This document shows, in pieces, positions 1 to 64,000 of a stretch of DNA of 64,000 nucleotides (the first letter of the stretch is position 1; each line of letters starts with the position of its first letter). The position numbers were made by a program, and so were the translations under genes. Location of the stretch: the NCBI GenBank assembly GCA_963839205.1, contig CAWITU010000002.1, forward strand, positions 772 to 64,771. The letters are read 5' to 3'. Under the pieces are notes generated by a model. That model saw only the letters and a list, made by a program, of their open reading frames with translations. It searched no databases and was not told the DNA's origin. Origin of the DNA: an uncultured bacterium (lineage in GTDB: Bacteria > Patescibacteriota > Minisyncoccia > Phycocordibacterales > CAWITU01).

Positions 1-96
1 TTTATAGCTATCAATGTTAACTTGATGGGCTAGCGCAGAAGCGCGGTCCCCAGGGTTAATAACTTCCAATTCATAATTCGATGCGTTAATTGACAT
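1..96 (-). CDS. hypothetical protein, 5' end only (gene runs off the window start)
   Basis: ATG at 96-94 with a GAGGA-like RBS about 8 nt upstream. The frame stays open to base 1 (MSINASNYELEVINPGDRASALAHQVNIDSYK...). It is truncated, so absent from the ORF track. Confidence 0.3.
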   Translation of the reverse strand, partial: MSINASNYELEVINPGDRASALAHQVNIDSYK

Positions 97-168
97 AGAT
101 CTAATCCTCACTTTCTCAAGCAATACCCTACAGGAATGACCCCAAAAATACTAGTAGCCCTATCATAT

Positions 169-900
169 TTACTTATATTGTTCTCGATTAATATCTGGTA
201 TACCTGCCTCAGTAAGAATTTGGCGTGACTGAATAATTTGTTCTGCATTTAGACCATCTACAACATCAGTGCCCTCACCATCAACCTCTGTCTTTATGAT
301 ATTTTCAGCTGTTCCTTGTTGAATTCCCACAGCCAACATCCCAAGTGTGCGCTGAAAAGCAAGATTGGTAGCGAGCTTTGTTTTTATAGTCTGAGATATG
401 GCCTTATAACTATTACGAATAGCTAAAACTGAAGCACCCAAAAGTGTTCCCGCCTCAGCAACACGTGGCAAATAGTCCATATAGACCTTAGCCCCTTCTC
501 CCGATTCTGAATTCCCTATCATATTTATAAATTCTTGGACAGGACCATTTAAATCCATATCAGCAAAAACGCCAGCCGCAACAATCCCTGATATAACCGC
601 CCCCTTTACATATTTACTTGGACGAGTGAGATTTTCCTTAATATATTTTTGAAGATCAGCCTTAATTGTCTCGGCAAGTGTTGGGCCATTAAAAGTGTCC
701 TCAAATCCATCTTCTCTTATATACGTGCGCTTTGATAGTTCCTCCTTGATTTGTGTCATTCTCTCCGCAAGAGTCAACTTTTCTTGGGCTATTTCTATAC
801 CCTCTTGTGCTTTGATACCCTCCTCGGGTGTCATTGGTAATCGTCCCATACCTTCGAAATTATCACCTTCATTTGTTTTCATAGGTTTATATCCTTCCAT
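169..900 (-). CDS. hypothetical protein (243 aa) with hydrophobic central segments
   Basis: Long ORF in the track, tightly spaced behind the small ORF 910-1083. No family motif recognised. Confidence 0.55.
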   Translation of the reverse strand: MEGYKPMKTNEGDNFEGMGRLPMTPEEGIKAQEGIEIAQEKLTLAERMTQIKEELSKRTYIREDGFEDTFNGPTLAETIKADLQKYIKENLTRPSKYVKGAVISGIVAAGVFADMDLNGPVQEFINMIGNSESGEGAKVYMDYLPRVAEAGTLLGASVLAIRNSYKAISQTIKTKLATNLAFQRTLGMLAVGIQQGTAENIIKTEVDGEGTDVVDGLNAEQIIQSRQILTEAGIPDINREQYK

Positions 901-909
901 TTCAGTAAA

Positions 910-1083
910 TTATTTTTCTTCTAATTGCTTATCAGTTGGCATTGATTGAAGAGTTGTAACAAATTCTCCAAATAAACCATTAACTGTTTTTAAATAATTA
1001 ACCATTTCATTGTTTGTAGCTGAGCCATCCTTTACTTTTTTAGTAAGAAGGTCTAATTCTTTAGTGTTTAGCGGTTCATTCAT
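910..1083 (-). CDS. small hypothetical protein (57 aa)
   Basis: ATG at 1083, TAA at 912-910, MNEPLNTKELDLLTKKVKDGSATNNEMVNYLKTVNGLFGEFVTTLQSMPTDKQLEEK. It lies 9 nt upstream of the next start and is below the ORF-track size cutoff. Confidence 0.35.
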   Translation of the reverse strand: MNEPLNTKELDLLTKKVKDGSATNNEMVNYLKTVNGLFGEFVTTLQSMPTDKQLEEK

Positions 1084-1132
1084 AAAATAACTATACTGAA
1101 AAACTTAAACATTGTAAAACAGGTGTGTAATG

Positions 1133-1208
1133 TGGTGCGCCCAGTTGGAATCGAACCAACGACCCTCTGCTTAAAAGGCAGGTGCTCTACCGACTGAGCT
1201 ATGGGCGC
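1133..1208 (-). tRNA. tRNA-Lys (anticodon UUU), CCA encoded
   Basis: The reverse complement folds as a cloverleaf: acceptor GCGCCCA/TGGGCGC, anticodon loop CTTTTAA, T-arm GGTTCGATTCC, 3' ACCA. Confidence 0.95.
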
Positions 1209-1212
1209 ATGT

Positions 1213-1449
1213 TTATATTCTATCCTTCAAAAACCTTCTACCAAACCCCATCTTGAAGTACTTCTCCCTTGCAATTGCTTTTTCCTTACTAAGGCAAGCT
1301 TCATAATAAAGTAGTATCAAGGGCCTTCTATCTTTTGTTGCTGGCACTCTGCCCAAATTATGTTTTCTCACTCTTTCTTTTAAATCATCACTCCAACCTA
1401 TATAAAGTTTGGAATCCTTTTGACTCAATAAGACATAAGTATAAAACAT
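1213..1449 (-). CDS. stand-alone GIY-YIG nuclease family protein (78 aa)
   Basis: YTYVLLS..KLYIGWSDDLKERVRKHN ... YYE ... AIAREKYFK matches the small GIY-YIG (UPF0213/COG2827-type) pattern. The stop lies 4 nt from the tRNA-Lys 5' end. Confidence 0.85.
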   Translation of the reverse strand: MFYTYVLLSQKDSKLYIGWSDDLKERVRKHNLGRVPATKDRRPLILLYYEACLSKEKAIAREKYFKMGFGRRFLKDRI

Positions 1450-1475
1450 ATTTGTTTTGCACTAAAGGAACAGCT

Positions 1476-1543
1476 AGTCGACTGACTGAGCTACCTGCCC
1501 GCCACTGGCTTCGCCAGCAGGCGATGGCAGGCGGGTGGGCGCA
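1476..1543 (-). other. tRNA-Lys 5' fragment (acceptor 5' strand + D-arm) split by a 42-nt GC-rich hairpin
   Basis: Minus strand reads GCGCCCA-[CCCGCCTGCCATCGCCTGCTGGCGAAGCCAGTGGCGGGCAGG]-TAGCTCAGTCAGTCG. The flanks copy tRNA-Lys positions 1-7 and 8-19. The insert pairs CCTGCC/GGCAGG, CGCC/GGCG and CTGGC/GCCAG with a GAA loop. Confidence 0.6.
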
Positions 1544-1589
1544 AAAGATAGGGAAATTTATACCATACTTTTAATTATTTTGCATTTAT

Positions 1590-2303
1590 TTAGAGGCTTA
1601 AAATAAACTGCTCGAGAGCGCTTTGAAGTTCGTAGGCTCCACGATGGGCTTCGTGATAAATCTCAACTAATTTTGACGAAAGATTTCTGAGTTCTTTTTC
1701 AGAATAATTCTTTGAGAAACCTTTTGCTTTAGAGTACACAAAAGGTTTGAGCCCAGAGGCGGCGGCCGAATCGGCCGCCGCCGCCAAATTCATTGATTTA
1801 ACCTGCCAAAAAAGAGTACCGTGAATTTCTTCTGGTACTGATCCATTCTTCATTGCTTGAAGATATAGCATCCACAAATTTTTCTTATCTCTCTTCCCTA
1901 AGGCGTCAGACAATCCAAATATATTAAATTCCTTTTTTACTACTTCGTCTTTTTCAGACTCTTGTATTTTCTCAGATTTTTTTTCTATCAATTTCAATGA
2001 GTCCTTATCCAGTTTTTGTTCAATGAAGATAAATATATGCTCCGAGGAAGATATCTCGTCTAGCTTTGAAATAATTCTTTCTTTTGCTTCATCATTTTCA
2101 AAAACATGATCAAAAAGCACAATGTACTTTGCTTCAAAAAGACCTTTTCCTTCAATAAAATTATCTAGTTCTGCTTCATTCCAATTATCCGATTCAATTT
2201 TATAGAAAGAAGCATTTGGTTTTCTCTTCAAAAGACTGTCCTTAAGTGCAGTCGCTTTTTCTCTCGTTTTTTGTCGATCTTGTCCGTAAAAAAAATAAAT
2301 CAT
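1590..2303 (-). CDS. holA: DNA polymerase III delta subunit-like (short HolA)
   Basis: N-terminal IYFFYGQD start and FGLSDALGKRDKKNLWMLYLQAMKNGSVPEEIHGTLFWQVKSM resemble the HolA clamp-loader delta subunit. It overlaps the polA stop by 4 nt (operon). Confidence 0.6.
   Translation of the reverse strand: MIYFFYGQDRQKTREKATALKDSLLKRKPNASFYKIESDNWNEAELDNFIEGKGLFEAKYIVLFDHVFENDEAKERIISKLDEISSSEHIFIFIEQKLDKDSLKLIEKKSEKIQESEKDEVVKKEFNIFGLSDALGKRDKKNLWMLYLQAMKNGSVPEEIHGTLFWQVKSMNLAAAADSAAASGLKPFVYSKAKGFSKNYSEKELRNLSSKLVEIYHEAHRGAYELQSALEQFILSL
1758..1782. repeat. intragenic GC-only hairpin, 11-bp perfect stem, 3-nt loop (in holA)
   Basis: GGCGGCGGCCG-aat-CGGCCGCCGCC. It encodes the low-complexity insert AAAADSAAAS, using GCG on one arm and GCC on the other. 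Confidence 0.9.
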
Positions 2304-4702
2304 AGTTGTTTCATAACTTGCCAGCTTGGTCCAACTTTTGCTTCTGCTTTCATCACAATTCCTTCTGTCTCACTAAGCGGCACCACATCTTCCATTACTT
2401 TTTTAATTTTAGTAGCGATACTTTCTAATACATCATCTTGTACTTCATATAATAATTCATCATGAACCTGAAGTAGTGGATAAACTTTTTCCTCTAATTT
2501 TTCTTTAACCAAAAATTCGTCCACTTTAATCATGGCTAATTTAACTATGTCAGCCCCAGTCCCTTGGACTGGGGCGTTTATTGCCATTCTTTCAGCCATC
2601 GCTTTTATAAAAGGTAATTTCGATTTAAGACCCGGAAAATATCTTCTCCTACCAAATAATGTTTCGGTATATCCCCTTCTCATAGCCTCTCCTTTTACAT
2701 TATCCAAATATTCAGCAAGCCCAGAAAACGTTTTAAAGTAATCATCATAAAATTTTTGAGCAGTTGCTCTATCTGATCCCAAATTAGTACGCAAAGCATT
2801 AACTCCCATACCATAAATAATTCCAAAATTTATAACCTTAGCTTGTCTTCTCATTTCTTTATCAACCTTATCAAGTGGAACCCCAAAAACTTCAGAGGCA
2901 ACTGCCGTATGAATATCCTCGCCTTCTTTAAATATAGAAATTAGTTTTTTATCTTTCGAAAGAAAAGCGGCAATACGAAGTTCCATTTGAGAATAATCCA
3001 ATGATAAGAGCGAAAATCCTTTTTCGGCAATAAAAGCCTTACGAATATTTCGGCCAAGTTCACTTTTGATTGGAATATTTTGTAAATTTGGATTTTGTGA
3101 AGCCATTCGTCCGGTAGTGGAACCAGTTTGAATTAGAGTGGTATGAAGTCTCCCGTCTTTTGCGACGAGATCTGGAATTGAATCAATATAAGTAGTTAAA
3201 AGTTTTGAAAGCTCACGATATTTGAGTACTTCTTTGATTATTGGGTGAAGATCAGTCATCTTTTCTAACTCTGATTCTTTGGTTGATTTTGCGCCACCAC
3301 CAGTTTTCTTCTGGTTCTTAACCTTAAGCCCCATTTTTTCAAACAAAATTACTCCGAGCTGTTTTGGTGAAGAGACATTAAATTTCTCCCCGGACATCTC
3401 CCAAATCTTTTCTTCAATACTTGAAAGTTCCTTATGATATTCCTTGGAAAGCCTTTTCAGTTCTGCGGTATCTACCTTTATTCCCCTCTTTTCAATTTTT
3501 CCAATTACAGAAATCAGGGGTAATTCAATTTTTTCAAAAACCTTTTCCAAATCTCTTTTTTTAAGCTCGGCAAAAATAATTTCTGAGGCTTTAGTAAAGT
3601 CCTCAATCTTTGCAAAACTAGTTATGTCCTCTAGGGTCGGATTCGTTATTTCTGAATTAATAATCCAAAGAGCTACTGCTGTTTTTTTAAATTCTATTTC
3701 ATCAATTTTCTGTACTTCTTTTACAGATTCTTTCTCAAGCGAAAATTCTTTCTGACTAATCCCTTGGGCTTCAAAAAAAATCTGATCGAGTCTGGCCGAT
3801 AGGCTTCTAAAATCTAAGTCAGCGAAAAATTTTTTAACCTCGTCCTTTGAAAAAGTTTCTTTCCAAGTTTTTTCTGGTAAATCAAAATCAATTGGAGCGT
3901 CTCGACGAATGGTCGCAAGCATTTTAGAAAATTCCGCCTCTTCCTCACCATCTTGAAGTAATTTAATTATTCTATCTGTTAAACCTTCTTTTTTAAATTC
4001 ATCTGGATTCTTTTTCAAAATGTTGTACATACTTTCTATCGTCCCAAATTTTTGAAGAAGGGTTGATGCGGTCTTTTCACCAATCCCAGCAATGCCAATT
4101 ATGTTATCTGACGGGTCGCCACGTAGTCCTTTAAAATCAGGAAGTAGTTTTGGTGGAAAACCAAAACGATCAACAACCGCTTTTTCGTCATACATAACTG
4201 TGTCATTAATTCCCTTTTTCAAAGTGTAAGCTTTGACTCTATCGCCATCTACCAATTGAAGTGTGTCCATATCTCCGGACGCAATAATAATTTCAATATC
4301 ATTATTGTCTTTCAACTTTTCAACAATCGTTCCCAACATGTCGTCAGCCTCAAACCCTGGCTTGTCATACATTGGAATATTAAAAGATTTAAAAACATCT
4401 CTTGATTTAATTATTTGGGAAATAAGTTCCGGATCAGCCTTTTTTCTACCAGCTTTGTATTCAGCATAAGCCTCGTGCCTATATGTAGGTTCCGGTAAAT
4501 CATAACAAGCGGCTAAATAGTCTGGTTTCAAATCATGAATAATTCGAAGGAGCATGGAAGATAGCCCATATAAACCTCCGGTTGCTTCTCCTTTGCTTGA
4601 GACAAAATCAGGAAGGGCGTGATACGCCCGGTGAAGAATTGCATGAGCATCAAAAAGAATTAGTCTTTTTCTATTTGATTGTGATTTCTCTTTCTTTGTC
4701 AT
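2300..4702 (-). CDS. polA: DNA polymerase I (5'-3' exonuclease + polymerase domains)
   Basis: 800 aa. Contains LILFDAHAILHRAYHAL (5' nuclease), DYSQMELRIAA (motif A), RRQAKVINFGIIYG (motif B) and LQVHDELLYEV (motif C). Confidence 0.95.
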   Translation of the reverse strand: MTKKEKSQSNRKRLILFDAHAILHRAYHALPDFVSSKGEATGGLYGLSSMLLRIIHDLKPDYLAACYDLPEPTYRHEAYAEYKAGRKKADPELISQIIKSRDVFKSFNIPMYDKPGFEADDMLGTIVEKLKDNNDIEIIIASGDMDTLQLVDGDRVKAYTLKKGINDTVMYDEKAVVDRFGFPPKLLPDFKGLRGDPSDNIIGIAGIGEKTASTLLQKFGTIESMYNILKKNPDEFKKEGLTDRIIKLLQDGEEEAEFSKMLATIRRDAPIDFDLPEKTWKETFSKDEVKKFFADLDFRSLSARLDQIFFEAQGISQKEFSLEKESVKEVQKIDEIEFKKTAVALWIINSEITNPTLEDITSFAKIEDFTKASEIIFAELKKRDLEKVFEKIELPLISVIGKIEKRGIKVDTAELKRLSKEYHKELSSIEEKIWEMSGEKFNVSSPKQLGVILFEKMGLKVKNQKKTGGGAKSTKESELEKMTDLHPIIKEVLKYRELSKLLTTYIDSIPDLVAKDGRLHTTLIQTGSTTGRMASQNPNLQNIPIKSELGRNIRKAFIAEKGFSLLSLDYSQMELRIAAFLSKDKKLISIFKEGEDIHTAVASEVFGVPLDKVDKEMRRQAKVINFGIIYGMGVNALRTNLGSDRATAQKFYDDYFKTFSGLAEYLDNVKGEAMRRGYTETLFGRRRYFPGLKSKLPFIKAMAERMAINAPVQGTGADIVKLAMIKVDEFLVKEKLEEKVYPLLQVHDELLYEVQDDVLESIATKIKKVMEDVVPLSETEGIVMKAEAKVGPSWQVMKQL
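2543..2565. repeat. intragenic hairpin, 10-bp perfect stem, 3-nt loop (in polA)
   Basis: GCCCCAGTCC-ctt-GGACTGGGGC, overlying the conserved INAPVQGTGAD segment. Confidence 0.85.
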
Positions 4703-5108
4703 TAATATGAGTGAAATAAATTAATGCGGCATCTTTCGGTAAAATTCCTTTAACTTTTTCTGGCCATTCAATAAAAATAATATTTTTCGGATTTTCTGCG
4801 ATTTCTTTAAATCCTAGTTTCAAAAGTTCTTCGGCGCTTTCAAGTCGGTATGCATCAATGTGAATTAAATGTTCAAAATTTTCTGTTTTAATCTTATAGA
4901 TTTTTTCGATTACAAACGTTGGGCTCTGAACAGTATCTGTCACCCCGAGTGATTTGGCAACTGCCTTAACAAAAGCCGTTTTACCGGCTCCAAGATTACC
5001 GGACAAACCAACAATAATTGCTCCATTGTGTTTTTTCTTCAAAATATCTTTCACAAATTCTTTAGCTATTTTTTCAGTTTCTTTTGGGCTTTTCGATACA
5101 AGTTTCAT
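4671..5108 (-). CDS. tsaE: tRNA t6A37 biosynthesis ATPase TsaE
   Basis: 145 aa with P-loop GNLGAGKTAFVK, SPTF and HIDAYRL motifs typical of YjeE/TsaE. Confidence 0.85.
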   Translation of the reverse strand: MKLVSKSPKETEKIAKEFVKDILKKKHNGAIIVGLSGNLGAGKTAFVKAVAKSLGVTDTVQSPTFVIEKIYKIKTENFEHLIHIDAYRLESAEELLKLGFKEIAENPKNIIFIEWPEKVKGILPKDAALIYFTHINDKEREITIK

Positions 5109-5130
5109 TCAACAATTATAACATCCAGAC

Positions 5131-5169
5131 AAACAAAAAAGGCGCAGAATGAGTAAATCATTCTGCGCC
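5131..5169 (-). terminator. rho-independent terminator of the GC-rich cassette
   Basis: GGCGCAGAATGA-gtaaa-TCATTCTGCGCC (12 bp), followed on the minus strand by TTTTTTGTTT. Confidence 0.8.
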
Positions 5170-5189
5170 CCATAACATAATCGTCAGCG

Positions 5190-5753
5190 TTAGTGAGCCT
5201 GGTGCGAGTTCGCACTCCCGCCACGACTTCCACCACTAGAGTAACAGGTGGTGGTTGTCCTTGTCGGGCAATACGTCTGCCTCTGCTGAGTTGAGCAGTA
5301 CGTCTGCTGCCGTTGGGGAGTGTACTGTTGCCGATACCCCCCACGATTGTACCCACCACCAAAGATAAGCCAGATCGGCGGCAGACTGCAGTACGGCGTT
5401 CCCTGAGCCCAACTATCGTACCAAATCCTTCCAGATGGCTGGGGTTGGCAAGACTGACTACCTCCACTGACAACATTGCTGTTGTAGTTGTCATTATTAT
5501 TTACAACGTTTACCGCTGGCGATTCGGTAGATGCCGGTGTCTGTACGACAGGCTCAGGTGTCGGAGCAGGAGGCGTAGGCGGCTGAACAACAACTTGTTC
5601 CTCAACCAAATCCACCGGATTTCCGCAATCCGCTTTGTACCGCGGAACTAAATTTCCGTCTGGTCCGTACTCACAAGCCAACACAACATCCGGCTTGAAA
5701 CACATAACTCTGGCCTGATCCAGTTCCCGGACAATAGTTGTAAAACTTGGCAT
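5190..5753 (-). CDS. low-complexity Cys/Pro/Gly/Gln-rich hypothetical protein in a GC-rich island
   Basis: 187-aa ORF with a PTPPAPTPEP linker, an N-rich tract and a GGYNRGGYRQQY tail. There is no RBS before its ATG, and its frame is open upstream to 5846, so it may be the frameshifted continuation of 5795-6037. Confidence 0.45.
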   Translation of the reverse strand: MPSFTTIVRELDQARVMCFKPDVVLACEYGPDGNLVPRYKADCGNPVDLVEEQVVVQPPTPPAPTPEPVVQTPASTESPAVNVVNNNDNYNSNVVSGGSQSCQPQPSGRIWYDSWAQGTPYCSLPPIWLIFGGGYNRGGYRQQYTPQRQQTYCSTQQRQTYCPTRTTTTCYSSGGSRGGSANSHQAH

Positions 5754-5794
5754 TGTCCAAGCACAACTCCGCGACCGTTTTGAGCACGTAGTGA

Positions 5795-6037
5795 TTACTC
5801 TCGAACGTCTTGATGCAGCGCCGCGCGTTTCTGCTCCGGCGTCCAGTTAGCCGAGATGGTCGGGAAGGCCCGATCAAAGTGGTGATGAACCACCGGCTCG
5901 TGCACCTGTTGAACATTGGTCTGGACCACAACGGAACCCGTCGCGTCCGGAATACCGACAACCTGCGCCGACACTGATATCTGACTGACGATTAAGCTGA
6001 CAAAGAGCGCGAGAAGCGCTCCAAGGAATTTTTTCAT
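5795..6037 (-). CDS. small secreted protein (signal peptide) in a GC-rich island
   Basis: MKKFLGALLALFVSLIVSQISVSAQ is a signal-peptide-like N-terminus. An AGGAGA RBS lies 8 nt upstream of the ATG at 6037. Confidence 0.6.
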   Translation of the reverse strand: MKKFLGALLALFVSLIVSQISVSAQVVGIPDATGSVVVQTNVQQVHEPVVHHHFDRAFPTISANWTPEQKRAALHQDVRE

Positions 6038-6214
6038 AACGGTATCTCCTGGGTTTGCCTTTTTCTAACACCTACACCAGTAGACGAGAGAAAGGAGGCG
6101 TTTCTTACTGCTTCTAACGTTTGCCAAGAGTATATCACAATTGCAGTAAAAGTCAAGGGTCAAATACCCTCTTTTCCTATAGGTCAAAACTCAAAAAAGG
6201 GCTATACTTAGCGC

Positions 6215-7945
6215 ATGGTTGAGTTTAATGAAGACAAACAAAATTTAAGAGTTCAGGCTTTACGCAAACAAGAAGAGGAAGAGTTGGCTCAAATCCTTTC
6301 TCAAAAGTACGGTATTCCCTATATTGACCTTACTGGCATTCCAATTAACACCGATGCTCTCAGATTAATCCCAGAGGAAGAAGCGAGAAAAAATCAGATG
6401 GCTGGTTTTAATATTGTTGGTAAAAAAGTTCAAGTTGCTGTCTTTGCTCCTCAAAAACAAGAGGTCCAAGAATCTATCAAAGCTCTTGAGGCTAAAGGTT
6501 TTACAATTATTCCTTTTATAACTAGCACGGGTAGCTTAGAAAAAGCCTGGGGAAGATATGCGGAAATTTCTTTTGCTGCCGAAACCAAAGCTGGCTCACT
6601 TGATATTTCAACCGAAGAGATTGAATCGTTTTTAAATGAAGTTAAATCAATTGACGACGTCGGTCGTCTGATAAAAGATGCTCTCGCCCTGAAACGCGCT
6701 TACCGAACCTCCAGAATTTTAAGCATTATCATGGCCGGATCACTTGCAACTAAAGCTTCCGACATCCACATAGAACCAGAAGAAGGTTTTACTAGATTAC
6801 GTTATCGATTGGACGGTGTGCTTATTGAAGCATTAGATTTTGATAAAGATACCTACAATTTATTGCTCTCACGTATTAAACTTCTTTCTAATTTAAAATT
6901 AAATATCAAGGAAAACGCTCAAGACGGGCGCTTCAGCGTAAAAATTAAAGACAAAGACATTGAAATTAGAACTTCCCTTCTACCTGGTGCATATGGCGAA
7001 TCAATCGTTATGCGTATTCTTGATCCAAAATCTATTTCGGTCCCTATGGAAGACCTTGGAATGCCACCTAAACTTTTGGCCATCATCCAACATGAAATTC
7101 AAAAGCCGAACGGTATGCTTTTGACTACCGGCCCTACTGGATCAGGTAAAACCACTTCTTTGTATGCTTTCTTAAAAAAAATTTATTCTCCAGAAGTTAA
7201 AATTATTACTATTGAAGACCCTATTGAATACCATTTACCCGGAATTGTTCAAACCCAGGTGGACATAAAGAGAGATTATACTTTTGCGAACGGTCTTCGT
7301 GCGGTGCTTAGACAGGACCCTGACGTGCTTATGGTTGGTGAAATTCGAGACTCAGATACTGCAGAAACTGCAATTAATGCTTCACTTACTGGACACTTAG
7401 TGTTCTCAACACTTCACACCAATGACGCCCCAGGAGCTTTCCCCCGCTTGATTGACCTTGGTGTTAACTCAAAAGTTTTAACGTCCGCAATTAGTATTAC
7501 GATGGCTCAACGATTAGTTAGAAAGATTTGTAAAAGTTGTATATATCAAATAGAACTTCCAAAAGAGAGATTGGAAATTGTAAAAAGAATTATTGCTTCA
7601 ATGCCCGAAGATGAAAAACCTAAATCAGATTTGAAATTCTTCTCAGGTAAAGGATGTGAGGCTTGTAATAAAATTGGATACGCAGGGAGAATTGGTATTT
7701 ATGAAGGAGTGTTAACCGACGCTAATATTGAAAAGGTTGTTGAATCAAATCCAAGTGAAAGAGAGATCCGACTAGCTGCGAGACCTCAAGGAATTATGAC
7801 CATGACACAAGATGGAATTCAAAAAGTTTTGGCAGGCATAACTTCTCTAGATGAACTAGAAAGAGTGGTTGATTTGGAGGCTGATCTTTACTATAGTGAT
7901 GATAAACCAGCTGAGAAAGTAGGGATTCAGGAAACAAATCTCTAA
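6215..7945 (+). CDS. pilB: GspE/PilB-family type IV pilus/type II secretion ATPase
   Basis: 576 aa with Walker A GPTGSGKTTS, the Asp box/Walker B region DPDVLMVGEIRD, the His box TGHLVFSTLHTN, and tetracysteine CKSC...CEAC. Confidence 0.9.
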   Translation: MVEFNEDKQNLRVQALRKQEEEELAQILSQKYGIPYIDLTGIPINTDALRLIPEEEARKNQMAGFNIVGKKVQVAVFAPQKQEVQESIKALEAKGFTIIPFITSTGSLEKAWGRYAEISFAAETKAGSLDISTEEIESFLNEVKSIDDVGRLIKDALALKRAYRTSRILSIIMAGSLATKASDIHIEPEEGFTRLRYRLDGVLIEALDFDKDTYNLLLSRIKLLSNLKLNIKENAQDGRFSVKIKDKDIEIRTSLLPGAYGESIVMRILDPKSISVPMEDLGMPPKLLAIIQHEIQKPNGMLLTTGPTGSGKTTSLYAFLKKIYSPEVKIITIEDPIEYHLPGIVQTQVDIKRDYTFANGLRAVLRQDPDVLMVGEIRDSDTAETAINASLTGHLVFSTLHTNDAPGAFPRLIDLGVNSKVLTSAISITMAQRLVRKICKSCIYQIELPKERLEIVKRIIASMPEDEKPKSDLKFFSGKGCEACNKIGYAGRIGIYEGVLTDANIEKVVESNPSEREIRLAARPQGIMTMTQDGIQKVLAGITSLDELERVVDLEADLYYSDDKPAEKVGIQETNL

Positions 7946-8079
7946 GCAACGCTTTCAATGAATTAAAAGTTTGATGAACCTTTGAGGATAATTCCAGCAT
8001 AAAACGAGTCTACCCAGAATGTCCTTTAAGATTCACCAATGTGATACCCTTGCGGGTACCGAATTGCTTAGAGATTTGT
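7934..8079. repeat. 16-bp perfect inverted repeats flanking a 114-nt spacer (MITE-like element or large RNA stem)
   Basis: ACAAATCTCTAAGCAA (7934-7949, overlapping the pilB stop) pairs with TTGCTTAGAGATTTGT (8064-8079). After one mismatch, 2 more bp pair. Confidence 0.8.
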
Positions 8080-8129
8080 GTCTTGAATATGAGTTACTTT
8101 CAAAGGTAGCTTAGCATAACTTTATCTAA

Positions 8130-9161
8130 ATGTCAAGCGATATAAAAAAAGTGGAACAAAAAGAAGGAATTACCCCTGACGAGGTTTTTCTTGATCAGAC
8201 CCTTCGCCCTTCCAAATGGGACGACTACATTGGTCAAAAAAATATTAAAGAAAACTTAAGAATTCTTTTGGGTGCTGCTATGGAGCGCAATCACCCACCG
8301 GAACACGTATTATTTTATGGGCCCCCAGGTCTCGGCAAAACAACGCTCGCCCACCTCATCGCCAAAGAAATATCTGCTCAAATAAAAGTTACTTCAGGGC
8401 CTGCAATTGAAAAAGTTGGAGACCTCGCCTCAATTCTTACCAATCTTTCAAAAGGAGACATTCTTTTTATTGATGAAATTCATAGACTTAACAAAACTAT
8501 TGAGGAAGTCCTCTACCCTGCTATGGAATCGGGTCAGCTTGATATTATTATTGGCAAAGGTCCATCCGCTAGAACGATCCAACTTGAGTTACCTTCGTTT
8601 ACTTTGATTGCGGCGACGACGAGGATTTCGCTTTTGTCGTCGCCGCTTAGATCCCGTTTTTCCGGCGGCGTCTTCCGACTGGAATTCTATACACCAAACG
8701 AAATTAAAGAAATTGTTAAGCGCTCCTCAAAAATATTAGGTGTTGAGATTCCGGAAGACGCCGCCTCCCTAATCGCCTCGCGCAGTCGTTTTACACCAAG
8801 AACTGCCAACTATCTCCTCAAACGAGTTCGCGACTTTGTTCAAATGAAGAAAGTTCCTCTAACTAAAGAAGCGGCAGATGAGGCTTTAAAACTTTTAAGC
8901 GTTGATTCTCTTGGTCTAACCTCGTCAGACAGAATAATTCTTGAAACCCTAATTAAGAAATTTGGTGGAGGGCCTGTAGGACTTAACACCCTTGCTTCGT
9001 CTCTATCAGAAGAGGAATCGACAATTGAGGAGTTTAATGAGCCATATCTGCTTCAATTAGGTCTTATCGAAAGGACACCACGAGGAAGATTGGCAACTTC
9101 CCTTGCCTACAAACACTTAGGGATTGAATTGCCCGAGAATTTGCAAGGAAAACTTCTTTAA
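8130..9161 (+). CDS. ruvB: Holliday junction branch migration helicase RuvB
   Basis: 343 aa with [12 protein letters not shown], Walker [16 protein letters not shown], and [15 protein letters not shown]. Confidence 0.95.
8610..8646. repeat. intragenic hairpin, 11-bp perfect GC-rich stem, 15-nt loop (in ruvB)
   Basis: GCGGCGACGAC...GTCGTCGCCGC, encoding the conserved [12 protein letters not shown]. Confidence 0.85.
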
Positions 9162-9191
9162 TTTATCCTATGATTAATTAATTAACACATC

Positions 9192-9722
9192 ATGTCAGGA
9201 CATAATAAATTTTCAAAAATTAAACACCAAAAAGCAGCCACCGACGCCAAGAAGAGCAAGGTTTTTTCTAAGTATTCCAGACTAATCACCGCAGAATCAA
9301 AAAAGGTTAAAGGCGATATGACTTCGCCAACTCTGATTTTTATTATTGAAAAGGCTCGAAAAGAAAATATGCCAAAGGACGTAATAGAAAGAGCGGTAAA
9401 AAAAGGTACGGACATTAGTGTTGGTAGTATGGAAGCAATTACATATGAGGCTTACGGCCCAGGCGGTTCCGCTTTAATTATTGAGGCTTTAACTGACAAT
9501 CGAAACAAAGCGGCACAAGAGGTTAAACATATTTTGTCCAAAAATGGTGCGTCTATAGCAAACCCGGGCGCTGCTTCGTGGGCATTTGAAAAAGTTAATC
9601 GTGAATGGGCTCCAAAAACTACTCTAGATTTATCAGATGAAGATTTGGAAATTCTAACTGCCCTCGTTGACGAACTTGAAGATAACGACGAAGTTCAAGC
9701 GGTTTACACTAACGTTGAATAA
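9192..9722 (+). CDS. yebC: YebC/PmpR-family transcriptional regulator (short form)
   Basis: MSGHNKFSKIKHQKAATDAKKSKVFSKYSR N-terminus and EAYGPGGSALIIEALTDNRNK are characteristic of YebC. Confidence 0.85.
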   Translation: MSGHNKFSKIKHQKAATDAKKSKVFSKYSRLITAESKKVKGDMTSPTLIFIIEKARKENMPKDVIERAVKKGTDISVGSMEAITYEAYGPGGSALIIEALTDNRNKAAQEVKHILSKNGASIANPGAASWAFEKVNREWAPKTTLDLSDEDLEILTALVDELEDNDEVQAVYTNVE

Positions 9723-9728
9723 ACAAAA

Positions 9729-9757
9729 GGCCTTCGGCGCGACAATCGCCGAAGGCC
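9729..9757. terminator. 11-bp GC hairpin after yebC (the U-tract is only on the minus strand)
   Basis: GGCCTTCGGCG-cgacaat-CGCCGAAGGCC. The minus-strand reading is followed by TTTTGTTTA. Minus-strand ORF fragments (9654-9973) read through it. Confidence 0.5.
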
Positions 9758-10032
9758 CAACAAAATATTCACTAAGCGAAATGAACCACTCCTCAGGGAA
9801 TTCTTCCACCTTAATATTGAATTCAGATGCCACTTCCCTTTCCCATTTTGTTCCGATTGATGTTTCCCAATCTGGCAGAAACATGAAGGTTGAGAAGTAC
9901 CCAGTCGCAAAAATTCTTCATTTAACATCCGAGCCCTGATTCTATCTTCCACCAAAAGTTGTGTGTTTGTCATAAGATCAGCTACCTTTCTTTTTTTGAG
10001 ATACTACACAAACTCTTTGATATAATCAACAG

Positions 10033-10515
10033 ATGAAAATAATTGCAGTTGACCCCGGATACGAAAGAGTTGGAATTGCTATTCTTGAGAAAAATAAAAG
10101 TGGAGAAGTGGTTCTCTATTCAGACTGTTTCAAAACCAAGGCAAATTTACCTTTTGAAAAAAGGCTTTTAGAGATTGGTAGCGAAATAAAAAAATTAATT
10201 AAAGAATACAAACCAAACGCTCTTTCTATTGAAACTCTCTTTTTCAACAGTAACCAAAAGACAGTCATGAAAGTTTCTGAAGCTCGAGGTGCTATTTTAT
10301 ACGAAGCAGTCTCAAATGGTCTTAAAATAAAAGAATACACTCCCCTTCAAATTAAAGTGGCAGTTAGTGGTGATGGCCGAGCTGATAAAAAACAAATGAT
10401 TCGGATGGTTGATCTATTAATTAAGAAAACAAAAGAAATTAAATACGACGATGAATATGATGCAATAGCGGCAGGACTAACCTACTTTGCGTCCGAAAAG
10501 TACCTTTTAAAATAA
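10033..10515 (+). CDS. ruvC: crossover junction endodeoxyribonuclease RuvC
   Basis: 160 aa. MKIIAVDPGYERVGIAILE (catalytic Asp), SIETLFFN, and DDEYDAIAAGL at the C-terminus. Confidence 0.9.
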   Translation: MKIIAVDPGYERVGIAILEKNKSGEVVLYSDCFKTKANLPFEKRLLEIGSEIKKLIKEYKPNALSIETLFFNSNQKTVMKVSEARGAILYEAVSNGLKIKEYTPLQIKVAVSGDGRADKKQMIRMVDLLIKKTKEIKYDDEYDAIAAGLTYFASEKYLLK

Positions 10516-10601
10516 GGATATCCACAACTTTAGACTTTCTCGCTTGCACTCTATACAGAATCTGATACAACTATGACATTAGTAGTTAAATGTTTTTATT
10601 T

Positions 10602-10763
10602 ATGGATATTGATGACCCAATGTTAGATCCTCTAGAAGAGGAAAAAGACCCAGAAACCGCAACCGGAGACGGTTTAGGTGATGATGATGACGAAGAGGAG
10701 GGTGCCAAAGGCGTCGCCTCAGTTTGGGATGTTGGAGACGATATGGTTGAGGGTGTTATATAA
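10602..10763 (+). CDS. possible small highly acidic protein (53 aa)
   Basis: ATG at 10602, TAA at 10761-10763: MDIDDPMLDPLEEEKDPETATGDGLGDDDDEEEGAKGVASVWDVGDDMVEGVI. It is below the ORF-track cutoff and its 3' end overlaps the convergent tyrS stop by 8 nt. Confidence 0.3.
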   Translation: MDIDDPMLDPLEEEKDPETATGDGLGDDDDEEEGAKGVASVWDVGDDMVEGVI

Positions 10764-11943
10764 CCCTAATCTTGAGAAATCGTTTCTTACCGACTCTTAA
10801 ATTTAAATCTGACACAACCGAGAAATTCCTATCAAGGATTTTCTCGGTTGTTTCTATATTTTCTATTGCCCCTTCTTTAATGAGGCGAGCAAAGTCTGAT
10901 TTTGATGCAGTAACAGAATTTTCAAGAAGAACATCTGAGAGCATCATTCCTTTTTTAACTTGAACTTCTTCGGCGGTATCTGGAATACCGCCTTTCTTAA
11001 AGGCGGCTTCAAATTGGGAAGCCGCCTCTTCTGCTTTCTCTTTGTTGTGGTAAATAGAAACGATTTCAAGAGCTAATCTTTCTTTAATTTTCTTTGGATT
11101 CTCCCCTTTTTTAATTTCTTCTTCAATCTTTTTAATTTCTTCAATTGAAATATCTGTGCAAAGCAAAAAATACTTAATAATTAATTCATCTTTTATTGAA
11201 AGTACTTTTCCAAACATATCTAACGGCTCATCATCAATATTAATAACATTCCCCCAACTTGTAGACATTTTTCTACCATCAGTTCCTTCGAGCATTGAGG
11301 TGACTAAGATATCCTGCTCGTCCATTCCATAAAACTTCTGAATTGTTCTCCCAGCCTTCACGTTAAAGAGCTGATCAAAGCCCCCAATTTCAACATCGGC
11401 CTTAACAGCCACAGAATCATACCCCTGCATAAGTGGATACATAAATTCTAGAAGAGAAACCTCTTCTCCATTTTCAAGACGTGTTTTAAAATTTCTTCTA
11501 CTAGACATCTGCAAAACCGAGAAACTGTCGGCTAGTTCGGTTACCTCTTTTAACGTTAATTTTGAAAGCCAAACACTATTGTAAACAATTTCCGCTTTTG
11601 AAATATCAATAATCTTACCGAGATGCTTTTCATAATCTTTTAAATTTTTCTCAATATCCTCTACAGAAAGGGTTGGGCGTTTTTCTAATTTATCAGAGGC
11701 ATCTCCAATCTGGGCAGTGAAGTCTCCAACTATTAAAACAATGTGGTGTCCTAAATCTTGAAATTGTCTTAATTTTTTTAGAGGAATTGCTCTTCCAATA
11801 TGAATTTTTGGTCCTGTTGGGTCAATGCCGAATTTAATTCGGAGTTTTTTCCCACTCAAAAGTTTTTCTTCTAGTGTTTTTTTAACTATTATTTCTTCTA
11901 CACCACGATTCAGGAGTTCAGAGATTTTTTCCTTCATCCACAT
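10756..11943 (-). CDS. tyrS: tyrosine--tRNA ligase
   Basis: 395 aa class I aaRS. HIGRAI (HIGH-like), KMSTS (KMSKS), and a C-terminal S4-like domain (SKSDFARLIKEGAI). Confidence 0.9.
   Translation of the reverse strand: MWMKEKISELLNRGVEEIIVKKTLEEKLLSGKKLRIKFGIDPTGPKIHIGRAIPLKKLRQFQDLGHHIVLIVGDFTAQIGDASDKLEKRPTLSVEDIEKNLKDYEKHLGKIIDISKAEIVYNSVWLSKLTLKEVTELADSFSVLQMSSRRNFKTRLENGEEVSLLEFMYPLMQGYDSVAVKADVEIGGFDQLFNVKAGRTIQKFYGMDEQDILVTSMLEGTDGRKMSTSWGNVINIDDEPLDMFGKVLSIKDELIIKYFLLCTDISIEEIKKIEEEIKKGENPKKIKERLALEIVSIYHNKEKAEEAASQFEAAFKKGGIPDTAEEVQVKKGMMLSDVLLENSVTASKSDFARLIKEGAIENIETTEKILDRNFSVVSDLNLRVGKKRFLKIRVI
10988..11026. repeat. two overlapping intragenic hairpins sharing a GGCGG core (in tyrS)
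   Basis: CCGCCTTT-ctt-AAAGGCGG (10988-11006) and GGCGGCTTC-aaattgg-GAAGCCGCC (11002-11026). These pairings are mutually exclusive. Confidence 0.8.
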
Positions 11944-11974
11944 ACTTTACCACAACTATGATAAAATGTATTAA

Positions 11975-14188
11975 ATGAAAAAAGCCGTTATATTTCTAGA
12001 CAATTTGTCAATAAAAATCGTAAAAGAGGTGTCACGCTTCTTTAGACGATTAAAACATAAAAGCTTTAGAAATCAGGTTATAAAAGAAACTGCCTGGGTT
12101 CTTTTGGCTCTGTTCTTCTTTTTGGCTGGATTTATTACAATCTGGGCGGTAAATCTAAAAATCCCTGATCTCCAGTCTTTTGACGAGACTCAGACTGTTG
12201 GTCAATCAACCAAAATATATGACTCAACTGGCCAAGTACTTCTATATAATTTAAATCAGGACACCAAACGAACAGTTGTTCCGTTTGAACAAATTTCTCC
12301 GAATGTTAAAGAGGCCACTATAGCTATTGAGGATAGAAATTTCTATCAAAATCCAGGAATAGATATTATGGCGATAGTGAGATCAATGTTTACAGACATC
12401 ACAACCCTACATTTTAGTGAGGGGGGATCAACCATTACACAGCAAGTTGTAAAAAATCTTCTCCTGACCCAAGACAAAACAATTACTAGAAAATTAAAAG
12501 AAGTTGTTTTGTCTCTCAAACTTGGGCAAGAACTTAGTAAAGACCAGATTCTTAATATGTACTTAAATAGTGCACCTTATGGTGGAAATATTTATGGAGT
12601 TGAAGAAGCTAGTGAAGAATATTTTGGTATTTCAGCAAATAATTTAGATATCGCCCAAGCTGCCTATCTTGCCGCTCTACCTAATGCCCCAACCTACTAT
12701 TCCCCGTATGGAGCCCATGTGAGTGACCTACAAACTAGAAAAAATTTGGTTCTACAAGCAATGCTCCAAACTAATTACATTACTCAAGATCAATACAATA
12801 GCGCTGTTGCTGAACAGGTTACTTTTTTACCTCAAGTTACAAATAGCATAAAGGCTCCCCATTTTGTAATGTACATCAAACAATATCTTGAGGAAAAATA
12901 TGGTGACGATGTTATTAATAAAGGTTTGAAAGTTATTACCACTCTTGATTACCCTCTTCAAGAAGAAATTGAAAGTGTTGCAAAACCGTACGCTCTCCAA
13001 AACGAAAAAGAATTCAACGCCAGCAACATCGCCGCGGTCGCCATTGACCCCACAAACGGCCAGATTCGAGCCATGGTAGGTTCTCGCGATTTTTTTGACA
13101 CATCTATTGATGGAGAGTTCAATGTCGCGACCGCTTACCGCCAACCAGGTTCTTCATTTAAACCAATCGTTTATTCAGAAGCTTTTATAAAAGGTTACAC
13201 TCCAGACACTGTTGTTTTTGACCTTCCAACCCAATTCTCAACAACTTGTTCCCCAAATGGAACAATCCTTGTTCCTGGCGGAAGCTGTTACGCCCCACAA
13301 AATGATGATGGCACCTTCGCTGGCCCTATTACTTTTAGAGACGCTTTGGCTCAATCAAGAAACGTCCCAGCTATTCAAGTTCTTTATTTGGCCGGTATTC
13401 AAGATTCACTTAATTTGGCTAAAAGCATGGGTATTACGAGTTTAAGTACTGCTGATCATTATGGACTCACCCTAGTTCTTGGAGGTGGTGAAGTTTCGCT
13501 TCTCCAATTGACCAATGCCTATGGGACTTTCGCTACTGGTGGTTACACAAATCCAACTAGCGGTATTCTTGAGGTAACCGATAACCAAGGAAATATTCTT
13601 GAACAGTTCGCAACTTCAACTGACCAAGTAATTCCAGCGCAGGTGGCATATCAAATTTCTGACATATTGTCTGACAACGTTGCTCGAACGCCGGCTTTCG
13701 GTGCAAATTCTCCACTTTATTTTCCTGAAAGAGATGTAGCTGTTAAAACAGGTACCACGAACGATTACCGTGACGCATGGGTCATTGGATACACTCCGCA
13801 TATTGTTATCGGCGCATGGGCAGGTAACAACGATAACACCCCTATGGCCAAACAGATCTCCCGATATTTAATTGTTCCGTTCTGGAATCAAATAATGAGT
13901 TTCGAATTGCCTAGAGTTCCAGTTGAAACATTTCCAAAACCTCTTCCAATAGATCCTAATACCAAATCAGAATTAAAGGGTCTTTGGGAAGGCTATGACG
14001 TGAATGGAAATCCGAATGTTCACTCAATTTTGTATTGGGTTGATAAGAGTGACCCAACAGGACTACCACCAGCAAACCCAGCTGACGACCCACAATTTAA
14101 TTTATGGGAGTATCCTATTAGACTCTGGCTTCAAACTCACACCGTCCCTTCTGTTAACTTACCTAACACTTCTTCAACCCCCATCTAA
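11975..14188 (+). CDS. class A penicillin-binding protein (glycosyltransferase + transpeptidase)
   Basis: 737 aa. N-terminal TM helix, GT51 motifs EDRNFYQNPGID and GGSTITQQ, and transpeptidase motifs SSFKP, SRN, KTGTT. Confidence 0.9.
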   Translation: MKKAVIFLDNLSIKIVKEVSRFFRRLKHKSFRNQVIKETAWVLLALFFFLAGFITIWAVNLKIPDLQSFDETQTVGQSTKIYDSTGQVLLYNLNQDTKRTVVPFEQISPNVKEATIAIEDRNFYQNPGIDIMAIVRSMFTDITTLHFSEGGSTITQQVVKNLLLTQDKTITRKLKEVVLSLKLGQELSKDQILNMYLNSAPYGGNIYGVEEASEEYFGISANNLDIAQAAYLAALPNAPTYYSPYGAHVSDLQTRKNLVLQAMLQTNYITQDQYNSAVAEQVTFLPQVTNSIKAPHFVMYIKQYLEEKYGDDVINKGLKVITTLDYPLQEEIESVAKPYALQNEKEFNASNIAAVAIDPTNGQIRAMVGSRDFFDTSIDGEFNVATAYRQPGSSFKPIVYSEAFIKGYTPDTVVFDLPTQFSTTCSPNGTILVPGGSCYAPQNDDGTFAGPITFRDALAQSRNVPAIQVLYLAGIQDSLNLAKSMGITSLSTADHYGLTLVLGGGEVSLLQLTNAYGTFATGGYTNPTSGILEVTDNQGNILEQFATSTDQVIPAQVAYQISDILSDNVARTPAFGANSPLYFPERDVAVKTGTTNDYRDAWVIGYTPHIVIGAWAGNNDNTPMAKQISRYLIVPFWNQIMSFELPRVPVETFPKPLPIDPNTKSELKGLWEGYDVNGNPNVHSILYWVDKSDPTGLPPANPADDPQFNLWEYPIRLWLQTHTVPSVNLPNTSSTPI

Positions 14189-14190
14189 CC

Positions 14191-14445
14191 TTAGAGGATA
14201 TCTTCTACCACCAAATCTTTTATCTGATCTTTAATTTTATCTAAAATAACGTCCTTTCTAAAGAGGACTTCGTTTTTTTCAATCGGAACTATCACTAATA
14301 TTATCTTTCTATTCCTCACTGCAACCGCTTCTGGTTCTAAAATAATTCCAGTAGTTTCCTCAATAATTTTAGAAATAGTTCTTAAATTATCTTTTGGATT
14401 TTTAAATTTTTTAAATTTCTCTAAGAGATCTCCAATTTTTCTCAT
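14191..14445 (-). CDS. small conserved protein downstream of dnaN (DUF721/DciA-like, tentative)
   Basis: 84-aa ORF starting 2 nt after the dnaN stop. The position and beta-alpha pattern (VAVRNRKIILVIVPIEKNEVLF) resemble DUF721 proteins. Assignment is by context. Confidence 0.45.
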   Translation of the reverse strand: MRKIGDLLEKFKKFKNPKDNLRTISKIIEETTGIILEPEAVAVRNRKIILVIVPIEKNEVLFRKDVILDKIKDQIKDLVVEDIL

Positions 14446-14446
14446 C

Positions 14447-15550
14447 TTATTTATTCATCGGCATCACGATATACGAAAAGGTGTTGTCTGAAACCCCGCG
14501 AATTAGAAGTGGTTTGTTTAAGCCGTTAAATGAAAGTGAGAGGCTGTCAGAGTTAATTGATTGAAAAACATCAGCGATATTTTTGTAGTTGAAATTAATA
14601 TCAACATCTTCACCAGTTAAACTTCCTGGTACTAGGTTTGAACTTTCACCGACATCGGCGTTTTTGGTCTTAATTTCAAAACTCTTTTCTTTTGGATGAA
14701 CTTGAATAGTGATTTTATTAAATTTGTCAGCAAATACATTAGCAATTTTTAAAGTATCAATAAAATCTTGCTTTAAAATAATGGCTTCAGTTTCAGCCCC
14801 TTTTGGTATAAGTGGTTTGTAATCTGGGAAAACCCCATCAATAACCCTTGAAGTTATATAAGTATTTTTAAATGCAAAAGCGATTTGGTTTTTATCAATT
14901 AAAACATTAACCTCATCCCCTATCGCCCCCTCAATAACTCTAACAATCTCAACAGCGTTCTTTGAAGGAATTAAAATAGGTTGAAAATCCAGACTTTCTT
15001 TTGTTTTTACTTTTTTCTCTGCTAGTCTGAATGCATCGGTAGCAACAAAGACTAAATTATTTTCGGCTGAATAAACATAAATACTGGACAATTCTGGTTT
15101 CAGACTAGAGATTGAGGCACTGTACCAAACTGATTTAAAACCACTTGCCAAATCTGTCGCTGGAAGAGTTATTGGGGTAGGAGAATCTGTTTTAGGAATA
15201 AGAGGAAAATCTTGGTGAGGTAGACACTTAATCAAAGTGCTATGACTCTTTGTTGAGACGTTTATGTTTCCTGAAACTTCTTGAAGAGTAATATTTCCAT
15301 CACCTTTCATGTTTGAAATAAAACCATTTAGAAAAGAGGCTGGGACCGCCAAAACCCCCTCCTTTTCAACCTTAGCCACAATACTGATTTCAATCCCCAC
15401 ATCAAGGTTTGTTGCTCTAATTACCAGAGCTCCTTTTTTTGCTTCTAAGTACAAACATTTTAGAATTGGGGTGTTGTTATTTTTTGAAGCAATTTTCTCT
15501 GCATAACTCACAGCTTTTCCTATTTCTTCTTTTCTACATTCGAGTTTCAT
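14447..15550 (-). CDS. dnaN: DNA polymerase III beta sliding clamp
   Basis: 367 aa immediately downstream of dnaA. Three-domain length, with typical PILKCLYLEA and a MPMNK C-terminus. Confidence 0.9.
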   Translation of the reverse strand: MKLECRKEEIGKAVSYAEKIASKNNNTPILKCLYLEAKKGALVIRATNLDVGIEISIVAKVEKEGVLAVPASFLNGFISNMKGDGNITLQEVSGNINVSTKSHSTLIKCLPHQDFPLIPKTDSPTPITLPATDLASGFKSVWYSASISSLKPELSSIYVYSAENNLVFVATDAFRLAEKKVKTKESLDFQPILIPSKNAVEIVRVIEGAIGDEVNVLIDKNQIAFAFKNTYITSRVIDGVFPDYKPLIPKGAETEAIILKQDFIDTLKIANVFADKFNKITIQVHPKEKSFEIKTKNADVGESSNLVPGSLTGEDVDINFNYKNIADVFQSINSDSLSLSFNGLNKPLLIRGVSDNTFSYIVMPMNK

Positions 15551-15756
15551 ATTTGTGTGTATCTTCTTATATATAAAATTATTATTACTATTATGGTTGT
15601 GGATATGTGGAAATCTTTTTCTGTGAACTTATATATAGGTGTCTCAAGAAGTTATTTTTTTGACTATGTTGGTAATTTCCTCACTTACATCCCACACATT
15701 TTTATTTATTTTATTTCTCTACATTCTATCAACACCACACACACCAATTATCCACA
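15551..15756. other. candidate oriC (dnaA-dnaN intergenic) with DnaA boxes and an AT-rich unwinding region
   Basis: Perfect box TTATCCACA at 15748-15756, TGTGGATAT at 15598-15606, TGTGGAAAT at 15606-15614, and an AT-only stretch at 15565-15595. A further box, TGTGGATAG, lies at 17179-17187 in the dnaA-rpmH spacer. Confidence 0.6.
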
Positions 15757-17109
15757 TCATATCAATGCCCTAATTTGATTAAGTTCTTGAAGTAATCTTC
15801 CATTAACCTTTAATTCATTTCTTATTTTTTCACAAGAATGAATAACCGTTGTGTGGTCACGGTCCCCCAACTTATGACCAATTGAAGGGTAAGAAACATT
15901 AAAATCTTCTCGAAGAATATACATAGCAAGCTGTCTTGGCTTCACAACTTCTTTACGTCTACTCTTATCATAGATAATTCCCTCTTCAAGGTTATAAAAA
16001 TTAGCGACAATTTTAACTAAGTTTTCAACCGAAATATTCTTTACTGGCTTTGCAGCATTCTTCATCATATTTTTAATATCTGTAATGTCCACTACTCGAC
16101 CACGTAATTGGACTTGGCACATTATTGAGTTAAGAATCCCCTCTAATTCTCTTATATTGCCATCTATGGAGGACGCTAAGTAATCTATGACCTGATTCTC
16201 CAATTCTAGATTATTAAGTCTGGCTTTTGATTTTAGGATAGCTATGCGTGATTCTAGATCTGGTTTAGGAATATCAACAATCATACCGGCCACAAATCTT
16301 GATTTGAGTCTTTCCTCAAGTCCGGGAATATAATTTGGGTGTTTGTCTGAAGAAAAGATGATTTGTTTATTGTTTTCATATAAAACATTAAAAAGATGAA
16401 ACAATTCTTCCTGAGTTTTTTCTGTATTTGATAAAAATTGGATATCGTCCATGATTAACACATCATACTTTCGGTATTTCTCTTTAAAATTATTAGTTTT
16501 GGTCATGCCCATGTTAACTGCGTTGATGTAATCTTGGGTAAATCTCTCACAGGTAACATAAAATACCCTCTTTTCCCTATTATTAGCTTTAATATGATTA
16601 CCAACTGCTTGAATTAAATGAGTTTTGCCTCGGCCAGTGTCCCCATAAATAAAAAGTGGATTGTAAACTACAGGTTTCTTGATAATTGCTTGGGACGCGG
16701 CGTAAGCCAACTCATTGAAAGGACCAACAACAAAATTTTCAAAGGTATATCGTGGGTTTAGGTTGTCTTCTTTATTGATGAGGTCTCCTAGAGGTAACTC
16801 TTTGTTCAACTGTTCCAATGGTTTTGATAGTGGTGTTGGAATTTTCTTTCTATCACCATCATCAGTCTTAGCAATGATGTAATCAACAGATCTAACACCT
16901 TCAGAAAGGGTGCGAAGTGATTTTAAAATGAATTTATGATACTTTTCCCTAACCCAATCTCTAACAAAAGGGTTTGGGACTGAGATAACAACCATTCCCT
17001 CATCATTCTTAACCAATGCAGTTTCACTAAACCACATATTTAGGGCAGTCTTTGAAAAATTAATTTCAACTTCCAGTAAGACATTATCCCAAAGAGTTTT
17101 ACTATCCAT
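15757..17109 (-). CDS. dnaA: chromosomal replication initiator DnaA
   Basis: 450 aa. Walker A GDTGRGKTHL, box VII, and the C-terminal DNA-binding helix GDRDHTTVIHSCEKI. Confidence 0.95.
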   Translation of the reverse strand: MDSKTLWDNVLLEVEINFSKTALNMWFSETALVKNDEGMVVISVPNPFVRDWVREKYHKFILKSLRTLSEGVRSVDYIIAKTDDGDRKKIPTPLSKPLEQLNKELPLGDLINKEDNLNPRYTFENFVVGPFNELAYAASQAIIKKPVVYNPLFIYGDTGRGKTHLIQAVGNHIKANNREKRVFYVTCERFTQDYINAVNMGMTKTNNFKEKYRKYDVLIMDDIQFLSNTEKTQEELFHLFNVLYENNKQIIFSSDKHPNYIPGLEERLKSRFVAGMIVDIPKPDLESRIAILKSKARLNNLELENQVIDYLASSIDGNIRELEGILNSIMCQVQLRGRVVDITDIKNMMKNAAKPVKNISVENLVKIVANFYNLEEGIIYDKSRRKEVVKPRQLAMYILREDFNVSYPSIGHKLGDRDHTTVIHSCEKIRNELKVNGRLLQELNQIRALI

Positions 17110-17231
17110 GATGAGGGTATTATATACTCGCTTTGTTTTTGTAAAACTTGCGCAAAGTTTACAACTATGTTGATAAGTTGTGGATAGTTATTAACGTTGG
17201 CACTTATTATTGTTTGTGTTATAGTCTTCCC

Positions 17232-17366
17232 ATGTCATTCACATATAAACCAAAAAAACGAAAGAGAAGCAGAAGTCACGGTTTTCTCAAAAGACAGAAT
17301 ACTCCAGGTGGTAAGAAGACCATCGTCAGAAGAATGAGAAAAGGTAGAAAGAAACTCACTGTTTAA
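17232..17366 (+). CDS. rpmH: 50S ribosomal protein L34
   Basis: [44 protein letters not shown] (44 aa). The ORF-track entry 17148-17366 has a spurious N-terminal extension. Confidence 0.9.
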
Positions 17367-17367
17367 G

Positions 17368-17703
17368 ATGATTCCAACTAAAAATAGGATAGGTAAAACT
17401 AACTTTGATAAAATAATGCAAAGTAGTAAAGTTGTGTCCTCTCCCCACTTCTCTCTTCGAGTATCCAGAACTGACATTTCAAGAGAACCACTTGTAGCGG
17501 TGGTTGTTTCAAAAAAAATATCTAACAAAGCTGTGACTCGAAATTTTATAAAAAGAAGAGTCAGGTCAATTTTGGAAGAAATTCTTGATATACTTAACCC
17601 TCAAGTAAGGTTAATTATTTTTCCAAAAAAAGGGGCTGATATAATTTTGTTCGCTTCTTTTAAAAAAGAGTTACTTGATCTAATAAAACCATGTATTTCC
17701 TAA
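17368..17703 (+). CDS. rnpA: ribonuclease P protein component
   Basis: 111 aa directly after rpmH, with the RNR-like basic motif SKKISNKAVTRNFIKRRVR. Confidence 0.85.
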   Translation: MIPTKNRIGKTNFDKIMQSSKVVSSPHFSLRVSRTDISREPLVAVVVSKKISNKAVTRNFIKRRVRSILEEILDILNPQVRLIIFPKKGADIILFASFKKELLDLIKPCIS

Positions 17704-18410
17704 AACTTATATTTTATACTCCCCTCTACAACGCTTTGGTCTTTTTAATCCAGCACGTTCCATCTGCTGACCTTGGGTTTGCAGTGATTGTTTTAACTAT
17801 TTTAGTTCGTTTAATTATTGCTCCACTTAATCTAAATGTTATTAAGACTCAAGTTAAACTTCGAGCGCTTGAACCGGAACTCGCTGCGCTTCGAAAGAAA
17901 TATGAAGGAGACAAAACTAAAGAAGCTGAAGCCCTCTTTGCGTTTTATCGAGAGAATCATGTAAATCCTTTTGGTGGAATTTTACCTCTACTTATTCAAA
18001 CACCAATTCTTATCTCTTTATATTTTATTTTTAGAAGTTCTGGACTTCCCCACATAGATGGAACTCTTTTGTATCCTTTTGTTCATTTACCAAGCATGGT
18101 AAATGTTCAATTTTTGAATATCATCAATATTATTCAAAAAAGCCTTGTTTTAGCGGCTTTTGTGGCTATAACCCAGATTATTCAAGTACGTTTTTCGATT
18201 CCAGCCATGCCAAAAGTTGAGGGAAAATCTTCATTTCAAAACGATTTAGCCAAAAGTATGAATCTTCAGATGAGATACACCTTACCTCTTATGACCGCCT
18301 ATATTTCCTACATAACCTCTGGAGCTGTGGCTCTTTATTTTATAACAAGCAATCTTTTCTCTATAGCCCAAGAAATTTATGTTAGAAAAACTATAAGGAA
18401 GAAGAGCTAG
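17691..18410 (+). CDS. yidC: membrane protein insertase YidC (short Gram-positive type)
   Basis: 239 aa, multi-TM, with FAVIVLTILVRLIIAPL, NPFGGILPLLIQTPILISLY, and conserved rpmH-rnpA-yidC synteny. Confidence 0.9.
   Translation: MYFLKLIFYTPLYNALVFLIQHVPSADLGFAVIVLTILVRLIIAPLNLNVIKTQVKLRALEPELAALRKKYEGDKTKEAEALFAFYRENHVNPFGGILPLLIQTPILISLYFIFRSSGLPHIDGTLLYPFVHLPSMVNVQFLNIINIIQKSLVLAAFVAITQIIQVRFSIPAMPKVEGKSSFQNDLAKSMNLQMRYTLPLMTAYISYITSGAVALYFITSNLFSIAQEIYVRKTIRKKS
17859..17895. repeat. intragenic near-perfect hairpin (9 bp + 1-nt bulge) in yidC
   Basis: TTCGA-GCGC ... GCGCTTCGAA, encoding LRALEPELAALRK. Confidence 0.6.
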
Positions 18411-19718
18411 CATTCAACTGAAGTCCCCAAAGACTCAAATCTCTTTTATTCATGAATGTAAGATAATCTTCTTTGCTATCAAGAGATAGATTGATTGCAT
18501 CAATATCTCCATTAGAAATTTGTCTAAGTGGGGCTAAGTCTTTTGTTACTCCTGTTTTGGTATTAATCATCCAAATAGAATCAGAAAAAGAAACTATCCC
18601 TTGGTACCACTGATCAGGGTATGTTGCCCGTGGTATAGAATCTGGTACAGCACAGTAAACTACGGAGTTATTTAACTGACTCCAAACACATTTTTCCGGA
18701 AGAGTTTTTAATGTAATTGGAGTGGTGTTTTCGTTTGAAATATTTAGTAAGCCAGAATTAAAAGTTTGAGCATCTGTATTGCTGTCAGAATAAAAGCCAA
18801 GTTTTAAATCTGGTGAAACTGACATGGTCAGTCCAGCGATATCCCCAAGAATTTTATTTAATGAATTTGTTTGGGTATTGAAAAGATATGAATAGCCATT
18901 TACTCCACCAGAGGCTTTCGTTGTAAATACTAATGTATTAGTCGATGGCCATAGAACCTGCCACTCATTTATGGGTGAGCTCCACACAGGACTCTGTTTG
19001 GTACCATCAACATTAGCTATAACCCCAGCACCTGAAGATTTAAAAAGGAAGAAAAACTTATTTTGTAGAGGAGATGGAACTATTTCTGATATGTCTTTTG
19101 AAAGAAGAGAGGCCGTTAGAGTATCAAAACTTGTTGTAGCGGTTGATGTTGAAGTAGGGGGAGCTATAAGGTGGGCATAATAAGTCGAAATGGTGTCTGT
19201 GTCCTCGTTTTCAATTGTCTGGATAAGTAAAGAATTTCCAGTATTATCAAAATAGGCGTTGTAAACTTTCGGGAAGGTTGTGTTTGAAATCCTATCAACT
19301 ACCCAGCTGCTAGTAGCAGTTTCGTATATATTACCAGTGGCTCTATCTATATAACGTATGAATGTCTCAAGATTTTTATGAGTGACTATTTTTGTGCTAC
19401 TAGTTGAGACTGTTGAAGTAGAAATTACGGTTCTATCAATAAATGTCTCTCCCCCAACAGGCGCAGTACTTATTTCGCGAAGGGTTGGTATGGGTGTATT
19501 TATGTTTTGAGTTGAACTTCCTGTTCCAGAATTTCCGAATTTGAGTTTGAGTTTGAGTTTTGGTTTGAACCCGAACTGCCAAGAAACGAATTTGCTGAAT
19601 TTCCATTAAAAGGAGAAGCCACTGATTGTTGTTGAAGATAATAATAAAAACCATATAACCCAAAACCAAGGATGATTATTATTGCAATTGTTATCAATGT
19701 GAGATTACTTTTGGACAT
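18391..19718 (-). pseudogene. membrane-anchored protein with beta-propeller-like C-terminal region; one frameshift next to an NS-repeat
   Basis: The N-terminal TM ORF 19500-19718 continues in another frame (GNSGTGSSTQNINTPIPTLREISTAP...) with no stop through to ORF 18391-18987. The frame change falls at about 19530-19545, beside the (TTTGAG)3 repeat. Confidence 0.7.
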
Positions 19719-19732
19719 GATTATATTTTACA

Positions 19733-20366
19733 CTAATTTGCAGAAGGAGTTCCTATTGTTATTGAACCACTTTGTAAGGGGGGGAATGCATTTGAACTCG
19801 GAGTAATATTTAAACCGGTACCAGATTGATTAGTATTCACATCTAAACCCGTTATATCAAATAAATTTGGACCAAGGGTTGTTCCCGATGGTGTTACAGT
19901 CATATGAATAATTTGATGCATTAGGGGCTAATGGGGCTGTGACAGTTATTGGTGACATCGCTGCGGGTGATGCCGTACTCAGCGCCCCGGTGAGTATCAA
20001 CCGACTGGGGATTGATAGTTGTTTTTAGTATCTTCGGATCAATCGTATACAAAATTAGATACGAACATAAAGCCAAGAGTAGTCCCCACAGAGCTGACTG
20101 AATCCTCTCCTTCCTTCTGACTTCCCCGATATGGCATCTGTAGACATATATTGAATACCTCCAATTACAATCATGATAACCGCTAGACCGCAGGCGACGC
20201 CAAGGCCCGCGTAGAAGACACTGTTCAGGTAGGAGCTAAGGTCGGTTTGAGTATTAGCCGCTTCAGTACCTATAGCTTGGAGGGGTTGATATCCCTGGGC
20301 AAAGCTGGTAGTTGGTAGTAAGAATAGGATGTTTGATATTAAAAATAAGATATATTTTTTAATCAT
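19733..20366 (-). pseudogene. T4SS pilin-like protein, paralogue 1 (frameshifted)
   Basis: Signal peptide MIKKYILFLISNILFLLPTTSFAQG plus the shared core LSSYLNSVFYAGLGVACGLAVIMIVIGGIQYMSTDAISGK. After GKSEG the paralogous sequence (KERIQSALWGLLLALCSYLILYTIDP) continues in another frame. The tail ORF is 19733-19921. Confidence 0.65.
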
Positions 20367-21086
20367 ATTTATTACTAATTGACAGTAATCGTTAAACTAC
20401 CTGATTTAGAACTGTTTCCATTACCAGGCGACCAGGCTCCTATAGCCTGTTGCTGCCGCCAGAGAAATTTCTCCATATGCAGGACCGTGGTCTCCGACGA
20501 TTGCATTTACAGACAGCCCTGTCGCGCTGTTAGTTATAGTTACTGGGGTACCTAAAGGTATTGAACTATCGCTTGGTACAACAATATAATAACTAGTATT
20601 AGCATCTAGACCACCAAGAGAGGTTGCTGATTGATATGTTGGGTCATTAAATGGGGGTGGGTTTGTTCCGTCAGTATCGATAGCTATCCCGTTAGTTGTT
20701 ATAACAGTCTGTGGATTACCATCTGGACCATCAACTGTTTCATAAGTACCACCGCTTCCAGCGTAATTAATTCCATCTACATTTGTTACGCCCGGATTAT
20801 ACGGCGGTGCCGATGTATTCAATGTACCCGAGGTGTCTGTAGATTGAAGAGTCAAAGTCGTATTCAATATCGTCGGATCAATCGTATACAAAATTAGATA
20901 CGAACACAAAGCCAAGAGTAGTCCCCACAAAGCTGACTGAATCCTTTCCTTTCCCTCCTCTTTCCCCGATATGGCATCAGTAGACATATATTGAATACCT
21001 CCAATTACAATCATGATAACCGCTAACCCGCAAGCGACGCCAAGGCCCGCGTAGAAGACACTGTTCAGGTAGGAGCTAAGGTCGGT
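20034..21086. repeat. ~213-bp direct repeat (20034-20246 and 20873-21086), the duplicated pilin core
   Basis: The two copies are near-identical by eye and differ by a few substitutions. A 1-nt length difference in the CT-rich stretch causes the frameshift in copy 1. Confidence 0.85.
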
Positions 21087-21170
21087 GGTTGAAACGGATG
21101 CAGGCTCAGTGCCTATTTGTTGGAGTACTGTATAGTTTTGGGCTAACAATATTGTAAAAATAGGAAACAT
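20421..21170 (-). CDS. T4SS pilin-like N-terminal domain fused to a secreted GH75/RlpA-like hydrolase-type C-terminal domain
   Basis: Two TM helices as in TrbC/VirB2-type pilins. The C-terminus has IAIDTDG ... YYIVVP ... GTPVTITNSATGLSVNAIVGDHGPAYGEISLAAA, resembling the GH75 chitosanase D.DG / GE.S..A pattern or DPBB lytic domains. Confidence 0.6.
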   Translation of the reverse strand: MFPIFTILLAQNYTVLQQIGTEPASVSTTDLSSYLNSVFYAGLGVACGLAVIMIVIGGIQYMSTDAISGKEEGKERIQSALWGLLLALCSYLILYTIDPTILNTTLTLQSTDTSGTLNTSAPPYNPGVTNVDGINYAGSGGTYETVDGPDGNPQTVITTNGIAIDTDGTNPPPFNDPTYQSATSLGGLDANTSYYIVVPSDSSIPLGTPVTITNSATGLSVNAIVGDHGPAYGEISLAAATGYRSLVAW

Positions 21171-21191
21171 TAGAAGAAGTTTTTGACTTGG

Positions 21192-22216
21192 TTAAATGTG
21201 AGTGAAAATTGGTTTGAAGCACTTTCTAGAAAATTGGAAACGCTCCCTAAGGCATAGAGATATGGAAGCATTTCCGTTTTGGTTATTTTGATTTCTAAAA
21301 ATCATTTCATCTTGAGAAGTTGGAACAGAGATATTGCTTCCATTAAGTTGCCATGTATAGGTAATATCTGGGTCAGTCCTTGTGAGTATTACCAAAAAAA
21401 TAAGGAAAAGCTTCGAACTTTACTTCTTGATCTCCAAGATTGTAGGAATTATTTATAGCTTTATTAAATAAAATTCCATATAAAGGATTGTCTTCATAAA
21501 CCAAAGCTTGCTCCGGCGAAGTTCCTAAAGTGATAAATTTTGAAGCTGATAGAGAACCATCGGTAGAAGTGACATCAACTCGGATAAGTATAGGATTAAT
21601 TATAATGAGTTCCTTGGACAGTTAAAACATTTTTTCCATAGCCTGATTTATCTCCCAATACCGTAGTATCTTGGCTCCAAGTATAAATTAGTTTTTTTGG
21701 ATTCACTGGATTTCCATTTGAATCAATAAAACCAGGCATCGCCACAAAAGAAACAGTACCTACTGGAGGGAAAAGTGCTTTCCCTTCATAGAAAGGTGGC
21801 ACATAAGAATTGGCTTGCCAGATAATATCTAAATCTTCTGGAGTAATTGGGATATCTTTGGTCACAGAAGTTACCATCAGGGGTCTGTATTTGAGCAGAT
21901 ACATCACTTAATTGACCTTTACCGCCAACAGTAAAGGTGTAAGTCTTATCTCCTATTCCCGTTTGAACAACTTTTCCATTAACTGACCAAGTTATAGATG
22001 AAGAATCAATATTGGATGTATAGTCTGCCAAGGCAATTGTGACAGTATCGTATGGGGCAGGTATTTCTGGGTCAGTAGTGACAGTTACTTCCACCTTGAG
22101 AAAGTTGTGGAAATTGCTATCGATAAAGCTTGGTCAGTAGAATTAGTTGATTGAGCGAAGGAAAGACTTGGAATAAATATTAAGGTAAATACTATAAGAG
22201 ACAAGCCTTTTTTCAT
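21192..22216 (-). pseudogene. secreted repeat (Ig/PKD-like) protein, multiply frameshifted
   Basis: Signal peptide MKKGLSLIVFTLIFIPSLSFAQ at 22216. The fragments 21786-22094, 21596-21907 and 21192-21395 join only by frame changes (for example VSAQIQTPDGNF|VTKDIPITPEDL). Confidence 0.6.
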
Positions 22217-22223
22217 GTCTTTA

Positions 22224-22706
22224 TTATACAACGTCTTCACCCATGGCTCTAGCAGCCTTATCCATGTTTTTCTTTAATATTTTTCCAACTAAAGATTTTT
22301 TCAGAGCCTCTTCTTCAAGCTTAGTGAATAGAACAACCAAACCTATATCTAATGTCCAAAGTGATATTATACCTCCTGTTAATACTTCAATAGCAAAACC
22401 ACCAAAAAATGAAACAGCAGTTCTTGTGCCTGATAAATTTATTCCTCGCATTTTAAAAAAAATATAAAAGAGGAATTCCGCTGACCAATCAATCGCTTCA
22501 TTAGCAATTTCACCCAAAACATATTCACCAGCCAATGCATCAATACTGTATTCTAAAACATCAAGACAAACACAAACAACCATTAAAGGTATCCAAACAC
22601 TGTTTGGTAATTTGCTGTCAGGTAATTTAGTTTGTCTTTTATTTTCTAGATCCTGTCTTTTTTGCCAGGAGGGATTTTCTTTTAATTCTGGCGATTCGTA
22701 AGCCAT
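22224..22706 (-). CDS. integral membrane protein (160 aa), island-encoded
   Basis: Intact ORF with 3-4 hydrophobic helices, tightly packed between virB4 and the secreted-protein gene. Confidence 0.6.
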   Translation of the reverse strand: MAYESPELKENPSWQKRQDLENKRQTKLPDSKLPNSVWIPLMVVCVCLDVLEYSIDALAGEYVLGEIANEAIDWSAEFLFYIFFKMRGINLSGTRTAVSFFGGFAIEVLTGGIISLWTLDIGLVVLFTKLEEEALKKSLVGKILKKNMDKAARAMGEDVV

Positions 22707-22710
22707 GAAA

Positions 22711-24555
22711 TTATTTGTTTAAATCTTTCTGCTCATTTTCTAATTTAGTTTGTTTGAAAGCTAGTATTTGGTGTGGATCAGAAGTAATAATTTGATCTTC
22801 AGTATAGGAAGCAATAATTTTGATGGCGACATGTTTTAGACCAGCAAAGAATATTCCCTCTCCTACATCTGATTCAAGAAGAAGATATTTTTCTTCATCT
22901 GTTAGGTTAAAGGTTCTTTGAACTTCATCAATTGAAGATGGGGATTGTTTAAGTAGAATTTGAATTGAGGAGTTTGTAATAATTGGAAGACCATATGGAG
23001 ATTTTAGGAAGTCCTCAACGTCTTGAGTAATTGTGGCGAGCCCCAAATAATATTTTCTTCCTCTTTTTGCAAGGCTCAAAAGAAATGAGGCAGTATCTTC
23101 TGATTTCATCATCCACCAAGCTTCATCAATAACAAGTAATCTTTTTTTCAATTCTTTTCTAATAGCATTCCAAATAAAATGCATGACGATGTACATGGCA
23201 ATTGGTTTTAATTCATCTTCCATATCACGAACTGAAAAGACTACGAATTTTTTGTTGATATCCACGTTTGTTGGCCTATTGATGAAACCAGCCCAAGTTC
23301 CTTTTGTATATTTTTCTAAACGTTGTACCAATGATTCCCCTCCTTCCATTCCAGCTAGAACTAATTCAAAGTCGGACATAAGTGGTGGTGCAACCTCAGC
23401 AAAATTTGATTCTGGAGTAATGTCTTTTAGAGCATATGTTTCGGTAATAGCTCGGTCAACAATTGAATCTTCTTCAGGAGTTAAGTCCTCCTAACATGAT
23501 TCGGAATAGACCAACCAGGTTAACAATGTTTGAGCGCAAAACATCGGCGGGCGATTCGTCTTCTCTGGCAGTAGGTAGGTCAAACGGATTAATGTGGTGT
23601 TCGGAGGTAAGCGAAATATTGAAGTATCGCCCGCCGGCTGCTTCAGCAAGATATTCGTATTCTTTTTCTGGGTCAATGACAATAACATCAGTATCAAACA
23701 TGAGAGATCGTAAAATTTCTAGTTTGGTTGCGTATGATTTACCAGATCCAGCTTTAGCAAAAGTCACAGAGTTGTAGTTTTCCAAGAGAAAATCTATCAA
23801 AAAGAATTAAACTTGAATTGTGTCGGTTAACTCCGTAAAGAATTCCTTTGTCGGATGTAAGGTCAAATGAAGTAAAAGGAAAAATACTAGAAAGTGGTGA
23901 AGAATTTAGTTTTGAATGCACATCCAAGCTCATCTGATGCAATTGGCATAACACTTCTAAAACCTTGTTCTTGTTGAAAAAGAGCTGGTTTTACATAAAC
24001 TAATTTAGCTTCAAGAATTGATTTGATTTCAGATTCAATTTTATCAAGTTCTCCTTGGCTGTCAGCATAAACAGAAATATATAATCCAACATCAAAGATT
24101 CTCTCTTGGGCTTGTTGTAAATCGTCTCGAAGTTTTTCAAGATCTTGGTAAGCAGTGTCTAATACGGGATCTCTAACTAACCCCTTCTCTTCTCTCATAT
24201 GAATTTGACTTTGAACTTCAGCCACTTTCTTTTGAAATTGTCGAAGAATTGTCGCTGTATCAATTGGATGAATGAATATAGAAATATCAAAGATTTTATC
24301 AAGATTGATTATTGGAGCAAACCAGCTTTCTGATAGAAATCTTGGGTATGAAATGATAAAAAATGTTCTGACAATTTTATCTCCAAAACTAAGTTCTCTA
24401 GGAGTAATCTTTAATGCCGATGGAGCAATAATATCTTTCAATTCCAAAATACCTGCATCATAAATATCCTGTGGAAGAATAGAGGTTATTGGTGTAGTTT
24501 TGGACTCTTGTTTTTTAAAAAAATCGCTTATTTTCATATTATTGGTTTTGATCAA
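22711..24555 (-). pseudogene. virB4: VirB4/TrbE/PrgJ-like type IV secretion ATPase, split into 4 frames
   Basis: Four fragments. 23887-24555 is the VirB4 middle domain (YPRFLSESWFAPIINL). 23754-23954 reads FPFTSFDL..ILYGVNRHNSSLILFDRF. 23474-23800 carries Walker A AKAGSGKSY. 22711-23379 plus upstream carries Walker B LLVIDEAWWMM and ATITQD. Three frame changes are needed. Confidence 0.85.
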
Positions 24556-25198
24556 GCGGGATAGGTTTATCTACATCCCCTGGATTAAATATTTTATAAT
24601 AGAGTTCAACTAGTTCTTCTGTACCAAGCTCAACAACTCTAATTCCACAACGAACTAGTCCTTGTTCAACAACGCTAATTCTTTGATCAAGTTGAGTTTT
24701 ATTATCGTCAAAATTTTGGTTTTTTTCATCTGCTTCAGATTTCTTATCTTTTTTCTTGAACAAACTAGCTCCAGGAATTTGAGAGGTGTTTTGGAGGGCT
24801 GCTGGAGAATATGGTACGACAATGAAAAAACTTTTAGTCATAATATTGACGGTTTCAGTGAAACTTTTGATGAATTCAATATATTCTTTGATTTGAATTT
24901 TCATCAAATCCCCCATTTGTTCCTTCTGTCTTTCTTCAAGAAGAGCGATGTATGGGCGAATATCTAATCTTCTTGATTCAACAAAAATTTGAATTGAAAA
25001 ATTAAGAGAGTTTAGAAAATTTTGAAATTGTAGAATAATTCCTTGCTGTTCATCCGAGCTTTTTAGAGCAAAGTTTAAAGATGAAGCCATGACTATTGCT
25101 CTAAGCGAATTATCTTTCATCACAACTACCCCATCATGTATTTCTTTGATGGGAATAAAGTCTTGGGTTGCTTTTGAAGTTTGAGCGGCTGTGGCCAT
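24539..25198 (-). CDS. VirB4 N-terminal-domain-like protein (possibly the 5' part of the same disrupted virB4)
   Basis: DFIPIKEIHDGVVVMKDNSLRAIVMASSLNFALKSSDEQQGIILQFQNFLNSL is the typical N-terminus of Gram-positive VirB4 homologues. It overlaps the next ORF by 17 nt. If joined, the ATPase would be about 830 aa. The likely start is the ATG at 25198. Confidence 0.6.
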   Translation of the reverse strand: MATAAQTSKATQDFIPIKEIHDGVVVMKDNSLRAIVMASSLNFALKSSDEQQGIILQFQNFLNSLNFSIQIFVESRRLDIRPYIALLEERQKEQMGDLMKIQIKEYIEFIKSFTETVNIMTKSFFIVVPYSPAALQNTSQIPGASLFKKKDKKSEADEKNQNFDDNKTQLDQRISVVEQGLVRCGIRVVELGTEELVELYYKIFNPGDVDKPIPLDQNQ

Positions 25199-25408
25199 AT
25201 TTAAATAATTATAACCTATTTGTGCTTCGTGGAATTGGTGCAACTTCTTTTGAGTAGGCTGTTTCGTTAATATCCAGACTCCAACTTAAATCTTTTAATT
25301 TACTTTCAGAAAGTTTTGGTACAGCGATATTAGCATTTCCAGCCAAACCACTTTGTTGGGTGTTTGCCTCGGGCTTTCTTTTCAGATTTTTTCCAAAGAT
25401 AGAGTTTG

Positions 25409-25660
25409 CTACCCAAGAAAATATTTAACCCCAGCCTCTAGAACCTCAATAAAAGGTTTACTATTAATTTTGTACATTGCGAGAGCAACACCAAAAGCTA
25501 CTGCAACAGCCATAAATGGAATGGCTAATATAAGTGGTAAGAATTTGTAGAAAATAAAAGCTAGGCCTACACCGCCACCTAAATAAATGAATTGTTTGAA
25601 GGTAAAGGGACCAAAAATCTTATCTTCAACTTCAATAAATTGAGGAACTTGGTATCTCAC
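25409..25660 (-). CDS. PrgI/VirB3-like small membrane protein
   Basis: MRYQVPQFIEVEDKIFGPFTFKQFIYLGG followed by two TM helices matches the PrgI family pattern. A plausible C-terminal continuation (SKLYLWKK...) lies in other frames down to about 25216. Confidence 0.7.
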   Translation of the reverse strand: MRYQVPQFIEVEDKIFGPFTFKQFIYLGGGVGLAFIFYKFLPLILAIPFMAVAVAFGVALAMYKINSKPFIEVLEAGVKYFLG

Positions 25661-25678
25661 CTTTTAAGTATATCACTT

Positions 25679-26464
25679 TTAATTCATTGGCTCCCTGTAG
25701 GGATCAACAGTGTATGATTTTGTAGATGGTTCTGCGTTTGGTTTAACAACAATTTCTTCTTTAGCAGAGCTAACAATCGAATTTAGTTTATTTTGAACAA
25801 TACCTATTGTTTTCACGTTATCTTTGGCTGGAGTTCCTGTCTGTATAGGAGTAGTAGCATTAATCTCTGGTGGTAGTTTAATTGGGGCATTAATTTCAGT
25901 GATAACATCTTGAGGAAGAGCCTCAACTTTCGGTTTTGTTTCAGGTTGGTTGTCCAGTACATTTATTGATGGTGTGGCTATCGGTGGGATGATTGGTTTT
26001 GTCTCTTGAGTAATTGGGTGAATAGTCTCAGTTGGGTTCTCTATCTCATTTAGTATTTGTTCTGGAGTTGGATTTGCTTCAGGAACTTTGTTTTCGGCAG
26101 GAATTGGGTTGATTTGTGTTGGTGGAACAACATTTTCATTGTCATTTTTGTATACTTCTTCAAGATATTGTCTAATTGGGACGAAGATTTTTAAATTTAT
26201 TTCCTCAGTAATTTGATTAGCTTGAATAGGGTTTATTTTTAAATTGTCCTGTAAGTTTCTGGCATAGTTATCTGGGCTTTCCAAACCAAGCATCACCAAC
26301 AAAGTTTCGTCCTCTAATAATGCCCCTTGATCAATGTGTAATTTCTTTTCCTTAACAATTTCCTGAAGAGTCGGTCGTAGGTTCGATGAAGTAATTGCAT
26401 CCTGTAGACCCTTTGGTAATGACGAGAATCTCTCTTCTATTTTGTTTTTTACGTTTTGATCCAT
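25679..26464 (-). CDS. hypothetical protein with Pro/Thr/Ile-rich C-terminal half
   Basis: Intact 261-aa ORF in the island operon. No family recognised. Confidence 0.55.
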   Translation of the reverse strand: MDQNVKNKIEERFSSLPKGLQDAITSSNLRPTLQEIVKEKKLHIDQGALLEDETLLVMLGLESPDNYARNLQDNLKINPIQANQITEEINLKIFVPIRQYLEEVYKNDNENVVPPTQINPIPAENKVPEANPTPEQILNEIENPTETIHPITQETKPIIPPIATPSINVLDNQPETKPKVEALPQDVITEINAPIKLPPEINATTPIQTGTPAKDNVKTIGIVQNKLNSIVSSAKEEIVVKPNAEPSTKSYTVDPYREPMN

Positions 26465-26467
26465 TGT

Positions 26468-28978
26468 TTAAGATTTATGTTCCCCTCCCCCACCTCCACT
26501 TCCCCCCACGTCGTCTTTTTCCTTTTTCGATTCACCCCCCTTTTTGCCCGCAAAATCTTTAAGTTCATCAAGCAACCTGTCTTCTTTAGATTTCCTAAGT
26601 TCTTTTCTTATATTTAATGCCGCTTCTTTGGAGGCTTGAGAATGGGCGGTAGAAGTTGAGCAATCTTGGTTTTTCTAATTGTTTTGAGTAGTTAAGCTGT
26701 CTAGTTTTTCCTTGGTCTCTAATTATTTTTATCTTATTATCTGCTTGATTAAGCTGTTGATCAAATTCTTTTTGTTTTGTTTCAATAGTATTTTTTGTTC
26801 GGTCATTAATTTCCTTAATCTTGTCGTCAAAAGCACTCAATCTTTGTGCTATTGGTTGTTTTGTTTTTGTTATCACATCACCCTCTATCTTCAAAGATTC
26901 TATTTTGTTTTGATACTCAGCCCGCTTGTATGGATTTGTTTCTAGCGCACCCATACTTTTATTGTGCTCAAGTTCCTCCTTGATCTCAGACAATCTTTGA
27001 TTCATCTTCTTTTCTTCCTCAAGGTCTTTTTTATATTCACTGCCCTCTGAGCCCTCATTTAATGTTTTAAGTTCTAATTTACCTTTTTCTTCAATTTCTC
27101 TCTTTCCTTTCTTTTCAAACGTATCCTTATTATCATTAATTTCTTTCTTTCTTTCCTCGGTGGTGTCAATTTCTTTCTGTTCGTTGTAAGTTTGTTTTCC
27201 AATTTCTTTACTAAATTCTAATTTGGCTTTCTCATTATCTGATAGGGCTTTTCTGTATCCACCATCTTTTGCCTTTCCAAGGTCTCCTAGTGAACCAGTT
27301 ATAGCGCCAGTTACAGAACCCGCACGCGCGTCAAAACTAGATTTCGCAACCTTGGAGGTTCCTTTATACAAGAATCTAGTAAATGCATTGTTTGCTGCAC
27401 CCTCTTTGAGAAGTGCGCTTTTACTTTCTGCCCATGTTTCCGACTGTATTTCTTCCAATCATGGCAGTTCCTCCAAATACTGTTCTTCCTGCAAGTTTGG
27501 TTCCTGCATTTACTGCTCCCGATACGGCCGCTCCACCACTCGAGGCCATTGATTTTGAAATAACAAGTGAAGTAATAAGGAATCCCATTGCGATAACTAA
27601 ATGGAAAATAAATCCTGTTGCACAGGCCCAGTCTAATGCCCCGCCAGAAATGGTGCTTAGGAACCCAACCGCTCCATTTTGACCACTACACCCACTTCCG
27701 TTATTGAAATTATTTGAGCCAATGATTTGCAGTGTTACCCACATTAAAGCAAAGAAAACTACTGGAAATATACTCTGGTCAAATAAAGTTTTCCACCACT
27801 TCTCAGCAATCATAGAATTAGTTTTGGGTAGGATCATGCTCGCAAAAGCAACCGGCGAGACAATTATCAAGAAAACAAGAACAACATACCTCACAATAAA
27901 TAGTACACAAGCTATGAGTAGAACCACCCCGACAAATAAAAGAAGTCCTGACATTAATATCGATTGAATAAATGCTTGAACATAATTAGTATTGTTAAAT
28001 TGGATTGTGGACTGATTAACAGAAGTGCCGGTGGTTGTCTTTCCGCCAAGGAAAGACGAAAGGCCAAGATTTGAAAGAAAGGCGGTTGCTATTCCTCCTG
28101 ATGGGTCAAATCCTACCAAGGTGGCGCCAACTGAACCCTGTGCAGGAGTTTCAATTGCATTCAAAAAAGTTAAAGTTAAAATATTTGTCCCATCAATAAT
28201 TACTTCAGTGAAAAATAAACTGAAGTTGATTAATAAGGCAATAACAATAACCATACTTAAGATTTTTTTAGTATTAAAACTCTCAAGTCTCAAGATTAGG
28301 GCAATAGAAATATACAGGAGAATAAAGATGAAAAAGATATTTGAAAGGTCTCTGAATGTAGACCACGTTGTATTGACAATCGGCCCTAGGTCGCTGGCAC
28401 CTAAATGTGTTGCTAGATTGGCTACTGTATAGCCGACTACAAAATTAAGTAAAAAGGCAATTATTGTGACAACCATACCAACTATCGCAAAAACAGCTAA
28501 GGCTATCGCTTGAAATAATGAACAAACTATTCCAGCTGGGTCTGGAACAACTAGCCAGACCGCGGACTGGCACCCTGCACTTTTGGTGGAGTTGCCACTT
28601 CCTGTTGTGCCAGTGGTTTGGGAGGCGGCGGCTACGCGGTACGGCGGCGGCAACGGCGGTAGATCCAAACGAAGGTGTTGTAGCGTTACTTGTACTATTT
28701 GATCCAGTTTGAGATGAATCGAGTGATGATCCATTAGGTAAAAGAGTAGTATCGTAAGGATTAGTACCTGTTTCGCTACTCCCGCCAGTACCCACATCAA
28801 GTGTCGGAGTTGAACCTAGGTCTGAAGATGCCCCAGTAGTGTCACTACCAGTAGTATTTACTGGGTTACCGTTTGCATCAAAAATTTGGGCAAAAACAGT
28901 AAAAGGTGATACAAACGAGGCTGTAATTAATATCCCCAAAACTAATTTTTTATATTCTTTCTTCATTATTAATATCAA
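26468..28978 (-). pseudogene. large polytopic membrane protein (VirB6/TrbL-like by context) with a long coiled-coil K/E-rich tail; at least 3 frameshifts
   Basis: The signal-peptide ORF 28445-28978, the multi-TM ORF 27421-28800 and the coiled-coil ORF 26595-27458 connect only by frame changes. A further shift at AAGAAAAGA extends the tail (ELRKSKEDRLLDELKDFAGKKGGESKKEKDDVGGSGGGGGEHKS*) to 26468. Confidence 0.6.
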
Positions 28979-30256
28979 CTATGATTTGCTAAGAATTTGA
29001 CCGACAGCTTTTTGAATCAGGGCTTGCACCAATACATTTACCACCTGGTCGAATTTTTGCGCTGCGACCAATCGTAGATTAGGAAGATTTAGAGTTGTCT
29101 CTGGTGTTGAATATTTAATTAGACTTCCTGGGAGTGGTGATAGCACAATTGGTATCCGTTGAGAGCTCTCAAAACCAAATTGATTACTCCCTTGTCCAGT
29201 TGACAATTAGTTTGATTAAGAGTCCCATTGATTTCGCTGGAGTTGTTGTTGTTGTAGTTCTTTTGCTTGATCAATTTGCCTCTGTGCTATCTGACTATTT
29301 ATGATTGAAGAACTAAGATAATTATTCCCCGGATTAGCAAAACCAGCTCCAAAAGCATTAAGATTAAAGGAATTTGGGTCTCCATAATAAAACCCTTGAG
29401 TAGTTTGTCCCACCACTTAAATAATTTACAATATTATTATTAATTCCTTCGCTACTATTGTTGTATTGAGCCATTATCCCTTGTAATATTTGTTGTTGAA
29501 ATTGTTTTACACCAGGATCTGATATACCATTATTAGCTTTCTGAAAGGCACTAGCAAAACCAAGTGTCTGTTGGTCGGCGATATTGGTGAAGAATTGTTG
29601 TGGGTTATTTACGAAAGCTGGGTTACCATTAAAACCACTCTTAATCCAATTAATAGTGCTATTTCCTATAGCTTGAATCAAAGCGTTACCAATACAAAAT
29701 GCCACAGCATCCCAGCTCGGTAATGAAATGGATATAGGAAGACCGAAAAGTGAAATTACTGTTCCTGTATGTGCTGCTGTAGCAACTGAACTCTGGGCAT
29801 TTAAAGTACCTTCATCTTGGCTAGGTACTGCCTTTATATTAAGGGCAGATGAAATAGCGTTAGAAAGGGTATTTATCCCTTGGTTAACTACGGACTGAAT
29901 AGCTTTTGAGAGAAATAATCCAACTGAACAACCGCTAGCTTGAAGTGCGATATCGCCAGGATTCGGTGCTGCGGTAGTGCTTTGTCCATCTGATCCAGCT
30001 TGAGTCCTTGAGATTTAGTGAAGTTGGGTTGTCGGATCAATTGTGTTTGCGTTATTTGCAGTAGTATTAAATTGGTTAAGTTGTAGACCGTTGCGTTGAG
30101 TTGACGGTACCTACGGTTGAAGTTGGATTTAGTTGAAGATCAGAATTTGGTAATTGTGAGGATAGTGTAGCGGTTTGAGCAAAAACCGCTAAAGGAGAAA
30201 TAAATAAGCAAGTGACTAAGTACGGCTGAGATTATTTTAATTTTATTTCTTTGCAT
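28979..30256 (-). pseudogene. secreted Q/N-rich hypothetical protein, multiply frameshifted
   Basis: ATG at 30256 with a signal-like N-terminus. The fragments 29364-29705, 29216-29416 and 28979-29206, plus the unlisted 5' part, join only via frame changes. Confidence 0.5.
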
Positions 30257-30260
30257 TTTA

Positions 30261-31055
30261 TTATTGGTTCCAAATAAAACCAGCTTCCTTTGCACTAAAA
30301 ATTATACCATTTTGGGCGAAATATGTTGAAAAGGCTGTCATGGTAGAAGTTGAGCTATTTTGTATGTTATTAGCATTTTGCATTGCAACTACAGCTTTTA
30401 GTGGGTCAGCTTGATAATCATTTAATTCTCTAAGATCCACCGCTAAATCATGGTAATTATTTATTGTTTGTAAATCAGTTGAAACAAAATCATTTGGAGT
30501 TGCGATTTGAATAAGTTGACTAGCTATGGCGTCATATTGGTCTGCTATAGCATTTACATCCCCACTATACTTCTTAGGATTATTAGCTATGAGAGTTAGA
30601 TTAGTGATTTCTATTTGGGCAAAAGCATTACCATAATTTCTAATAGCAGTTTTATCAGTTGGATTAAATGTCTTTATGTCGCTAATTGAATACATTTCTG
30701 GCTGGCCAATGGTGCTGATCTCCGTAGAAAATGAATCAACTAAGGCATTTTGTGTGTCTGTTGCATCAAGACCAGTTTGATCAAGATTCACATAACTGGA
30801 AAATGCTGTTTTAGCGAATCTGTCAGTTAGAGTGTCAGTCGCATTAAAATCATCTCCAGTAAAAGCGGTGTCGGGATTAAATAGGAAAAGTGTTGAACTG
30901 CTTGAGTCCACAGAAAGTGGCTGGGTTGAATTATCATACGTTAATTCTCCAGCAATTTGATTTTTTGATGGAAAATATTTTATATAAATAGAGCCGCCAA
31001 TAACCAAGATGGCAACTAGAATTAAAGAAATTATTTTTTTACTTGGAGAGTGCAT
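30261..31055 (-). CDS. membrane-anchored hypothetical protein (264 aa)
   Basis: Intact ORF with N-terminal TM helix IISLILVAILVIGGSIYI. It is the first gene of the minus-strand island operon. Confidence 0.6.
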   Translation of the reverse strand: MHSPSKKIISLILVAILVIGGSIYIKYFPSKNQIAGELTYDNSTQPLSVDSSSSTLFLFNPDTAFTGDDFNATDTLTDRFAKTAFSSYVNLDQTGLDATDTQNALVDSFSTEISTIGQPEMYSISDIKTFNPTDKTAIRNYGNAFAQIEITNLTLIANNPKKYSGDVNAIADQYDAIASQLIQIATPNDFVSTDLQTINNYHDLAVDLRELNDYQADPLKAVVAMQNANNIQNSSTSTMTAFSTYFAQNGIIFSAKEAGFIWNQ

Positions 31056-31099
31056 TTACTTGTAGAAATTATATAAAATATCGTGATACAATACAATTA

Positions 31100-32134
31100 A
31101 TGAAGACTAACATCTCTTTAGTTTTAGCGGTTTTATTCTCTCTTGTTGCAACGAGCGTTTATGCTTCGACAAATTCATTTAATTTCTCTAGAAATTTAAG
31201 TCTTGGTTCGTCAGGAAGTGACGTTCAACAGCTTCAAATTATTCTTAATCAAAATTCTGCAACTAAAATAGCACTCTCCGGCCCAGGTTCTCCAGGCCAG
31301 GAGTCAACTTATTTTGGTAATTTAACCAAACAGGCAGTTATCAAATTTCAAAATCTATATTCTTCTAAAATCCTTATCCCATCAGACCTTACGACAGGTA
31401 ATGGCTTCGTTGGAGCTTTAACTAGAAGCGTTTTAAATTCCCTTTCACAAGTTTCAACTAATGTGCCAGCTATTTCAGCGACAACAAATAGTCTTGTTCT
31501 AACAAATATAACGACTTCTCCTGTAAATAATCAAAATAATTCAACAACTACAGCTTCAACCACCCCAACAGTTTTTGTTTTTTCAGTCAGTCCTTATCAA
31601 GTGAAACCTGGAGGTACTATTCTTATAAATGGTTTTGACTTTAGCACCAGTTCGAATAAGCATATATTTGGATAATAATTTGGTTGGAACTATTTCTTCA
31701 ACCTCAACAACCGAACTCAATTTTCAAATTCCCCAAAAAATTTCGCCAGAATACATACACAATTAGAGTAACCAATAATTTGGGAGATAGTAGTAATGAT
31801 TTTCAACCTGTTAGATTTATTGTTACTAATTCTCCCTTCCAGCTCCGCGAATTTCTTCAATTTCTCCATCAAGCGATTAATGCTTCATCAACTATTACAA
31901 TTACTGGTACTGGTTTTACATCAAAATGGAAATGCTATTTTCACTCCCTTTGGAGATAATTACTTCTTTAATTTCTAACGGGACAACACTCCAATTTACT
32001 TTTGCTAGCTCTTCAATCAAACGGTTTTAAATGCTGTTCCTCAGGCTAAAGGTTCAACTTTTCAGATACCAATATATGTTTCAAATATGAATGGGACGAG
32101 TAATTTAGAAATGATAAATTTTCAAATCCAATGA
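31100..32134 (+). pseudogene. secreted peptidoglycan-binding (PG_binding_1-like) protein with IPT/TIG-like repeats, frameshifted
   Basis: Signal peptide MKTNISLVLAVLFSLVATSVYA. GSSGSDVQQLQIILN...TYFGNLTKQAVIKFQ is a PG-binding motif. The downstream repeats (ILINGFDFS, ITITGTGFTS) lie in three different frames. Confidence 0.6.
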
Positions 32135-32513
32135 AAAAAATTTTACTCTCATTTATATTGATTTATTTCTTTATTTGGCCCGATAATTGTTTCGGCCCAG
32201 ATCAATCATCAGAAGTACCTTTTGGTGGGCCACTTCTTTTTACTATTACTGTGGCTGTAGTGGAAATATATTAAATTTTATTTTTAATGATGAAACGCTT
32301 ACACCAATAACTTTAGTATTTCAGCCAGGATTATCTATTTTATATTCTTATTACAATATTACTTACTCCTGGCACACAGGAACTTGGAGATTATATTCCG
32401 GGAGCTGGTCAGTGTTGGATTCCGATTGGTAACGGAAATTGTGCTTACATTCCTTCTTTGGTGCCTATGGTAATTTGCCAGGAACTGGTACAACATTAGT
32501 GCCAACTCTCTAG
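32131..32513 (+). pseudogene. small secreted Cys-containing protein, frameshifted
   Basis: The ATG overlaps the previous stop (ATGA). Signal-like MKKILLSFILIYFFI, then VPFGGPLLFTIT / CGCSGNILNFIF... / CWIPIGNGNCAYIP in different frames. Confidence 0.4.
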
Positions 32514-33286
32514 AATTTTTCTCCAATCTTCTAAGGTTATATCTTCCGCTCTGACTTTAAGGTCAATATTATTTTTTTTAAATATTTCTTCTAGTTTTGT
32601 TTTAGGATAATCTCTTGGAAAGATTTCCAATTAGCATTTTGCGTTTGCTGGAAAAGCCAAGCTTGATTAGTTCGAAAAACTTTTTTTTGTCTATTTTGTT
32701 TTCGGTAAAAAAGTTTTTTGAGATGTTTCCAATCTGAATTATCGCCGAGTCAACTTTAGGACTCGGCGAGAAGAATCTTTTTGAAATAGTCTCAATGTAT
32801 TTTGGTTTTCCATATGCTTTTACGCTTATTGAGAGAATGCTTTCCTTATTATCTCTAGCAACAATTCTCTGAGCCACTTCTTTTTGAACAAGGACAACCA
32901 TTGTGATGGTTGATTATCTGATTCAAGAAATTTTCTAAAATTGCCCCAGTTATGTAATAAGGAATATTTGCTACCAACTTATACTTGCCAGTATTTTCTA
33001 GAAAATCCAAATTAGATTTCAAGAATATCATCGTGAACTAAGATTAATTTTTTGTCCTTAATTTCTCTTGAGAATTTTTCTTGAAGAACTGGCATCAATT
33101 CGTTGTCTTTTTCAACCGCAATAACTTGCGCCGCCTCTTTAAGTAAGAACTTCGGTTAAAGTGCCATATCCAGGCCCTATTTCCAGAACAATATCGTCAT
33201 TGACAATTGAGGCGGCGCCAGCAATTTTCTCCAATGCCCAGCTTGGATTTAAGAAAATTTTGACCTAATGATTTTTTAGCTTTCAT
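32496..33286 (-). pseudogene. rsmA: 16S rRNA (adenine1518/1519-N6)-dimethyltransferase RsmA/KsgA, at least 5 frameshifts
   Basis: MKAKKSLGQNFL, VLEIGPGYGTLTEVL, KLVANIPYYITGAILENFL, MVVLVQKEVAQRIVA and a C-terminal ...DLKVRAEDITLEDWRKILE are all present, but in six successive frames. Confidence 0.8.
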
Positions 33287-33362
33287 TTTTTTGTAATATT
33301 GAAATTAAAAATCTATAAAAATTGCTTTAGCTCCTGTTGGTCTTTCTTCTGCCTCCAGTAAA

Positions 33363-35254
33363 TTATCTGGCAATGTCAGTTAGAAATTGAGATGGAGTGT
33401 TTACTTGTTTACTGCCGTATATTGTTCTCATTTCTGTGTAGGAAAGAAATAATTTTTTCTTGGCTCGAGTTAAAGCAACATAAAAAAGTCTTCTCTCCTC
33501 CTCCGCTTCTTCTTCGGTCAAATTATCATCATCTTTTTCGTGCGGAAATAATCCCTCCTCGAGTCCGGTAATAAAAACATATTCAAATTCTAGTCCTTTT
33601 GAGGCATGCACTGTCATTAATTTTACCGCCCTCTCATTTTTAATCATACTGTCTTGATCGGTCGCGAGCGCGGCATCAGTCAAAAGCGCCGAAATTCCTT
33701 CTTCTGGTTCTAAAATATCATAACGGGTCGCCAAAGTTGCCAATTCTTTCATGTTTTCAATCTTATCTTCGTCCTCTTCTTTACCATGTTTATATAAATT
33801 TTCTGAACCTGTTTCACGAATAATAAATTTAATTGTTTCAGATGGTTTATTTTCTTTTGCAAATCAGCAATTTTTTGTAATAACTTTCGGAAAGACATAA
33901 CTCTTTCAAGAGTCGCTTCTGGCAGAGTTCCTTCAAGTCCAGAAAATATTTTTAATAGACTAACTTTTCCAATTCCTCTAGCTGGGGAATTAATAATTCT
34001 TTTTATGTCGGCATTTGATTCTGGATTAAGAGCAGCTCGAAGATATGATAGTACATCTTTAACCTCTTTTCTTTCAAAGAATCTGGTTCCCAAAAGTTGA
34101 TAAGGAATATTTTTTAAAAGAAAAGATTCTTCAATCACGCGTGATTGAAAGTTTGCACGATAAAGTACCGCAATTTCATTTGCTCTGACACCACTTTGAA
34201 TAAGTTCACGAGCCTTTCCAGAAATGAAATTGGCTTCATCAGCTTCGTCATATCCTTGAAAAAAGGTAATTTTTTCACCCTCAATATTTCTGGTAAATAG
34301 ATTTTTATCTTTTCGGTGAACATTTTTTGAGATAATTTGGTTCGCTGCAGTTAAGATTGTTTGAGTGGATCTGTAATTTTCTTCCAGAAGAATGACTTTG
34401 GCATCTGGGTAATCCTTTTCAAAATTTAGAATATTTTTAATATTTGCTCCTCGCCAGCTATAAATAGTTTGGTCAATATCTCCAACTACTGCAATATTTT
34501 TATATTTTTCTGCTAATTTTTTGGCAATCCGATATTGAACTTCGTTTGTATCTTGATATTCGTCAATGTGAATGTATTTCCAAGTTTCCTGATATCTTTC
34601 CAAAACTTCTTTATCTGATTCTAGAAGGAGCATTGTCTTGAGGAGAAGATCATCAAAGTCCAATGCTTTTTCTTCTTTAAGAATTCTTTCATAACCGTGC
34701 CAAATTTTTGCCGTAACATCAGTGATGTAATCACCTCCTTTTTCTTCTTCGTAACGGCTAGCTGTAAAACCGTTTCCTTTTTCTCTGGAAATTGTTCCGA
34801 GAATTCTATTGGCTTCAAATTGTTTTGGGTCGTACCCCGCTTCAGTCGTCGCTTCTTTGACAGCTCGTTTTGAATCGCCCCGGTCATAAATAGAGAAATG
34901 TTTTGGAAGTCCAAGTTTGGCAGCGTTGTCTTTAAGAATATGAACTCCTAAAGAGTGGAAGGTGCTCATGAACGGCCTCTCTAAGATACTGACTGGCCTG
35001 TTCAGTTCCTTATCTTCCGAAATGGCTTTCTCAACTCTCTCTTTCATTTCTTTAGCGGCTTTGTTGGTGAAGGTTATGGCCAGAATATTTGAGGGGGTTA
35101 CACCATCATGAATCAGGTTCAGGATGCGATGTGTGATAGTTTTGGTCTTGCCGGCGCCTGCGCCGGCAAGAATTAGAAGCGGCCCTCGTGTAGTGAGGGC
35201 CGCTTCCCTCTGTTTTTCATTTAATCCAATAAGATGAGCTTGTTTTTGATCCAT
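33363..35254 (-). CDS. pcrA: ATP-dependent DNA helicase PcrA/UvrD family, one frameshift near 33.85 kb
   Basis: Walker A LILAGAGAGKT, DEYQDTN, and the LEENYRS and VHASKGLEF motifs. ORF 33749-35290 goes out of frame at about 33850 and continues in frame with ORF 33363-33752. The likely start is ATG 35254 (MDQKQAHLIGLNEKQ). Confidence 0.85.
35146..35171. repeat. intragenic hairpin, 12-bp stem, 2-nt loop (pcrA Walker A)
   Basis: TCTTGCCGGCGC-ct-GCGCCGGCAAGA, encoding ILAGAGAGK. Confidence 0.8.
35176..35206. repeat. intragenic hairpin, 12-bp perfect stem, 7-nt loop (pcrA)
   Basis: GAAGCGGCCCTC-gtgtagt-GAGGGCCGCTTC, encoding EAALTTRGPL. Confidence 0.9.
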
Positions 35255-35354
35255 TGGGCCTACTATAGCACACCACATCTTTATCCCCATTGGGCTTTGA
35301 CAAGGGTCAGCATAAGTCTATGATAGAAGTATACCTACAGTAGACATAGATTTA

Positions 35355-36543
35355 ATGGCTCTACTAGGCCATTTTACTGAATTCCAGAATTATCATTATT
35401 TTAAGGCTTATTTTAGAATTTTTCTCCAAATATCGACAATTAATACCTATATTTATCGTTTTTACGGCTTTATCTACGCCTGTTTTTGCTTATGCTGGGG
35501 TCTTTTCAATTTTTTCTAATCTGTTTATTAATCCAACCGATGCTCAAGTGCAGAATGGGACATTGTCGGCAAATGTTGATTCTGAAACAGTTCCTTTGCT
35601 TCAAGCTGCAGTTAATAGTGATCCAAATCCAGATAAACAAAATGCTGTCGTCACAATTGCCGATAATGCCTTAGTTGATTCTTCCGGTCCAGAAGGAACC
35701 GCTTCGGATATAGATGGGGCTTCTAGTACTTCAGATCAGATTTCTATTTATGTTGTAAGAAGTGGAGATTCGTTAAGTTCAATTGCCTCAATGTTTGGCG
35801 TTACTTCGAATACTATTCGGTGGGCCAACGATATTCCAGCAGGAACATCTATTCAGGAAGGTCAAACCCTAGTTATTCTCCCAGTTTCTGGTGTTGAACA
35901 TACTGTTAAGAAAGGTGAAACACTCCAATCTATTGCTAAATCATATAAGGGGGATGTGAACGAAATTGCTCAGTTTAACAACATCGCTGATAATTCTAGT
36001 CTTGCTGTTGGGGACACTCTAATTATCCCTGATGGTGAGTCTACAGTTGTCAGTCAAACTCCTAGTTCTTCATCAAAAAAATCAAACACCTCAAATTCTG
36101 TAATCGGTAACTCTTCTGAAGGTGGAATTGTGACGGGTGGATCTTTGAGTGAGGTAATCTTGGATACGTTGTCTTCAAGAGAGGAAGTTGATACGACTGG
36201 ATATTTCACATGGCCAATTAAAAATGCAATTGAGACTCAAGGACTCCACGGACATAACGCTGTTGATCTCGCAGCCGCATATGGTAGCCCAATCCTAGCC
36301 GCCGCTTCTGGAAAAGTTATAGTGAGCCGTAACTCAGGTTGGAATGGAGGCTATGGTAGTTATATTGTTATCAGTCATTCTAATGGAACACAAACTTTGT
36401 ACGCTCACCTTAGTAAAAATTATGCTTCTGTGGGCCAGGAAGTAACACAAGGCCAAAAAATTGGTGCTGAAGGAGAAACAGGGCTTGCAACGGGCCCGCA
36501 TCTTCACTTCGAAGTTCGTGGTGGCAATAATCCTTTTATTTAG
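35355..36543 (+). CDS. secreted LysM-domain M23 family metallopeptidase (N-terminal frameshift or non-canonical start)
   Basis: Two LysM repeats (YVVRSGDSLSSIASMFGV, HTVKKGETLQSIAKSY) and the M23 motifs HNAVDLAA and GPHLHFEV. The signal peptide (IPIFIVFTALSTPVFAYA) is in frame with ORF 35548-36543 but lacks a start. The ATG at 35355 is one frame off, across a T5 run. Confidence 0.8.
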
Positions 36544-38090
36544 GATTCACTTTTCTTCGGTCTATACTGTAGGGCTTCTAATAAGTGTTTATCTTCTACT
36601 TTTTCCTTTTTATCTAAATCGGCTATTGTTCGTCCGAGTTTAATAATTCTGTGATACGAACGTGCTGATAAGTCTAATTTGGTAGCAAAATTATTTAATG
36701 TTTCCAGTGCTCCTTTTTCCAAATTAGCTAATTTTATTATTTCTTTAACCGGGATTTCACTATTTAAATGAATATTTGATGGCAGGTGTTTAAGACGGAT
36801 TCTCTGAATCTCTCTGGCTTGTCTAACGCGCTCGACAACCGAGAAACTTTTTTCACTTTGGTTGTCGAGCGCTAGTTTCTGGTGATCAACAACCGGCGCC
36901 TCTATCCACATATCAATTCTATCCATTATTGGCCCAGATATTTTACGATTATAGTGACTGAGTTCTCTGATACTACAAACGCATGATTTGTTTTTAACTC
37001 CCTGATTGCCACAGGGACACGGATTCATTGTGGCAATCAAAATAAACTGTGCAGGAAAATGCGAAGAACTTTTTACTCTTGAAATAGTAATCATCCGGTC
37101 CTCTAGCGGTTGGCGAAGGGATTCAATAACTCGTTTTTCAAATTCTGGGAATTCATCTAAAAACAAAATCCCTCTGTGGGCTAAAGTAATTTCTCCAGGC
37201 TTTGGGTTTGTACCTCCTCCGACCATGGCAACGTATGAAACGCTATGGTGCGGAGATCTAATGGGAGGTTTAACGATTAGACTTTCTTTAAGAGAGCCTG
37301 CAACTGAATGAATACTGGTAACTTCAAGAATTTCTTCAAAGCTCAAGGGCGGCAGGAGGCCTTTGAAAGCTTTTGCTAACATGGTCTTGCCAGTACCGGG
37401 CGGACCGAAAAGAACAATGTTGTGGCCTCCTGCCGCTGCTATTTCTAATCCCCTTTTAGCCATTTCTTGGCCTTTGATGTCTGATAGATCAATTTCATTT
37501 GGTTCTTTGGTAATAATTATTTTTGTTGGAGGCGCGGCCACCATGGGTGGCCGCGCCTCACTTTTCTCCCCTTTTATATTTACATGATTAATAACTTCTT
37601 CTAATGTGTTTGCTCCAAATATTGAAATATCTCTAATGAGGGCTGCTTCCTCGGTGTTTTCTTTTGGTAAAAATATTTCTTTGAATCCAGCGCGTTTTGC
37701 CTCAATCACCTGTGGCAAAACGCCCCTAATCTTCTGTAGTGTACCGTCTAGTGATAACTCCCCAATAAAAATTCTTTTATCAGCTTTAAATGAAATCTCT
37801 TTTGATGCTAGTAGATATGCCATCGCAATTGCTAAATCAAAAATTGGACCCTCTTTTTTAAGATCTGCTGGAGCCAAAGAAACAATTATCTTTTGGTTTT
37901 TACTTTTTGGTGATGAAAAGCCGCTGTTTTTAATTGCAGATGAAACTCTGTCTCGAGACTCCTCAACTGCTTTATCAGGAAGCCCTACAATAGAAAAAGC
38001 GTGGAGACCTTTTGAAAGATCCACCTCCACGCTTATGATCTGAGCCTTAAGAAGTGAATGTTGGGCACTCCAAACTTTAGCAAAACTCAT
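36540..38090 (-). CDS. comM: YifB/ComM family Mg-chelatase-like AAA+ ATPase
   Basis: 516 aa. Lon-like N-terminal domain, Walker A GPPGTGKTM, LFLDEFPEF, and the cysteine cluster NPCPCG. Confidence 0.9.
   Translation of the reverse strand: MSFAKVWSAQHSLLKAQIISVEVDLSKGLHAFSIVGLPDKAVEESRDRVSSAIKNSGFSSPKSKNQKIIVSLAPADLKKEGPIFDLAIAMAYLLASKEISFKADKRIFIGELSLDGTLQKIRGVLPQVIEAKRAGFKEIFLPKENTEEAALIRDISIFGANTLEEVINHVNIKGEKSEARPPMVAAPPTKIIITKEPNEIDLSDIKGQEMAKRGLEIAAAGGHNIVLFGPPGTGKTMLAKAFKGLLPPLSFEEILEVTSIHSVAGSLKESLIVKPPIRSPHHSVSYVAMVGGGTNPKPGEITLAHRGILFLDEFPEFEKRVIESLRQPLEDRMITISRVKSSSHFPAQFILIATMNPCPCGNQGVKNKSCVCSIRELSHYNRKISGPIMDRIDMWIEAPVVDHQKLALDNQSEKSFSVVERVRQAREIQRIRLKHLPSNIHLNSEIPVKEIIKLANLEKGALETLNNFATKLDLSARSYHRIIKLGRTIADLDKKEKVEDKHLLEALQYRPKKSES
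36828..36872. repeat. intragenic hairpin, 13-bp perfect stem, 19-nt loop (comM)
   Basis: GCGCTCGACAACC ... GGTTGTCGAGCGC. Confidence 0.9.
37005..37039. repeat. intragenic hairpin, 10-bp perfect stem, 15-nt loop (comM)
   Basis: GATTGCCACA ... TGTGGCAATC, over IATMNPCPCGNQ. Confidence 0.8.
37349..37436. repeat. intragenic long-range inverted repeat, 13 bp perfect, 62-nt spacer (comM, brackets Walker A)
   Basis: GCGGCAGGAGGCC (37349-37361) pairs with GGCCTCCTGCCGC (37424-37436). Confidence 0.9.
37539..37569. repeat. intragenic hairpin, 14-bp perfect GC-rich stem, 3-nt loop (comM linker)
   Basis: GAGGCGCGGCCACC-atg-GGTGGCCGCGCCTC, encoding EARPPMVAAPP. Confidence 0.95.
37692..37723. repeat. 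intragenic hairpin, 10-bp perfect stem, 12-nt loop (comM)
   Basis: GCGTTTTGCC ... GGCAAAACGC. Confidence 0.8.
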
Positions 38091-38156
38091 TCATCAAGTA
38101 TGACAAAGAGTGATGAATTTTCTATTAATTATTTATGAAATAAGTATGAGGAAAAA

Positions 38157-38513
38157 TTAAGATGAGTGTTCTATGCAGGTTGTCGCTGATGGGCTAGCTT
38201 CGAGACGATCTTCTGGAATAGTTTTTCCACAAACATCGCACACTCCGTAAGTTCCATCTTCTATTTTTTTAAGAGCATTATTTACGTCGAACAATTGTAT
38301 TTCTAATTGTTTGAGAATTGCGGTGTTTCCTTCATAACTCTCTATTTGGTCAGCGACTTCGTTTCTATCTGCATTTAAAATGTCCAATTTATCTGGTGTA
38401 GCTTCCCAATCAGCTGGATTTCCGGGGTTTATTTTACCAACTGTCTTTAATTCTTCTTCCAACTTCTTTTTCTCAACTTCAAGTTTTTGTTTAAAATGTT
38501 GAATATTTTCCAT
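38157..38513 (-). CDS. TraR/DksA family C4-type zinc-finger protein
   Basis: 118 aa. A coiled-coil N-terminus, then CDVCGKTIPEDRLEASPSATTCIEH. Confidence 0.8.
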   Translation of the reverse strand: MENIQHFKQKLEVEKKKLEEELKTVGKINPGNPADWEATPDKLDILNADRNEVADQIESYEGNTAILKQLEIQLFDVNNALKKIEDGTYGVCDVCGKTIPEDRLEASPSATTCIEHSS

Positions 38514-38536
38514 ATTTATATTATATCAGAAAGTTT

Positions 38537-39454
38537 TTAGTGAACTAGTTGATTCTTTAGGAGCCTATCTACGACTTCAGTAAACGTATCAATGTTATCA
38601 GTAATGATGATAGTGTTTTGATCTAAGAAAGAATAGAAGAAAAGAGAATTTCCTCCTCCGTCTATGAAGACCCTCACGTCTTTGTTATCTATGACTTTGT
38701 CAGCCCAATGTCTTGTATTAAGTGTGGTTTTGGTTGAAGTTGCTGTCGAACTTGAAGTCTGAGCTTCAGTTAAACCAAAGATTCCCTCCATGTCATTTTC
38801 CATGGCTGGCTCATAATCTAACATCCCAGAGTAAGCATTATCGTACGAAGATGTTGTGAGGATAATAAATGGATTATTAGCTTGGAATGAATGAAGGCCA
38901 AAGAAAAACTGAGGGTCAAGTGATCGAACTAATTCATTCGGTATATTTGAATTCAACGCGCCCATGAAATCATTGAATGTCATTACTCCTTGGATTTTGC
39001 TTGATGAAGCAACAAAAACTAATTTTTTTATAGTCCCTAACGGCAAATTTGAATTTTTTTCGTTTTGAATAGCATTGAATACATCTTGTCTGTTTGAATT
39101 AGTTAGATCAATATTTTCGGAATATTCAAAGTGAATAACATCTGTTACAACAGGCGTGGCTGTAACATTTTTGGGTGTAATTTGGTTGATGTAGTAGAAA
39201 AGACCAACAGCACCTCCACCGATTAATACAAGAAAGACGCTTATAGAAATTAGAATAATATTTCTTCTTGATGTTGGAGATCTTTCCTCGTCAATTTCTT
39301 TATTTTCTTCTCTCTTTTTATTTTCGGCCAACGCCATTTTGACAATGGAGACATTGTCCTTATGTATAGCATCAGCTACGTCTTGTTTATACGTCTTTAT
39401 TCTTTTGAGAATCGTACTCTCTTTTTTTGGTTCGTTCTTATTCTCTAAAATCAT
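38537..39454 (-). CDS. membrane-anchored hypothetical protein (305 aa)
   Basis: Intact ORF with a single TM helix (IILISISVFLVLIGGGAVGLFYY). No family recognised. Confidence 0.55.
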   Translation of the reverse strand: MILENKNEPKKESTILKRIKTYKQDVADAIHKDNVSIVKMALAENKKREENKEIDEERSPTSRRNIILISISVFLVLIGGGAVGLFYYINQITPKNVTATPVVTDVIHFEYSENIDLTNSNRQDVFNAIQNEKNSNLPLGTIKKLVFVASSSKIQGVMTFNDFMGALNSNIPNELVRSLDPQFFFGLHSFQANNPFIILTTSSYDNAYSGMLDYEPAMENDMEGIFGLTEAQTSSSTATSTKTTLNTRHWADKVIDNKDVRVFIDGGGNSLFFYSFLDQNTIIITDNIDTFTEVVDRLLKNQLVH

Positions 39455-39473
39455 ATTCTAATTTTACTCCTGT

Positions 39474-41585
39474 TTAGACTTTAATGAAATTGGGATCAGC
39501 TTGTTTAATTGAAAGATTGATTCTTCCTCGGTCATCTACCTCTTTTACAACCACTGGAACCTTGTCTCCCTCTTTTAAATATTTGGAAACTTGATCAATT
39601 CTTGTTGGAGAAATTTCGGAAATATGAACTAAACCTTCAGTGTTGTAACCAATTCTAACAAATGCCCCGAAATCTAGGATTTTTACAACTTCTCCTTCAA
39701 ATCTTTCTCCCTTTTTGTATTCGTGTGTCATGCCCTCAATAATATCTCTAGCTTTTTCAGCTGAACCATTTTTACCAGTCACAAATACGGTGCCATCATC
39801 TTCAATATCAATTTCAGCTCCAGTTTTTTCTTTAATTTCTTTAATTGTTTTTCCGCCTGAACCAATAACCATTCCAATTTGATCTGGTTTAATCTTAATT
39901 GAAAGAATTTTTGGAGCATTTGGAGACAAGTCTGCGCGAGGTTTTGCAATTTCTTTTTCAATAACATCAAGAATCTGAAGTCTGGCTTTTGTAGCCGCTT
40001 CAAGTGCTTCACTTAGAATCTTGAGTGGAATCCCTCCGACTTTAACATCCATTTGTATAGCGGTTACGCCCTGTCTTGTTCCTGCGACTTTGAAATCCAT
40101 GTCACCGTGTTCATCTTCGGGTCCTTGAATGTCTGTAAGAAGTGTATATTTTCCATCCTGAGCATAATTAGGAGATAACATTAGTCCTGAAGCAATTCCA
40201 GCAACCGGTGCTTTGATTGGTACTCCTCCATCCATAAGAGCAAGTGTACTTCCACAAACTGATCCCATTGAAGTTGATCCGTTTGATGCCATTGATTCTG
40301 AAACTAATCTGATTGTGTAAGGAAAAATTTCTTTTGCTGGGATAACCGCGAGTAAAGCTTTCTCGGCAAGATTACCGTGACCAACCGCCCTTCTATTTAT
40401 TCCTCCCATTCTGCCAGTTTCGCCAGAAGAAAAAGGTGGAAAATTATAGTGATGCATAAATCTTTTCTTTTCTTGAATTTCCATACCATCAATTGTCTGT
40501 GAATCCTGTGGTCCACCAAGGGTTAATGCTGATAGGACGTGGGTCCCTCCTCTATAGAAGATTCCTGAGCCATGAAGAATCGGTGAAATACCACCAGCTC
40601 TTGCGAAAAGTGGTCTTAGCTCATCAATTTTACGACTGTCTGCTCTTCGGTTTTTTTCAATTGCCTCTACGTGAAGTATATTGTTAACCATTTCTTCAAA
40701 ATATTCCTTAGCAGGAAACGTATCTCCTTCAGGAAATTTTTCTGTGAAGAGAGTTATCCATTTTTCTTCAAGAGCGTGGATATTATCCTTACCTGCGCCA
40801 GAAAAAACTGCGTTGTCTAATTCTTTTTCAATATTTTCCTTGAATAGTGAGATGACTTCTTCTGAAAGCACCGCTTTTGGAAATTCTTTCTTAACTTTTC
40901 CAATTTCTGTGATTATTTTCTTTTGGAAATCTTGGATTTTTTCTATTTCCGCTGAAGCTAAAGTTAAAGTTTTGTTAACTAGGTCATTTGATACTTCCTT
41001 AGCTGCCGTTTCAATCATATTAATGTTGCCGTCTTTACCACAGGCTACAATTTCTAATTCAATATCATCAGAATGTCTGATTTCGTAAGTTGGGTTTAAA
41101 AGTAAATCATCTTTTTCTTTTAATTTTCCAATTCTAACTGCGCTAGCTGGTCCAGCCCATGGAATATCTGATGTACCAAGTGCTAGTGATGCTGCAATTA
41201 CTCCTAATACATCTGGGTCTTCCTGATCGATTGAAAGAACAGTGATGACAACTTGGATTTCGTTTCTGATGTGTTGCTCGAAGAGTGGCCGAATCGTGCG
41301 GTCCACGATTCGGCCAGACAAAATTGCTTCATCGGACGGTCTGCCTTCACGTCTTGTAAACTGTCCACCTAGAATTTTTCCAGCTGCGTAAAATCTTTCT
41401 TCGTAATCAACAACGAGTGGTAAATAGTTTGTGTCCTTTGGATTTTTGGACATTACGGCCGTCGCTAGAACGACTGTGTTTCCACAACTAACCATCACTG
41501 ATCCATTTGCTTGATCAGCTAAATCATTGAATTCTGCTTTTAAAGTCTTACCACCAACCTCCAACGAGTATTCTTTTTTATTCAT
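39474..41585 (-). CDS. pnp: polyribonucleotide nucleotidyltransferase (PNPase)
   Basis: 703 aa. Two RNase PH domains (GRIVDRTIRPLF, FPPFSSGE), then a KH domain (IGSGGKTIKEI) and an S1 domain. Confidence 0.95.
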   Translation of the reverse strand: MNKKEYSLEVGGKTLKAEFNDLADQANGSVMVSCGNTVVLATAVMSKNPKDTNYLPLVVDYEERFYAAGKILGGQFTRREGRPSDEAILSGRIVDRTIRPLFEQHIRNEIQVVITVLSIDQEDPDVLGVIAASLALGTSDIPWAGPASAVRIGKLKEKDDLLLNPTYEIRHSDDIELEIVACGKDGNINMIETAAKEVSNDLVNKTLTLASAEIEKIQDFQKKIITEIGKVKKEFPKAVLSEEVISLFKENIEKELDNAVFSGAGKDNIHALEEKWITLFTEKFPEGDTFPAKEYFEEMVNNILHVEAIEKNRRADSRKIDELRPLFARAGGISPILHGSGIFYRGGTHVLSALTLGGPQDSQTIDGMEIQEKKRFMHHYNFPPFSSGETGRMGGINRRAVGHGNLAEKALLAVIPAKEIFPYTIRLVSESMASNGSTSMGSVCGSTLALMDGGVPIKAPVAGIASGLMLSPNYAQDGKYTLLTDIQGPEDEHGDMDFKVAGTRQGVTAIQMDVKVGGIPLKILSEALEAATKARLQILDVIEKEIAKPRADLSPNAPKILSIKIKPDQIGMVIGSGGKTIKEIKEKTGAEIDIEDDGTVFVTGKNGSAEKARDIIEGMTHEYKKGERFEGEVVKILDFGAFVRIGYNTEGLVHISEISPTRIDQVSKYLKEGDKVPVVVKEVDDRGRINLSIKQADPNFIKV
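41286..41316. repeat. intragenic hairpin, 13-bp perfect stem, 5-nt loop (pnp)
   Basis: TGGCCGAATCGTG-cggtc-CACGATTCGGCCA, encoding the conserved SGRIVDRTIRP. Confidence 0.95.
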
Positions 41586-41708
41586 CTTTGTAGATGATTC
41601 CCAGATTTTAGGTTTTAAAGAAGCATTGCTCCCTTAAAAACTACCTATCCAGGAATCATGATTAATTGATAACAAATACACTCTAGCAAATTTATAGATA
41701 AATTCCAC

Positions 41709-42266
41709 CTAAACAGTTTCTGTAGTTGAAGGACGAGGGTCTCTTCTTTGTGGTCGGCTTGAGCCACCCATCAAATATTTTCTAGGATTTTGATCAAGAT
41801 CGAGGAAATCATCAACTGCTTCTTTAAGTTTTCCAGATGAGGACTTACCGAATGAAACAGCTTCAACTTGGCAACCGTTCATTTTTAAGTATTCAACAAG
41901 TGGTATGAAGTCTCCGTCGCCGGCAATAATAATAACAGTATCAAGTTTTGGAGCCATTTTAATGGCATCAACTGCAATACCAACATCCCAATCAGCTTTT
42001 TTAGCGCCACTTGAAAATATCTGAAGATTTTTAGTCTTTGTTTCAATTCCGAGTTTTTCAAGTGCGTCAAAGAAACCTTTTTCTTCACCGCTTTCGGTTG
42101 TAATAACATAAGCGACGACTCTAACTAGAATTCTTCCAGCAAGAGCATCCTTAACAATTGCTCCGAAATTAACTCGGGCATGATAAAGATTTTTAGCACT
42201 ATGATAAAGGTTCTGGGCGTCTATGAAGATTCCAACTCTTTGTTCTTTATGTTTTATAACTGACAC
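41709..42266 (-). CDS. NYN-domain (LabA/DUF88-like) protein
   Basis: VGIFIDAQNLYHSA ... IIIAGDGDFIPLVEYLKMNGCQVEAVSF is the NYN/LabA pattern. Confidence 0.8.
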   Translation of the reverse strand: MSVIKHKEQRVGIFIDAQNLYHSAKNLYHARVNFGAIVKDALAGRILVRVVAYVITTESGEEKGFFDALEKLGIETKTKNLQIFSSGAKKADWDVGIAVDAIKMAPKLDTVIIIAGDGDFIPLVEYLKMNGCQVEAVSFGKSSSGKLKEAVDDFLDLDQNPRKYLMGGSSRPQRRDPRPSTTETV

Positions 42267-42276
42267 GTAGTTCTTT

Positions 42277-42543
42277 TTACTTCTTTAATTCGAGTTTCTT
42301 TAGGATAACTTGGTATCTCTTTGGGTTTTTCTTCTGAAGATATTTTAGATGAGTCTGTCTGTTAGCAACCATGGCCAATAGACCACGTCTTGAGTGGTTG
42401 TCTTTGTTGTTTTTCTTCAAATGAGCAGCAAGTTCGTCAATTCTTTTAGTCAAAATGCCGATCTGTACTTCAGGTGAACCGGTATCGGTCTCGTGAACCT
42501 GAGTTTCTTTGATTATCTTGGTTTTTTTAGTCTTTGTAATCAC
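42277..42543 (-). CDS. rpsO: 30S ribosomal protein S15
   Basis: ...THETDTGSPEVQIGILTKRIDELAAHLKKNNKDNHSRRGLLAMVANRQTHLKYL. A GTG start at 42543 gives the canonical 89 aa (the track ORF is N-extended). Confidence 0.9.
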   Translation of the reverse strand: MITKTKKTKIIKETQVHETDTGSPEVQIGILTKRIDELAAHLKKNNKDNHSRRGLLAMVANRQTHLKYLQKKNPKRYQVILKKLELKK

Positions 42544-42600
42544 GGGCAAAGTGTACCATATAAGCCATATTTCCGCAAGCATGATATACTATTGTGCGAC

Positions 42601-43539
42601 ATGCCCTCCTCAACCATATCAAAGCTAAAACAGGAGTTTTTAGAGTATACCGAAATCGAAAAAGGCCGTGCAATTAGAACTGTTGAGAATTATGATCACT
42701 ATTTGTCAGTATTTTTGGAATATTCTAAGGTTTCTAGTCCCAAAGAGATAACCGATCTTAAGGTTAGGGAGTTTCGTCTGTGGCTAAATCGTCAATCGGG
42801 TGGCAATAATAAAAAAACCGGAGAGACGATGCAGAAGAAAACTCAGAACTATTATTTAATTGCTTTAAGATCTTTTCTAAAATATTTAGCAAAAAGAGGT
42901 CTTACTTCCCTATCGGCTGACCAGATTGAATTAGCCAAAATACCCGAAAGAAGTATTGATGTTATTACCGATGAAGAATTACGAAGACTTTTAGGTGCAC
43001 CAGACTCCGAGGAAGACCCAGAAAAGAAGGCCAGAGGTAAGGCTATTTTGGAACTTCTCTTTTCAACCGGCCTTCGTGTTTCAGAACTTTGTTCACTAAC
43101 TTGTGATTTAGACTTACACCGCGATGAATTTTCAATTAGAGGTAAAGGCGGAAAAGTTAGAGTAGTTTTTCTTTCTGATGAAGCCAAAACGGCAGTTAAA
43201 GAATATCTAGCGCTTCGTAAGGATATGAACGATGCCCTTTTTGTAAAAATTGGAGTAGAAAAAAGTGCTACAGAAAAAACTGGAGGATTAACCCGCCGTT
43301 CGATCGAAAGGATTGTTAAGCGTTACGCTACCATCGCCGGTATTTCTAAAAAAGTTACTCCACACGTGATTAGACATAGTTTCGCGACGGACCTTCTTTC
43401 AAATGGTGCTGACTTGAGATCAGTCCAAATGCTTTTGGGCCATTCAAATATCACTACAACCCAGGTTTATACTCACGTTACTGACAAACACCTTCGAGAT
43501 ATTCACAAGAAATTTCACAATAAAAAGGCTGATAATTAG
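42601..43539 (+). CDS. tyrosine recombinase XerC/XerD family
   Basis: N-terminal SAM-like domain (EIEKGRAIRTVENYDHYL) and catalytic residues in ELLFSTGLRVSEL, HVIRHSFAT, LLGHSNITTTQVYTHV. The start is taken at ATG 42601. Confidence 0.85.
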   Translation: MPSSTISKLKQEFLEYTEIEKGRAIRTVENYDHYLSVFLEYSKVSSPKEITDLKVREFRLWLNRQSGGNNKKTGETMQKKTQNYYLIALRSFLKYLAKRGLTSLSADQIELAKIPERSIDVITDEELRRLLGAPDSEEDPEKKARGKAILELLFSTGLRVSELCSLTCDLDLHRDEFSIRGKGGKVRVVFLSDEAKTAVKEYLALRKDMNDALFVKIGVEKSATEKTGGLTRRSIERIVKRYATIAGISKKVTPHVIRHSFATDLLSNGADLRSVQMLLGHSNITTTQVYTHVTDKHLRDIHKKFHNKKADN

Positions 43540-43673
43540 GGCTATAAATATTTGACGTTTTGCTCTATTGGTGTAGGCTTACCCACGGATTTTTAGAGTA
43601 CTTTGCCATCGTAGTGTTGGTGACATTGATCATTGCTTTTCAAATCCAGAAAACAAAAACCGTAAACATACAT

Positions 43674-44045
43674 ATGCGTAATAATGTTATTGTGCCTGAT
43701 CTAAACTCCAAGAGAGCAAGTAAAGGCAACCCCGACAGAACAACCATTCATCAGATGGGGACGTGCCCGAAATACCTAAAAGAGGTCTTCCCACTTCTTG
43801 AAGGGGCAGCGGCACAGGACAAGGATCGACTTAAGGATGTCCTTGTTCCTCTCATCGAGAAGAATCGTCTGGACTGTTGGTGGAATAAAGAAGGAATTCG
43901 AATCGGCCAGGCCTGGTTCGTTCGGCGCGACAAAAGCACCGAAACGGAAAGATTCTTTCTGGATATCTGTAAAACCCTGAAAATTAAACCAATTCAGGAA
44001 GCAGGAGGGTGGAATAGCCTCAAGTGGGAAACCACCCAAAAATAA
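43674..44045 (+). CDS. hypothetical protein in a GC-richer cassette
   Basis: ORF 43560-44045. The internal ATG at 43674 is the more plausible start. A strong terminator follows. No family recognised. Confidence 0.45.
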   Translation: MRNNVIVPDLNSKRASKGNPDRTTIHQMGTCPKYLKEVFPLLEGAAAQDKDRLKDVLVPLIEKNRLDCWWNKEGIRIGQAWFVRRDKSTETERFFLDICKTLKIKPIQEAGGWNSLKWETTQK

Positions 44046-44067
44046 AGGAAATCAATTCAAAGAAACA

Positions 44068-44094
44068 AACGGCGGTCACTATGTGACCGCCGTT
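44068..44094 (+). terminator. rho-independent terminator
   Basis: AACGGCGGTCAC-tat-GTGACCGCCGTT, followed by TTCTTTTT. Confidence 0.85.
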
Positions 44095-44120
44095 TTCTTT
44101 TTGTATGCTAAACTTTCCGT

Positions 44121-44901
44121 ATGGCTTTAAGAATTATTTCTTGGAACGTAAATGGCATTCGCGCTTGGTATAAAAAGGGAATGCTTGATTGGTTCTTAAA
44201 AGAATCTCCTGATATTTTTTGTTTACAGGAAACCAAAGCTCATCCAGATCAATTGTCAGAAGATCTTCGAAATCCAAAAGGATATTTTTCATATTTTGAT
44301 CATTCAAGAACTAGAAAGGGTTATAGCGGGGTCGCAATTTATACAAAGGTTAAGCCGGATAAAGTTGAATACGGACTTGGTTTAGAAAAACTTGATCAGG
44401 AAGGCCGATTCTTAGCTCTATTTTTTAATAAAACAGTTTTAATAAATATCTACTTCCCTAACGGTGGTGGTGGTCCAGAAAGATTAAAATTTAAACTCGA
44501 ATATTACGAAGCATATTTAAAATATATTGATGCACTCCAAAAAAAGAATTTTGAAATTGTTTTTTGTGGAGATATAAATACTGCGCATAATGAAATTGAT
44601 TTAGCGCGTCCAAAAGAGAATGAAGATAATACTGGATTTCTTCCTATTGAAAGAGAATGGCTTGATCAAGTGGTTGGTCATGGATATGTGGATGTTTGGA
44701 GACATCTATATCCATCTAAAATTATGTATACGTATTGGGATATGAAAACTTTTGCCAGAGATAGAAATGTTGGTTGGAGGATAGATTACTTTTTTGTGAG
44801 TTCAGATATGGTTAAAAACGTCAGCAGACATGAAAATATACAATGAAATCTTCGGTTCTGACCACTGTCCAATAGAGTTGGTCCTCAAGAATAATCTATA
44901 A
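44121..44901 (+). CDS. xth: exodeoxyribonuclease III (Xth), C-terminal frameshift
   Basis: MALRIISWNVNGIRA, CLQETK and GWRIDYFFVS are present. The canonical C-terminus IFGSDHCPIELVLKNNL* is in the +1 frame after about 44820 (A5 run), ending at 44901. Confidence 0.85.
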
Positions 44902-45118
44902 AGGACATTATCCACAGGTATGTCCTTTACATAATTCTCAAGGACATTACAATGTATATGGGTGAGCGCAGAAACAATTCTGGCATAAGTTCTTTCCAAG
45001 GAACGTTTGGAGAAAATAAGAAGCAAATTCTCAATATATCTTATAGGGCCCCAACGGGGCACCTCAACTTTCTCTGAATTTGTCTCAATAGTTTTCTACT
45101 GAGGGTCTCCTTATATTT

Positions 45119-45162
45119 GGGCCGCTTACCGCAATTATTAATGCCGCTAAGCGGTCCTTTTT
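45119..45162 (+). terminator. rho-independent terminator about 220 nt downstream of xth
   Basis: GGGCCGCTTA...TAAGCGGTCC (10 bp including one G-U pair), followed by TTTTTATTT. Confidence 0.7.
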
Positions 45163-45183
45163 ATTTCTATAAAATAAATATTT

Positions 45184-46648
45184 TTATTTCACCCAGTATT
45201 TTTTATTGATCTCCCCTATTGATTCTTCCTCAAGTTTTTCTTTCATTTCCTTGCCCTTCTCTCCTAATTTCAAAAGTTCTTTATCGCTCATTTTAGCCAT
45301 ATTCTTAGCCTCTTTTTCTAGATATTCTTCGGTATTTAATTCAGGATTTTCTAATACTTCTTCCAATAATGCGTGTAGAATTTGACCAATCTTTGGTCCA
45401 GGTTGAAGCTTTGTAATATCAATTATTTTCTGACCATTTATTTTTAGCATTGAAACCGACAATGGATCTCTCATCGCCTGTTCAATCATTGCTGTATATT
45501 TTCTAAGTCGATATGGACTTTCTTTTGGTCTCCCTGTTCCAATACGATCACACATTCTAACTTTCATTAAATTCCAAATATTTTCAGGACCAACATTTCT
45601 TACCATTCTACGAACAGCAGATAAAGTTATTTGTTCGGTGTCAGAAAAAAACATGTGCCACCTAACAAGGTTGCTCACATCGTCAACTGTCTTTTTGGGA
45701 AATTTTAGATCAGTCAGTGTCTTTTTGGTTATTCTGGAACCAACAACGTCATGTCCGTAGAAAGTCCATTCCTTTTTAGGCTCTGAATAACGCCTGGTGT
45801 GAGGTTTGGCTATATCATGAAACAAAGCCGCTAATCTGACCTCTAATGGCCAATTCTTGTCCGCAGAGTGCTGTACAGTCCTAAGTAGGTGTTCCCATAC
45901 CTCATAGGCATGGGCTTTGTTTTGTTTGATTCCAATGCTTTTCTCAAGTTCTGGAGCAATAAATGGTAGTAAACCTATATCCTGAGCCATAATGATACCT
46001 TTCATTGGGTTTTTAGACATAAGAATTCTAATGAATTCCTCTCTGAATTCGCTCTTTAGCGATGCTTTCTAGGTGTTTCACATGTAACATCATGGCCTTT
46101 TTGGTATCCATGTTAATCGTGAAACCTAATTCTGAGGCAAAACGGACAGCTCTGAGTATTCGGAGGGCATCCTCAAGGAATCTTTCCTCTGGCTTCCCTA
46201 CCGCTCTAATCACTTTGTCCTTTATATCCTGTTGTCCTTTATAAGGATCAACGAGCGTTTCGTTTTCCTCATCATAAGCAATTGCGTTGATTGTGAAGTC
46301 TCTCCTCTTTAGATCATCAACAAGATTCTTACTAAATGTAACTTTATCTGGGTGGCGGAAGTCGCTATAAGTAGTTTCAATTCTGTATGGTGTTACCTCT
46401 ATCACCTTCAGGGTTTCGTCGGTTGTTTCCTCGTTAACTATGCCAACCGTTCCATATTGGTTTTCATAGAAAGTTTTTACAAAAAGTGCCTGAATCTGCT
46501 CAGGGTTTGCATTCGTAGTTATGTCCCAATCCTTTGGCTTTCTCTTCAAGATTAAATCTCTAACACAACCACCCACTAAATAAGCCTCAAAATTGGCTTT
46601 TTTGAGGGTTTCGGTTATTCGTGAAACTTCTTTAGGGATACCTTTCAT
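45184..46648 (-). CDS. cca: CCA-adding tRNA nucleotidyltransferase with HD domain, split by one frameshift at about 46025
   Basis: ORF 46028-46648 has LVGGCVRDLILKRKPKDWDITT and RDFTINA. ORF 45184-46020 has the HD domain (LFHDIAKP). The junction KERI|REEFIRILMSKNP is restored by a 1-nt frame change. Confidence 0.85.
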
Positions 46649-46705
46649 TTACGCATTCTAGCTAATTTTTCGCATAAAGGCTATGTAATGATATGATAAT
46701 TTTAC

Positions 46706-46777
46706 GCCCTCGTGGTGAAATGGATATCACAACAGTCTTCGGAACTGTTGTTCCGGGTTCGAATCCTGGCGGGGGCA
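46706..46777 (+). tRNA. tRNA-Arg (anticodon UCG), no encoded CCA
   Basis: Acceptor GCCCTCG/CGGGGGC, anticodon arm ACAGT-CTTCGGA-ACTGT, T-loop GGTTCGAATCC. Confidence 0.9.
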
Positions 46778-46845
46778 CAACTATATATCCTGGCAAGGTC
46801 AAAAAATTTCTGATATATTAAGTCAGCTTTTCGCGACTACGTGAA

Positions 46846-46883
46846 GCGGGCCTGCCCCGCCGTAGCTCACGAAGTGAGCGAAG
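46846..46883 (+). promoter_or_regulatory. structured tRNA-Gly(GCC) leader: acceptor-like minihelix + GAA-loop hairpin
   Basis: GCGGG-cctgc-CCCGC (46846-46860), then GCTCAC-gaa-GTGAGC (46865-46879), ending 4 nt before the tRNA. In an alternative pairing, TGCCCCGCC pairs with the tRNA 5' strand GGCGGGCA. Confidence 0.6.
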
Positions 46884-46957
46884 GCGGGCATGGTTTAGTG
46901 GTAGAACACATCCTTGCCAAGGATGAGACGGGAGTTCGATTCTCCCTGCCCGCACCA
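46884..46957 (+). tRNA. tRNA-Gly (anticodon GCC), CCA encoded
   Basis: Acceptor GCGGGCA/TGCCCGC, anticodon arm CATCC-TTGCCAA-GGATG, T-loop AGTTCGATTCT, 3' ACCA. Confidence 0.95.
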
Positions 46958-47058
46958 ATTTAATCACCTTTATCTGTTAGGTTCCCCAATCATTCATTAT
47001 AAATTCAGGTATTTTCATGTATTCTTATTTGATTGTTCAGCAGGATTCATATATATTT

Positions 47059-47282
47059 GTTTCATATGAAACTGTGGATAAACCTGTGAACATGTGTATA
47101 AAGGACATTTCGGATGAGTCTTTTATCTATTCAATTTCAATGGTGTCCAATATGTAATAATGGCTTTGAATATGGCTTATATACCAAAATGTCTATTAAA
47201 ATATAGTCCTTTATTACGTAGTATTAAATATGTTTCACGTGAAACATATTATGACTATATAGACGTTAAACATGAAACATAT
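47059..47282. promoter_or_regulatory. palindromic operator-like sites upstream of and overlapping the yraN start
   Basis: GTTTCATATGAAAC (47059-47072), the 24-bp perfect palindrome AATATGTTTCACGTGAAACATATT (47226-47249), and the half-site TGAAACATATT (47272-47282) on the start codon. A perfect DnaA box TGTGGATAA lies at 47073-47081. Confidence 0.5.
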
Positions 47283-47658
47283 TGAACCAAAAATAAGGCC
47301 TAAAAACATAGTAAATGGAAAAATTGGTGAGAATATCGCTACTAAGTTCCTAGAGCGAAAATGTTACACGATTCTTGATCGAAATTATTTAAGGAAGTGG
47401 GGAGAGTTAGATATAGTTGCTCTAAAGGACAACGTTGTTAGTTTTGTAGAAGTTAAAACTATTTCTAATCCGCTATATCGGGCAGAAGAAAATATGCACA
47501 CTTGGAAATTAAAAAGATTGAGGAGAGCAGTTCAAACTTATTTACTTGAAAATGGACATTTGGAGAAATATGATTGGCAATTTGATTTGATAACTGTGCT
47601 ATTGGATTTTAATAAAAGGGTAGGGAAGGTTAAACATTTGAAAGATATTATTATCTAA
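47272..47658 (+). CDS. yraN: YraN family (UPF0102) endonuclease-like protein
   Basis: GKIGENIATKFLERKCYTILDRNYLRKWGELDIVALKDNVVSFVEVKT matches the YraN pattern (G..E..A..L....Y.IL.RN......GE.D). Confidence 0.8.
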   Translation: MKHIEPKIRPKNIVNGKIGENIATKFLERKCYTILDRNYLRKWGELDIVALKDNVVSFVEVKTISNPLYRAEENMHTWKLKRLRRAVQTYLLENGHLEKYDWQFDLITVLLDFNKRVGKVKHLKDIII

Positions 47659-47705
47659 ATTAATTGTGATTTTGGGTCAGTTCGTGATACATTAGAGCCT
47701 CATCA

Positions 47706-47778
47706 CGGAGTGTGGTGTAACGGCTAACATACTTGCTTTGGGAGCAAGGGACTCCGGGTTCGAATCCCGGCACTCCGA
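47706..47778 (+). tRNA. tRNA-Pro (anticodon UGG), no encoded CCA
   Basis: Acceptor CGGAGTG/CACTCCG, anticodon arm CTTGC-TTTGGGA-GCAAG, T-loop GGTTCGAATCC. Confidence 0.9.
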
Positions 47779-47786
47779 ATTAGTTT

Positions 47787-48095
47787 ATGTCTCAGACTTT
47801 CAGTAAAAAAGTAGAAGATTTTAAGTGTGAAAACTGTGGTTTTGATGTTTCTGGAAATGGATACACTAACCATTGTCCGAAGTGTCTTTGGAGTAAGCAT
47901 GTGGATATCCACCCTGGAGATAGATTGTCAAAATGTGGGGGAATGATGAAGCCGATTTCTGTGGAATCTAAAAATGGGGAATATGTTATTACTCATTCTT
48001 GCGTTATTTGTGGACATAATAAAAATAATAAAACTTCTCCAGAAGATGATTTTGATCAAATAATTAAAGTCTCAAAACTGCCGTTGACTTCCTAA
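47787..48095 (+). CDS. RNHCP domain-containing zinc-ribbon protein
   Basis: FKCENCGFDVSGNGYTNHCPKCLWSKHVDIHPGDRLSKCGGMMKP matches the RNHCP-domain pattern. Confidence 0.75.
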   Translation: MSQTFSKKVEDFKCENCGFDVSGNGYTNHCPKCLWSKHVDIHPGDRLSKCGGMMKPISVESKNGEYVITHSCVICGHNKNNKTSPEDDFDQIIKVSKLPLTS

Positions 48096-48190
48096 TTTAA
48101 TAGGAGTAAAACTGATATGTGAGTTGTAGTTCTTTGAAAAAATGACTACACGATTTACTACCGCGAGCAAAGCTCGCAGAAGGGTTGCCG

Positions 48191-48700
48191 ATGATGACTA
48201 ATGTTCAGCAGACTATCGCTGACCGTCTCAGACTCGTCCCAAGTTACAGGAGGTTGGTTATCAAGCCGACTGATGGTAAGGAGACGATTAGTGAAGCTAG
48301 GGAAGTATTTGGTGATATTGATCGCGATTTCCTCGGGTGCGATGTTGAGTCAAAACCAACGGCTGAAATGCCAGCGCGGGTTTATGAAATGACCAGAAAC
48401 GGTAGGTTTGGCTATTTCTTTTGCGGATTCAGAAGGAAATTGGATGATCTATGTTTTACTCAACCGCAGATCAAATGTTTTGTTGCAGATTATTCCGACA
48501 TGCTCCATCCGAGCGGGCACAAAACTTGGTTCTTATTCAAGTCCAAAGGGGAACTCCTTGTTGCGCGCGTGACTTGGCTGACTAGTGGTCAGAAAACAAT
48601 AAAGGTCAATCGACTGTTGTCTGAAGTGGTCTGGCCGTGCGCCAATTACCGCTCGCGTCTTGTAGTTCCGGAACTATCCAAATTAGTACTTAGTTCCTAA
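48191..48700 (+). CDS. hypothetical protein in a GC-richer cassette
   Basis: ORF 48185-48700 (ATG at 48191), visibly GC-richer than its neighbours, with its own terminator. No family recognised. Confidence 0.5.
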   Translation: MMTNVQQTIADRLRLVPSYRRLVIKPTDGKETISEAREVFGDIDRDFLGCDVESKPTAEMPARVYEMTRNGRFGYFFCGFRRKLDDLCFTQPQIKCFVADYSDMLHPSGHKTWFLFKSKGELLVARVTWLTSGQKTIKVNRLLSEVVWPCANYRSRLVVPELSKLVLSS

Positions 48701-48718
48701 GTTGAGTTCGTCATTATT

Positions 48719-48750
48719 CCCTGACCATCCGAAATTTCGGAAGGTCAGGG
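48719..48750 (+). terminator. rho-independent terminator
   Basis: CCCTGACC-a-TCCGAAATTTCGGA-a-GGTCAGGG, followed by GATTTTATTTTT. Confidence 0.85.
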
Positions 48751-48785
48751 GATTTTATTTTTATACAAAATTTATTTAAACTAAA

Positions 48786-49982
48786 TTAGTAGTGACCAGG
48801 GTTAGCTTTAATAAGTTCCTGGGCGAGGGGAATACCGGGGCCATTTTCGAAATCGGTTTTGAAAATGGCCCCGGCGCCCGTCACAATATCATTAAGACTT
48901 TCATTAATATTTGCTTGAAGACTTCGATTTATATATGAAGTTGAAATTGCATCTAAACTTCTTCCCCCCGTTGAGGAGTCGTCCATTGATGTGGAAACAA
49001 TACCGATGAGTTGATTGTTTGAATCAGTGATTGCTCCGCCGGATGAGCCTTTTTGCGCTACGTTTGATAGTGGCAAGAGAAATTAGATCAGAACTATTAT
49101 CTGAATTAAAACTATATATATTCTCAACTTTTCCGGTTTCCGAAATTAGATTTAGATTATTTAATACTTGGTCGCCAGAAGAATTTCCAGCAGGATAAGC
49201 CGTTGCCTTGGCTTGGGTTAAAGAAGTTTGGTCTTGGGTATTTATAGTAATAATTTTTGGAGCCACAGTTTTATTTTCACCAGTGATCTCCAAAAGTCCG
49301 TAGTCATATTCTCCGGTACCTTCTGGATTGTTTTGCGAAATAGCAGTTAGGTTATTTTTAATCCATTGTGGTGGCTCATAAAGAACTTTTAATGAATAAA
49401 GAGTTTTGGCAGGGGAGCCGACTCTGCCAACACAGCTTCTATTTGGATCATTTAAATAATCATCAATCAGAACATATTGAGCGACGTGAGCATTAGTCAA
49501 AATGACATCTTGGGAAATAATAACACCGCTGGCAGTAACCATGGTTATATTATTTCCGACTCTAGTGGTGCAAAAAATATTAACGACAGAATCTGATGGG
49601 GTTGTGGCATTTTGGCTTGGAGGAAGGGCAACATTAGTACTTTGTTTTAGGTTTGTTAAGCCAACTGGTGCGCTCGGTTGAGTTGGTTGGGTGGAGTTGC
49701 TGTTGTTCGAAGATTGGTAGAAACAGTTTTTAGTGGAACTTGTTTAAAATCCGGTGCGACAATTTTCAAATAGGGAAGCGTGGCATTTTGATTCGCAGTA
49801 ACTTGTGGTTTTGCTTCTGGTTGAAATCCAATTACATCTGATAATCCAATTTGAGTATTACTTGAAGTTGCTTGTGGAGGTTTCGATTAATAGAACTTGT
49901 CGTACTTGAACTGAATAGGGAAGAGAGCAAGAAAAATAATGAGAAGACGGTATTAATGACAGATACGGTGGCTGTAGGTCAT
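48786..49982 (-). pseudogene. membrane-anchored trypsin-like (S1/HtrA-type) serine protease, multiply frameshifted
   Basis: His motif ILTNAHV (ORF 49024-49542) and Ser motif GSSGGA (ORF 48786-49076) are in different frames. The N-terminal parts (TM segment, VVNIFCTTRVGNN) upstream of 49542 need further frame changes. The start is tentatively ATG 49982. Confidence 0.65.
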
Positions 49983-50041
49983 AGGAAGAGTATATCAAAA
50001 TTGTCTGAAATAGATTGGTCTGATATATTAATGAAGCTTTG

Positions 50042-50091
50042 GCGGGCTTGCCTCGCGAAGTCCTGCTTCGCTGAAGCTTCGCAGGACGTAG
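50042..50091 (+). promoter_or_regulatory. structured tRNA-Gly(UCC) leader: acceptor-like minihelix + hairpin
   Basis: GCGGG-cttgc-CTCGC (50042-50056; 13/15 identical to the motif at 46846), then GTCCTGC...GCAGGAC (50060-50087), ending 4 nt before the tRNA. Confidence 0.6.
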
Positions 50092-50162
50092 GCGGGATTA
50101 GTTTAATGGTAGAATAACAGTTTTCCAAACTGTGGGTGGGAGTTCGATTCTCCCATCCCGCA
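50092..50162 (+). tRNA. tRNA-Gly (anticodon UCC), no encoded CCA
   Basis: Acceptor GCGGGAT/ATCCCGC, anticodon arm ACAGT-TTTCCAA-ACTGT, T-loop AGTTCGATTCT. Confidence 0.9.
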
Positions 50163-50170
50163 TAAATGCA

Positions 50171-50198
50171 AAAGGTCAGGACTTGTTCCTGGCCTTTT
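50171..50198 (+). terminator. rho-independent terminator after tRNA-Gly(UCC)
   Basis: AAAGGTCAGGA-cttgt-TCCTGGCCTTT, followed by a T run. Confidence 0.75.
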
Positions 50199-50317
50199 GT
50201 ATTTACTGCTATTCATTAGAGAGAATCGAAAGCCGGAGCGAAGTTGCTATGTCGCAATCAATCTTCAGCGACAAGCAACGAGCGAGGCGGGGTCGCGGAA
50301 ATTTTGCGCAGCAAAAT

Positions 50318-50338
50318 TATCCGTAACCGATTCTCCAT
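50318..50338 (+). repeat. degenerate direct copy of the tRNA-Gly(UCC) 3' end (att-like scar)
   Basis: AACCGATTCTCC-ATCCCACA compared with the tRNA 3' end GTTCGATTCTCCCATCCCGCA. It lies about 155 nt downstream of the tRNA. Confidence 0.6.
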
Positions 50339-50367
50339 CCCACAGATTAGTATAAGAATGGTAAAGC

Positions 50368-50397
50368 AAAAATCCTCCCTGTTACGGGAGGATTTTT
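50368..50397 (-). terminator. terminator of hup (bidirectional hairpin)
   Basis: AAAATCCTCCC-tgttac-GGGAGGATTTT, with A/T runs on both sides. Confidence 0.8.
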
Positions 50398-50421
50398 GCT
50401 TTTTCTTTAAAGAAAACTAAA

Positions 50422-50694
50422 TTATTTAACTGCTTCTTTCAAAGCTTTGGCGGCGCGGAATTTTGGTACGCGCATAGCTGCAACCTTGATTGCTTCACCG
50501 GTTCGAGGATTTCGAGCGGTTCTAGCAGCTCTCTGCTTTGCAGAGAAGATACCAAGACCTGCAATTGAAACCTCATCGCCTTTCTTTAGACTGTTAACGA
50601 TTGAATCAATAACAGTGTCAACAACTTGTTCGGCTTGAACCTTTGTTCCACCGAGAACTTGCTGTACTGCTTCAACGATACTTGCTTTATTCAT
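50422..50694 (-). CDS. hup: HU family DNA-binding protein
   Basis: 90 aa. MNKASIVEAV...GDEVSIAGLGIFSAKQRAARTARNPRTGEAIKVAAMRVPKFRAAKALKEAV. Confidence 0.95.
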   Translation of the reverse strand: MNKASIVEAVQQVLGGTKVQAEQVVDTVIDSIVNSLKKGDEVSIAGLGIFSAKQRAARTARNPRTGEAIKVAAMRVPKFRAAKALKEAVK

Positions 50695-50786
50695 ATTTTT
50701 TAAATTAAAAAATAATTAATTCGACCGCTTATAACTAGCAATCATTATATAGTAAGCCATTTTTGGCGCAATAGGGAGAAAATTTA

Positions 50787-52316
50787 CTATCTTGCGAACT
50801 CAATAACTCTATTTTCTCGAATGACCGTAACTTTAATTTCACCAGGATATTTAAGTTCACCTTCGATACGAATAACCATATCTCTAGCCATTTTTTGGGC
50901 TTCCATGTCTGAAACTTCAGTTGGAACAACGAATACTCTAATCTCTCTACCAGCCTGAAGTGCGTATGATTTTTCAACACCTTTGAATGAATTAGCAATT
51001 GCTTCAAGGTCTCCAAGTCGTTTTAGATAATTCTCAACACTGTCACGTCTGGCACCTGGACGGCCTCCAGAAATAGCATCAGCGGTCTGAACAATTCTAG
51101 ATTCAAGTGTTTCGTAAGGATATTCTTCATGATGAGCCTGCATCGCTTTGACGATATCTTCGCTCGCACCAAATTTTTGTAGAATTCTTCTACCAATCTC
51201 AACGTGTGTTCCAGCAACTTCGTGATCAAGAGCCTTACCAATGTCATGAAGAAGTGCTCCAGCTTTGGCTGTGGCAACATTTGCACCAAGTTCTTCGGCT
51301 ATCATGCCGGCAATGTGGGCCATTTCTACAGAGTGTTGAAGAACATTCTGTCCGTAACTTGTTCTGAAGTATAAACGGCCAAGAATTGAGACAATGCGTG
51401 GATCCAAATTGAAAACTCCACATTCATAAGCGGCTTGTTCACCTTTTTCTTTGATAATTTTATTAATTTCAGACTTTGCTTTTTCAACCTCCTTCTCAAT
51501 TTTGGCTGGTTGAATTCTACCGTCTAGAATAAGAGCCTCTAGGGCCACACGAGCAACCTGTCGTCTTATTGGATCAAATGAAGAGATGATGATTGATCCT
51601 GGGGTGTCGTCAACAATGACTTCAACGCCAGTGATTCTTTCAAAAGCTTTAATGTTTCTTCCTTCCTTTCCAATAATTTTGCCTTTAATTTCGTCAGAGG
51701 GAATAGTGACACTTGTTGTAAAAATATCTTGGCTGACAGAATTGGCGAGACGTTGAATTGAAGTTGTCAAAATTTCTTTAGCTTTTTGCTCTAACTTCTC
51801 AGCATTTCCCATTTCTAATTTCTGCAAACGAACACGGAGATCTTCCTCACTATTTTTCTCCATAGTGCTGACCAACTCATTTTTAGCGTCTTCCTCGGTC
51901 ATACCCGCAATTTTTTGGAGTTCTTTTTTCTTCTCCTCGTCTGCTTTGGCTAACCTTTCCTTGAGTTCATCTGCTTCTAAAATTCTTTTCTTAATAAGTT
52001 CTGATTCTTTGTCTATATCAACTTGGCGTTTATCCAAAAATTCCTCCTTGTTAATTAATCTATCCTCGGTTTTCTTTGTTTTTTCTGCGTGCTCTTTGGC
52101 TTCTTCACGCGTGGTGCGCAAAGTTTCGCTGGCTTCCTTTTCGGCATCCAACGTAATTTTTTTGGCAGCTTCCCTTGCTTCAAGCATCATCTGCTTGATC
52201 TCAAGTTCCATTGAACCTTTTCGGCCCAAGGCAATAATCACTCGAAGGAAATATCCTACGAGTGCGCCCAAAGCCAGAGCCGCTAGAAAGATCAGGGCAA
52301 CTAGTTTTAAAGACAT
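50787..52316 (-). CDS. rny: ribonuclease Y
   Basis: 509 aa. N-terminal TM helix, long coiled coil, KH domain (GKIIGKEGRNIKAFE), and HD domain (LLHDIGKA). Confidence 0.95.
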   Translation of the reverse strand: MSLKLVALIFLAALALGALVGYFLRVIIALGRKGSMELEIKQMMLEAREAAKKITLDAEKEASETLRTTREEAKEHAEKTKKTEDRLINKEEFLDKRQVDIDKESELIKKRILEADELKERLAKADEEKKKELQKIAGMTEEDAKNELVSTMEKNSEEDLRVRLQKLEMGNAEKLEQKAKEILTTSIQRLANSVSQDIFTTSVTIPSDEIKGKIIGKEGRNIKAFERITGVEVIVDDTPGSIIISSFDPIRRQVARVALEALILDGRIQPAKIEKEVEKAKSEINKIIKEKGEQAAYECGVFNLDPRIVSILGRLYFRTSYGQNVLQHSVEMAHIAGMIAEELGANVATAKAGALLHDIGKALDHEVAGTHVEIGRRILQKFGASEDIVKAMQAHHEEYPYETLESRIVQTADAISGGRPGARRDSVENYLKRLGDLEAIANSFKGVEKSYALQAGREIRVFVVPTEVSDMEAQKMARDMVIRIEGELKYPGEIKVTVIRENRVIEFAR

Positions 52317-52488
52317 GGTGGCGGTATTTCGCCTTTATAGGTTAGCAATCCTCGATGGAATGGTTCTTCTCTTTAGATTTTGAATAGCTTAATGCCATAA
52401 AGAATTGAAAATTTCAGGCGAAAGTAAATTAAATGGTAATACCACTATAGTAGTACCTTTTGTTTTTTTAGTCAAAATTCGCCTCTTT

Positions 52489-53073
52489 TTAGAGTATTTT
52501 GTCAATAACCCCGTATTTTTTAGATTCTTCGGCTGACATGTAGAAATCTCGCTCAACATCGCTTTGGATTTTGGCAAAAGTTTGGCCAGTATTTTTAGCT
52601 AAAATCTTATTAAGATTTTCTTTAAGTCGAATAATCTGTTTGGCGGTAATTTCAATATCTGTTGCCTGACCTTGGAAACCACCACTTGGTTGGTGAATCA
52701 TAATTTCAGCGTTTGGAAGAGCAAAACGTTTTCCTTTAGTTCCGGAAGATAAAATAACTGCCCCCATGGATGCCGCCATACCGACACAAACAGTCTGAAC
52801 GTCTGGCTTAACATGAAACATTGTGTCAATAATTGCTAAACCCGCTGAAACGGATCCACCTGGGGAATTAACATAAAGGAGAATATCTTTTTTAGCATCT
52901 TCAAATTGTAAAAATAAAAGTTGGGCAATAACTAGGTTGGCAACATCGTCGTCAATTGGTCCAGCAAGAAAAATAATTCGTTCCTTTAATAGGCGTGAAT
53001 AAATATCATAGGCTCTTTCGCCGAATTGTGATTTCTCTAGGACTGTAGGTATAAGCATGGACATAAATTTCAT
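52489..53073 (-). CDS. clpP: ATP-dependent Clp protease proteolytic subunit
   Basis: [30 protein letters not shown], with catalytic GMAASMGA and HQP. The true start is probably one of the internal Met codons (53073/53064/53058) of track ORF 52489-53118. Confidence 0.9.
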
Positions 53074-53150
53074 GTTTAGCGAATAATAGGGGAAGTATAG
53101 CAGAATAGCCTTTTGCATGGTAGAACTTATATAAAAGGAGACTTAGTTCT

Positions 53151-54212
53151 ATGAAAAATGATATTTCTGTTTTCAGGCCCATCTGGGCAGGTTCGGGACT
53201 TATGAATTTCTATGGTGAAGGTTATCGCTTTCACCGACCAATTAAAAAGATTTTTGGGAACCATTTCCCCAAGGTTACTTTCCTATCTAAGACTACGACG
53301 ATTTTCGGAAGAGAAGGTTTCATGCCGCTTAACGAAAATCTGCAACCTCGGGATTTATTTCCGGCGTGCATTTACGTTAACCATCTTAAACAGATTGTGC
53401 TGAATGCTGTTAGTCTGAGTGGGCCCGGTTTCGGGAATTTGCTTTTCCGTGGGTTGTGGCAAGAGATAATTGAGCCGTGGTGGCTCTCCTTCATGCCAGT
53501 TGAAAATACATTGGAAAAGCAGATTGGTGAAATTAGAATGTTTCGTGATCTTCTAATTTTTCACTTTCCAAATTTTTTGACAAGACAACTTGGTGTTCAG
53601 ATAAATCTGTCCTGCCCAAACACTGGTCACGATGTTAAGGTATCTATTTCTCACATTCTGGCCTTGTTGGATGAACTTGACCCTTTGGTTGCTTTGGGGA
53701 TTGTGATTAGTGTCAAAATAAGTGTTGAGTTCTCACCTGAATTGGGTTTGGCGATTTCTAGACATCGAAATTGTCACGTCCTTCATTTGAGCAACACCGT
53801 TCGATTTCGCGAACTTTCTGACAAAATCGATTGGGATTATTACTTCGGTTCATTACCACAGTACATTCGTGATGGGGCCAAATTCGGCAAAATTAACTGG
53901 GGTGAATATCGTGGGCCAGGGGGATCTCCTTTGGTCAGGCGAAAGGTTAATGGCAAGTATATTAGCCAACCAGGTGGACTTTCTGGAGCACCACTTAAGC
54001 CTTTGGTTGTTGATTGGCTGAAACGGGGCAGGAAACTTGGAATTGTTAAACCAATTAATGCTGGAGGTGGAATTCGACACCCCCTAGACATTGATGAGTT
54101 TAGCGAGGCAGGAGCAGATTCTTTCTCTGTATCATCAGCGATCATACTCGCCCCTCATCAGTTTGGCAGGATTGTGAAAAGGGCCTATCAAATAAAGGGG
54201 TTGGAGTATTAG
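53151..54212 (+). CDS. divergent dihydroorotate dehydrogenase-like TIM-barrel protein
   Basis: NAVSLSGPG, INLSCPNT and GGLSGAPLKPLVVDWL...INAGGGI resemble PyrD family-1 motifs (N.GL.N.G, N.SCPN, GGLSG). GC-richer than the surroundings. Confidence 0.55.
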   Translation: MKNDISVFRPIWAGSGLMNFYGEGYRFHRPIKKIFGNHFPKVTFLSKTTTIFGREGFMPLNENLQPRDLFPACIYVNHLKQIVLNAVSLSGPGFGNLLFRGLWQEIIEPWWLSFMPVENTLEKQIGEIRMFRDLLIFHFPNFLTRQLGVQINLSCPNTGHDVKVSISHILALLDELDPLVALGIVISVKISVEFSPELGLAISRHRNCHVLHLSNTVRFRELSDKIDWDYYFGSLPQYIRDGAKFGKINWGEYRGPGGSPLVRRKVNGKYISQPGGLSGAPLKPLVVDWLKRGRKLGIVKPINAGGGIRHPLDIDEFSEAGADSFSVSSAIILAPHQFGRIVKRAYQIKGLEY

Positions 54213-54229
54213 TTATTTAGGGTTTTTGC

Positions 54230-54256
54230 GGCGGCGACCAATTTTGGGTCGCCGCC
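54230..54256 (+). terminator. rho-independent terminator
   Basis: GGCGGCGACC-aattttg-GGTCGCCGCC, followed by TTTTCTTTT. Confidence 0.85.
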
Positions 54257-54354
54257 TTTTCTTTTATATTGCATTTTTTGTTTTTTACTTTAGTATGACT
54301 TCCGAAACGACAGATAATTTTTTCTGTCATAGAACCCTGAAAGGAAAAGGAAAA

Positions 54355-55610
54355 TGAAAAAACTTCTAACTATTGCTGGGCGTATTATCAATTTCAATTC
54401 AATGTTTCTCGGTACTGTTGTAATTGATCGAAGTACTGGTCTGATTGTTGAAATTAAGGCTTACAATCCGAGGGCGGACATTGCCAGTCACGAAGCTTCA
54501 TATTTTTGCTGGTTTTGTTGACCTCCATGTTCACGGCCGAGAAGATTCGACCGCGAAGCAAAACTACAAGGAGGATTATCAGACGCTTGGAGAAGCGGCG
54601 ATAAATGGTGGTGTTGTGGCCTTGGCTTCAATGCCTAATCTACCTCTGCCTCCGACAACGCTCAAACTTTATCGTGAGATTGAGGAGTTGACTCTAAAGT
54701 CTCGGGTGACAGTTATTCCGTACGCAGCAATCGCTCCCGGTTCTCGGCCATTTGGGAAGTATCCATACAAGGGATTCTTGGCCGAATCGGTTAACGATTT
54801 GAAGTTTACTTCGGAGAAGGAGGCAGCAAAAACCCTCCAACATTACCGCGGTAAACATGTTAGTCTCCACTGCGATGATAATGAAATACTGAAGGAGTCG
54901 GCAGGCGAGTCTACGCATGAAAGGCGCCGGCCGGCCTCGTCTGAAGTTCGGGCAGTACGATTTGCCATAAATCAGGCGAGAGAGAACAGGTTCAATCTTA
55001 AGGTAGTTCACTGTTCAACAAAGGAAGGGCTGGGATTAATTGTTCGGGCGAAAAGGAATCGCAATGTAAATATCGTTGTCGAAGCGACACCTCACCATAT
55101 TTCGACAAACATCAGTTTTTTAAATGATGCTAATCGGAGATGGTGGCAGATGAATCCTCCGATTCGCGATCGAGCTGATCAGGAAGCAATTTTAAAGGGG
55201 TTGGAATTAGGTGACATTGATTTTTTTGCCACCGATCACGCTCCTCATACCAAGGAAGAAAAGGAAAAGGGTATGTCAGGTCAACCTCACTTGGATACCT
55301 TCGGATCTATTTCTGACCTCATTAATCGTCCACGAAAGGATTTAACCCGACAATCATTGCTCGGGTGGCTTCCTATAATCCTGGTCGTTGGCTTAATCAG
55401 TTCTTGTCTCGGAAAGCTCCGAGGCTTGGGCAGATTGCTCCAGGATTTGCTGGGTCGTTGACGATTCTTGATTTGGAAACACCGATCAAGTTTACCAATG
55501 CAATGGTGAAGAGTAAGTGCAGGTGGTCGCCTTTCCACGGAAAGACTTTCCCGGGAAGCGTCGCCTACACAATCATCCGTGGGGAGATTGTGAAAGGACA
55601 TGAACTCTAA
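54355..55610 (+). pseudogene. pyrC: dihydroorotase (PyrC-like amidohydrolase) with at least 3 frameshifts
   Basis: The N-terminus MKKLLTIAGRIINF...EASYF stops in a T5 run, just before AGFVDLHVHGRED (ORF 54445). FATDHAPH is present. The C-terminus switches frames twice around 55305-55340 (LFLTSLIVHE / GFNPTIIARVASYNPGRWL) and ends in ORF 55365-55610. Confidence 0.8.
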
Positions 55611-55624
55611 GTTGAAAATTATTT

Positions 55625-55652
55625 GGCCGGCTGCGAAACTACGCAGCCGGCC
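55625..55652. terminator. bidirectional terminator between pyrC and doxX
   Basis: GGCCGGCTGCG-aaacta-CGCAGCCGGCC, flanked by AAAT and TTTTT. Confidence 0.85.
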
Positions 55653-55663
55653 TTTTTGTTTGT

Positions 55664-56071
55664 CTAAAGAGGAAGATCAAAAGCGTAATATCCCGGACCG
55701 CTTAATGTTAGAGAAATTAAGATTACTAAAAGAATAAAGTATAAAACTCTCTCATGTTCAAGTGTTGTTGGGTGTTGAAGTTTAACAATAAAGGCGACCG
55801 CCATGATGACTGCGAGAATTAATGCAGTAGGTTGAGTAAGAAGTCCAACGACTAGAAGCACTCCACCAATTAATTCGATAATTCCCAAAGAGATAGCAAA
55901 GAAAAGACCTTGTCTAAATCCAATTGATTCAAAAAATAGTTTCTTGTGAGTTCTTTTGGTGGTTAATTTCTGATAACCATAAAAAACAAACAAACATCCA
56001 ATCGCCACTCTTAGTAAAAGTGGAGCAAAGAAACGAAAATTTAAAAGATAGGGAATGGTTGAAAGTAACAT
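55664..56071 (-). CDS. DoxX family membrane protein
   Basis: 135 aa, four TM helices. LLRVAIGCLFVFYGYQKL is typical of DoxX. Confidence 0.75.
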   Translation of the reverse strand: MLLSTIPYLLNFRFFAPLLLRVAIGCLFVFYGYQKLTTKRTHKKLFFESIGFRQGLFFAISLGIIELIGGVLLVVGLLTQPTALILAVIMAVAFIVKLQHPTTLEHERVLYFILLVILISLTLSGPGYYAFDLPL

Positions 56072-56095
56072 ACTTTAAGTATAGCATCTCTATAT

Positions 56096-56587
56096 ATGTC
56101 GCAAAGCCCTAAAAAAATAAAAGATATTCGTGTAATTCTCCACGATATTCGAAGTGTTCATAATGTTGGTTCAATATTTCGAACATCGGATGCACTCGGC
56201 GTTTCAAAAATATATTTGACTGGTTACACTCCAACTCCGATAGATCATTTTGGAAAAGTCCGAAGTGATATCTCAAAAACTGCCTTAGGTGCGGAGAAAA
56301 CAATTTCTTGGGAGTATTTTAAAACTGCAAACAATTTAATTAAAAAATTAAAGGCAGAAAAATTTCAAATAATTGCCGTTGAGCAAGATGAAAAATCTAC
56401 AGATTATAAAAAATTTAAACCAAAATATCCGATTGCTATTTTAGTAGGCAATGAGGTTAAAGGAATTTCTAAAACAATTCTTAATAAAGTTGATTTGGTT
56501 GTTGAGATTCCGATGAAAGGGGAGAAGGAGTCGCTCAATGTTGGAGTTGCATTCGGCGTCGCCCTTTTTAGGATTTTGAATATCTAA
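56096..56587 (+). CDS. SpoU/TrmH family RNA 2'-O-methyltransferase
   Basis: HNVGSIFRTSDALGV, LVGNEVKGIS and ESLNVGVAFGVALFRI are SPOUT class motifs. Confidence 0.85.
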   Translation: MSQSPKKIKDIRVILHDIRSVHNVGSIFRTSDALGVSKIYLTGYTPTPIDHFGKVRSDISKTALGAEKTISWEYFKTANNLIKKLKAEKFQIIAVEQDEKSTDYKKFKPKYPIAILVGNEVKGISKTILNKVDLVVEIPMKGEKESLNVGVAFGVALFRILNI

Positions 56588-57500
56588 GTTTCTGGTGAGT
56601 GTCGCAAAAATGGGCGCTTCGGGTTCCAACAATTTTTCTGACAATTTTTCCGCCACATCCTTTTTTAAGACAAGGTAATCCTTTTCTCCTGTAGACCATA
56701 TGTTGAGTTTGAAACTTTCCTCTTTCGCCGTGAATATTTCTATAATCAGAAGTTGAATCTCCTCCAAAATCAATTCCATTTTTTAATACCTCAAGAATTG
56801 ATTTGTATAAAACTTTTAAATCTTTTTCGGGAATATCTTTGACTCGCTCCTCTGGGTTTAGGCTTGACCTAAATAATGCTTCGTCAGAATAAATATTTCC
56901 AATGCCAGCAATTAAGTTTTGATCCATGAGAACTGTTTTAATTCTTCCTGTTGGACGTTTCATTATCTGAGATTTAAAAATTTGGTATGTAAAATCTTTA
57001 TCCAGTGGTTCAGGTCCGATGTCTTTAAGGTGGAGAGATTGGTGAAGATCTTTGGTTTCAATTAAAGTAACTTTTGCGAACTTTCTTACATCAGCAAGGA
57101 CTAGATTTTTATTGTTTGAGAAGGTAAAAACCAAATGAATAAATCTGTTGTATGGGTCAGTAAGGGGACCTTCTTTAAGTGCAGTCCAGCGTTGTTTTTT
57201 CTCCTTAGGATTAAAAAAATATTGCCCATACATTAGGTGACCCGTCATCTTCATGTGAATAAGAATGGTGACATCACCACTTAAGTGAATTAAAACATTC
57301 TTTGCTCTACGTGTAGAGGACAATATTTTTTTATCGAGTACTTTCTTCTTAAAATTTTGAAAGAATATTTTGTCCTTTATATTATCTTTACCAATATGAG
57401 TCACACTTAGGTAATCAGTCCAGACATCAGAAATAACTAAACCCTTAGTAAGTTTATTGATTCCATCAACTGTTGTCTGGACTTCAGGAAGTTCTGGCAT
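56568..57500 (-). CDS. mutM: formamidopyrimidine-DNA glycosylase (Fpg/MutM/Nei family)
   Basis: MPELPEV N-terminus, the H2TH region LMDQNLIAGIGNIYSDEALF, and the C-terminal zinc finger CLKKGCGGKIVRKIVGTRSAHFC. Confidence 0.9.
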   Translation of the reverse strand: MPELPEVQTTVDGINKLTKGLVISDVWTDYLSVTHIGKDNIKDKIFFQNFKKKVLDKKILSSTRRAKNVLIHLSGDVTILIHMKMTGHLMYGQYFFNPKEKKQRWTALKEGPLTDPYNRFIHLVFTFSNNKNLVLADVRKFAKVTLIETKDLHQSLHLKDIGPEPLDKDFTYQIFKSQIMKRPTGRIKTVLMDQNLIAGIGNIYSDEALFRSSLNPEERVKDIPEKDLKVLYKSILEVLKNGIDFGGDSTSDYRNIHGERGKFQTQHMVYRRKGLPCLKKGCGGKIVRKIVGTRSAHFCDTHQKLRYSKS

Positions 57501-58816
57501 TATTTTTTAAGTTCCAAATATTTTTTTAGTTCCTCTTTGGCAACTTCAGCGTCACTCCAAATAGTTCGAGTATTGTTTGGTCCCATGATGTATGGGTCGG
57601 TTCCTTTGCCTGTTATGATTACCGTATCACCAGTTTTAGCCTTAGATACAGCCCTCGCAATCGCTTCGCGTCTCTTCATAATTATTTCATATCGTTTCTC
57701 AGTGATTCCCTTAGCCATATCTGCCAGTATGTTCTCGGGTTTTTCATCGTAAGGGTCCTCGTCAGTCAGAATTATTTCGTCACAGTAGGTGTCAGCAATT
57801 TTACCCATCTCAGGTCTTTTCCATTTGTCGCGGCCGCCGCCTGTGTTGCCTAGAACACAGACGCGGCGGCCGGTCTTGAATACTTCATAAATTTTTTTAA
57901 GAGAGTCTGGGGTGTGAGCGTAATCAACAATTACTCTGAAATCTTGTTTCAAAAATAATGGATCAGTTTCATCAAGTGTTATCTTTTGTACTCGGCCAAG
58001 GATTCCTTTAAATTTTTCTAAGGCATTTTTGATTGTATCTAAGTGCACACCTTCTTGCGTCTTCGTATAAGTAATTGCTGCAAGAATATTTGAGATATTA
58101 AAAATCCCTGGCAAGTTTGTACTTATTTTTTCTCCAAGGTAAGTTATTTCAGAACCTTCAGTACCCAAGACAAATGGTTCGGCTTCAGCTAACGAATATG
58201 TTAATTTTTCAAGACCATCAATCTTCAGGAATCTTTCACTTTCTTTATCATCCGCATTAGCTACCAAAATCTTTCTTGGTTTATTAGATTTTGCTAATGC
58301 TAGAGCTATGCTTAGTTTAGCCCTAACGTATTTTTCGTATGAGCCATGCGATTCAATATGTTCGGGTGAAAGGTTGGTGAAAAGCAGAGCGTCAGAATCA
58401 ATAAATCGATGTCGGTATTGTTTTGCTCCCTCGGAAGTCATTTCTAAAATTGCATAGTCACATTTTGCAGTCACTGCATCTCTTAAAAATTTCTGAACAA
58501 AAAATCTTCCTGGAATCGTCATTTTGTATTTATTCGCTCTTGACTCATCCCCAATTTTAAATCGAACAGTTCCTGCGAGTGACGTTTTGTACCCAGCTTC
58601 TTCCAGGATGGCATTTACTACTTCAACTGTTGAGGACTTTCCTTTGGTACCTGTGACCATTACAACTTTAATATTTCGTGAAGGAAAGTTATAAATGACT
58701 GCCCCTGAAAGTGCTAATAGAAAGTGGTAGGAAGGTTGAGCAAAGGCAAAAATATTTCTCGGAATATATTTTTTTATTGTTCGAAGAACATTGTCCGCAC
58801 TCATATTATTTTCCAA
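57500..58816 (-). CDS. murE: Mur ligase family protein (MurE-like)
   Basis: VTGTKGKSST P-loop, IVDYAHTPDSL, VLGNTGGGRDKWKRPEMG, and LTDEDPYDE (DNPR-like). Confidence 0.7.
   Translation of the reverse strand: MENNMSADNVLRTIKKYIPRNIFAFAQPSYHFLLALSGAVIYNFPSRNIKVVMVTGTKGKSSTVEVVNAILEEAGYKTSLAGTVRFKIGDESRANKYKMTIPGRFFVQKFLRDAVTAKCDYAILEMTSEGAKQYRHRFIDSDALLFTNLSPEHIESHGSYEKYVRAKLSIALALAKSNKPRKILVANADDKESERFLKIDGLEKLTYSLAEAEPFVLGTEGSEITYLGEKISTNLPGIFNISNILAAITYTKTQEGVHLDTIKNALEKFKGILGRVQKITLDETDPLFLKQDFRVIVDYAHTPDSLKKIYEVFKTGRRVCVLGNTGGGRDKWKRPEMGKIADTYCDEIILTDEDPYDEKPENILADMAKGITEKRYEIIMKRREAIARAVSKAKTGDTVIITGKGTDPYIMGPNNTRTIWSDAEVAKEELKKYLELKK
57831..57872. repeat. intragenic hairpin, 10+7 bp stem with 2-nt bulge, 6-nt loop (murE-like)
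   Basis: CGGCCGCCGC-CTGTGTT-gcctag-AACACAG-ac-GCGGCGGCCG, encoding RRVCVLGNTGGGRD. Confidence 0.9.
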
Positions 58817-59369
58817 GAATTTTAAGTGCCGCTTTTATGCGATCAGAAGGGGAGACTAATTCTCCAGAAATTTCGCGAAGTGCTTCCCGTGCTTCTTTGT
58901 GTGAATAACCCATCGCTTTTAAAGCTTCGAGCGTTTCAACTTCATCTTTTAAATTAATTTCATTTTCTTCTTTATCAAATTTTCCTTTAAGTTCCAAAAC
59001 AATCTTGTCGGCGATTTTTTTACCAACGCCCGAAACTTTTACTAAGTGGGTTGTATCACCAGAGGACACAGCTTTTTTAAGAGAAGAGATTGTGGCGAGA
59101 TTGAGTACTGTCATCGCAGTCTTTGGACCGATTCCGGATATGCCAATTAACATTCCAAAAAAATCTAATGCCGGTTTGTCCTCGAAGCCATAAAGATCGA
59201 GGGCGTTTTCACTTACTGCAAGGTGAGTCCAAAAATCTAATTGCTCTCCTTCTTTAGCTCTATCAATTATGTGAGTTGGAACAGTCACCTTGAAACCAAC
59301 GCCTCCAACATCAATAACTAAGAACCTTTCTGCTAGATGAATAACCTTCCCAGAGAGTTTGTAAATCAT
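58806..59369 (-). CDS. ruvA: Holliday junction DNA helicase RuvA
   Basis: MIYKLSGKV..., helix-hairpin-helix repeats (GISGIGPKTAM, VSGVGKKIADKI), and a C-terminal domain III. Confidence 0.9.
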   Translation of the reverse strand: MIYKLSGKVIHLAERFLVIDVGGVGFKVTVPTHIIDRAKEGEQLDFWTHLAVSENALDLYGFEDKPALDFFGMLIGISGIGPKTAMTVLNLATISSLKKAVSSGDTTHLVKVSGVGKKIADKIVLELKGKFDKEENEINLKDEVETLEALKAMGYSHKEAREALREISGELVSPSDRIKAALKILGK

Positions 59370-59424
59370 ACTTGTATATTAGCAAAATTTGCCATTTCTA
59401 TCATCATTTGGTATATTCTTTGCC

Positions 59425-59688
59425 ATGCCTATCACATCTGGTGCCAAGAAAGCTCTACGAAGTTCAAAGACCAAAAGAGTCTTTAATGTTCGCCGTGCTG
59501 AAAAAGCTGCCAAACTAATTAACCAAATCAGAAAGTTGGTCAAAGCCCAAAAAACTGAAGACGCTGAAAAGCTTCTTTCTTCCGCTTACAAGGCACTCGA
59601 CAAAGCTGCCAAGGCTCACACAATCAAAAAGAATACCGCTTCCAGAAAGAAATCTCGCCTCGCTAAACTCATTAAGACTTTAAAATAA
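59425..59688 (+). CDS. rpsT: 30S ribosomal protein S20
   Basis: MPITSGAKKALRSSKTKRVFNVRRAEKAAKLINQIRKL... (87 aa). The track ORF is N-extended. Confidence 0.9.
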   Translation: MPITSGAKKALRSSKTKRVFNVRRAEKAAKLINQIRKLVKAQKTEDAEKLLSSAYKALDKAAKAHTIKKNTASRKKSRLAKLIKTLK

Positions 59689-59700
59689 TAAAAAAGAAAA

Positions 59701-59729
59701 AGCGCTTCGCACACAAATTGCGAAGCGCT
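59701..59729. terminator. bidirectional terminator between rpsT and the antiporter gene
   Basis: AGCGCTTCGCA-cacaaat-TGCGAAGCGCT, flanked by AAAAA and TTTTTTT. Confidence 0.85.
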
Positions 59730-59742
59730 TTTTTTATGTATA

Positions 59743-60792
59743 TTAGGAGTGGAAGAAAAAGGCAACTGCGATAATCACATAAGTAATCATCAGTTGAATT
59801 CCTTCGAGCCAGTTGCTTTCACCGTCTTCAATAACTGCGTTTGCGATGAACACTGAAAGGACTATTGCTACCAATTCAAAAATATTGAAAACCAAATTCA
59901 TTTTGTATGGAAGGAAAAGACTAACAATAACCAAAAGAGGGGCGACAAATAAAGCCATCTGCGTTGCGGAACCAAATGAAATTTGAAGCGAGATGTCCAT
60001 TCTGTTTTTAATTGCAACAGTAACAGCAGAAGCGTGTTCTGCAATATTTCCAATAATGGCTAGGATAACGACACCAATGAATAATTGAGTCCAACCAAGT
60101 GAATCAATTGCTCCACTTATTGAATTAACTAAAATATCTGACATCCAAACAACACAAAGGGTCGCCAAGACGAGAATGGTTATTCCTTTTGCTCGTGACC
60201 ACTTCGGTTCATATTTTTCCAATTCATCAAGATATAAGTGCTTGTGAGTATAAAGAGAAAATAAAAGGCCTGCGATATAAACAACAATCATTGATATCGA
60301 AACAAATACACTTAGATTCTGAATAGCGGCCTGACCAATGTTTGGAGAAGTTAAAAGAAATATGGCAGGAATAACCAAAGAAATTACTCCGACTAGGAGT
60401 GTTGAAGCCCCAGCACGTGCCGCTGTTATATTGAATGTTTGCTTCTTCTGTCTTAACCCGCCAAAGAACATGGCCATACCAAGAACCAAGAGTAAGTTTC
60501 CAATTATGGAACCAGTAATTGAGGCTTTTACTACTTCAATTAAGCCTTTTTGAAGCGCAAGAATACCAATCACAAGCTCAGTCGCATTTCCGAGGGTAGC
60601 ATTTAGAAAACCACCAACGGCAGGACCAGATCTTCCAGATATTTCTTCAGTTGCTTCTCCTAAATATTTTGCTAGTGGGACGATGGCCAGGGCCGAAATA
60701 AAAAATAAGATAACATCTGGAACACCAATATAACTGCCAATGACAGCCACTGGTATTAACACTAATAGTGCTAGAGAAATTTTATCAATCAT
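59743..60792 (-). CDS. Ca2+/cation:H+ antiporter (CaCA family)
   Basis: 349 aa, about 10-11 TM helices, with alpha-repeat signatures GNATELVIGILAL and GNIAEHASAV. Confidence 0.85.
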   Translation of the reverse strand: MIDKISLALLVLIPVAVIGSYIGVPDVILFFISALAIVPLAKYLGEATEEISGRSGPAVGGFLNATLGNATELVIGILALQKGLIEVVKASITGSIIGNLLLVLGMAMFFGGLRQKKQTFNITAARAGASTLLVGVISLVIPAIFLLTSPNIGQAAIQNLSVFVSISMIVVYIAGLLFSLYTHKHLYLDELEKYEPKWSRAKGITILVLATLCVVWMSDILVNSISGAIDSLGWTQLFIGVVILAIIGNIAEHASAVTVAIKNRMDISLQISFGSATQMALFVAPLLVIVSLFLPYKMNLVFNIFELVAIVLSVFIANAVIEDGESNWLEGIQLMITYVIIAVAFFFHS

Positions 60793-60793
60793 A

Positions 60794-61264
60794 TTAGAAA
60801 CCGAGATATTCCATTACTTTAACTGAAAGTGATTCGACATGTTCTTCTTCCGGAAGTCGGGCGCTTAAGAATGAATGAACTTCATCAGGGTGAATACCTT
60901 CAATCGGAATAACAATATGTGGCATCATAACTTTAATAGATTTTAAAATTAGTTTTGGTCTTGGGGTTTGGTTGTAATCTTCAACCCAGAATGATTCGAG
61001 GGTGGGGTATGGATAAAGTGTTTTTTCAATTCGAATGCCTTTTTTACTTAGTTCATATGTAATAAGTTTTGATGGTCGCTTTGTGTACAAGACTAATGCG
61101 AATACACCAATCGCAATTACTAGAGCAAAGAGATAATCATTCCAAATTATTGAAAGAGCAATAATTGAGAGCGTAATAATTGCAACCGCCCAGTACCAAT
61201 CGGTACTTCTTTCGTAGTGATCGTATTCGTGCGCTTGCCAACGTAAGGGTATTACATCTGCCAT
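60794..61264 (-). CDS. two-TM hypothetical membrane protein (156 aa)
   Basis: Intact ORF starting 2 nt upstream of the antiporter gene. Two adjacent TM helices are followed by a soluble domain. Confidence 0.55.
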   Translation of the reverse strand: MADVIPLRWQAHEYDHYERSTDWYWAVAIITLSIIALSIIWNDYLFALVIAIGVFALVLYTKRPSKLITYELSKKGIRIEKTLYPYPTLESFWVEDYNQTPRPKLILKSIKVMMPHIVIPIEGIHPDEVHSFLSARLPEEEHVESLSVKVMEYLGF

Positions 61265-61318
61265 ACAATAAGTATATCAGAAATTGCCGATTTAATAATT
61301 ATTTGTTAGAGTATTTTC

Positions 61319-61555
61319 ATGATAAGCCATTCATTCTTGTTTTTATTAGCCCTGTTGGTTATTTGGAGCCTCGTTTGGAAAGGTTTGGCCCTTTGGAAGT
61401 CAGCCAGACGCGATGATTTATGGTGGTTCCTTGCAATTCTTATCATAAACACGGCTGGTATTCTTGAAATAATTTACATTTTCTTCATAGCTAACGGTCC
61501 TGATAAAGAAAAATCAAGGATCGAAGTTGATATTGAGATAGGAAAGAAAGAGTAG
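61319..61555 (+). CDS. small two-TM membrane protein (DUF5652-like, tentative)
   Basis: LVWKGLALWKSARRDDLWWFLAILIINTAGILEIIYIFF resembles a small membrane protein family common in small-genome bacteria. Confidence 0.55.
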   Translation: MISHSFLFLLALLVIWSLVWKGLALWKSARRDDLWWFLAILIINTAGILEIIYIFFIANGPDKEKSRIEVDIEIGKKE

Positions 61556-61560
61556 CTACT

Positions 61561-61598
61561 CTATCGCACTTGTCTTAGAATATTGAAAACAGGAGGAG
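61561..61598 (+). repeat. partial copy of the tRNA-Ser D/anticodon-arm region with a 7-nt insertion in the anticodon loop
   Basis: CTATCGCACtTGTCTT[AGAATAT]GAAAACAGGAGGaGT compared with the tRNA-Ser internal CTATCGCACCTGTCTTGAAAACAGGAGGGGT. It lies 24 nt upstream of the intact gene. Confidence 0.7.
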
Positions 61599-61622
61599 TG
61601 AAAATTATTTCAGGATATCAGT

Positions 61623-61713
61623 GCGGAGGAGTGGCAGAGAGGTCTATCGCACCTGTCTTGAAAACAGGAGGGGTCGTAAGGCTCCCGTGAGTTCGAATCT
61701 CACCTCCTCCGCA
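61623..61713 (+). tRNA. tRNA-Ser (anticodon UGA), class II long variable arm, no encoded CCA
   Basis: Acceptor GCGGAGG/CCTCCGC, anticodon arm CCTGT-CTTGAAA-ACAGG, variable arm GGGGTCGTAAGGCTCCC, T-arm GTGAG-TTCGAAT-CTCAC. Confidence 0.9.
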
Positions 61714-61796
61714 CTGATTCTGACTCCAGAGCTATTTTATATTGACGAAACAGACTTTCGTGATATTGTGTGTTTTAAATAAGGAGGGGGATATAA

Positions 61797-62132
61797 ATGG
61801 ATCATTTAAAAAACTTGTCTAAGGAAGAGCTTACTGAGCTGTTACAAAAAGATCGGGACCAAATTGCAGAGAAGGATGAAAATATTTTACGAGAAATTCA
61901 TGAAAGGAACCTTTTGGCTAGCCGGGTGGGAATTCTCAAGGAATTGCTTGGTCTGCCCTTGCGTGATGAAGCTCTTGAACGGAAAAAACTCATGAGGCAT
62001 CGAATACAGGCAGTAATTCTGGCGGAACATCCTGAAAAGGTTGAACAGCTATTTTCTTTCATTATGGCGTGGTCCTTTTCTCATCAGGTAGTTCAAAGCG
62101 AAAAGAGGAAGCAAAATAAAACCAGTTGTTGA
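61797..62132 (+). CDS. hypothetical protein (111 aa)
   Basis: ORF with a GGAGGGGG RBS upstream and a terminator overlapping its stop. No family recognised. Confidence 0.55.
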   Translation: MDHLKNLSKEELTELLQKDRDQIAEKDENILREIHERNLLASRVGILKELLGLPLRDEALERKKLMRHRIQAVILAEHPEKVEQLFSFIMAWSFSHQVVQSEKRKQNKTSC

Positions 62133-62163
62133 ATGGCGGCCCTGAATCAATCGGGCCGCCATT
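62132..62163. terminator. bidirectional terminator
   Basis: AATGGCGGCCC-tgaatcaatc-GGGCCGCCATT, followed by TCTGTTT. Confidence 0.8.
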
Positions 62164-62168
62164 TCTGT

Positions 62169-62459
62169 TTATTTTATTGCCCTTTCTTTTTTTAGAATCT
62201 CAAATTTCTTTTTGATACCTCCTCTATTGTATCCGCCCATTTTACCGTCGCTCCTTATTACTCTATGACAGGGTACTTTTGGATTGAAGTTTTGTTTCAT
62301 TATTGAGCCAACCACGCGAGATGCGTTTGGACTATCAGCTTTTATCGCCACTTGTTTGTATGACATTGTCTTTCCTTTAGGAATGTGGGATACAACCAGT
62401 AAGACTTTTTCTTTAAAAGTTTTTAGCATATTATAGAGATGTCTATTATCAATAAACAA
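62169..62459 (-). CDS. ogt: methylated-DNA--protein-cysteine methyltransferase (MGMT/Ogt DNA-binding domain protein)
   Basis: IPKGKTMSYKQVA...VPCHRVIRSDGKMGGY contains the PCHRV active-site motif. The start is possibly the internal Met at 62432. Confidence 0.85.
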   Translation of the reverse strand: MFIDNRHLYNMLKTFKEKVLLVVSHIPKGKTMSYKQVAIKADSPNASRVVGSIMKQNFNPKVPCHRVIRSDGKMGGYNRGGIKKKFEILKKERAIK

Positions 62460-63110
62460 AACAGCATGTCAACACAAAAAGAAGTATTAGAGGCTCTTAA
62501 TTGGCGATATGCCACCAAATCATTCGATCCGAACAAAAAATTAACTCAAGAACAATTGGATTTCCTACTCGAAGCCATCCGTCTAGCCCCTTCATCTTTC
62601 GGAATTCAGCCATGGGAATTTATTGTTGTAACAAACCCTGAAATTAGAGCGAAATTAAAAGATGCCTCCTATGGGCAAGCTCAGGTCACCGAAGCTTCTC
62701 ATTTGATTGTTTTTGCCATTAAGAAAAATATTGATAGCCCATTTGTAGATAACTTTATTAAATCTGTTGCAAACACAAGGGGAACAACAGTTGATAGTTT
62801 GAAAGGGTACTCTGACGGAATAAAGGGTGCTGTAAGTTCTAGAACTCCTGATGGTGTAAAAGAATGGTCTGCTCGACAAGTGTATATTGCACTGGGTGTA
62901 CTTCTTTTGGCGGCAGCTGAAGTTGGAATTGATGCGGGACCAATGGAGGGATTTGATCCACAAAAATTTGATGAAATCCTTAGTCTTGAAAAATTAGGAC
63001 TTGAATCAAAAGTTATTGCCGTAGTAGGTTTTAGAAAAGAGGGTGATCCATATTCTCTTGAAAAAAAGGTCAGATTTCCAAAAGAAGAAGTTATTCTTGA
63101 AGTAAAATAA
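62439..63110 (+). CDS. NAD(P)H nitroreductase family protein
   Basis: LNWRYATKSFDPNKKLTQEQLDFLLEAIRLAPSSFGIQPWEFIVV is the classical nitroreductase N-terminus. Confidence 0.85.
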   Translation: MSIINKQNSMSTQKEVLEALNWRYATKSFDPNKKLTQEQLDFLLEAIRLAPSSFGIQPWEFIVVTNPEIRAKLKDASYGQAQVTEASHLIVFAIKKNIDSPFVDNFIKSVANTRGTTVDSLKGYSDGIKGAVSSRTPDGVKEWSARQVYIALGVLLLAAAEVGIDAGPMEGFDPQKFDEILSLEKLGLESKVIAVVGFRKEGDPYSLEKKVRFPKEEVILEVK

Positions 63111-63113
63111 ATT

Positions 63114-63851
63114 ATGAAATGCATCGGTATTGATTATGGTAGTAAGAATGTTGGGATTGCGGTGGGGGACAGCGAGCACGGCCTAGCTTTTCCTAAGGCC
63201 GTGCTCGCTAACTCCTCGCGCCTTCTTGCGGAAATCAAAGAAATCGTGACGCAAGAAGGCGCGGGAAAAATCATCCTCGGAGAATCTCAAGATTTTAAAG
63301 GAGTGGACAATCCGATAATGAAGAAAATTCTCTCTTTTAAGAAAGACCTTGAGGATGATTTAAAGATTCCAGTTATTCTTCACCCAGAATTTATGACTTC
63401 AGCTGAGGCAGAAAGATTGCAGGGCAAAAATGACATGATTGATGCTTCAGCTGCCGCACTAATTCTCAAAAGTTTTTTTGATAATAAAAAGAATGAAATC
63501 GTCAAAAGTGAAAAACCCGAAGTCACTTTTGACGATTTTTCTAAAATCCAAATTAAGGTTGGTGAAATTTTGTCAGTCGAGAAGGTTCCAGCAACTGATA
63601 AACTTTTAAAACTGTCTGTTAATTTTAATGAGGCATCACCTCGCCAAATCATTTCTGGTATCGCCCTTCATTTTTCTGACCCAGCGGTGCTTGTTGGCCA
63701 AAAATGTTTTTTCGTAACTAATTTACAGTCTAGAACTATTCGAGGGTATGAAAGCAACGGTATGCTCTTCGCAGTTGGTGGAAAGGATGATATCCCATTC
63801 TCATTAATTAAAGCAGGTCCAGAAATTCCCCCAGGAACTCCCGCAAATTAA
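63114..63851 (+). CDS. ruvX: fusion protein: YqgF/RuvX nuclease domain + C-terminal tRNA-binding (Trbp111/CsaA-type OB) domain
   Basis: The N-terminus MKCIGIDYGSKNVGIAVGD...LPEFMTSAEA is YqgF-like. The C-terminus FSKIQIKVGEILSVEKVPATDKLLKLSVNFNE..RQIISGIALHF..LVGQKCFFVTNLQSRTIRGYESNGMLFA is the tRNA_bind fold. Confidence 0.8.
   Translation: MKCIGIDYGSKNVGIAVGDSEHGLAFPKAVLANSSRLLAEIKEIVTQEGAGKIILGESQDFKGVDNPIMKKILSFKKDLEDDLKIPVILHPEFMTSAEAERLQGKNDMIDASAAALILKSFFDNKKNEIVKSEKPEVTFDDFSKIQIKVGEILSVEKVPATDKLLKLSVNFNEASPRQIISGIALHFSDPAVLVGQKCFFVTNLQSRTIRGYESNGMLFAVGGKDDIPFSLIKAGPEIPPGTPAN
63171..63209. repeat. intragenic hairpin, 14-bp perfect stem, 11-nt loop (ruvX)
   Basis: AGCGAGCACGGCCT-agcttttccta-AGGCCGTGCTCGCT. 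Confidence 0.95.
63217..63263. repeat. intragenic hairpin, 14-bp perfect stem, 19-nt loop (ruvX)
   Basis: CGCGCCTTCTTGCG ... CGCAAGAAGGCGCG, extendable by a G-U and a C-G pair. Confidence 0.95.
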
Positions 63852-63887
63852 TTTAAATTGAATTATTGGCGTGATATACTTAAACCA

Positions 63888-64000
63888 ATGCGGTTTAATA
63901 TTCTTTCATATTTTCCCTCGCCAGCTTTTCTGTCTATGCCATCGTTTGGTATTGATATTGGATCAAAATCAATCCAAGTAGTTGAGCTTAAACAGTCTAA
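63888..64000 (+). CDS. pilM: type IV pilus assembly protein PilM-like, 5' end only
   Basis: MRFNILSYFPSPAFLSMPSFGIDIGSKSIQVVELKQS matches the PilM N-terminus (FGIDIGS.SIK.VEL). It runs off the window end. Confidence 0.55.
   Translation, partial: MRFNILSYFPSPAFLSMPSFGIDIGSKSIQVVELKQS

Follow-up and report, generated by a model that had tools for sequence, protein, structure and literature searches.

The window analysed here is a 64,000-nucleotide stretch of contig CAWITU010000002.1, from an uncultured Patescibacteriota bacterium. It carries a type IV secretion system (T4SS)-like cluster comprising two pilin-like genes and genes for an Ig-like protein, VirB4, PrgI and a VirB6-like protein, in the neighbourhood of rsmA and pcrA (table 1). 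The order of dnaA, yidC, the whole cluster, rsmA and pcrA is the same in the related locus L002. Both content and order match L002 and many further loci of the Paceibacteria/Parcubacteria T4SS-like cluster (VirB4/TraC DUF87 ATPase, PrgI, T4SS pilin-like and VirB6-like proteins), from which the window differs only by frame breaks in the deposited sequence. Once its frame is corrected, VirB4 is 84–91% identical to hundreds of intact proteins named VirB4 or TraC in their sources, and the matches carry PF19044, PF01935 and PF12846, placing it among the VirB4-type ATPases. The L002 orthologue of PrgI matches PF12666 (E 2e-10) and the L002 pilin-like paralogues match T4SS_pilin (PF18895) below the cut-off. 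The VirB6-like protein has no Pfam match in L002, while PF04610 or PF19590 occurs in a few of its distant homologues.

Table 1. Genes of the frame-broken block and its right edge, with the single-base frame changes located in each (positions are those of the window).
Feature	Position	Strand	Frame changes and remarks
Orthologue of conserved 414–500 aa protein, function not assigned	18391..19718	-	one missing base, ~19525–19590 (alignment)
T4SS-pilin-like gene 1	19733..20366	-	one robust missing base, ~20107–20122; two possible shifts, ~20000 and ~19900
Uninterrupted gene	20421..21170		none
Ig-like secreted protein gene	21192..22216	-	7 single-base indels (protein-to-DNA alignment and L082)
Ig-like gene, indels verified base by base against L082	22132 (-1), 22117 (-1), 22088 (+G), 21873 (+T), 21606 (+A)	-	
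160 aa membrane protein gene	22224..22706	-	intact; SNPs only against L082 and L083
VirB4/TraC-type ATPase gene	22711..24555	-	three extra bases: 23928, 23786, 23485
Uninterrupted gene	24539..25243		none
PrgI-family gene	25245..25660	-	two extra bases, ~25420 and ~25377, in short T and A runs
Uninterrupted gene	25679..26464		none
VirB6-like polytopic membrane protein gene	26520..28978	-	3–5: ~28666, 27449/27372, 26639
Orthologue of L002 375 aa protein (28979 gene)	28979..30100	-	3–4: ~30006, 29415, 29215–29290, 29132
Uninterrupted gene	30261..31055		none
PG-binding-domain protein gene	31043..32130	+	4–7 within 31661–32050, the densest patch
rsmA (16S rRNA dimethyltransferase)	32520..33290	-	5–6: 33241, 33147, ~33014–33038, ~32931, ~32900, ~32604
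pcrA helicase	33308..35290	-	two, ~33850 and ~33370; N-terminal 1.4 kb clean
LysM-M23 peptidase gene	35355..36543	+	body intact; start region discussed in the text

Frame breaks were located by frameshift-aware protein-to-DNA alignment, using intact orthologues from related Paceibacterota loci as queries, with at most three independent reference orthologues per gene. Between 19525 and 33875, at least 31 and up to approximately 41 single-base frame changes interrupt 10 genes, a density of about 2.2 per kb (at least 31 events in 14.4 kb); roughly three-quarters of the changes are an extra base. Five genes inside the block, 3.5 kb altogether, are uninterrupted. Applied to control genes totalling 9.1 kb (the PBP gene, dnaN, dnaA, yidC, the N-terminal 1.4 kb of pcrA, the LysM-M23 body and comM), the same procedure gave none, against about 19.6 events expected at the block rate (Poisson P ~3e-9). 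Every event is a single-base frame change, and the corrected alignments contain no in-frame stop at all. Identity to orthologues is normal after correction (VirB4 84–86%, pcrA 61–64% and rsmA 54–60%). The block genes are uninterrupted and co-linear in related Paceibacterota genomes, forming single open frames in 80 related loci.

A first-pass annotation had described a frameshift-dense block of 17 kb (18391–35548) in which about 12 of roughly 17 genes needed frame changes. The clustering is borne out, within tighter limits: the dense part runs from approximately 19.5 to 33.9 kb, holds 10 interrupted genes and encloses five uninterrupted ones, and the LysM-M23 N-terminus drops out of the list. 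By frameshift-aware alignment, the junctions it had proposed were placed correctly to about 20–40 bases. Where it had three shifts in virB4 and a break in the prgI tail, the alignments give three and two extra bases (table 1); for its three shifts in the virB6-like gene and five in rsmA, they give 3–5 and 5–6 frame changes, respectively. Of the genes that it had listed as uninterrupted, the PBP gene, dnaN, dnaA and comM were also free of frame changes in our alignments.

The start of the LysM-M23 gene is a separate matter. Its conserved N-terminal hydrophobic segment (from 35481) lies in an open frame that lacks an ATG, GTG or TTG start, and the ATG at 35355 sits in a different frame, with a T5 run between the two. 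The letters of this region are the same in the independent contig L001, which sets the case apart from the errors of the block; homologue alignments give no sign of an N-terminal shift either, and the break suggested near 35420 is not upheld as one of the block's kind. Outside the block, the isolated frame shift reported in cca was confirmed, and those in pyrC and a serine protease look plausible.

Sibling contigs allowed part of the block to be compared with other alleles. L082 (1376 bp), which comes from an independent assembly of run ERR10755936, aligns to positions 21430–22806 with 97% identity, and the Ig-like gene is one open frame in it. Over these 1.4 kb of the 14 kb block, the window and L082 differ by 30 substitutions (2.2% SNPs) and five 1-base indels. 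The SNPs comprise 21 synonymous and 9 nonsynonymous changes, with 21 of the 30 at codon position 3, which points to real strain variation under purifying selection. In the Ig-like gene alone, whose window copy has seven frame breaks, 16 are synonymous and 5 nonsynonymous (P ~1e-6 to 2e-5 under neutrality). A third haplotype, mosaic for the two SNP sets, is represented by L083 (ENA; MEGAHIT contig of 527 bp). The 160 aa membrane protein gene has six SNPs and no frame break relative to L082; since it differs by SNPs from both L082 and L083, at least three haplotypes exist in the block. On the right flank, L001 (also from run ERR10755936) covers 34530–39471 with a single mismatch and no gaps in 4.9 kb (99.98% identity), the mismatch being a synonymous-looking change at 35159 in the pcrA part (34530–35290). 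Divergence in the right flank is thus 0.02%, against the 2.2% SNPs seen in the 1.4 kb of the block that L082 covers.

Exact-protein look-ups of window fragments and flanking genes found no sibling contigs for the left flank or the remaining block, and cluster look-ups with 30 proteins gave sibling members for the 160 aa gene only, leading to L082 and L083. No near-identical intact VirB4, VirB6-like, rsmA or pcrA product was present in the protein collection searched. The best database match was 91% for corrected full-length VirB4, 87% for a 217 aa VirB4 segment across the three shift sites (with no near-identical intact or partial copy) and 40% for the corrected VirB6-like protein, again with no near-identical copy. 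Scanning JGI metagenomes with the 261 aa protein returned no relatives, and the literature gave no hit for accession ERR10755936. Look-ups with P0134 and P0125 pointed elsewhere, to another species at 83% identity and to a contig with no relation to the window.

The indels themselves have a distinctive signature. The extra bases in the VirB4 gene (23928, 23786 and 23485) are each a C immediately 5' of a conserved TTG or TTA leucine codon, and across the block the base inserted directly before a conserved TTR leucine codon is C in four cases out of four (P ~1e-3 by base composition). C is the sole base that yields a synonymous allele (CTR/TTR) at such sites, consistent with two SNP alleles standing side by side. 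The insertions verified against L082 imply the allele pairs GGA/GGT, ATA/GTA and CTT/ATT, and the two verified deletions fit the pairs AGT/AGC and CAA/CAG. All eight non-homopolymer insertions adjoin a run of at least two identical bases (P ~0.01). Most of the insertions that could be placed well resemble the two alleles of a SNP retained in tandem.

Taken together, we consider it likely that the frame breaks are a consensus artefact produced by merging co-occurring Paceibacteria strains, and not gene decay. The block is a conserved chromosomal cluster of a Paceibacterota (CPR) genome, made up of T4SS-like genes, cell-wall genes, rsmA and pcrA, across which several co-occurring strains of the sampled population would differ by approximately 2–3%. 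The published 279 kb contig would represent those strains collapsed into a single consensus. At some of the polymorphic sites, a SNP would have become either one extra base, when both alleles were retained, or one missing base, when the site was lost, with each such error breaking a reading frame; near-identical strains in the flanks would have left no errors there. The origin of the indels in the consensus step is our inference. A more speculative idea is that this step worked in homopolymer-compressed (run-length) space, where a SNP would turn into an indel whenever one allele matches the adjacent base. At most well-placed sites, the window's letters can be rebuilt by taking the longer of the compressed paths from one haplotype and the run length from the other. 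Site 21606 is better explained by simple tandem retention of both alleles, since a run-length origin there would call for a non-conservative Leu/His SNP. Conversion of SNPs to indels would be patchy, as the block includes five error-free genes, one of them with six SNPs relative to L082.

There is a precedent in Trypanosoma brucei Lister 427, in which collapsed alleles with nearby variants gave rise to INDEL errors, apparent frameshifts and truncated ORFs, and phasing restored full-length genes (Cosentino et al. 2021, PMC8445201). The intact allele from the same run and the three or more haplotypes of the window stand for the alleles of that case. There, however, two homologous chromosomes were involved, whereas here we probably see a bacterial strain mixture in a metagenome, deduced from assembled sequence, with the errors in one 14 kb strain-variable island.

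The first-pass annotation had left two branches open, a low-quality consensus, with strain mixture among its causes, or a decaying region. The former gains support from the intact Ig-like allele in the same run, the three or more haplotypes and the near-identical right flank. The latter fares poorly. Recent real pseudogenisation, in which one strain would have gained single-base indels and lost the T4SS-like cluster, rsmA and pcrA, is unlikely, even though the breaks are present in the deposited sequence, isolated ones such as that in cca occur elsewhere in the window, and neutral DNA could conceivably give the 5 indels to 30 SNPs seen against L082. Neither the relaxed selection nor the mixed lesion spectrum (nonsense codons, varied indel sizes) of a decaying pseudogene is seen: the at least 31 events include no nonsense codon and no indel other than a single-base frame change, and even in the gene that has seven breaks, synonymous changes strongly predominate among the SNPs relative to the intact allele. 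The corrected proteins have lost no identity to their orthologues, rsmA and pcrA, which are near-universal, are affected as heavily as accessory genes, and a C placed four times before a TTR leucine codon is a pattern that random mutation does not predict.

Ordinary platform error with no contribution from strains, whether through thin coverage or through miscalled homopolymers in long-read sequence left unpolished, is quite improbable. It would account for the two PrgI events and a few others that lie in T or A runs, and homopolymer indel errors are known to break genes and fragment gene calls in Nanopore long-read assemblies (Sereika et al. 2022, PMC9262707; proovframe preprint 10.1101/2021.08.23.457338). 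The window shares with those assemblies the single-base consensus indels in genes that are intact in relatives, and the remedy, polishing or reference-guided frame correction, is the same. Unlike them, its events lie mostly outside homopolymers, are localized and coincide with strain polymorphism. Of the 10 best-placed insertions, eight do not lengthen a homopolymer, reducing the homopolymer errors raised in the first-pass annotation to a minor contributor at most. The AT-rich flanks contain homopolymers yet no errors, and the mismatches against L082 follow codon structure, which marks them as biological and not random error.

It is very unlikely that the breaks are real in one haplotype, through a very recent burst of single-base indels that inactivated the T4SS-like cluster, rsmA and pcrA in a sub-population of this Paceibacteria symbiont, or are tolerated by +1 decoding at sites such as CUU-R. 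Programmed +1 ribosomal frameshifting does occur at CUU, in the prfB (CUU-UGA-C) and Ty1 (CUU-AGG-C) contexts, and four window sites resemble these in that the incoming frame reads CTT followed by G or A, with the shifted TTR codon also encoding Leu. Restoration of the proteins by programmed +1 shifts or quadruplet reading at these CUU-R sites is nevertheless scarcely credible, given that the sites are missing from the 97%-identical allele and from 80 related loci, no motif unites the other events (27 or more), several of which require the opposite shift, most sites have no following stop or obviously slow codon, and the breaks are limited to one block rather than genome-wide. With no conservation, stimulatory stop or rare codon, the CTT-R sites do not belong to the prfB/Ty1 class, and programmed frameshifting was rejected. 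Two further candidates were discarded: reading UGA, UAG or UAA as sense lengthens the longest ORF of the block from 522 aa to at most 546 aa, and the housekeeping genes are open under code 11; a mobile element is not indicated, as the block has no tRNA at its edges and relatives have the same gene order and flanks.

The collapse of several strains into one consensus, which we favour, has a practical consequence. Annotation pipelines would call approximately 10 genes here pseudogenes, with rsmA, pcrA and the gene for the VirB4 ATPase among them, and such calls could feed false claims of CPR genome reduction or secretion-system loss. The signature described above, namely non-homopolymer single-base insertions that resemble paired SNP alleles and typically lie beside a two-base run, could flag collapsed-strain regions in other metagenome-assembled genomes without recourse to the reads. 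For the organism itself, strain-level diversity appears to be concentrated in the conserved T4SS-like cluster, the population being otherwise near-clonal, and this diversity might reflect recombination or selection acting on surface structures.

Protein-to-DNA alignment permitting frame changes, run for each gene against as many as three intact orthologues from independent sources, located at least 31 reproducible single-base events between about 19.5 and 33.9 kb of the window (approx. 2.2 per kb), some three-quarters of them an extra base. The same procedure yielded no frame changes in 9.1 kb of control genes (the PBP gene, dnaN, dnaA, yidC, the N-terminal 1.4 kb of pcrA, the LysM-M23 body and comM; P ~ 3e-9 at the block rate). 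The first-pass annotation had placed a frameshift-dense region at 18391–35548 between clean genes. Its interrupted genes and junction coordinates are essentially right by orthologue alignment, and the PBP gene, dnaA, dnaN and comM, which it considered clean, are among our event-free controls. The clustering is real, but the dense stretch is narrower than described and the events are more numerous.

Features of the window and single-base frame-change events located by orthologue alignment
Feature	Position in window	Events	Observation
18391 gene		1	
Pilin 1		1–3	
Ig-like gene		7	
VirB4	22711–24555	3	GAG[C]TTG; TCT[C]TTG; GGA[C]TTA
PrgI-family gene		2	
VirB6-like gene		3–5	
28979 gene		3–4	
PG-binding gene		4–7	
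rsmA		5–6	one site GTT[C]TTA
pcrA		2	
LysM-M23 gene, N-terminal segment	35355–35548		
CCA-adding enzyme gene	45184–46648	1	extra base at ~46030, ATT[C]AGA, implied ATT/ATC
Trypsin-like protease gene	49024–49542		apparent continuation in other frame within 49540–49800
Dihydroorotase-like gene	54445–55461		apparent continuation in other frame within 55380–55620
78 aa ORF (- strand)	1213–1449		
tRNA-Lys	1133–1208		
Match to contig L001	34530–39471		
Match to contig L082	21430–22806		

The window derives from a 279,057 bp contig (NCBI, ENA) of a member of the Paceibacterota (Parcubacteria, CPR). Its genetic code is standard, with long housekeeping ORFs open under table 11, and reading any one stop as sense did not rescue the block, so stop-codon reassignment was rejected as the cause of fragmentation. 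A scan of species-representative genomes with the reconstructed VirB4 as query returned 80 related loci from uncultured bacteria. The closest, L002 (JBAXAB010000002), matches 15.7–35.3 kb of the window in gene content and order, sharing dnaA, yidC, a 470 aa protein, two pilin-like proteins, the Ig-like protein, VirB4, a 214 aa TraC-N-like protein, a PrgI-family protein, a 296 aa protein, a 768 aa VirB6-like membrane protein, two more proteins, rsmA and pcrA. The first-pass annotation had suggested comparison with sibling genomes; in L002 every shared gene is one uninterrupted ORF. The shared order indicates that the block is a conserved chromosomal neighbourhood rather than a genome-specific island, and no tRNA was found at its edges in the window. 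In both genomes the T4SS-like cluster adjoins dnaN, dnaA and yidC. The VirB4-type ATPase is unusually conserved (78–91% amino acid identity) across hundreds of Paceibacteria/Parcubacteria genomes, while the VirB6-like protein encoded next to it shows just ~30–40% identity.

Exact-protein look-ups led to sibling contigs of run ERR10755936, assembled independently of the window. L001 (4942 bp), from the right flank, aligns with one mismatch and zero gaps (99.98% identity), whereas L082 (1376 bp), from within the block, is 97% identical, with 30 substitutions and five one-base indels. In L082 the Ig-like gene is open as a single frame up to the contig end. This contig is the sole intact sibling match in the block, covering 1.4 kb; searches for near-identical intact VirB4, VirB6-like, rsmA and pcrA genes found none, and a JGI metagenome scan gave no match. 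Five genes within the block are uninterrupted, one of them with six SNPs relative to L082. A MEGAHIT contig from an ENA assembly (L083, 527 bp) represents a third haplotype, mixing both SNP sets and adding private SNPs.

The rival that fares best, although disfavoured, is that one strain is truly pseudogenised across the block. Once frame was restored by alignment, the corrected genes contained no in-frame stops and all events were single-base frame changes; decay would be expected to leave nonsense codons or indels of other sizes. The presence of rsmA and pcrA among the affected genes also speaks against it. Identity to orthologues in the block (VirB4 84–86%, pcrA 61–64%, rsmA 54–60%) is as high as in flanking genes (dnaA 66%, yidC 45–56%). 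Of the 30 substitutions that separate the window from L082, 21 are synonymous and nine nonsynonymous, with 21 at third codon positions; the Ig-like gene alone has 16 synonymous against five nonsynonymous (P ~ 1e-6 to 2e-5 for a neutral expectation of 1/4 to 30% synonymous). By this pattern, which speaks against decay, the substitutions have clearly been shaped by selection, making seven real frameshifts in the Ig-like gene unlikely unless all are extremely recent.

The identity of the extra bases is also non-random, a further point against pseudogenisation. With sites placed by conservation on both sides, the extra base mostly does not extend a homopolymer. All three VirB4 events put a C immediately 5' of a TTG/TTA codon where every orthologue has Leu, and rsmA has one site of this type; at all four, C is the sole base that yields a synonymous alternative (CTR/TTR; P ~ 1e-3 given base composition). 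Three insertions relative to L082 imply allele pairs: GG[T]AAC against GGAAC (GGA/GGT), GGAA[G]TAA against GGAATAA (ATA/GTA) and CTC[A]TTA against CTCTTA (CTT/ATT), and two deletions are compatible with AGT/AGC and CAA/CAG. The window thus often holds both SNP alleles side by side, or neither. All eight non-homopolymer insertions adjoin a run of at least two identical bases (chance ~0.56 per site, P ~ 0.01). Ordinary error from homopolymers or low coverage does not account for the breaks, as the contexts are non-homopolymeric and the mismatches follow codon structure. Programmed +1 frameshifting is tempting for the four sites with a CUU-R context, but these are absent from the 97%-identical allele and all relatives, and the other events share no common motif.

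Outside the block, the isolated cca shift reported in the first-pass annotation is borne out: it separates a PolyA_pol head ORF from an HD/tRNA_NucTran2_2 ORF and has the same both-alleles appearance; those in a serine protease and pyrC stand as apparent continuations. In the LysM-M23 gene, a conserved hydrophobic N-terminal segment is open from ~35365 with no ATG, GTG or TTG start before the GTG at 35548; the ATG at 35355 is in a different frame, with a T5 run near 35420 in between. The sequence is identical in L001, an independent Logan contig, so it is not the block's consensus artefact; this leaves two readings, a real frame break or a start codon of an unusual kind. Elsewhere, a 78 aa ORF (MFYTYVLLSQKDSKLYIGWSDDLKERV...) directly upstream of tRNA-Lys follows a GC-rich, partly palindromic stretch that stands out from the AT-rich DNA around it, and by resemblance may encode a GIY-YIG nuclease-family protein.

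The frame breaks of the block are very probably no biological feature and reflect low-quality consensus from strain mixture; of the two alternatives first proposed, consensus error and decay, the haplotypes and the intact L082 gene favour the former. Fragmented genes are known to arise from indels in long-read consensus sequences (PMC9262707), and collapsed alleles with nearby variants produce misalignments, INDEL errors and apparent frameshifts that disappear after phasing (PMC8445201). The consensus may have been built in homopolymer-compressed space, where a SNP allele equal to its neighbouring base would become an indel; it would then combine the longer compressed path of one haplotype with the run length of the other. 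This model yields most observed error sequences exactly. Short-read contigs are tiny in the block (527 and 1376 bp, versus 4.9 kb in the flank), the expected effect of strain heterogeneity on de Bruijn graph assemblers. By these sequences, the population comprises several strains, 2–3% apart in the block and near-identical in the one flank tested (right). At least three haplotypes coexist in the part of the T4SS-like cluster matched by L082, and microdiversity looks to be concentrated in the secretion/pilus cluster.

Follow-up and report, generated by a model that had tools for sequence, protein, structure and literature searches.

Perfect GC-rich inverted repeats within comM and other protein-coding genes of a Patescibacteria lineage

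Introduction

Why should a single bacterial gene contain several strong hairpins within its coding sequence? A sequence-only reading of a 64-kb stretch of DNA from an uncultured Patescibacteria bacterium, referred to here as the window, listed five such hairpins within comM/yifB and offered two explanations, namely gene-specific post-transcriptional control or a hotspot of whatever process generates these structures. The locus therefore raises the questions of whether the hairpins are a property of comM, whether they are shared with its orthologues, and at which level, DNA or RNA, they originate.

Results

Six perfect inverted repeats in comM

The gene was identified as comM/yifB by precomputed Pfam matches (PF13541, PF01078, PF07728 and PF13335) and by the motifs GPPGTGKT, DEFPEF and NPCPCG, and its orthologues are annotated as members of the YifB family. 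Six perfect inverted repeats of 10–14 bp were found within it:

comM/yifB, 36540..38090, minus strand: intact ORF of 516 aa with Lon-like ChlI, Mg-chelatase AAA+ and C-terminal domains
Stem 1, 36828-36840/36860-36872: 13 bp, loop 19; GCGCTCGACAACC / GGTTGTCGAGCGC; encodes ALDNQ...SVVER; -18.4 kcal/mol as single-stranded DNA (ssDNA), z -6.1
Stem 2, 37003-37013/37029-37039: 11 bp, loop 15; TGATTGCCACA / TGTGGCAATCA; over LIAT-MNPCP-CGNQ; ssDNA z -4.1
Stem 3, 37349-37361/37424-37436: 13 bp, loop 62; GCGGCAGGAGGCC / GGCCTCCTGCCGC; ssDNA z -4.4
Stem 4, 37529-37542/37546-37559: 14 bp, loop 3; GAGGCGCGGCCACC / GGTGGCCGCGCCTC; ssDNA -21 kcal/mol, z -7.9
Stem 5, 37692-37701/37714-37723: 10 bp, loop 12; GCGTTTTGCC / GGCAAAACGC; over GVLPQVIEAKR; ssDNA z -5.2
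Stem 6, 37997-38006/38025-38034: 10 bp, loop 18; AAGCGTGGAG / CTCCACGCTT; over ISVEVDLSKGLHAF; ssDNA z -5.6

All five of the hairpins listed earlier exist, and a sixth, at 37997-38034, had been missed. The lengths assigned to four of them (13, 13, 14 and 10 bp) stood, whereas the second measured 11 rather than 10 bp. The 14-bp stem occupies 37529-37559, 10 nt away from the 37539-37569 first given for it, and its G+C content is 12/14 where it had been described as all-GC. That the stems overlay conserved residues was borne out for NPCPCG and for the Walker A flanks: the arms of stem 3 bracket the Walker A codons (AAGGH ... GLLPP) and derive nearly entirely from synonymous codon choice. Stem 4 encodes EARPPMVAAPP in the variable inter-domain linker. 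Stem 5, which reaches 13 bp if one T.T mismatch is allowed, encodes the same peptide as in the nearest relatives and differs from them by synonymous codons alone (Leu CTT->TTG, Arg AGA->CGC), while the substitutions I418V and K/R419V in stem 1 were confined to the focal lineage. An independent Logan assembly of 4.9 kb (ERR10755936) carried the same sequence but for 1 nt and included all eight stems of this stretch; the sole mismatch between both assemblies lay at a hairpin apex.

When each comM stem was folded as ssDNA, z-scores of -4.1 to -7.9 were obtained and 0 of 200 shuffles folded as well. At the RNA level, a 951-nt stretch of comM gave a z-score of -8.8, with all five of the previously listed stems present in both the minimum free energy (MFE) and the centroid structure. 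Folding of the mRNA against shuffles, a check proposed together with the original list, thus indicated that the comM stems are real and non-random: the whole gene reached z = -6.2 in the sense and -6.8 in the antisense direction, compared with -2.7 to +2.5 among orthologues.

The stems are not shared with comM orthologues

The comparison set comprised 79 orthologues and the five nearest relatives, the latter at 66–69% amino-acid identity; searches of genome, metagenome and protein collections gave no relative above 69%. All six stems were absent from the 79 orthologues and from the five nearest relatives. Codon-aligned pairing in the 79 orthologues was overall no better than that of slid controls. 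At the stem 2 (NPCPCG) site, a mean of 7.3 of 11 pairs counting G.U was obtained (6.0 in slid controls), and judged by this pairing the site appears to be a natural quasi-palindrome in the orthologues. The site at 37997 showed a mean of 5.6 of 10 pairs against 3.6 in controls, and the remaining four sites were at control level.

The linker segment encoded by stem 4 had been taken for an in-frame insertion. The alignment does not support this, because the focal comM is of the same length as, or one codon shorter than, the 79 orthologues and five nearest relatives in this region; what is seen is a substitution-rich replacement of xKKIxxQPKT / EERPVYIEKAPP by EARP-PMVAAPP. The sequence-only reading had also named an outcome that would count against it, in which orthologues lack all the stems while the linker peptide is conserved for protein reasons. 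The first half of this outcome was observed, but the linker peptide proved to be unconserved as well.

Gene-specific post-transcriptional control was likewise not supported, given that pairing in orthologues was at control level, folding was strand-symmetric and U-tails were missing. Further evidence against it comes from the spread of the stems along comM and from the presence of like stems in at least 12 genes besides comM, as well as in pseudogenes. The comM stems were neither conserved or covarying nor sense-specific, as a conserved cis-regulatory mRNA structure would be, and nothing indicates a comM-specific regulatory role.

GC-rich perfect stems are in excess throughout the window

Stems were defined as perfect, at least 10 bp long and at least 60% GC, with a loop of no more than 100 nt. 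By this definition, the 64-kb window contains 26 GC-rich perfect stems, where 0.2–0.3 are expected from dinucleotide shuffles, either global or in 200-nt blocks. The excess is restricted to inverted symmetry: 28 inverted repeats were counted at k=10 against 1 direct, 1 mirror and 3 complement repeats, and 20 inverted repeats against 0 at k=11. Since the direct, mirror and complement counts are so low, and the excess persists over 200-nt block shuffles, the composition of GC-rich patches was excluded as its cause. The stems outside comM include the following:

uvrD/pcrA 5' end, 35146..35206: two adjacent perfect stems, 35146-35171 over Walker A ILAGAGAGKT and 35176-35206 over EAAL...GPL
ruvB, 8610..8765: two adjacent perfect stems, 11 bp with loop 15 and 14 bp with spacer 74
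ruvX-tRNA-binding fusion gene, 63171..63263: two adjacent 14-bp perfect stems
pnp (PNPase), 41286..41316: 13-bp perfect stem over SGRIVDRTIRP
holA (DNA pol III delta), 1758..1782: 11-bp all-GC stem over AAAADSAAA
polA, 2553..2575: 10-bp stem over APVQGTGA
Fragmented rsmA/ksgA pseudogene, 33128..33218: 10-bp GC-rich stem, spacer 71
Fragment of a VirB4/TraG-like ATPase, 23545..23636: 11-bp GC-rich stem, spacer 70
Mur ligase gene, 57831..57872: 10-bp all-GC stem

The gene fpg also bears a stem, and the broken genes with stems are the rsmA fragments, the virB4 fragment and the frameshifted uvrD, whose apparent frameshift lies near 33850. The longest arms measured 14 bp within genes and 17 bp anywhere in the window. 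Every stem has a different sequence, and no shared sequence or repeat family was found among them. Their spacer lengths are bimodal with a second mode at 62–74 nt; intragenic stems also occur in adjacent pairs and are spread evenly along genes with neither a 5' nor a 3' preference. About 24% of both coding DNA and synonymous opportunity belongs to replication, repair and recombination genes, and these contain 15 of the 22 intragenic stems. The genes for RNase Y and PNPase are also located in the window.

Overall stem density was 0.41/kb, compared with 0.047/kb in 1.64 Mb from 160 related loci, and in coding DNA it was 0.327/kb against 0.029/kb in related Paceibacteria. This difference of about 11-fold marks the excess as a property of one lineage rather than a general background. 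Stems that were not GC-rich had the same frequency in the window and in relatives. A mismatch-tolerant finder, applied to GC-rich stems of at least 11 pairs with loops of no more than 30 nt, returned 14 perfect stems and 4 with mismatches, and 0 of the 14 were extended by G.U or mismatched pairs. Perfection cannot by itself tell a DNA-level from an RNA-level cause, as the ordinary terminators of the window are perfect too.

The proposal that comM holds the densest cluster in the window was confirmed, with 6 of the 22 intragenic stems where about 0.65 are expected by length and 0.81 by synonymous opportunity (Poisson P ~1e-4, or ~0.01 allowing for 80 genes). Of the two explanations first offered, the hotspot is the one that survived, comM being a local hotspot of a window-wide process. 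The comM stems form part of a lineage-specific, window-wide and presumably genome-wide population of coding palindromes.

Composition and coding of the arms

Third codon positions had a GC content of 0.75 in the stem arms and 0.30 elsewhere. Relative to the near-clade consensus, changes in the comM arms ran strongly from AT to GC (31 AT->GC, 5 GC->AT), whereas the rest of comM showed 102 AT->GC and 138 GC->AT changes (Fisher 6e-7). Conserved residues are encoded by both arms, as in AAGGH/GLLPP, LIAT/CGNQ, AGAGAGK and GRIV/TIRP. Registers that place a wobble position opposite a constrained one were used by 17 of the 22 stems, where equal use of all three registers would give 14.7, although this sample is small.

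Individual sites suggest that one arm was altered towards the other. For stem 4, the nearest relative (L082) has the same GCGCCTC in the outer half of the 3' arm, while 4 of 7 positions are changed in the 5' half complementary to it. Residue K/R419, conserved in 79/79 orthologues and in the nearest clade, is Val in the focal ComM; 2–3 nt were changed within this one codon, and the result matches the partner arm GAC. UvrD residue 31, which lies within the stems, is Ala here and Val in 23/23 orthologues, and the codon change (GTC-type to GCC) turns a potential U.G pair into C-G. The substitution A354T in ComM was also considered as a G.U-to-A-U correction, with Ala invariant in the 79 orthologues, but it was dropped because Thr354 is common to the stemless nearest clade. 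Single template-switch events are not reconstructable at this distance, as the nearest relatives are 66–69% identical and the comparisons behind the ancestral states are saturated.

Discussion

Possible origins of the stems

We infer that the stems arose by quasipalindrome correction through template switching, at a rate that is elevated in this lineage and with protein constraint acting as a filter, and we give this reading an even chance of being correct. When a GC-rich partial inverted repeat is present in the strand being synthesized, whether in replication or in repair, that strand would fold back, use its partner arm as the template for a few to about a dozen nucleotides and then rejoin the original template. 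Arm complementarity would grow with each such event, and new mismatches would be corrected likewise, so that stems would remain perfect and lengthen. Most events would be discarded by purifying selection on the protein, and the survivors would be those absorbed by synonymous codons, with a wobble position opposite a constrained one, or falling in tolerant residues such as those of the comM linker. The raised rate that this would entail is possibly tied to the decay of repair genes, for example the frameshifted uvrD. As AT-rich stems are not raised, the reading requires the assumption that GC-rich arms alone fold stably enough to nucleate. Counting against template switching, the concentration in one gene class and the adjacent pairs look more like targeting or selection than uniform mutation. 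It is conceivable, though on balance doubtful, that perfect GC-rich hairpins are written into the genes of this lineage, and kept there, by an active and as yet undescribed mechanism or requirement with a preference for replication, repair and recombination genes. This could take either of two forms, a self-perpetuating "structure-only" selfish element or a structure-based DNA or RNA code with a second spacing of ~62–74 nt.

Selection could instead act on the structures themselves. If the hairpins served in mRNA by slowing ribosomes, blocking 3'-5' exonucleases or RNase Y, or marking processing sites, they would define a post-transcriptional regulon mainly of DNA-metabolism genes. We consider this unlikely: strong folds are predicted (z -8.8 for the 951-nt stretch and -6.2 for the gene, both MFE and centroid structures containing the stems), the excess is limited to thermodynamically stable GC-rich stems, the gene-class bias and adjacent pairs would fit, and the window encodes RNase Y and PNPase, but neither conservation nor covariation was seen in the 79 orthologues or five nearest relatives, and the antisense strand folds as strongly. 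Moreover, G.U pairs, which RNA tolerates, never extend the perfect stems, and conserved residues were replaced although a wobble pair or another site would do. The even spread along genes, the lack of U-tails and the stems in pseudogene fragments also speak against an mRNA function. Perfect hairpins or cruciforms that form when DNA is single-stranded or supercoiled, and that a structure-specific protein recognizes, would account for strict Watson-Crick perfection and strand symmetry, both of which they need; they could act in replication or recombination pausing, in self-marking during transformation, or in autoregulation by junction-binding proteins. The gathering of stems in genes for junction or structure processing (ruvB, ruvX, uvrD, comM, polA and fpg) and the second spacer mode of 62–74 nt are in line with such roles. 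Nevertheless, neither a common motif nor a conserved position unites the stems, the window revealed no lineage-specific protein that might bind them, and the gene-class enrichment is post hoc and cluster-driven. Cruciform extrusion is also poor for arms of 10–14 bp, and selected DNA structures appear improbable.

The two remaining explanations are both very improbable. In-frame insertion of small mobile palindromes, of the kind represented by Rickettsia palindromic elements or yeast mitochondrial GC clusters, would explain GC-rich palindromes in an AT-rich genome, some of them in linkers, but it is contradicted at every site with alignable orthologues: there are no indels, the sites in the comM linker, uvrD and pnp have gained no length, such conserved residues as AAGGH, GAGAGKT and NPCPCG are encoded by the arms, and the stem sequences all differ and form no family. 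An artefact of amplification, sequencing or assembly, such as inverted chimeras from MDA, could be suspected from the several frameshifted genes in the window, which might reflect assembly quality, and from the position of the only inter-assembly difference at a hairpin apex. Against this, the second assembly (Logan, ERR10755936) repeats 4.9 kb with all eight stems, and reading frames are open with conserved residues encoded through synonymous codons, which is not expected of random chimeras.

Relation to known palindromes

Quasipalindrome correction has been invoked before. Ripley in 1982, the Lovett laboratory for the thyA hotspot, and Ladoukakis and Eyre-Walker in 2008 reportedly attributed an excess of inverted repeats to this process. 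In bacterial genomes, perfect short inverted repeats are over-represented and template switching has been held responsible (Lavi et al. 2018, PMC5941160). The stems described here share with those repeats perfect arms far above chance with an excess rising with arm length, a predominance of perfect over imperfect stems, the lack of a sequence family, and changes that appear to make one arm match the other. They differ in that the focal excess lies inside coding DNA, whereas the E. coli analysis concerned non-coding regions (PMC5941160), and in being limited to GC-rich stems, the genome itself having 38% GC. Template-switch mutations are known to create or extend hairpins and to alter proteins (Monttinen & Loytynoja 2022, PMC8794818; yeast coding inverted repeats, PMC8604942). 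Multi-nucleotide homogenisation of arms, by-product amino-acid changes and lengthening of existing stems appear to be common to those cases and ours; there, single events were reconstructed on resolved phylogenies, while here template switching is deduced from direction and pattern.

The closest analogue is the coding palindromes of Nematomorpha (hairworm) mitochondria, which show all-or-none perfection and for which arm conversion or template switching was invoked (2019, PMC6649704). In both systems, perfect repeats lie within intact protein-coding genes with conserved residues encoded by both arms, stems are gained or lost between related lineages, and the lineage is apparently fast-evolving or decaying. 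The hairworm preference for wobble-opposite-constrained registers may extend to the present stems (17/22, in a small sample). The present stems are, however, on a bacterial chromosome, form GC-rich islands in an AT-rich genome, and have arms of 10–17 bp instead of the tens to hundreds (up to 284 bp) seen in hairworms. In-frame mobile palindromes are discussed in the same study (PMC6649704). Like the focal stems, these are hairpin-forming DNA within ORFs of reduced, AT-rich genomes, but the focal stems have perfect arms, are not insertions and belong to no family. Rickettsia palindromic elements and yeast mitochondrial GC clusters are inserted sequence families that decay over time. No description of coding hairpins in Patescibacteria, nor any paper on the sample accession, turned up in our literature search.

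If genome-wide, the pattern would represent a natural case of a bacterial lineage loading essential genes with perfect hairpins, in which arm-matching takes precedence over synonymous codon usage and also over residue conservation. It would supply a tractable bacterial parallel to the unexplained hairworm palindromes, and, should the selfish "structure-only" form be true, their first counterpart on a bacterial chromosome. It would also allow the reach of template-switch mutation in shaping proteins and codon usage to be measured, and could connect a particular mutational signature with the decay of repair genes in the reduced genomes of Patescibacteria. In such genomes, strong intragenic RNA-fold z-scores should not be equated with regulatory RNA structure.

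Terminators and tRNAs in the window

The intergenic stems combine a GC-rich stem with a U-tract and are ordinary terminators. Among intragenic stems, a tail with at least 6 T in 10 follows 1 of 22 in the sense and 4 of 22 in the antisense direction, and intrinsic terminators of either orientation were rejected as an explanation on these counts. Some plus-strand tails of intragenic stems are T-rich. An Rfam scan of the window returned six tRNAs and nothing else. Thermophily was discarded as a cause of GC-rich stems, since tRNA GC content is 55%, equal to that of relatives.

Perfect inverted repeats in comM and across the window

All five inverted repeats that a sequence-only reading had reported in comM/yifB were found, all of them perfect, and a sixth stem enlarged the set. 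The 14-bp stem lies 10 nt away from the position assigned to it by that reading and is not all GC, as 12 of its 14 pairs are G+C.

comM/yifB and its inverted repeats
36540-38090, minus strand: comM/yifB, 516-aa ORF with Lon-like ChlI, Mg-chelatase AAA+ and C-terminal domains
36828-40/36860-72: 13 bp, loop 19 nt, perfect
37003-13/37029-39: 11 bp, loop 15 nt, perfect
37349-61/37424-36: 13 bp, spacer 62 nt, perfect, flanking Walker A on both sides
37529-42/37546-59: 14 bp, loop 3 nt, perfect
37692-701/37714-23: 10 bp perfect (13 bp if one T.T mismatch is allowed)
37997-38006/38025-38034: 10 bp, the sixth stem

Folded as single-stranded DNA, the stems had z-scores of -4.1 to -7.9 each, and none of 200 shuffles equalled any of them. 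The RNA z-score of a 951-nt comM region was -8.8, with five stems present in the minimum free energy and centroid folds alike. Whole-gene folding gave -6.2 for the sense and -6.8 for the antisense strand, against -2.7 to +2.5 for 12 orthologous comM genes.

The 64-kb window (37.8% GC) contains 52 perfect stems of at least 10 bp with loops of up to 100 nt, compared with 10.4 ± 3.3 in dinucleotide shuffles. For stems with at least 60% GC (GC-rich), the count was 26 against 0.2 expected, and 200-nt block shuffling agreed. Only inverted symmetry shows the excess: k=10 gave 28 inverted, one direct, one mirror and three complement repeats, while k=11 gave 20 inverted repeats and none of the other symmetries. 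Stems between genes are ordinary terminators bearing T-tails; the anomalous class comprises about 20 stems within genes. Among GC-rich stems with at least 11 pairs and loops of up to 30 nt, 14 were perfect and four bore mismatches, and none of the perfect ones was lengthened by G.U or mismatched pairs. Judged on this 64 kb, hairpin density is a trait of the genome and not of comM. The earlier suggestion that the gene is a hotspot of a structure-generating process is supported. comM itself carries six stems where 0.65-0.81 are expected.

Genes with intragenic stems
DNA metabolism:
1593-2303: holA
2303-4702: polA
8130-9158: ruvB, two stems
33752-35290 and 33363-33752, minus strand: uvrD, two stems
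36540-38090, minus strand: comM, six stems
56571-57500: fpg
63114-63848: ruvX, two stems
Other:
22714-23800, minus strand: virB4 fragment
32602-33290, minus strand: rsmA fragments
Class I tRNA synthetase, pnp, Mur ligase and two unknown genes

Lineage specificity of the stems

The source organism is a Paceibacteria/Nomurabacteria-like Patescibacteria MAG, and its closest comM orthologues in genome, metagenome and protein collections were 65-69% identical. The density of GC-rich perfect stems was 0.047/kb across 160 related loci (1.64 Mb) versus 0.41/kb in the window, and 0.029/kb versus 0.327/kb in coding DNA; stems that were not GC-rich were equally common in both sets (0.27 against 0.33/kb). 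No GC-rich perfect stems occurred in comM of the five nearest relatives (L082 and L162-L165), some of which are syntenic. None of the six comM stems is kept in orthologues: in a codon alignment of 79 orthologues, pairing at the six homologous sites was no better than at slid control positions. Thermophily was considered as a cause of the GC-rich stems and rejected, because tRNA GC content (55%) equals that of the relatives.

Fit of the arms to the coding sequence

The peptide EARPPMVAAPP, previously described as looking like an in-frame insertion, is not one; it sits in the variable linker that joins the Lon-like domain to the AAA+ domain. The window linker is among the shortest, one codon shorter than that of the nearest clade (EERPVYIEKAPP in L082). 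L082 shares GCGCCTC, the outer 3'-arm half of the 14-bp stem, but differs at 4/7 sites in the complementary 5' half, a pattern that arm-to-arm copying would give.

Well-conserved residues beneath the arms are kept, and synonymous codons supply the pairing (GC3 0.75 in arms, 0.30 elsewhere); in 17/22 stems the register places wobble positions opposite constrained ones. At moderately conserved columns, 72% of arm residues were off-consensus versus 51% of non-arm residues. ComM as a whole departs from consensus at 8.1% of columns conserved at 90% or above (orthologue mean 1.7%). Residue 419, K/R in all 79 orthologues and the nearest clade, is Val in the window ComM, and the 2-3 nt change behind it fits the partner codon GAC. 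Val has likewise replaced I418, another arm replacement unique to this lineage. UvrD V31, invariant in 23/23 orthologues, is Ala. Measured against a consensus for the five nearest relatives, arm changes comprised 31 AT->GC and five GC->AT, versus 102 and 138 in the rest of comM (Fisher 6e-7). ComM A354T was considered as a wobble-to-Watson-Crick correction, Ala being invariant in 79 orthologues, yet the argument was withdrawn because the nearer relatives all carry Thr354 without the stem.

Origin of the stems

The combined features point to a DNA-level process and not to selected mRNA structure, because symmetry is exclusively inverted, perfection is all-or-none and strands behave alike; sequence family, indels and positional conservation are all lacking; stems are spread evenly along genes and present in pseudogene fragments; and directional changes match the partner arm. 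Intra-strand template switching (quasipalindrome correction), the established process with these features, has about an even chance of being the source. On this mechanism, an excess confined to GC-rich stems requires that GC-rich arms alone form folds of sufficient stability to set off a switch. Bacteria in general have too many short perfect inverted repeats, an excess that has been attributed to template switching (PMC5941160), and the process is able to form hairpins and preserve them (PMC8794818). Among described phenomena, the nearest are the "coding palindromes" seen in mitochondrial genes of Nematomorpha, which share binary perfection with the window stems and show gain and loss between species and register bias; for these, conversion of arms in a lineage whose genome maintenance has weakened was proposed by their authors (PMC6649704). 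The kinds of repeat are known, and here they reach unusual density in genes of a Patescibacteria chromosome.

Selection for structure stays alive as a rival because of the GC-rich-only excess, gene class, the load of comM, pairing of stems and spacer modes. Replication, repair and recombination genes hold 15/22 intragenic stems with ~24% of coding DNA and 24% of synonymous "opportunity", an enrichment that is post hoc and partly cluster-driven; the large non-DNA genes PBP, pilB and RNase Y hold none. Adjacent pairs occur at 8610/8664, 35146/35176 and 63171/63217. Spacer lengths are bimodal: 21 fall at 3-22 nt and five at 62-74 nt (a tRNA accounts for one of the five), and the range 23-61 nt is empty.

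GC-rich perfect stems with long spacers (62-74 nt), in coding sequence or pseudogenes
8664-8765
23545-23636
33128-33218
37349-37436

These features would suit selection on RNA-level structure, which strand symmetry, the lack of positional conservation and the stems in pseudogene fragments nevertheless make unlikely. Gene-specific post-transcriptional control of comM, one of the two readings first suggested, is not supported, given control-level pairing in orthologues, folding of both strands and stems throughout the window. The GC-rich-only excess, gene class, stem pairing and spacer modes could also reflect selected DNA-level structure, which we consider rather improbable. Insertion of a mobile element would leave a sequence family or indels, and is very improbable as no family was seen, nor any length gain at the comM linker, uvrD or pnp sites. 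An artefact is equally hard to credit, since an independent Logan assembly (L001, ERR10755936) is the same over 4.9 kb but for one base.

Broken genes and other observations

Over 4,942 bp that assembly departs from the window only at 35159, with a synonymous A/G where the UvrD Walker-A hairpin has its apex; this is either a genuine polymorphism or an error in sequencing brought about by an inverted repeat that carries a GGC motif. The uvrD/pcrA gene is frameshifted near 33850 (region 33700-33900): the N-terminal ORF reads on into ~30 residues that are out of frame, the C-terminal domain lies in another frame, and 12 relatives have the parts in a single frame. Possible explanations are a pseudogene, a split gene and an indel in the assembly, and the break may bear on any raised rate of template switching or mutation. 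The rsmA/ksgA region (16S rRNA dimethyltransferase) bears two GC-rich stems and consists of at least four overlapping ORF fragments, which points to a pseudogene or a poor assembly stretch; both fragments compared with Pfam matched RrnaAD. The VirB4/TraG-like P-loop ATPase is likewise fragmented, with one ORF matching Pfam P-loop_TraG at positions 27-103 and another at 186-344, and its region has one GC-rich stem and is otherwise stem-poor. A T4SS pilin-like gene (20424-21170) lies nearby among small ORFs, and the 19-31 kb region resembles a type IV secretion or conjugative element in decay. These broken genes, together with the departures of ComM from consensus at conserved columns, may be linked to genome decay. 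Under relaxed selection or impaired repair, template switching could become more frequent and its products could also be retained.

In PolA only ~130 residues separate the 5'-3' exonuclease domain from the polymerase domain, and a Pfam search of the protein detected no 3'-5' exonuclease domain. A stand-alone GIY-YIG nuclease-domain protein (78 aa, 1213-1449, minus strand) adjoins tRNA-Lys. Although the window includes dnaA and dnaN (14450-17109 and 15372-17187), around which DnaA-box-like sites form a small cluster, the origin position is ambiguous because the cumulative GC skew minimum and a gene-orientation switch lie near 42 kb. The acceptor stem of tRNA-Ser(UGA) (61617-61718) is lengthened by 8 perfect bp between the 5' leader and the 3' trailer (ATCAGTGC / GCACTGAT), forming a 15-bp helix with the discriminator position included, which could be a processing signal or a further case of stem extension.

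Follow-up and report, generated by a model that had tools for sequence, protein, structure and literature searches.

A structured leader abutting tRNA-Gly genes of probable Patescibacteria that may mask the RNase P cleavage site

The window, by which we mean the whole 64-kb stretch of DNA analysed here, has a G+C content of 34-43% and a bacterial gene content that includes PolA, a class A penicillin-binding protein (PBP1), PNPase, RNase Y and a type IV pilus ATPase. Its RNase Y has one 100% match on another contig; the next relatives are at 80-83% identity, and those that are named belong to Candidatus Paceibacterota, Parcubacteria or Patescibacteria. ARAGORN and Rfam place six tRNA genes in the window, and one 3.5-kb stretch of the + strand holds tRNA-Arg, tRNA-Gly(GCC), tRNA-Pro and tRNA-Gly(UCC). 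Each of the two tRNA-Gly genes is preceded by a structured leader (Table 1). The genes for a CCA-adding enzyme and a trypsin-like protease, both no more than 5 kb from the leaders, carry frameshifts relative to intact orthologues. Therefore, single-base indels in this assembly, including the extra C (46855) and T (50053) of the two leaders, may be errors.

Table 1. Features of the two tRNA-Gly loci in the window; foldings and promoter-like sites are predictions
Feature	Position	Strand	Source
Promoter-like site, GCC locus: CTGGCA, 18-nt spacer, TG-n-TATATT, including the 13-mer TCTGATATATTAA	46790..46819	+	
Small extra 5′ hairpin UUCGCG-ACUA-CGUGAA, GCC copy only (predicted)	46830..46845	+	folding
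Decoy GCGGG, GCC locus: duplicates tRNA nt 1-5 and makes up the 5′ arm of stem-loop 1	46846..46850	+	
Loop of stem-loop 1, GCC locus: CCUG plus one extra C, CYUG-type	46851..46855	+	
Anti-acceptor CCCGC + C, GCC locus: predicted partner is the decoy or G-1 plus tRNA nt 1-5	46856..46861	+	
Stem-loop 2, GCC locus: GUA / GCUCAC-GAA-GUGAGC / GAA / G(-1)	46862..46883	+	
tRNA-Gly(GCC), A73, CCA encoded	46884..46957	+	ARAGORN, Rfam
Promoter-like site, UCC locus: TTGTCT, 17-nt spacer, TG-n-TATATT, including the 13-mer TCTGATATATTAA	50001..50029	+	
Stem-loop 1, UCC locus: decoy GCGGG (50042-46), loop CUUGC (50047-51), anti-acceptor CUCGC (50052-56)	50042..50056	+	
Stem-loop 2, UCC locus: GAA / GUCCUGC-UUCGCUGAAGCUUC-GCAGGAC / GUA / G(-1)	50057..50091	+	
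tRNA-Gly(UCC), A73, without encoded CCA	50092..50162	+	ARAGORN, Rfam

The initial annotation had drawn attention to a 15-mer before both tRNA-Gly genes, and this was confirmed: GCGGGCCTGCCCCGC lies at 46846-46860 and GCGGGCTTGCCTCGC at 50042-50056, with identity at 13/15 positions. A degenerate form of the 15-mer (up to two mismatches, either strand) matched twice in the 64-kb window against an expectation of 0.03, and two or more matches arose in none of the shuffled sequences (0/100). The motif is also specific to tRNA-Gly within the window, as had been proposed, the tRNA-Arg, tRNA-Pro, tRNA-Ser and tRNA-Lys genes being without it. A filter-free search of the 64-kb window with a covariance model of the leader family described below found no third copy.

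Each 15-mer is stem-loop 1 of a leader of 38-50 nt. Its 5′ arm, which we term the decoy, repeats the 5′ acceptor strand of the tRNA and is paired with a copy of the 3′ strand, the anti-acceptor; this was borne out at both loci, with one G-U pair in the UCC copy (anti-acceptor CUCGC). Both window copies have a 5-nt loop (CYUG + C), as do the metagenomic loci L141, L149, L168, L184, L192 and L222. The second hairpin had been described as having 6-7 bp and a GAA-type loop. That description fits the GCC copy, in which GCTCAC-GAA-GTGAGC (46865-46879) forms 6 bp around a GAA loop and is followed by GAAG. At the UCC locus the 7-bp stem GTCCTGC/GCAGGAC (50060-50066 / 50081-50087) stands, with GAA (50057-50059) on its 5′ side and GTAG on its 3′ side, and the GAA loop does not, the stem enclosing 14 nt. 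The GCC hairpin is flanked by a conserved GNA/GNA 3x3 internal loop and ends at position -1 of the tRNA; the UCC copy is without the C that normally pairs with G-1. The leader-tRNA junctions fall at G46883/G46884 and G50091/G50092, such that the last base of the leader is tRNA -1 and the tRNA starts with GCGGG. A covariance model of the short class scored the GCC copy at 38.6 bits (E 1e-6) and the UCC copy at 16.9 bits (E 0.05); judged by its sequence, the UCC copy is a diverged member of the leader family. A match of 13.9 bits between the interior of the UCC hairpin and the reverse complement of the stem-loop 2 core was discounted, as the palindromic GAAGCTTC probably explains it.

The similarity of the two loci reaches upstream of the 15-mer, where TCTGATATATTAA and AGCTTT are common to both. 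We predict that TCTGATATATTAA acts at both loci as an extended -10 promoter, accompanied by a plausible -35 box. An archaeal TATA box was ruled out, the gene content being bacterial and the sequence a good extended -10 promoter. A transcription start ~7 nt past the -10 box would give a leader of ~56-58 nt, and the cassette is presumably transcribed. No terminator-like site is present between leader and tRNA. These common predicted promoters, the C-GNA...GNA-G internal loop abutting tRNA +1 and the large family to which the leaders belong had not been part of the initial annotation.

Metagenome contigs were scanned with the pattern GCGGG-N3-6-CYCGC-N12-42 followed by the start of a Gly-type tRNA, which yielded at least 120 loci and at least 99 distinct sequences from more than 40 samples, with most contigs coming from groundwater sites such as Rifle and Hainich. 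The two stem-loop 1 arms were imposed by the pattern, as was the start of the tRNA, and the conservation and covariation of these parts are not independent evidence. It is also a loose pattern, and chance could supply some matches. Common features outside the search pattern are carried by ~90% of the matches listed, and the consensus reads (A) GCGGG CYUG CCCGC C-GNA-G(hairpin)C-GNA-G, directly followed by GCGGG of the tRNA. Among 88 parsed leaders, the positions of the 3′ strand that the pattern left free are G in 84/88, A in 83/88 and G(-1) in 81/88, and the loop of stem-loop 1 is CTTG or CCTG in 42/88. The inner hairpins are of 59 different kinds among the same 88, with stems of 2-12 bp in which Watson-Crick or G-U pairing is kept, and their loops are often C(UUCG)G, C(UACG)G, C(UGCG)G or G(CUUG)C. 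These loops and the GNA/GNA strands are RNA-type features on the tRNA-sense strand, and the GNA/GNA loop is no DNA palindrome. Covariation in the upper stem was assessed on eight ungapped 24-nt middles: 100% of the cells were paired, with six double changes, a result reached by none of 500 shuffles. In the short class the loop-closing pair of stem-loop 1 varies between C-G and U-A. L179 hints at a variant in which decoy, anti-acceptor and tRNA start read GCGGA/TCCGC/GCGGA. Moreover, in a syntenic group of eight distinct sequences with the order tRNA-Pro, spacer, leader, tRNA-Gly(UCC), mean identity was 0.61 in the spacer, 0.81 in the unforced part of the leader and 0.91 in the tRNA. We consider it very likely that the family is real and that its RNA structure is under constraint. 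A second class of leader, without the GNA/GNA loop, is represented by L022 and L230.

No Rfam family matched the leader at E values up to 10, no match was found in viral contigs (IMG/VR), and no description of such a leader was found in the literature searched. A relation to the TIGR or box C/D-like arrays of CPR was considered and none was found. The cassette is probably an uncatalogued RNA family of uncultured Patescibacteria and appears to recur across many CPR lineages.

The association with tRNA genes was counted in 877 kb of carrier loci containing 339 tRNA genes. Among the carrier loci listed, the element lies 5′ of 113 tRNA-Gly genes (56 UCC, 32 GCC and 25 CCC); in rare cases the host is tRNA-Pro(UGG), with four genes, or tRNA-Trp, with one. 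Every tRNA with the element starts with (G)CGGG, and none of the ~190 other tRNAs in the carrier loci is preceded by it. Spacing to tRNA +1 in the Gly genes is exactly zero nucleotides, and in the Pro cases the tRNA begins one base after the GCGGG of the element. At other loci with two tRNA-Gly genes the element is present at only one of them in 24/25, and the window is the sole case among the listed two-Gly loci with the element at both genes.

Homologues of RNase Y led to five syntenic loci (L121-L125) from three distinct relatives, with DNA ~73-77% identical to the window and the gene order RNase Y, HU, tRNA-Gly(UCC), protease, tRNA-Pro, tRNA-Gly(GCC), tRNA-Arg, CCA enzyme. In these loci a spacer of 8-10 nt separates the -10 box from the tRNA at both tRNA-Gly genes. 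The leader is absent from these orthologous loci of the closest relatives available, and the leaders of the window are therefore lineage-specific additions. A decayed copy, GCGGGCTTAGCAGCTGCAGCTTTAGCAGAG directly before GCGGG, occupies the UCC locus of L072 (Paceibacterota, same synteny), whilst L227 shares the Arg-Gly(GCC) arrangement of the window and its downstream sequence and has a canonical leader at that locus. In a genome scan (one genome per species, with a pattern covering the 5′ half of the tRNA only) none of the ~33 Patescibacteria-type (A73) tRNA-Gly genes of the sample had a canonical leader. The same scan brought up two related cases, the decayed copy of L072 and L022 (Saccharibacteria), in which GCGGG-TTTA-CCCGC stands before a perfect inverted repeat of 21 bp that takes in tRNA nt 1-5. 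The initial annotation had proposed to look for conservation of the motif upstream of tRNA-Gly in related genomes and for its occurrence at other sites. Conservation gave a divided answer, with the motif missing from L121-L125 and decayed in L072, and strongly conserved before tRNA-Gly in at least 100 other contigs. As for other sites, it almost never occurs away from a tRNA 5′ end.

According to the predicted foldings, the cassette would consist of the decoy GCGGG, the anti-acceptor CCCGC-C and a hairpin with a GNA/GNA internal loop that ends at tRNA -1; this loop probably forms tandem sheared G-A pairs. The anti-acceptor would have two mutually exclusive partners, the decoy or G-1 plus tRNA nt 1-5. 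In the open state it would pair with the decoy to give stem-loop 1 with its CUUG-type tetraloop, leaving a normal cloverleaf and an available RNase P site. In the masked state it would pair with G-1 and nt 1-5 and extend stem-loop 2 into one long hairpin; the decoy would take the 3′ acceptor strand of the tRNA, and the outcome would be a tRNA-like fold with five arms that buries the true 5′ end. The exchanged helices are identical in sequence, and branch migration can therefore convert one state into the other. In the order of transcription, stem-loop 1 comes before the partner of the masked fold.

With each alternative enforced, the masked fold was the more stable one in 76/85 precursors, its median advantage being 4.7 kcal/mol. 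These nearest-neighbour energies take no account of tRNA tertiary structure or of the kinetics of co-transcriptional folding, which should act in favour of the open state. The values are -58.9 (masked) vs -52.8 kcal/mol (open) at the GCC locus, 6.1 in favour of the masked fold, and -49.0 vs -45.9 kcal/mol at the UCC locus, 3.1 in its favour. At both window loci the masked fold is also the minimum reached without constraints, and it is favoured from the point at which tRNA nt 1-8 have been made; RNAalifold likewise gives it as the consensus for 17 Gly(UCC) precursors. The initial annotation had suggested that TGCCCCGCC pairs with GGCGGGCA in competition with the acceptor stem; this pairing is indeed the predicted minimum-free-energy structure of the GCC precursor. 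A role as a folding chaperone for a misfolding tRNA-Gly was not supported: the acceptor stem forms in the mature tRNA-Gly of genes that have the leader and of genes that lack it, at a cost of only ~0.1-0.3 kcal/mol (75 vs 37 genes, p = 0.07).

Bacterial RNase P prefers U(-1) and a single-stranded leader. Base -1 is U in 55/74 element-free tRNA-Gly genes and a paired G in 88/99 element-bearing ones. Leaders in this lineage are usually a few bases long and end in U. RNase P RNA is retained in CPR bacteria, often in diverged form (PMC8172020), and in E. coli RNase P cleavage has been switched on and off with a synthetic hairpin placed in the leader, where it sequesters the sequence beside the cleavage site (PMC7897497).

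The reading that we tentatively prefer is that of a cis-acting, two-state leader, which may gate or delay acceptor-stem formation and RNase P cleavage of tRNA-Gly. It is favoured on account of the exact complement to the tRNA 5′ end beside the cleavage site, the supply of a competitor strand and the replacement of U(-1) by a paired G. Under this model RNase P would finally discard the cassette, and we infer that both states would occur in the cell and that the switch would affect tRNA maturation. Three roles had originally been put forward, namely control of RNase P processing, a decoy minihelix and the scar of a hairpin element, and the first of them appears to be the best supported. The following observations count against such a gate. 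Firstly, the relatives without the leader, the decayed copy of L072, the 24/25 loci with a single copy and the ~33 genes without one show that the leader is dispensable. Secondly, the RNase P site is shifted by one base at tRNA-Pro, which counts against fine tuning to the cleavage site. Thirdly, the tandem, solitary and identical intragenomic copies fit a selfish element. No candidate ligand or trans factor for a gate was identified.

The main rival, which we hold to be rather unlikely yet serious, is a selfish or neutral small hairpin repeat without host benefit, tolerated in pre-tRNA leaders that RNase P removes. It would spread between GCGGG sites through some transposase, or through microhomology template switching or slippage on the 5-nt direct repeat, and would keep the decoy because the anti-acceptor alone would trap the 5′ strand of the tRNA. 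Such a repeat accounts for the patchy distribution, with close relatives lacking the element and a decayed copy at the orthologous UCC locus of L072. It likewise accounts for the Gly and Pro copies of L193, which are 47/47 identical within unrelated flanks, the near-identical copies of L227, the tandem doubles of L135, L184 and L162, and the seven solitary, mostly degenerate copies away from tRNAs (in 463 kb of carrier loci). Moreover, every copy has GCGGG on either side, other small insertions and duplications occur at tRNA genes of these genomes, and mature tRNAs fold correctly alone, so the leader solves no evident folding problem. Against a repeat of this kind speak the RNA-specific CUUG and UNCG loops on the tRNA-sense strand, a non-Watson-Crick GNA/GNA loop in place of a DNA palindrome, divergence with compensatory changes and, in a syntenic clade, a leader that has changed less than the adjacent spacer. 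A neutral passenger would be expected to degenerate fast, as CCCGC and the G-A loop could go without harm, yet both are kept. There are no dispersed copies within the 64-kb window and none in viral contigs, and a tblastn search of the window and ~1.2 Mb of carrier-locus fragments with an approximate IS200 TnpA query gave nothing better than E 1.7. The originally proposed scar, left by a hairpin element after duplication of its GCGGG target, fares in the same way, explaining the tandem, solitary and identical copies and leaving the RNA-type conservation unexplained. Target-site duplication at an ancestral tRNA start was rejected, as the spacing to the -10 box fits at the UCC locus of the window (12 nt vs 10 nt in leader-free relatives) and not in the family at large, which has a spacing of 14-24 nt.

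It is unlikely that the leader serves as a protein recognition module or acts in trans after its release. As a module, the G-A-flanked hairpin abutting +1 would be the site for an endonuclease or RNA-binding protein, and the strict conservation of the G and A of both GNA strands and of the closing C-G, with the stem above free to vary, is typical of a protein-binding internal loop. In trans, the excised leader would be a stable small RNA or a decoy for acceptor-stem-binding enzymes or toxins, stem-loop 1 copying the first five acceptor pairs of tRNA-Gly, including the 1:72-3:70 identity pairs of GlyRS. The exact zero-nucleotide spacing to tRNA +1 in Gly genes and the identity of stem-loop 1 with acceptor pairs 1-5 speak for either version. 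Against the module, there is no candidate protein and no conserved neighbouring gene in the loci examined, and the leaders of L022 and L230 are without any GNA/GNA loop. Against action in trans, the 3′ end of stem-loop 1 is not free, and the base after it is C instead of the A73 discriminator; the decoy minihelix of the initial annotation found no direct support.

A further and distinctly unlikely reading is that of a pro-tRNA. Here the leader would be a natural, ligand-free RNA gate whose energetically preferred masked fold has a complete Gly-type acceptor end supplied by the decoy (G1:C72 to G3:C70, A73), the real 5′ end being shut away in an extra arm. RNase P would first cut at the decoy and produce a stable five-armed glycine-acceptor RNA, which might be a storage form opened on demand or a non-ribosomal carrier of Gly. 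Lastly, it is very improbable that the 15-mer is the remnant of a tandem tRNA-Gly duplicate from which everything between the acceptor strands was deleted: GCGGGC plus CTGCCC(C)GC does resemble the 5′ strand of tRNA-Gly(GCC) joined to the end of the T arm and the 3′ strand, and partial tRNA duplicates occur nearby in this and related genomes, but a single short consensus, in which a CYUG loop is combined with a second hairpin that is not tRNA-like, recurs at more than 100 loci, GCGGG-CYUG-CCCGC precedes UCC, GCC and CCC isoacceptors regardless of nt 6-7, and ARAGORN and Rfam detect no residual D, anticodon or T arm in the leader.

Bacterial pre-tRNA leaders are usually regarded as short, unstructured and disposable. 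If the leader is cis-acting, as we tentatively favour, it would be the natural equivalent of the engineered RNase P riboswitch and would add a new level of control, directed at the supply of a single tRNA, in organisms whose regulatory repertoires are minimal. Should it be a selfish repeat, it would reveal a new niche for mobile DNA, a tRNA leader with a built-in antidote strand. The pro-tRNA, if true, would be the first natural control of tRNA supply by a leader that mimics the acceptor strand of the tRNA itself. Either way, the leaders offer a defined family for building covariance models and a simple in vitro test system of ~130 nt, and they flag a source of tRNA-gene misannotation in CPR genomes.

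The leader shares features with several known systems. Like archaeal split and intron-containing tRNAs, the masked precursor would be tRNA-like with an extra arm in the acceptor stem, at nt 5/6. However, the two 3-nt strands of the leader are directly opposite each other and not staggered by 4 bp as in a bulge-helix-bulge, and the organism is bacterial; this geometry of the GNA strands and the bacterial gene content do not fit a bulge-helix-bulge intron. Moreover, in contrast to archaeal tRNA introns, the 5-nt duplication makes splicing unnecessary. Acceptor-stem minihelices and microhelices are known substrates (microhelix-Gly of the Schimmel type), and stem-loop 1 likewise reproduces G1:C72 to G5:C68 of tRNA-Gly. 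Unlike microhelix-Gly, it is internal to a transcript and has 5 bp only, with neither discriminator A nor CCA and no sign of charging.

REP/BIME elements and the palindromes derived from IS200/IS605 are, like the leader, imperfect hairpins, short and rich in G+C, which occur in multiple copies, at times in tandem, and are patchily distributed between relatives. In IS608 a guide sequence pairs with the cleavage site, a short sequence 5′ of the hairpin foot being complementary to the flanking site, and the leader likewise has a short sequence 5′ of its hairpin foot that is complementary to the flanking site. Unlike REP and IS200 palindromes, the copies of the leader lie almost only at tRNA 5′ ends, in one orientation and with RNA-type tetraloops. 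The many dispersed copies per genome that mark REP/RAYT or IS200/IS605 elements were not found, the window having two copies, both linked to tRNAs, and 463 kb of carrier loci the seven solitary ones.

Attenuators and riboswitch platforms (1:2 / 2:3 / 3:4) also form mutually exclusive helices that arise in the order of transcription. The corresponding four segments would be decoy, anti-acceptor, tRNA 5′ strand and tRNA 3′ strand, giving two pairing schemes. A riboswitch, T-box or attenuator was rejected, there being neither an Rfam match (E up to 10) nor a terminator-like site. In contrast to attenuators and riboswitches, the leader has no terminator or ribosome-binding site and its output would be tRNA maturation; unlike in attenuators, its two schemes use helices of identical sequence, which would exchange as in branch migration.

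A parallel to the gate that we tentatively favour is the synthetic RNase P riboswitch of Ender et al. (2021), in which a single base pair beside the cleavage site is decisive (PMC7897497). There a hairpin in the pre-tRNA leader hides or exposes the region of the cleavage site and so controls processing by RNase P (PMC7897497); masking is likewise predicted for our leader. That system is engineered and uses a theophylline aptamer (PMC7897497), whereas the leader described here is natural and has no recognisable aptamer. Moreover, the natural leader would mask tRNA nt 1-5, and not only leader bases, and it brings its own decoy strand.

Directly 3′ of tRNA-Gly(UCC) in the window lies a lineage-specific insert of ~180 nt, which is lacking from the syntenic relatives without the leader (L121-L125) and has no match in Rfam. 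The insert contains a terminator-like hairpin, and the region 3′ of this hairpin shows strong predicted folding (MFE -50.7 kcal/mol, z -5.0), with an outer helix, GAGAAUCG/CGAUUCUC, that is built on a decayed direct repeat of the 3′ end of the tRNA. The same element is found 3′ of tRNA-Gly(GCC) in the leader-carrying locus L135 and in a further locus, L240, and in both the repeat is perfect over 18 nt. In appearance it would fit either a small integrated element or an uncharacterised structured RNA.

Partial duplicates of tRNAs were observed on the 5′ side as well. In L163 and in L072, the Paceibacterota relative with the same synteny, an 18-20 nt 5′ fragment of tRNA-Gly is duplicated upstream of the intact gene at a distance of 24-53 nt, which is a further kind of small insertion or duplication on this side of tRNA-Gly. 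The window also holds a partial copy of the D and anticodon-arm region of tRNA-Ser(UGA), upstream of that same tRNA, in which the anticodon loop is enlarged by an insertion of 7 nt; this copy is either a duplicate that has decayed or the remnant of a recombination event.

Coordinates of the features discussed, by locus
Feature	Locus	Position	Strand
~180-nt insert	window	50163-50344	
Terminator-like hairpin within insert	window	50172-50205	
Decayed direct repeat CGATTCTCC-ATCCCACA	window	50328-50344 (vs tRNA 3′ end, 50145-50162)	
Partial copy of tRNA-Ser(UGA)	window	61553-61600	
Duplicated tRNA-Gly 5′ fragment (region)	L163	2283-2420	
Duplicated tRNA-Gly 5′ fragment (region)	L072	5795-5880	-
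Second leader class	L022	383-481	
Variant leader	L179	3779-3802	
CCA-adding enzyme gene	window	45184-46648 (frameshift near 46043-46056)	-
Trypsin-like protease gene	window	48798-49817	-
Discriminator A73, tRNA-Gly genes	window	46954, 50162	

The leaders themselves vary. A second class, present in L022 (Saccharibacteria) and at locus L230, reads GCGGG-TTTA-CCCGC followed by a perfect inverted repeat of 17-21 bp that takes in tRNA nt 1-5, and the GNA/GNA internal loop is absent; the predicted duplex would be long enough to serve as an RNase III-type substrate. At another locus, L179, the variant GCGGA-CTTG-TCCGC-CGAAG-GCGGA shows a joint change of the decoy (the spare copy of tRNA nt 1-5), the complementary anti-acceptor and the downstream target. 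It adjoins a GC-rich structured stretch downstream that holds no tRNA, and Rfam returned no match. Element-free tRNA-Gly genes of other Patescibacteria have leaders just a few bases in length.

Two genes of the window, both within 5 kb of the leaders, are frameshifted. The CCA-adding enzyme gene is split into two ORFs of 206 aa and 278 aa, its orthologues in relatives being unbroken (489-497 aa), and is either a pseudogene or the product of an assembly indel; encoded CCA is absent from 4 of the 6 window tRNAs. The trypsin-like protease gene lies in three frame-shifted pieces, with unbroken orthologues of ~375 aa.

Lastly, the tRNA-Gly genes have features of their own. Both window genes, together with other Patescibacteria tRNA-Gly genes, carry the discriminator A73, which is the archaeal/eukaryal type, the usual bacterial base being U73. 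At two loci (L173 and L218) the tRNA-Gly that follows the leader has a long insertion in its anticodon arm, and neither gene was called by ARAGORN. These insertions may be group I introns, which have been reported in CPR tRNAs (PMC8172020).

What the first reader, a model, noticed from the sequence alone, without database searches (positions are those of the whole stretch)
63171..63263. Two back-to-back perfect 14-bp hairpins in the 5' part of ruvX
AGCGAGCACGGCCT/AGGCCGTGCTCGCT and CGCGCCTTCTTGCG/CGCAAGAAGGCGCG lie 7 nt apart, about 60-150 nt into the CDS. Tandem stable stems this close to the start could gate translation or act as a processing site. The encoded peptide (SEHGLAFPKAVLANSSRLLAEIKEIVTQEGAG) is only weakly conserved in YqgF proteins, so nucleotide-level selection is plausible.
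Basis: seen in the sequence. Interest (0 to 1): 0.65.

Follow-up and report, generated by a model that had tools for sequence, protein, structure and literature searches.

The report
Coding palindromes in a CPR bacterium
The two perfect hairpins in ruvX are real and far beyond chance, but they are three of about sixteen such hairpins written into core genes of this one tiny-genome bacterium and missing from its relatives, so they look like a DNA-level quirk of the lineage rather than a switch controlling ruvX.

Summary
Perfect 14-bp stems lie at 63171-63209 and 63217-63263, inside a RuvX(YqgF)+tRNA_bind fusion gene of a 38%-GC Paceibacteria (CPR) genome. A third perfect hairpin (16 bp, 63496-63538) lies at the domain junction. 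The region folds at -56 kcal/mol against -17±3 for synonymous recodings (z ≈ -11). An independent assembly reproduces hairpin 1 and the first half of hairpin 2.

The gene-specific reading is not supported. The window holds 22 perfect hairpins against 0.8 expected. About 16 sit inside core genes (ComM, UvrD, TyrRS, PolA, RuvB, PNPase and others), each with a unique sequence, at any codon phase and any distance from the start. No orthologue of 88 has comparable structure at these sites. The closest relatives (72% and 86% amino-acid identity) lack the hairpins they cover. The stems are not insertions. One arm keeps consensus residues and the partner arm carries rare residues that are its reverse complement. 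Stems are perfect or absent, with no G·U bias.

The best reading is lineage-specific "coding palindromes", made and kept perfect by template switching or repeat conversion at the DNA level (confidence about 0.5). Selected mRNA structure remains a live rival.

The parts
63114..63851 (+). Host gene: RuvX (YqgF) + tRNA_bind fusion, 245 aa
   Evidence: ORF list. Pfam RuvX 1-123 and tRNA_bind 147-242. About 100 homologues with both domains in Paceibacteria.
63171..63209 (.). Hairpin 1: perfect 14-bp stem, 11-nt loop, 71% GC arms, codon phase 2 (codon position 2 pairs with position 2)
   Evidence: The left arm codes S20, H22, G23 and L24, each with frequency <=0.01 in 95 homologues. The right arm codes consensus-like K-A-V-L. 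Reproduced in Logan contig L112.
63217..63263 (.). Hairpin 2: perfect 14-bp stem, 19-nt loop, 71% GC arms, codon phase 1
   Evidence: The left arm codes consensus R-L-L. The right arm codes rare T46, Q47 (replacing E, 73%) and A50 (replacing V, 69%). The Logan contig ends in its loop at 63247. The relative's contig L052 aligns only from 63269.
63496..63538 (.). Hairpin 3 (not in the finding): perfect 16-bp AT-rich stem, 11-nt loop, at the RuvX/tRNA_bind junction, followed by TTTTTCT
   Evidence: -19.1 kcal/mol here against -3.7 in the 86%-identical relative L052. The left arm lies in the variable linker and the right arm covers conserved D-D-F.
35146..35206 (.). Same class: back-to-back perfect hairpins (11- and 12-bp stems, 4 nt apart), 111-171 nt into UvrD
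   Evidence: Reproduced in independent assembly L111 with one mismatch, in the spacer at 35159.
36828..37723 (.). Same class: four perfect hairpins in ComM (36828-36872, 37003-37039, 37529-37559, 37692-37723) plus one imperfect hairpin (37217-37255)
   Evidence: The arms coincide with lineage-specific residues, for example I(.94)->V, K(.82)->V, T(.97)->S and A(.85)->T. Identical in L111.
1758..1782 (.). Same class: perfect GC-only 11-bp stem in HolA (DNA pol III delta)
2553..2575 (.). Same class: perfect 10-bp stem in PolA
8610..8646 (.). Same class: perfect 11-bp stem in RuvB
10814..11027 (.). Same class: hairpins in the class I aaRS gene (10814-10851, 10973-10991, 11001-11027)
12472..12514 (.). 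Same class: perfect 11-bp AT-rich stem in the PBP gene
41286..41316 (.). Same class: perfect 13-bp stem in PNPase
57831..57872 (.). Same class, imperfect: 16-position GC-rich stem with 2 mismatches in a Mur ligase gene

Best explanation
The two ruvX hairpins, and a third in the same gene, are 'coding palindromes'. They belong to a lineage-specific population of perfect inverted repeats embedded in the core genes of this Paceibacteria (CPR) chromosome. The most likely origin is at the DNA level. During replication, short chance complementarities between nearby codons are extended and made perfect by intra-strand template switching (quasi-palindrome correction, or repeat conversion), and the same process removes later mismatches. 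Protein-level selection only filters which conversions survive. As a result, the arm in the better-conserved peptide segment acts as the master copy, and the arm in the more tolerant segment is rewritten as its reverse complement. The mRNA will fold into these stems and ribosomes must unwind them, but that is a by-product and not a dedicated ruvX control. Shown: existence, excess over chance, uniqueness of each stem, absence from relatives, colinearity with homologues, arm asymmetry, the perfect-or-absent spectrum, and the lack of strand bias. Inferred: template switching as the process, and the absence of a function.
For: There is a window-wide excess: 22 perfect hairpins against 0.77 expected, and 15 GC-rich against 0. 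About 16 are inside core genes, at positions 60-2145 nt from the ORF start and in codon phases 6/5/5. Every stem has a different sequence. They are lineage-specific: related Paceibacteria loci (698 kb) have 0.016 GC-rich intragenic perfect hairpins per kb against 0.156 here. None of 88 ruvX orthologues has comparable structure at these sites, and hairpin 3 is missing in the 86% relative. They are not insertions, because the protein is colinear with 95 homologues with no gaps. There is arm asymmetry: one arm carries consensus residues and the partner arm carries residues with frequency <=0.02 that are its reverse complement, in both ruvX and ComM, including replacements at columns conserved at 82-98%. 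The spectrum is binary: among GC-rich stems with >=12 pairs inside CDSs, 7 are perfect, 0 have one mismatch and 2 have two, whereas neutral decay would give a roughly flat spectrum. The stems are Watson-Crick only, fold about equally on both strands, and their terminating pairs show no sense-strand G.U excess (7 against 5). This points to DNA rather than RNA. Independent assemblies reproduce the hairpins. Published precedent exists: perfect-IR excess explained by preferential correction through template switching in Proteobacteria (PMC5941160); template switching creating and maintaining perfect stems (PMC8794818); the same perfect, scattered, gained-and-lost pattern in coding palindromes of Nematomorpha mitochondria (PMC6649704); and the highest IR densities of all phyla in neighbouring CPR lineages (PMC13155455). 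The window has 7.9 IR bp/kb in that paper's metric, against a bacterial mean of 3.14.
Against: No single template-switch event could be reconstructed, because the nearest relatives are too distant (21% nt divergence or more). Compared with L101 and L052, both arms differ, including synonymous sites on both sides, so each hairpin needs several steps or continuing conversion rather than one copy event. The arms are about 70% GC in a 38% GC genome. In ComM 37529-37559 an AT-rich, Lys-rich consensus peptide was replaced by an Ala/Arg/Pro-rich one, and plain copying does not predict a drift towards GC, so either stability-dependent survival or selection for stable stems is needed. The hairpins are clustered (6 neighbour distances under 400 nt, P=0.001), absent from 13-32.5 kb (P=0.003), and 8 of the 9 host genes encode nucleic-acid enzymes. 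A uniform mutational process does not predict this. Perfect stems could equally be kept by strong selection.
Confidence: 0.5

Rival explanations
1. The hairpins are selected mRNA structures. Stable stems inside the coding regions of a set of core (mainly nucleic-acid-enzyme) genes would tune translation speed, mRNA half-life, or cleavage by a double-strand-specific RNase. The ruvX pair would be the strongest example.
For: There is a very strong departure from synonymous nulls (z = -11.5), with rare GC-ending codons. The shift to GC-rich arms raises stem stability, even at the cost of conserved residues. The perfect state is maintained. The hairpins cluster in particular genes, and 8 of 9 host genes encode nucleic-acid enzymes. 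The window encodes RNase Y and PNPase, so hairpin-sensitive decay machinery is present.
Against: There is no conservation or covariation in any orthologue. Positions within genes and codon phases are arbitrary. The stems start at +58 and do not involve the start codon. There are no G.U pairs inside the stems and no sense-strand bias at the stem ends, whereas selection on RNA would tolerate wobble pairs. There is no Rfam family.
Confidence: 0.25
2. The hairpins are functional DNA structures: hairpins or cruciforms in single-stranded or supercoiled DNA that a structure-specific protein of this organism recognises (replication, recombination or uptake-related).
For: The complementarity is strictly Watson-Crick and equal on both strands. 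The DNA fold is very stable (-40 kcal/mol, z = -9.6). Only perfect stems are seen.
Against: There is no shared sequence or loop motif and loops vary from 3 to 21 nt. There is no conserved position in relatives. No candidate hairpin-binding enzyme (IS200/IS605 TnpA, RAYT) is encoded in the window. Placement inside coding sequence, at a cost to proteins, is hard to justify when intergenic space exists.
Confidence: 0.1
3. The hairpins are copies of a small mobile palindromic element (RPE-, REP- or MITE-like, or a GC cluster) inserted in frame into genes.
For: GC-rich palindromes in an AT-rich genome that sit inside genes resemble Rickettsia palindromic elements and mitochondrial GC clusters (my own knowledge; also discussed in PMC6649704).
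Against: Every stem has a different sequence and no repeat family is found. The host proteins are colinear with homologues, with no inserted residues. No associated transposase is encoded in the window.
Confidence: 0.02
4. The hairpins are due to chance or to an assembly or sequencing artefact.
For: Two assemblies break at hairpin 2. The only mismatch between two assemblies over 4.9 kb lies in a palindrome spacer. So hairpins do disturb sequencing or assembly locally.
Against: Shuffles give 0.77 against 22 observed. Independent Logan contigs reproduce hairpin 1, half of hairpin 2 and seven other hairpins base for base. The reading frames stay open and colinear with homologues, and the deposited protein (P0001) already carries the palindrome-compatible peptide.
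Confidence: 0.01

Closest known systems
[quoted passage not shown] 2019, PMC6649704)
   Same: Both are perfect inverted repeats embedded in functional protein-coding genes, with both arms coding. Both show a perfect-or-nothing spectrum, are scattered over genes, are gained and lost between relatives, and exploit codon degeneracy. In both cases, active repeat conversion or template switching is favoured over function.
   Different: Here the host is a bacterial (CPR) chromosome rather than an animal mitochondrion. The stems are short (10-16 bp against up to 284 bp) and GC-rich in an AT-rich genome. There is no depletion of phase 3 (6/5/5). The loops are relatively long (3-21 nt).
Excess and preferential correction of perfect short inverted repeats in Proteobacteria by template switching (Lavi et al. 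2018, PMC5941160; Monttinen & Loytynoja 2022, PMC8794818)
   Same: Both show an excess of long perfect arms over shuffles that grows with arm length, and both invoke a model in which quasi-palindromes are converted into perfect ones and kept perfect.
   Different: Those analyses concern non-coding regions and RNA genes and report conservation of the IRs among relatives. Here the IRs are inside protein-coding sequence, rewrite amino acids, and are not shared with the available relatives.
Record perfect-IR densities in CPR phyla (Ca. Campbelliibacteriota, Kaiseribacteria, Uhriibacteriota) in the 118,019-genome survey (PMC13155455)
   Same: The organisms belong to the same broad group (Paceibacteria/Parcubacteria). 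The window has 7.9 IR bp/kb in that survey's metric, against a bacterial mean of 3.14 and 9.7-12.0 in those phyla.
   Different: The survey places bacterial IRs mainly in intergenic regions and counts only spacers <=8 nt. The ruvX hairpins (loops 11 and 19) would not have been counted, and about half of the window's IRs are intragenic.
Rickettsia palindromic elements and other mobile palindromes that insert in frame into genes
   Same: Both are palindromic sequences inside open reading frames of a reduced, AT-rich genome.
   Different: RPEs are repeated families that add residues and decay with time. Here each stem is unique, nothing is inserted, and the stems are perfect.
Regulatory hairpins in bacterial mRNAs (for example RNase III sites in the pnp leader, translational attenuators)
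   Same: Both are stable stems in an mRNA that a ribosome or RNase would encounter.
   Different: Regulatory hairpins lie in leaders or at start sites and are conserved with covariation and wobble pairs. These lie within the CDS from +58, are not conserved, and contain no wobble pairs.

Membership tests
Conserved cis-regulatory mRNA structure (translational gate or processing site) | Structure conserved among orthologues, with covariation | tested here: not met
   L101 folds at -15.5 against -56.3 kcal/mol at the homologous codons. Only 1 of 88 orthologues reaches -18 kcal/mol per 48 nt there. No perfect hairpin lies in ruvX in 109 loci at this position.
Conserved cis-regulatory mRNA structure (translational gate or processing site) | Overlaps or sequesters the ribosome-binding site or start codon | tested here: not met
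   The stems start at +58. In the 206-nt fold the AUG lies in a separate weak local helix.
Conserved cis-regulatory mRNA structure (translational gate or processing site) | Match to a described RNA family | tested here: not met
   Rfam at gathering thresholds finds only 6 tRNAs in the window.
Conserved cis-regulatory mRNA structure (translational gate or processing site) | Measurable effect on translation or cleavage | not testable with these tools
   This needs reporter fusions, RNA end-mapping or ribosome profiling.
Template-switch-made or -maintained perfect inverted repeats ('coding palindromes') | Perfect Watson-Crick arms far in excess of chance | tested here: met
   22 observed against 0.77 expected, and 15 GC-rich against 0. 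The synonymous null gives z = -11.5.
Template-switch-made or -maintained perfect inverted repeats ('coding palindromes') | Binary spectrum: perfect repeats dominate, with no excess of slightly imperfect ones | tested here: met
   GC-rich stems in CDSs number 7, 0, 2 and 0 with 0, 1, 2 and 3 mismatches. The numbers are small.
Template-switch-made or -maintained perfect inverted repeats ('coding palindromes') | Arms lie within coding sequence without adding residues, and both arms are translated | tested here: met
   Colinear with 95 (RuvX) and 80 (ComM) homologues.
Template-switch-made or -maintained perfect inverted repeats ('coding palindromes') | Dynamic gain and loss between related lineages | tested here: met
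   Absent in the 72% and 86% relatives and in all other orthologues. There is a 10-fold density difference from related loci.
Template-switch-made or -maintained perfect inverted repeats ('coding palindromes') | Mutation footprint: one arm replaced in a single event by the reverse complement of the other (ancestral reconstruction) | tested here: inconclusive
   Arm asymmetry at the amino-acid level fits this. However, both arms differ from the nearest relatives, which are too distant to polarise the changes. No closer relatives were found.
Mobile palindromic elements (RPE, REP/BIME, MITE, GC cluster) | Copies form a sequence family | tested here: not met
   All stems differ and the repeat finder reports no direct-repeat family linking them.
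Mobile palindromic elements (RPE, REP/BIME, MITE, GC cluster) | Present as an insertion relative to homologues | tested here: not met
   There are no gaps in the homologue alignment over residues 18-61.
Intrinsic (Rho-independent) terminator | GC-rich stem with a short loop followed by a U-tract | tested here: not met
   No terminator-like site is found in 62000-64000. Hairpins 1 and 2 are followed by AACTCCTC and GGAAAAAT. Hairpin 3 has a T-run but an AT-rich stem and an 11-nt loop.

The most novel reading that the evidence does not exclude
This CPR lineage may carry an active process that writes and maintains stable, perfect, GC-rich hairpins inside its own core genes, preferentially those for nucleic-acid enzymes and often as back-to-back pairs, overriding conserved amino acids. 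That process could be either 'selfish' self-perpetuating coding palindromes in a bacterial chromosome or an undescribed hairpin-based layer of post-transcriptional control. It might also explain why neighbouring CPR phyla have the highest inverted-repeat densities known.
Probability: 0.15. Interest if true: 0.7.

Novelty: new member of a known kind. Interest (0 to 1): 0.4.

Why it matters
It removes a tempting but unsupported regulatory story for ruvX. It replaces that story with a genome-level observation: in at least one Paceibacteria lineage, perfect inverted repeats invade core protein-coding genes and change conserved residues. That is a bacterial counterpart of the coding palindromes known from hairworm mitochondria. 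It also gives a concrete handle on the unexplained record inverted-repeat densities of CPR genomes. If the process is mutational, it shows how a replication quirk in a small-population symbiont can shape protein sequences. If it is selected, it points to an unrecognised use of intragenic structure. In practice, such hairpins coincide with contig breaks and base-call differences in metagenome assemblies.

Tried and rejected
(1) Rfam scan of the whole window found only tRNAs.
(2) The promoter/terminator scan around the gene found no terminator-like site.
(3) Mobile-element reading: there are no sequence families, no inserted residues and no hairpin-specific transposase in the window.
(4) Assembly artefact: independent Logan contigs agree.
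(5) Search for close relatives covering hairpins 1 and 2. The exact protein is not retrievable. The 86% relative's contig starts just after hairpin 2. The genome and metagenome scans gave nothing closer than about 72%. ComM and nitroreductase searches gave nothing above 69% and 66%.
(6) Idea that GC-rich patches exist only as hairpin arms: rejected, because only 44 of 274 patches are paired.
(7) Codon-phase bias as in Nematomorpha: none (6/5/5).
(8) 5'-end preference: none.
(9) Sense-strand G.U bias: none (7 against 5).
(10) Gene GC content as an explanation for which genes carry hairpins: no (0.382 against 0.374).
(11) The orthologue MFE map beyond residue 120 was unusable, because few sequences mapped across the variable linker.
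Full report
OBSERVATION. AGCGAGCACGGCCT/AGGCCGTGCTCGCT lies at 63171-63184/63196-63209 with an 11-nt loop. CGCGCCTTCTTGCG/CGCAAGAAGGCGCG lies at 63217-63230/63250-63263 with a 19-nt loop. Both are 100% complementary and they are 7 nt apart. They lie 58 and 104 nt into ORF 63114-63851. That ORF is a RuvX/YqgF domain (Pfam E=7.5e-24) fused to a tRNA_bind domain.

IS IT MORE THAN CHANCE? Yes. The window (38% GC) contains 22 perfect hairpins with stems >=11 bp and loops of 3-30 nt, against 0.77 in dinucleotide shuffles. Fifteen have GC-rich arms, against none in any shuffle. For the 31 codons that span the two hairpins, the fold is -56.3 kcal/mol against -17.4 +/- 3.4 when the same peptide is re-encoded with the genome's codon usage (z = -11.5). 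The stems use codons that make up 8-16% of their synonymous class, and GC3 is 0.61 against 0.31 in the rest of the gene. The folding tool gives z = -6.3 (206 nt, RNA) and z = -9.6 (104 nt, DNA). The sequence is not an assembly product. A Logan contig from run ERR10755936 matches window 61684-63247 without mismatch, which covers hairpin 1 and the left arm and loop of hairpin 2. A second Logan contig matches 34530-39471, which carries seven other intragenic hairpins, with a single mismatch.

WHAT SURROUNDS IT. The organism is a Paceibacteria/Taylorbacteria-like member of the candidate phyla radiation (record titles). The decisive point is that ruvX is not special. Perfect or near-perfect hairpins, each with a different sequence, lie inside HolA, PolA, RuvB, a class I aminoacyl-tRNA synthetase, a PBP, UvrD (another back-to-back pair, 35146-35206), ComM (four perfect and one imperfect), PNPase and a Mur ligase. 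Their distances from the ORF start range from 60 to 2145 nt, and their codon phases are 6/5/5. No Rfam family other than tRNAs is present. There is no terminator-like site around ruvX. The window encodes no hairpin-specific transposase or reverse transcriptase.

RELATIVES. The exact protein exists in public data (P0001, on a 279-kb contig), but its DNA could not be fetched. The nearest relative (L052, 86% amino-acid identity, 21% nucleotide divergence) comes from a contig that starts just after hairpin 2. It covers hairpin 3, which is essentially absent there (-3.7 against -19.1 kcal/mol). All ten differences in the 43 nt lie such that the window version pairs and the relative's version does not. 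The nearest full-length relative (L101, about 72%) has no structure at the homologous codons of hairpins 1 and 2 (-15.5 against -56.3 kcal/mol). Across 88 orthologues, only one reaches -18 kcal/mol per 48-nt window at that position, against -29 here. None of 109 related loci has a perfect hairpin at these sites. Over 698 kb of related Paceibacteria DNA, GC-rich perfect hairpins inside ORFs occur at 0.016 per kb, against 0.156 per kb in the window. Searches with ComM and the upstream nitroreductase found no relative closer than 69% and 66%.

ANATOMY AT THE PROTEIN LEVEL. The hairpins are not insertions, because residues 18-61 align without gaps to 95 homologues. In each hairpin, one arm encodes consensus-like residues and the other encodes residues that are almost never seen in homologues and are the reverse complement of the first arm.
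- Hairpin 1: the right arm is K-A-V-L-A, with V and L being the consensus. The left arm is S20 (frequency 0.00), H22 (0.00, replacing Gly conserved at 85%), G23 (0.01) and L24 (0.01).
- Hairpin 2: the left arm is R-L-L (consensus). The right arm is T46 (0.03), Q47 (0.02, replacing Glu at 73%) and A50 (0.11, replacing Val at 69%).
- Hairpin 3: the right arm covers conserved D-D-F and the left arm lies in the hypervariable linker.
ComM shows the same pattern, with replacements at columns conserved at 82-97% (I->V, K->V, T->S, A->T), always in the direction that completes a base pair. A nucleotide-level force is therefore strong enough to override moderate protein constraint.

RNA OR DNA? Three results favour DNA. 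First, the stems are strictly Watson-Crick and fold about equally well on either strand. Second, among GC-rich stems with at least 12 pairs that lie in CDSs, 7 are perfect, none has one mismatch (G.T counted as a mismatch) and 2 have two. Chance expects about 0.1-0.2 per class, and neutral decay of once-perfect stems would give a roughly flat spectrum. Even after allowing for detection loss, I estimate about 3-5 single-mismatch stems would be expected (my own calculation). Third, the pairs that terminate the perfect stems show no sense-strand G.U excess (7 G.U against 5 A.C). Selection on an RNA helix should tolerate wobble pairs, which arise from the commonest mutations in an AT-biased genome. 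A process that copies one DNA arm from the other would not tolerate them.

MOST LIKELY MECHANISM. The pattern consists of perfect, unique, scattered, lineage-specific repeats that fit the coding sequence and show a perfect-or-absent spectrum. This is the pattern described for coding palindromes in Nematomorpha mitochondria, whose authors argue for active repeat conversion, probably by template switching, rather than function (PMC6649704). Template switching between quasi-palindrome arms is the accepted explanation for the excess of long perfect inverted repeats in Proteobacteria (PMC5941160). It has also been shown to create and maintain perfect stems (PMC8794818). A survey of 118,019 genomes found the highest perfect-IR densities of any phyla in CPR lineages close to this one (PMC13155455). 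In that survey's metric the window scores 7.9 IR bp/kb, against a bacterial mean of 3.14. I therefore read the ruvX hairpins as products of DNA-level template switching or repeat conversion in a lineage prone to it, filtered by protein-level selection, with folding of the mRNA as a by-product (confidence about 0.5).

WHAT DOES NOT FIT. (i) The arms are about 70% GC. In ComM 37529-37559 a Lys-rich consensus peptide has been replaced by an Ala/Arg/Pro-rich one. Copying alone does not predict a drift to GC, although only 16% of the window's 274 GC-rich patches are paired, so GC-rich seeds are plentiful. In phase-2 stems, high GC3 also follows automatically from pairing with G-rich first codon positions (inference). 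(ii) Compared with the relatives, both arms differ, including at synonymous sites, so several steps or continuing conversion are required. L101 shares S-E-H and L052 shares V-T-F without the pairing, which could be either fossils of older hairpins or pre-existing states. (iii) The hairpins are clustered (P=0.001) and absent from 13-32.5 kb, which includes a T4SS-like block (P=0.003). Eight of the nine host genes encode nucleic-acid enzymes, and gene GC content does not explain this. Longer residence of core genes in the lineage is one explanation, and selection is another. These points keep a selected-mRNA-structure model alive (about 0.25) and a DNA-structure function possible (about 0.1).

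VERDICT. This is a new bacterial member of a known kind (perfect inverted repeats or coding palindromes attributed to template switching). Interest is moderate. The ruvX story itself is ordinary once the genome-wide pattern is seen. The genome-wide pattern, in which core proteins of a CPR bacterium are rewritten by hairpins, is worth a whole-genome and population-level follow-up.

Noticed in passing
window 63114-63851; L101 3869-4590: RuvX (YqgF) is fused to a tRNA_bind (Trbp111/CsaA-like) domain, and about 100 Paceibacteria homologues share both domains. In L101 the two domains are separate ORFs overlapping at ATGA. The fusion fits an RNA-processing role for YqgF rather than Holliday-junction resolution.
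   Followed up: partly
window 63496-63545: Hairpin 3 sits exactly at the RuvX/tRNA_bind domain junction and is followed by TTTTTCT. It could act as a weak internal terminator or a pause between the domains. The consensus scan does not flag it (loop 11, AT-rich stem).
   Followed up: partly
window 63247 and 63269 (L112, L052): Two independent assemblies break at hairpin 2. The Logan contig of the same organism ends in its loop, and the contig of the 86% relative aligns only from 6 nt after its right arm, with 9 unrelated bases at its tip.
   Followed up: partly
window 35159: The only difference between the window and the independent Logan contig over 4942 nt (T against C) lies in the 2-nt spacer of the UvrD palindrome 35146-35171. 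This may be a mutational or a sequencing-error hotspot.
   Followed up: no
window 63114-64000 against L052: ruvX differs from the closest relative at 21% of nucleotides, but the next 149 nt (the intergenic region plus the start of a pilM-like gene) differ at only 5%. This suggests mosaic divergence or recombination.
   Followed up: no
window 13000-32500: No perfect intragenic hairpin occurs in this stretch (P=0.003). It holds dnaN, dnaA, yidC and a T4SS-like block (T4SS_pilin, TraG P-loop) with many ORFs lacking any Pfam hit.
   Followed up: partly
window 14447-18410: dnaN and dnaA lie on the minus strand, followed by yidC, and GC skew changes sign at about 17-18 kb. This is probably the replication origin region.
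   Followed up: no
window 2300-4720: PolA gives Pfam hits only for the 5'-3' exonuclease and polymerase domains, with no 3'-5' exonuclease domain hit at E<=1e-5. It also carries a perfect 10-bp hairpin at 2553-2575.
   Followed up: no
window 48719-48750 and 48835-48874: Two long near-perfect intergenic hairpins (13 and 17 pairs, one mismatch each) lie downstream of ORF 48146-48700. The first is followed by TTTT and looks like a terminator. The second is unexplained. Neither matches Rfam.
   Followed up: no
window-wide (hairpin host genes): Eight of the nine genes that carry perfect intragenic hairpins encode nucleic-acid enzymes (PolA, HolA, RuvB, aaRS, UvrD, ComM, PNPase, RuvX), and back-to-back hairpin pairs recur in RuvX, UvrD and the aaRS gene. 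This is a post hoc observation, with a length-weighted P of about 0.007 by hand calculation.
   Followed up: partly
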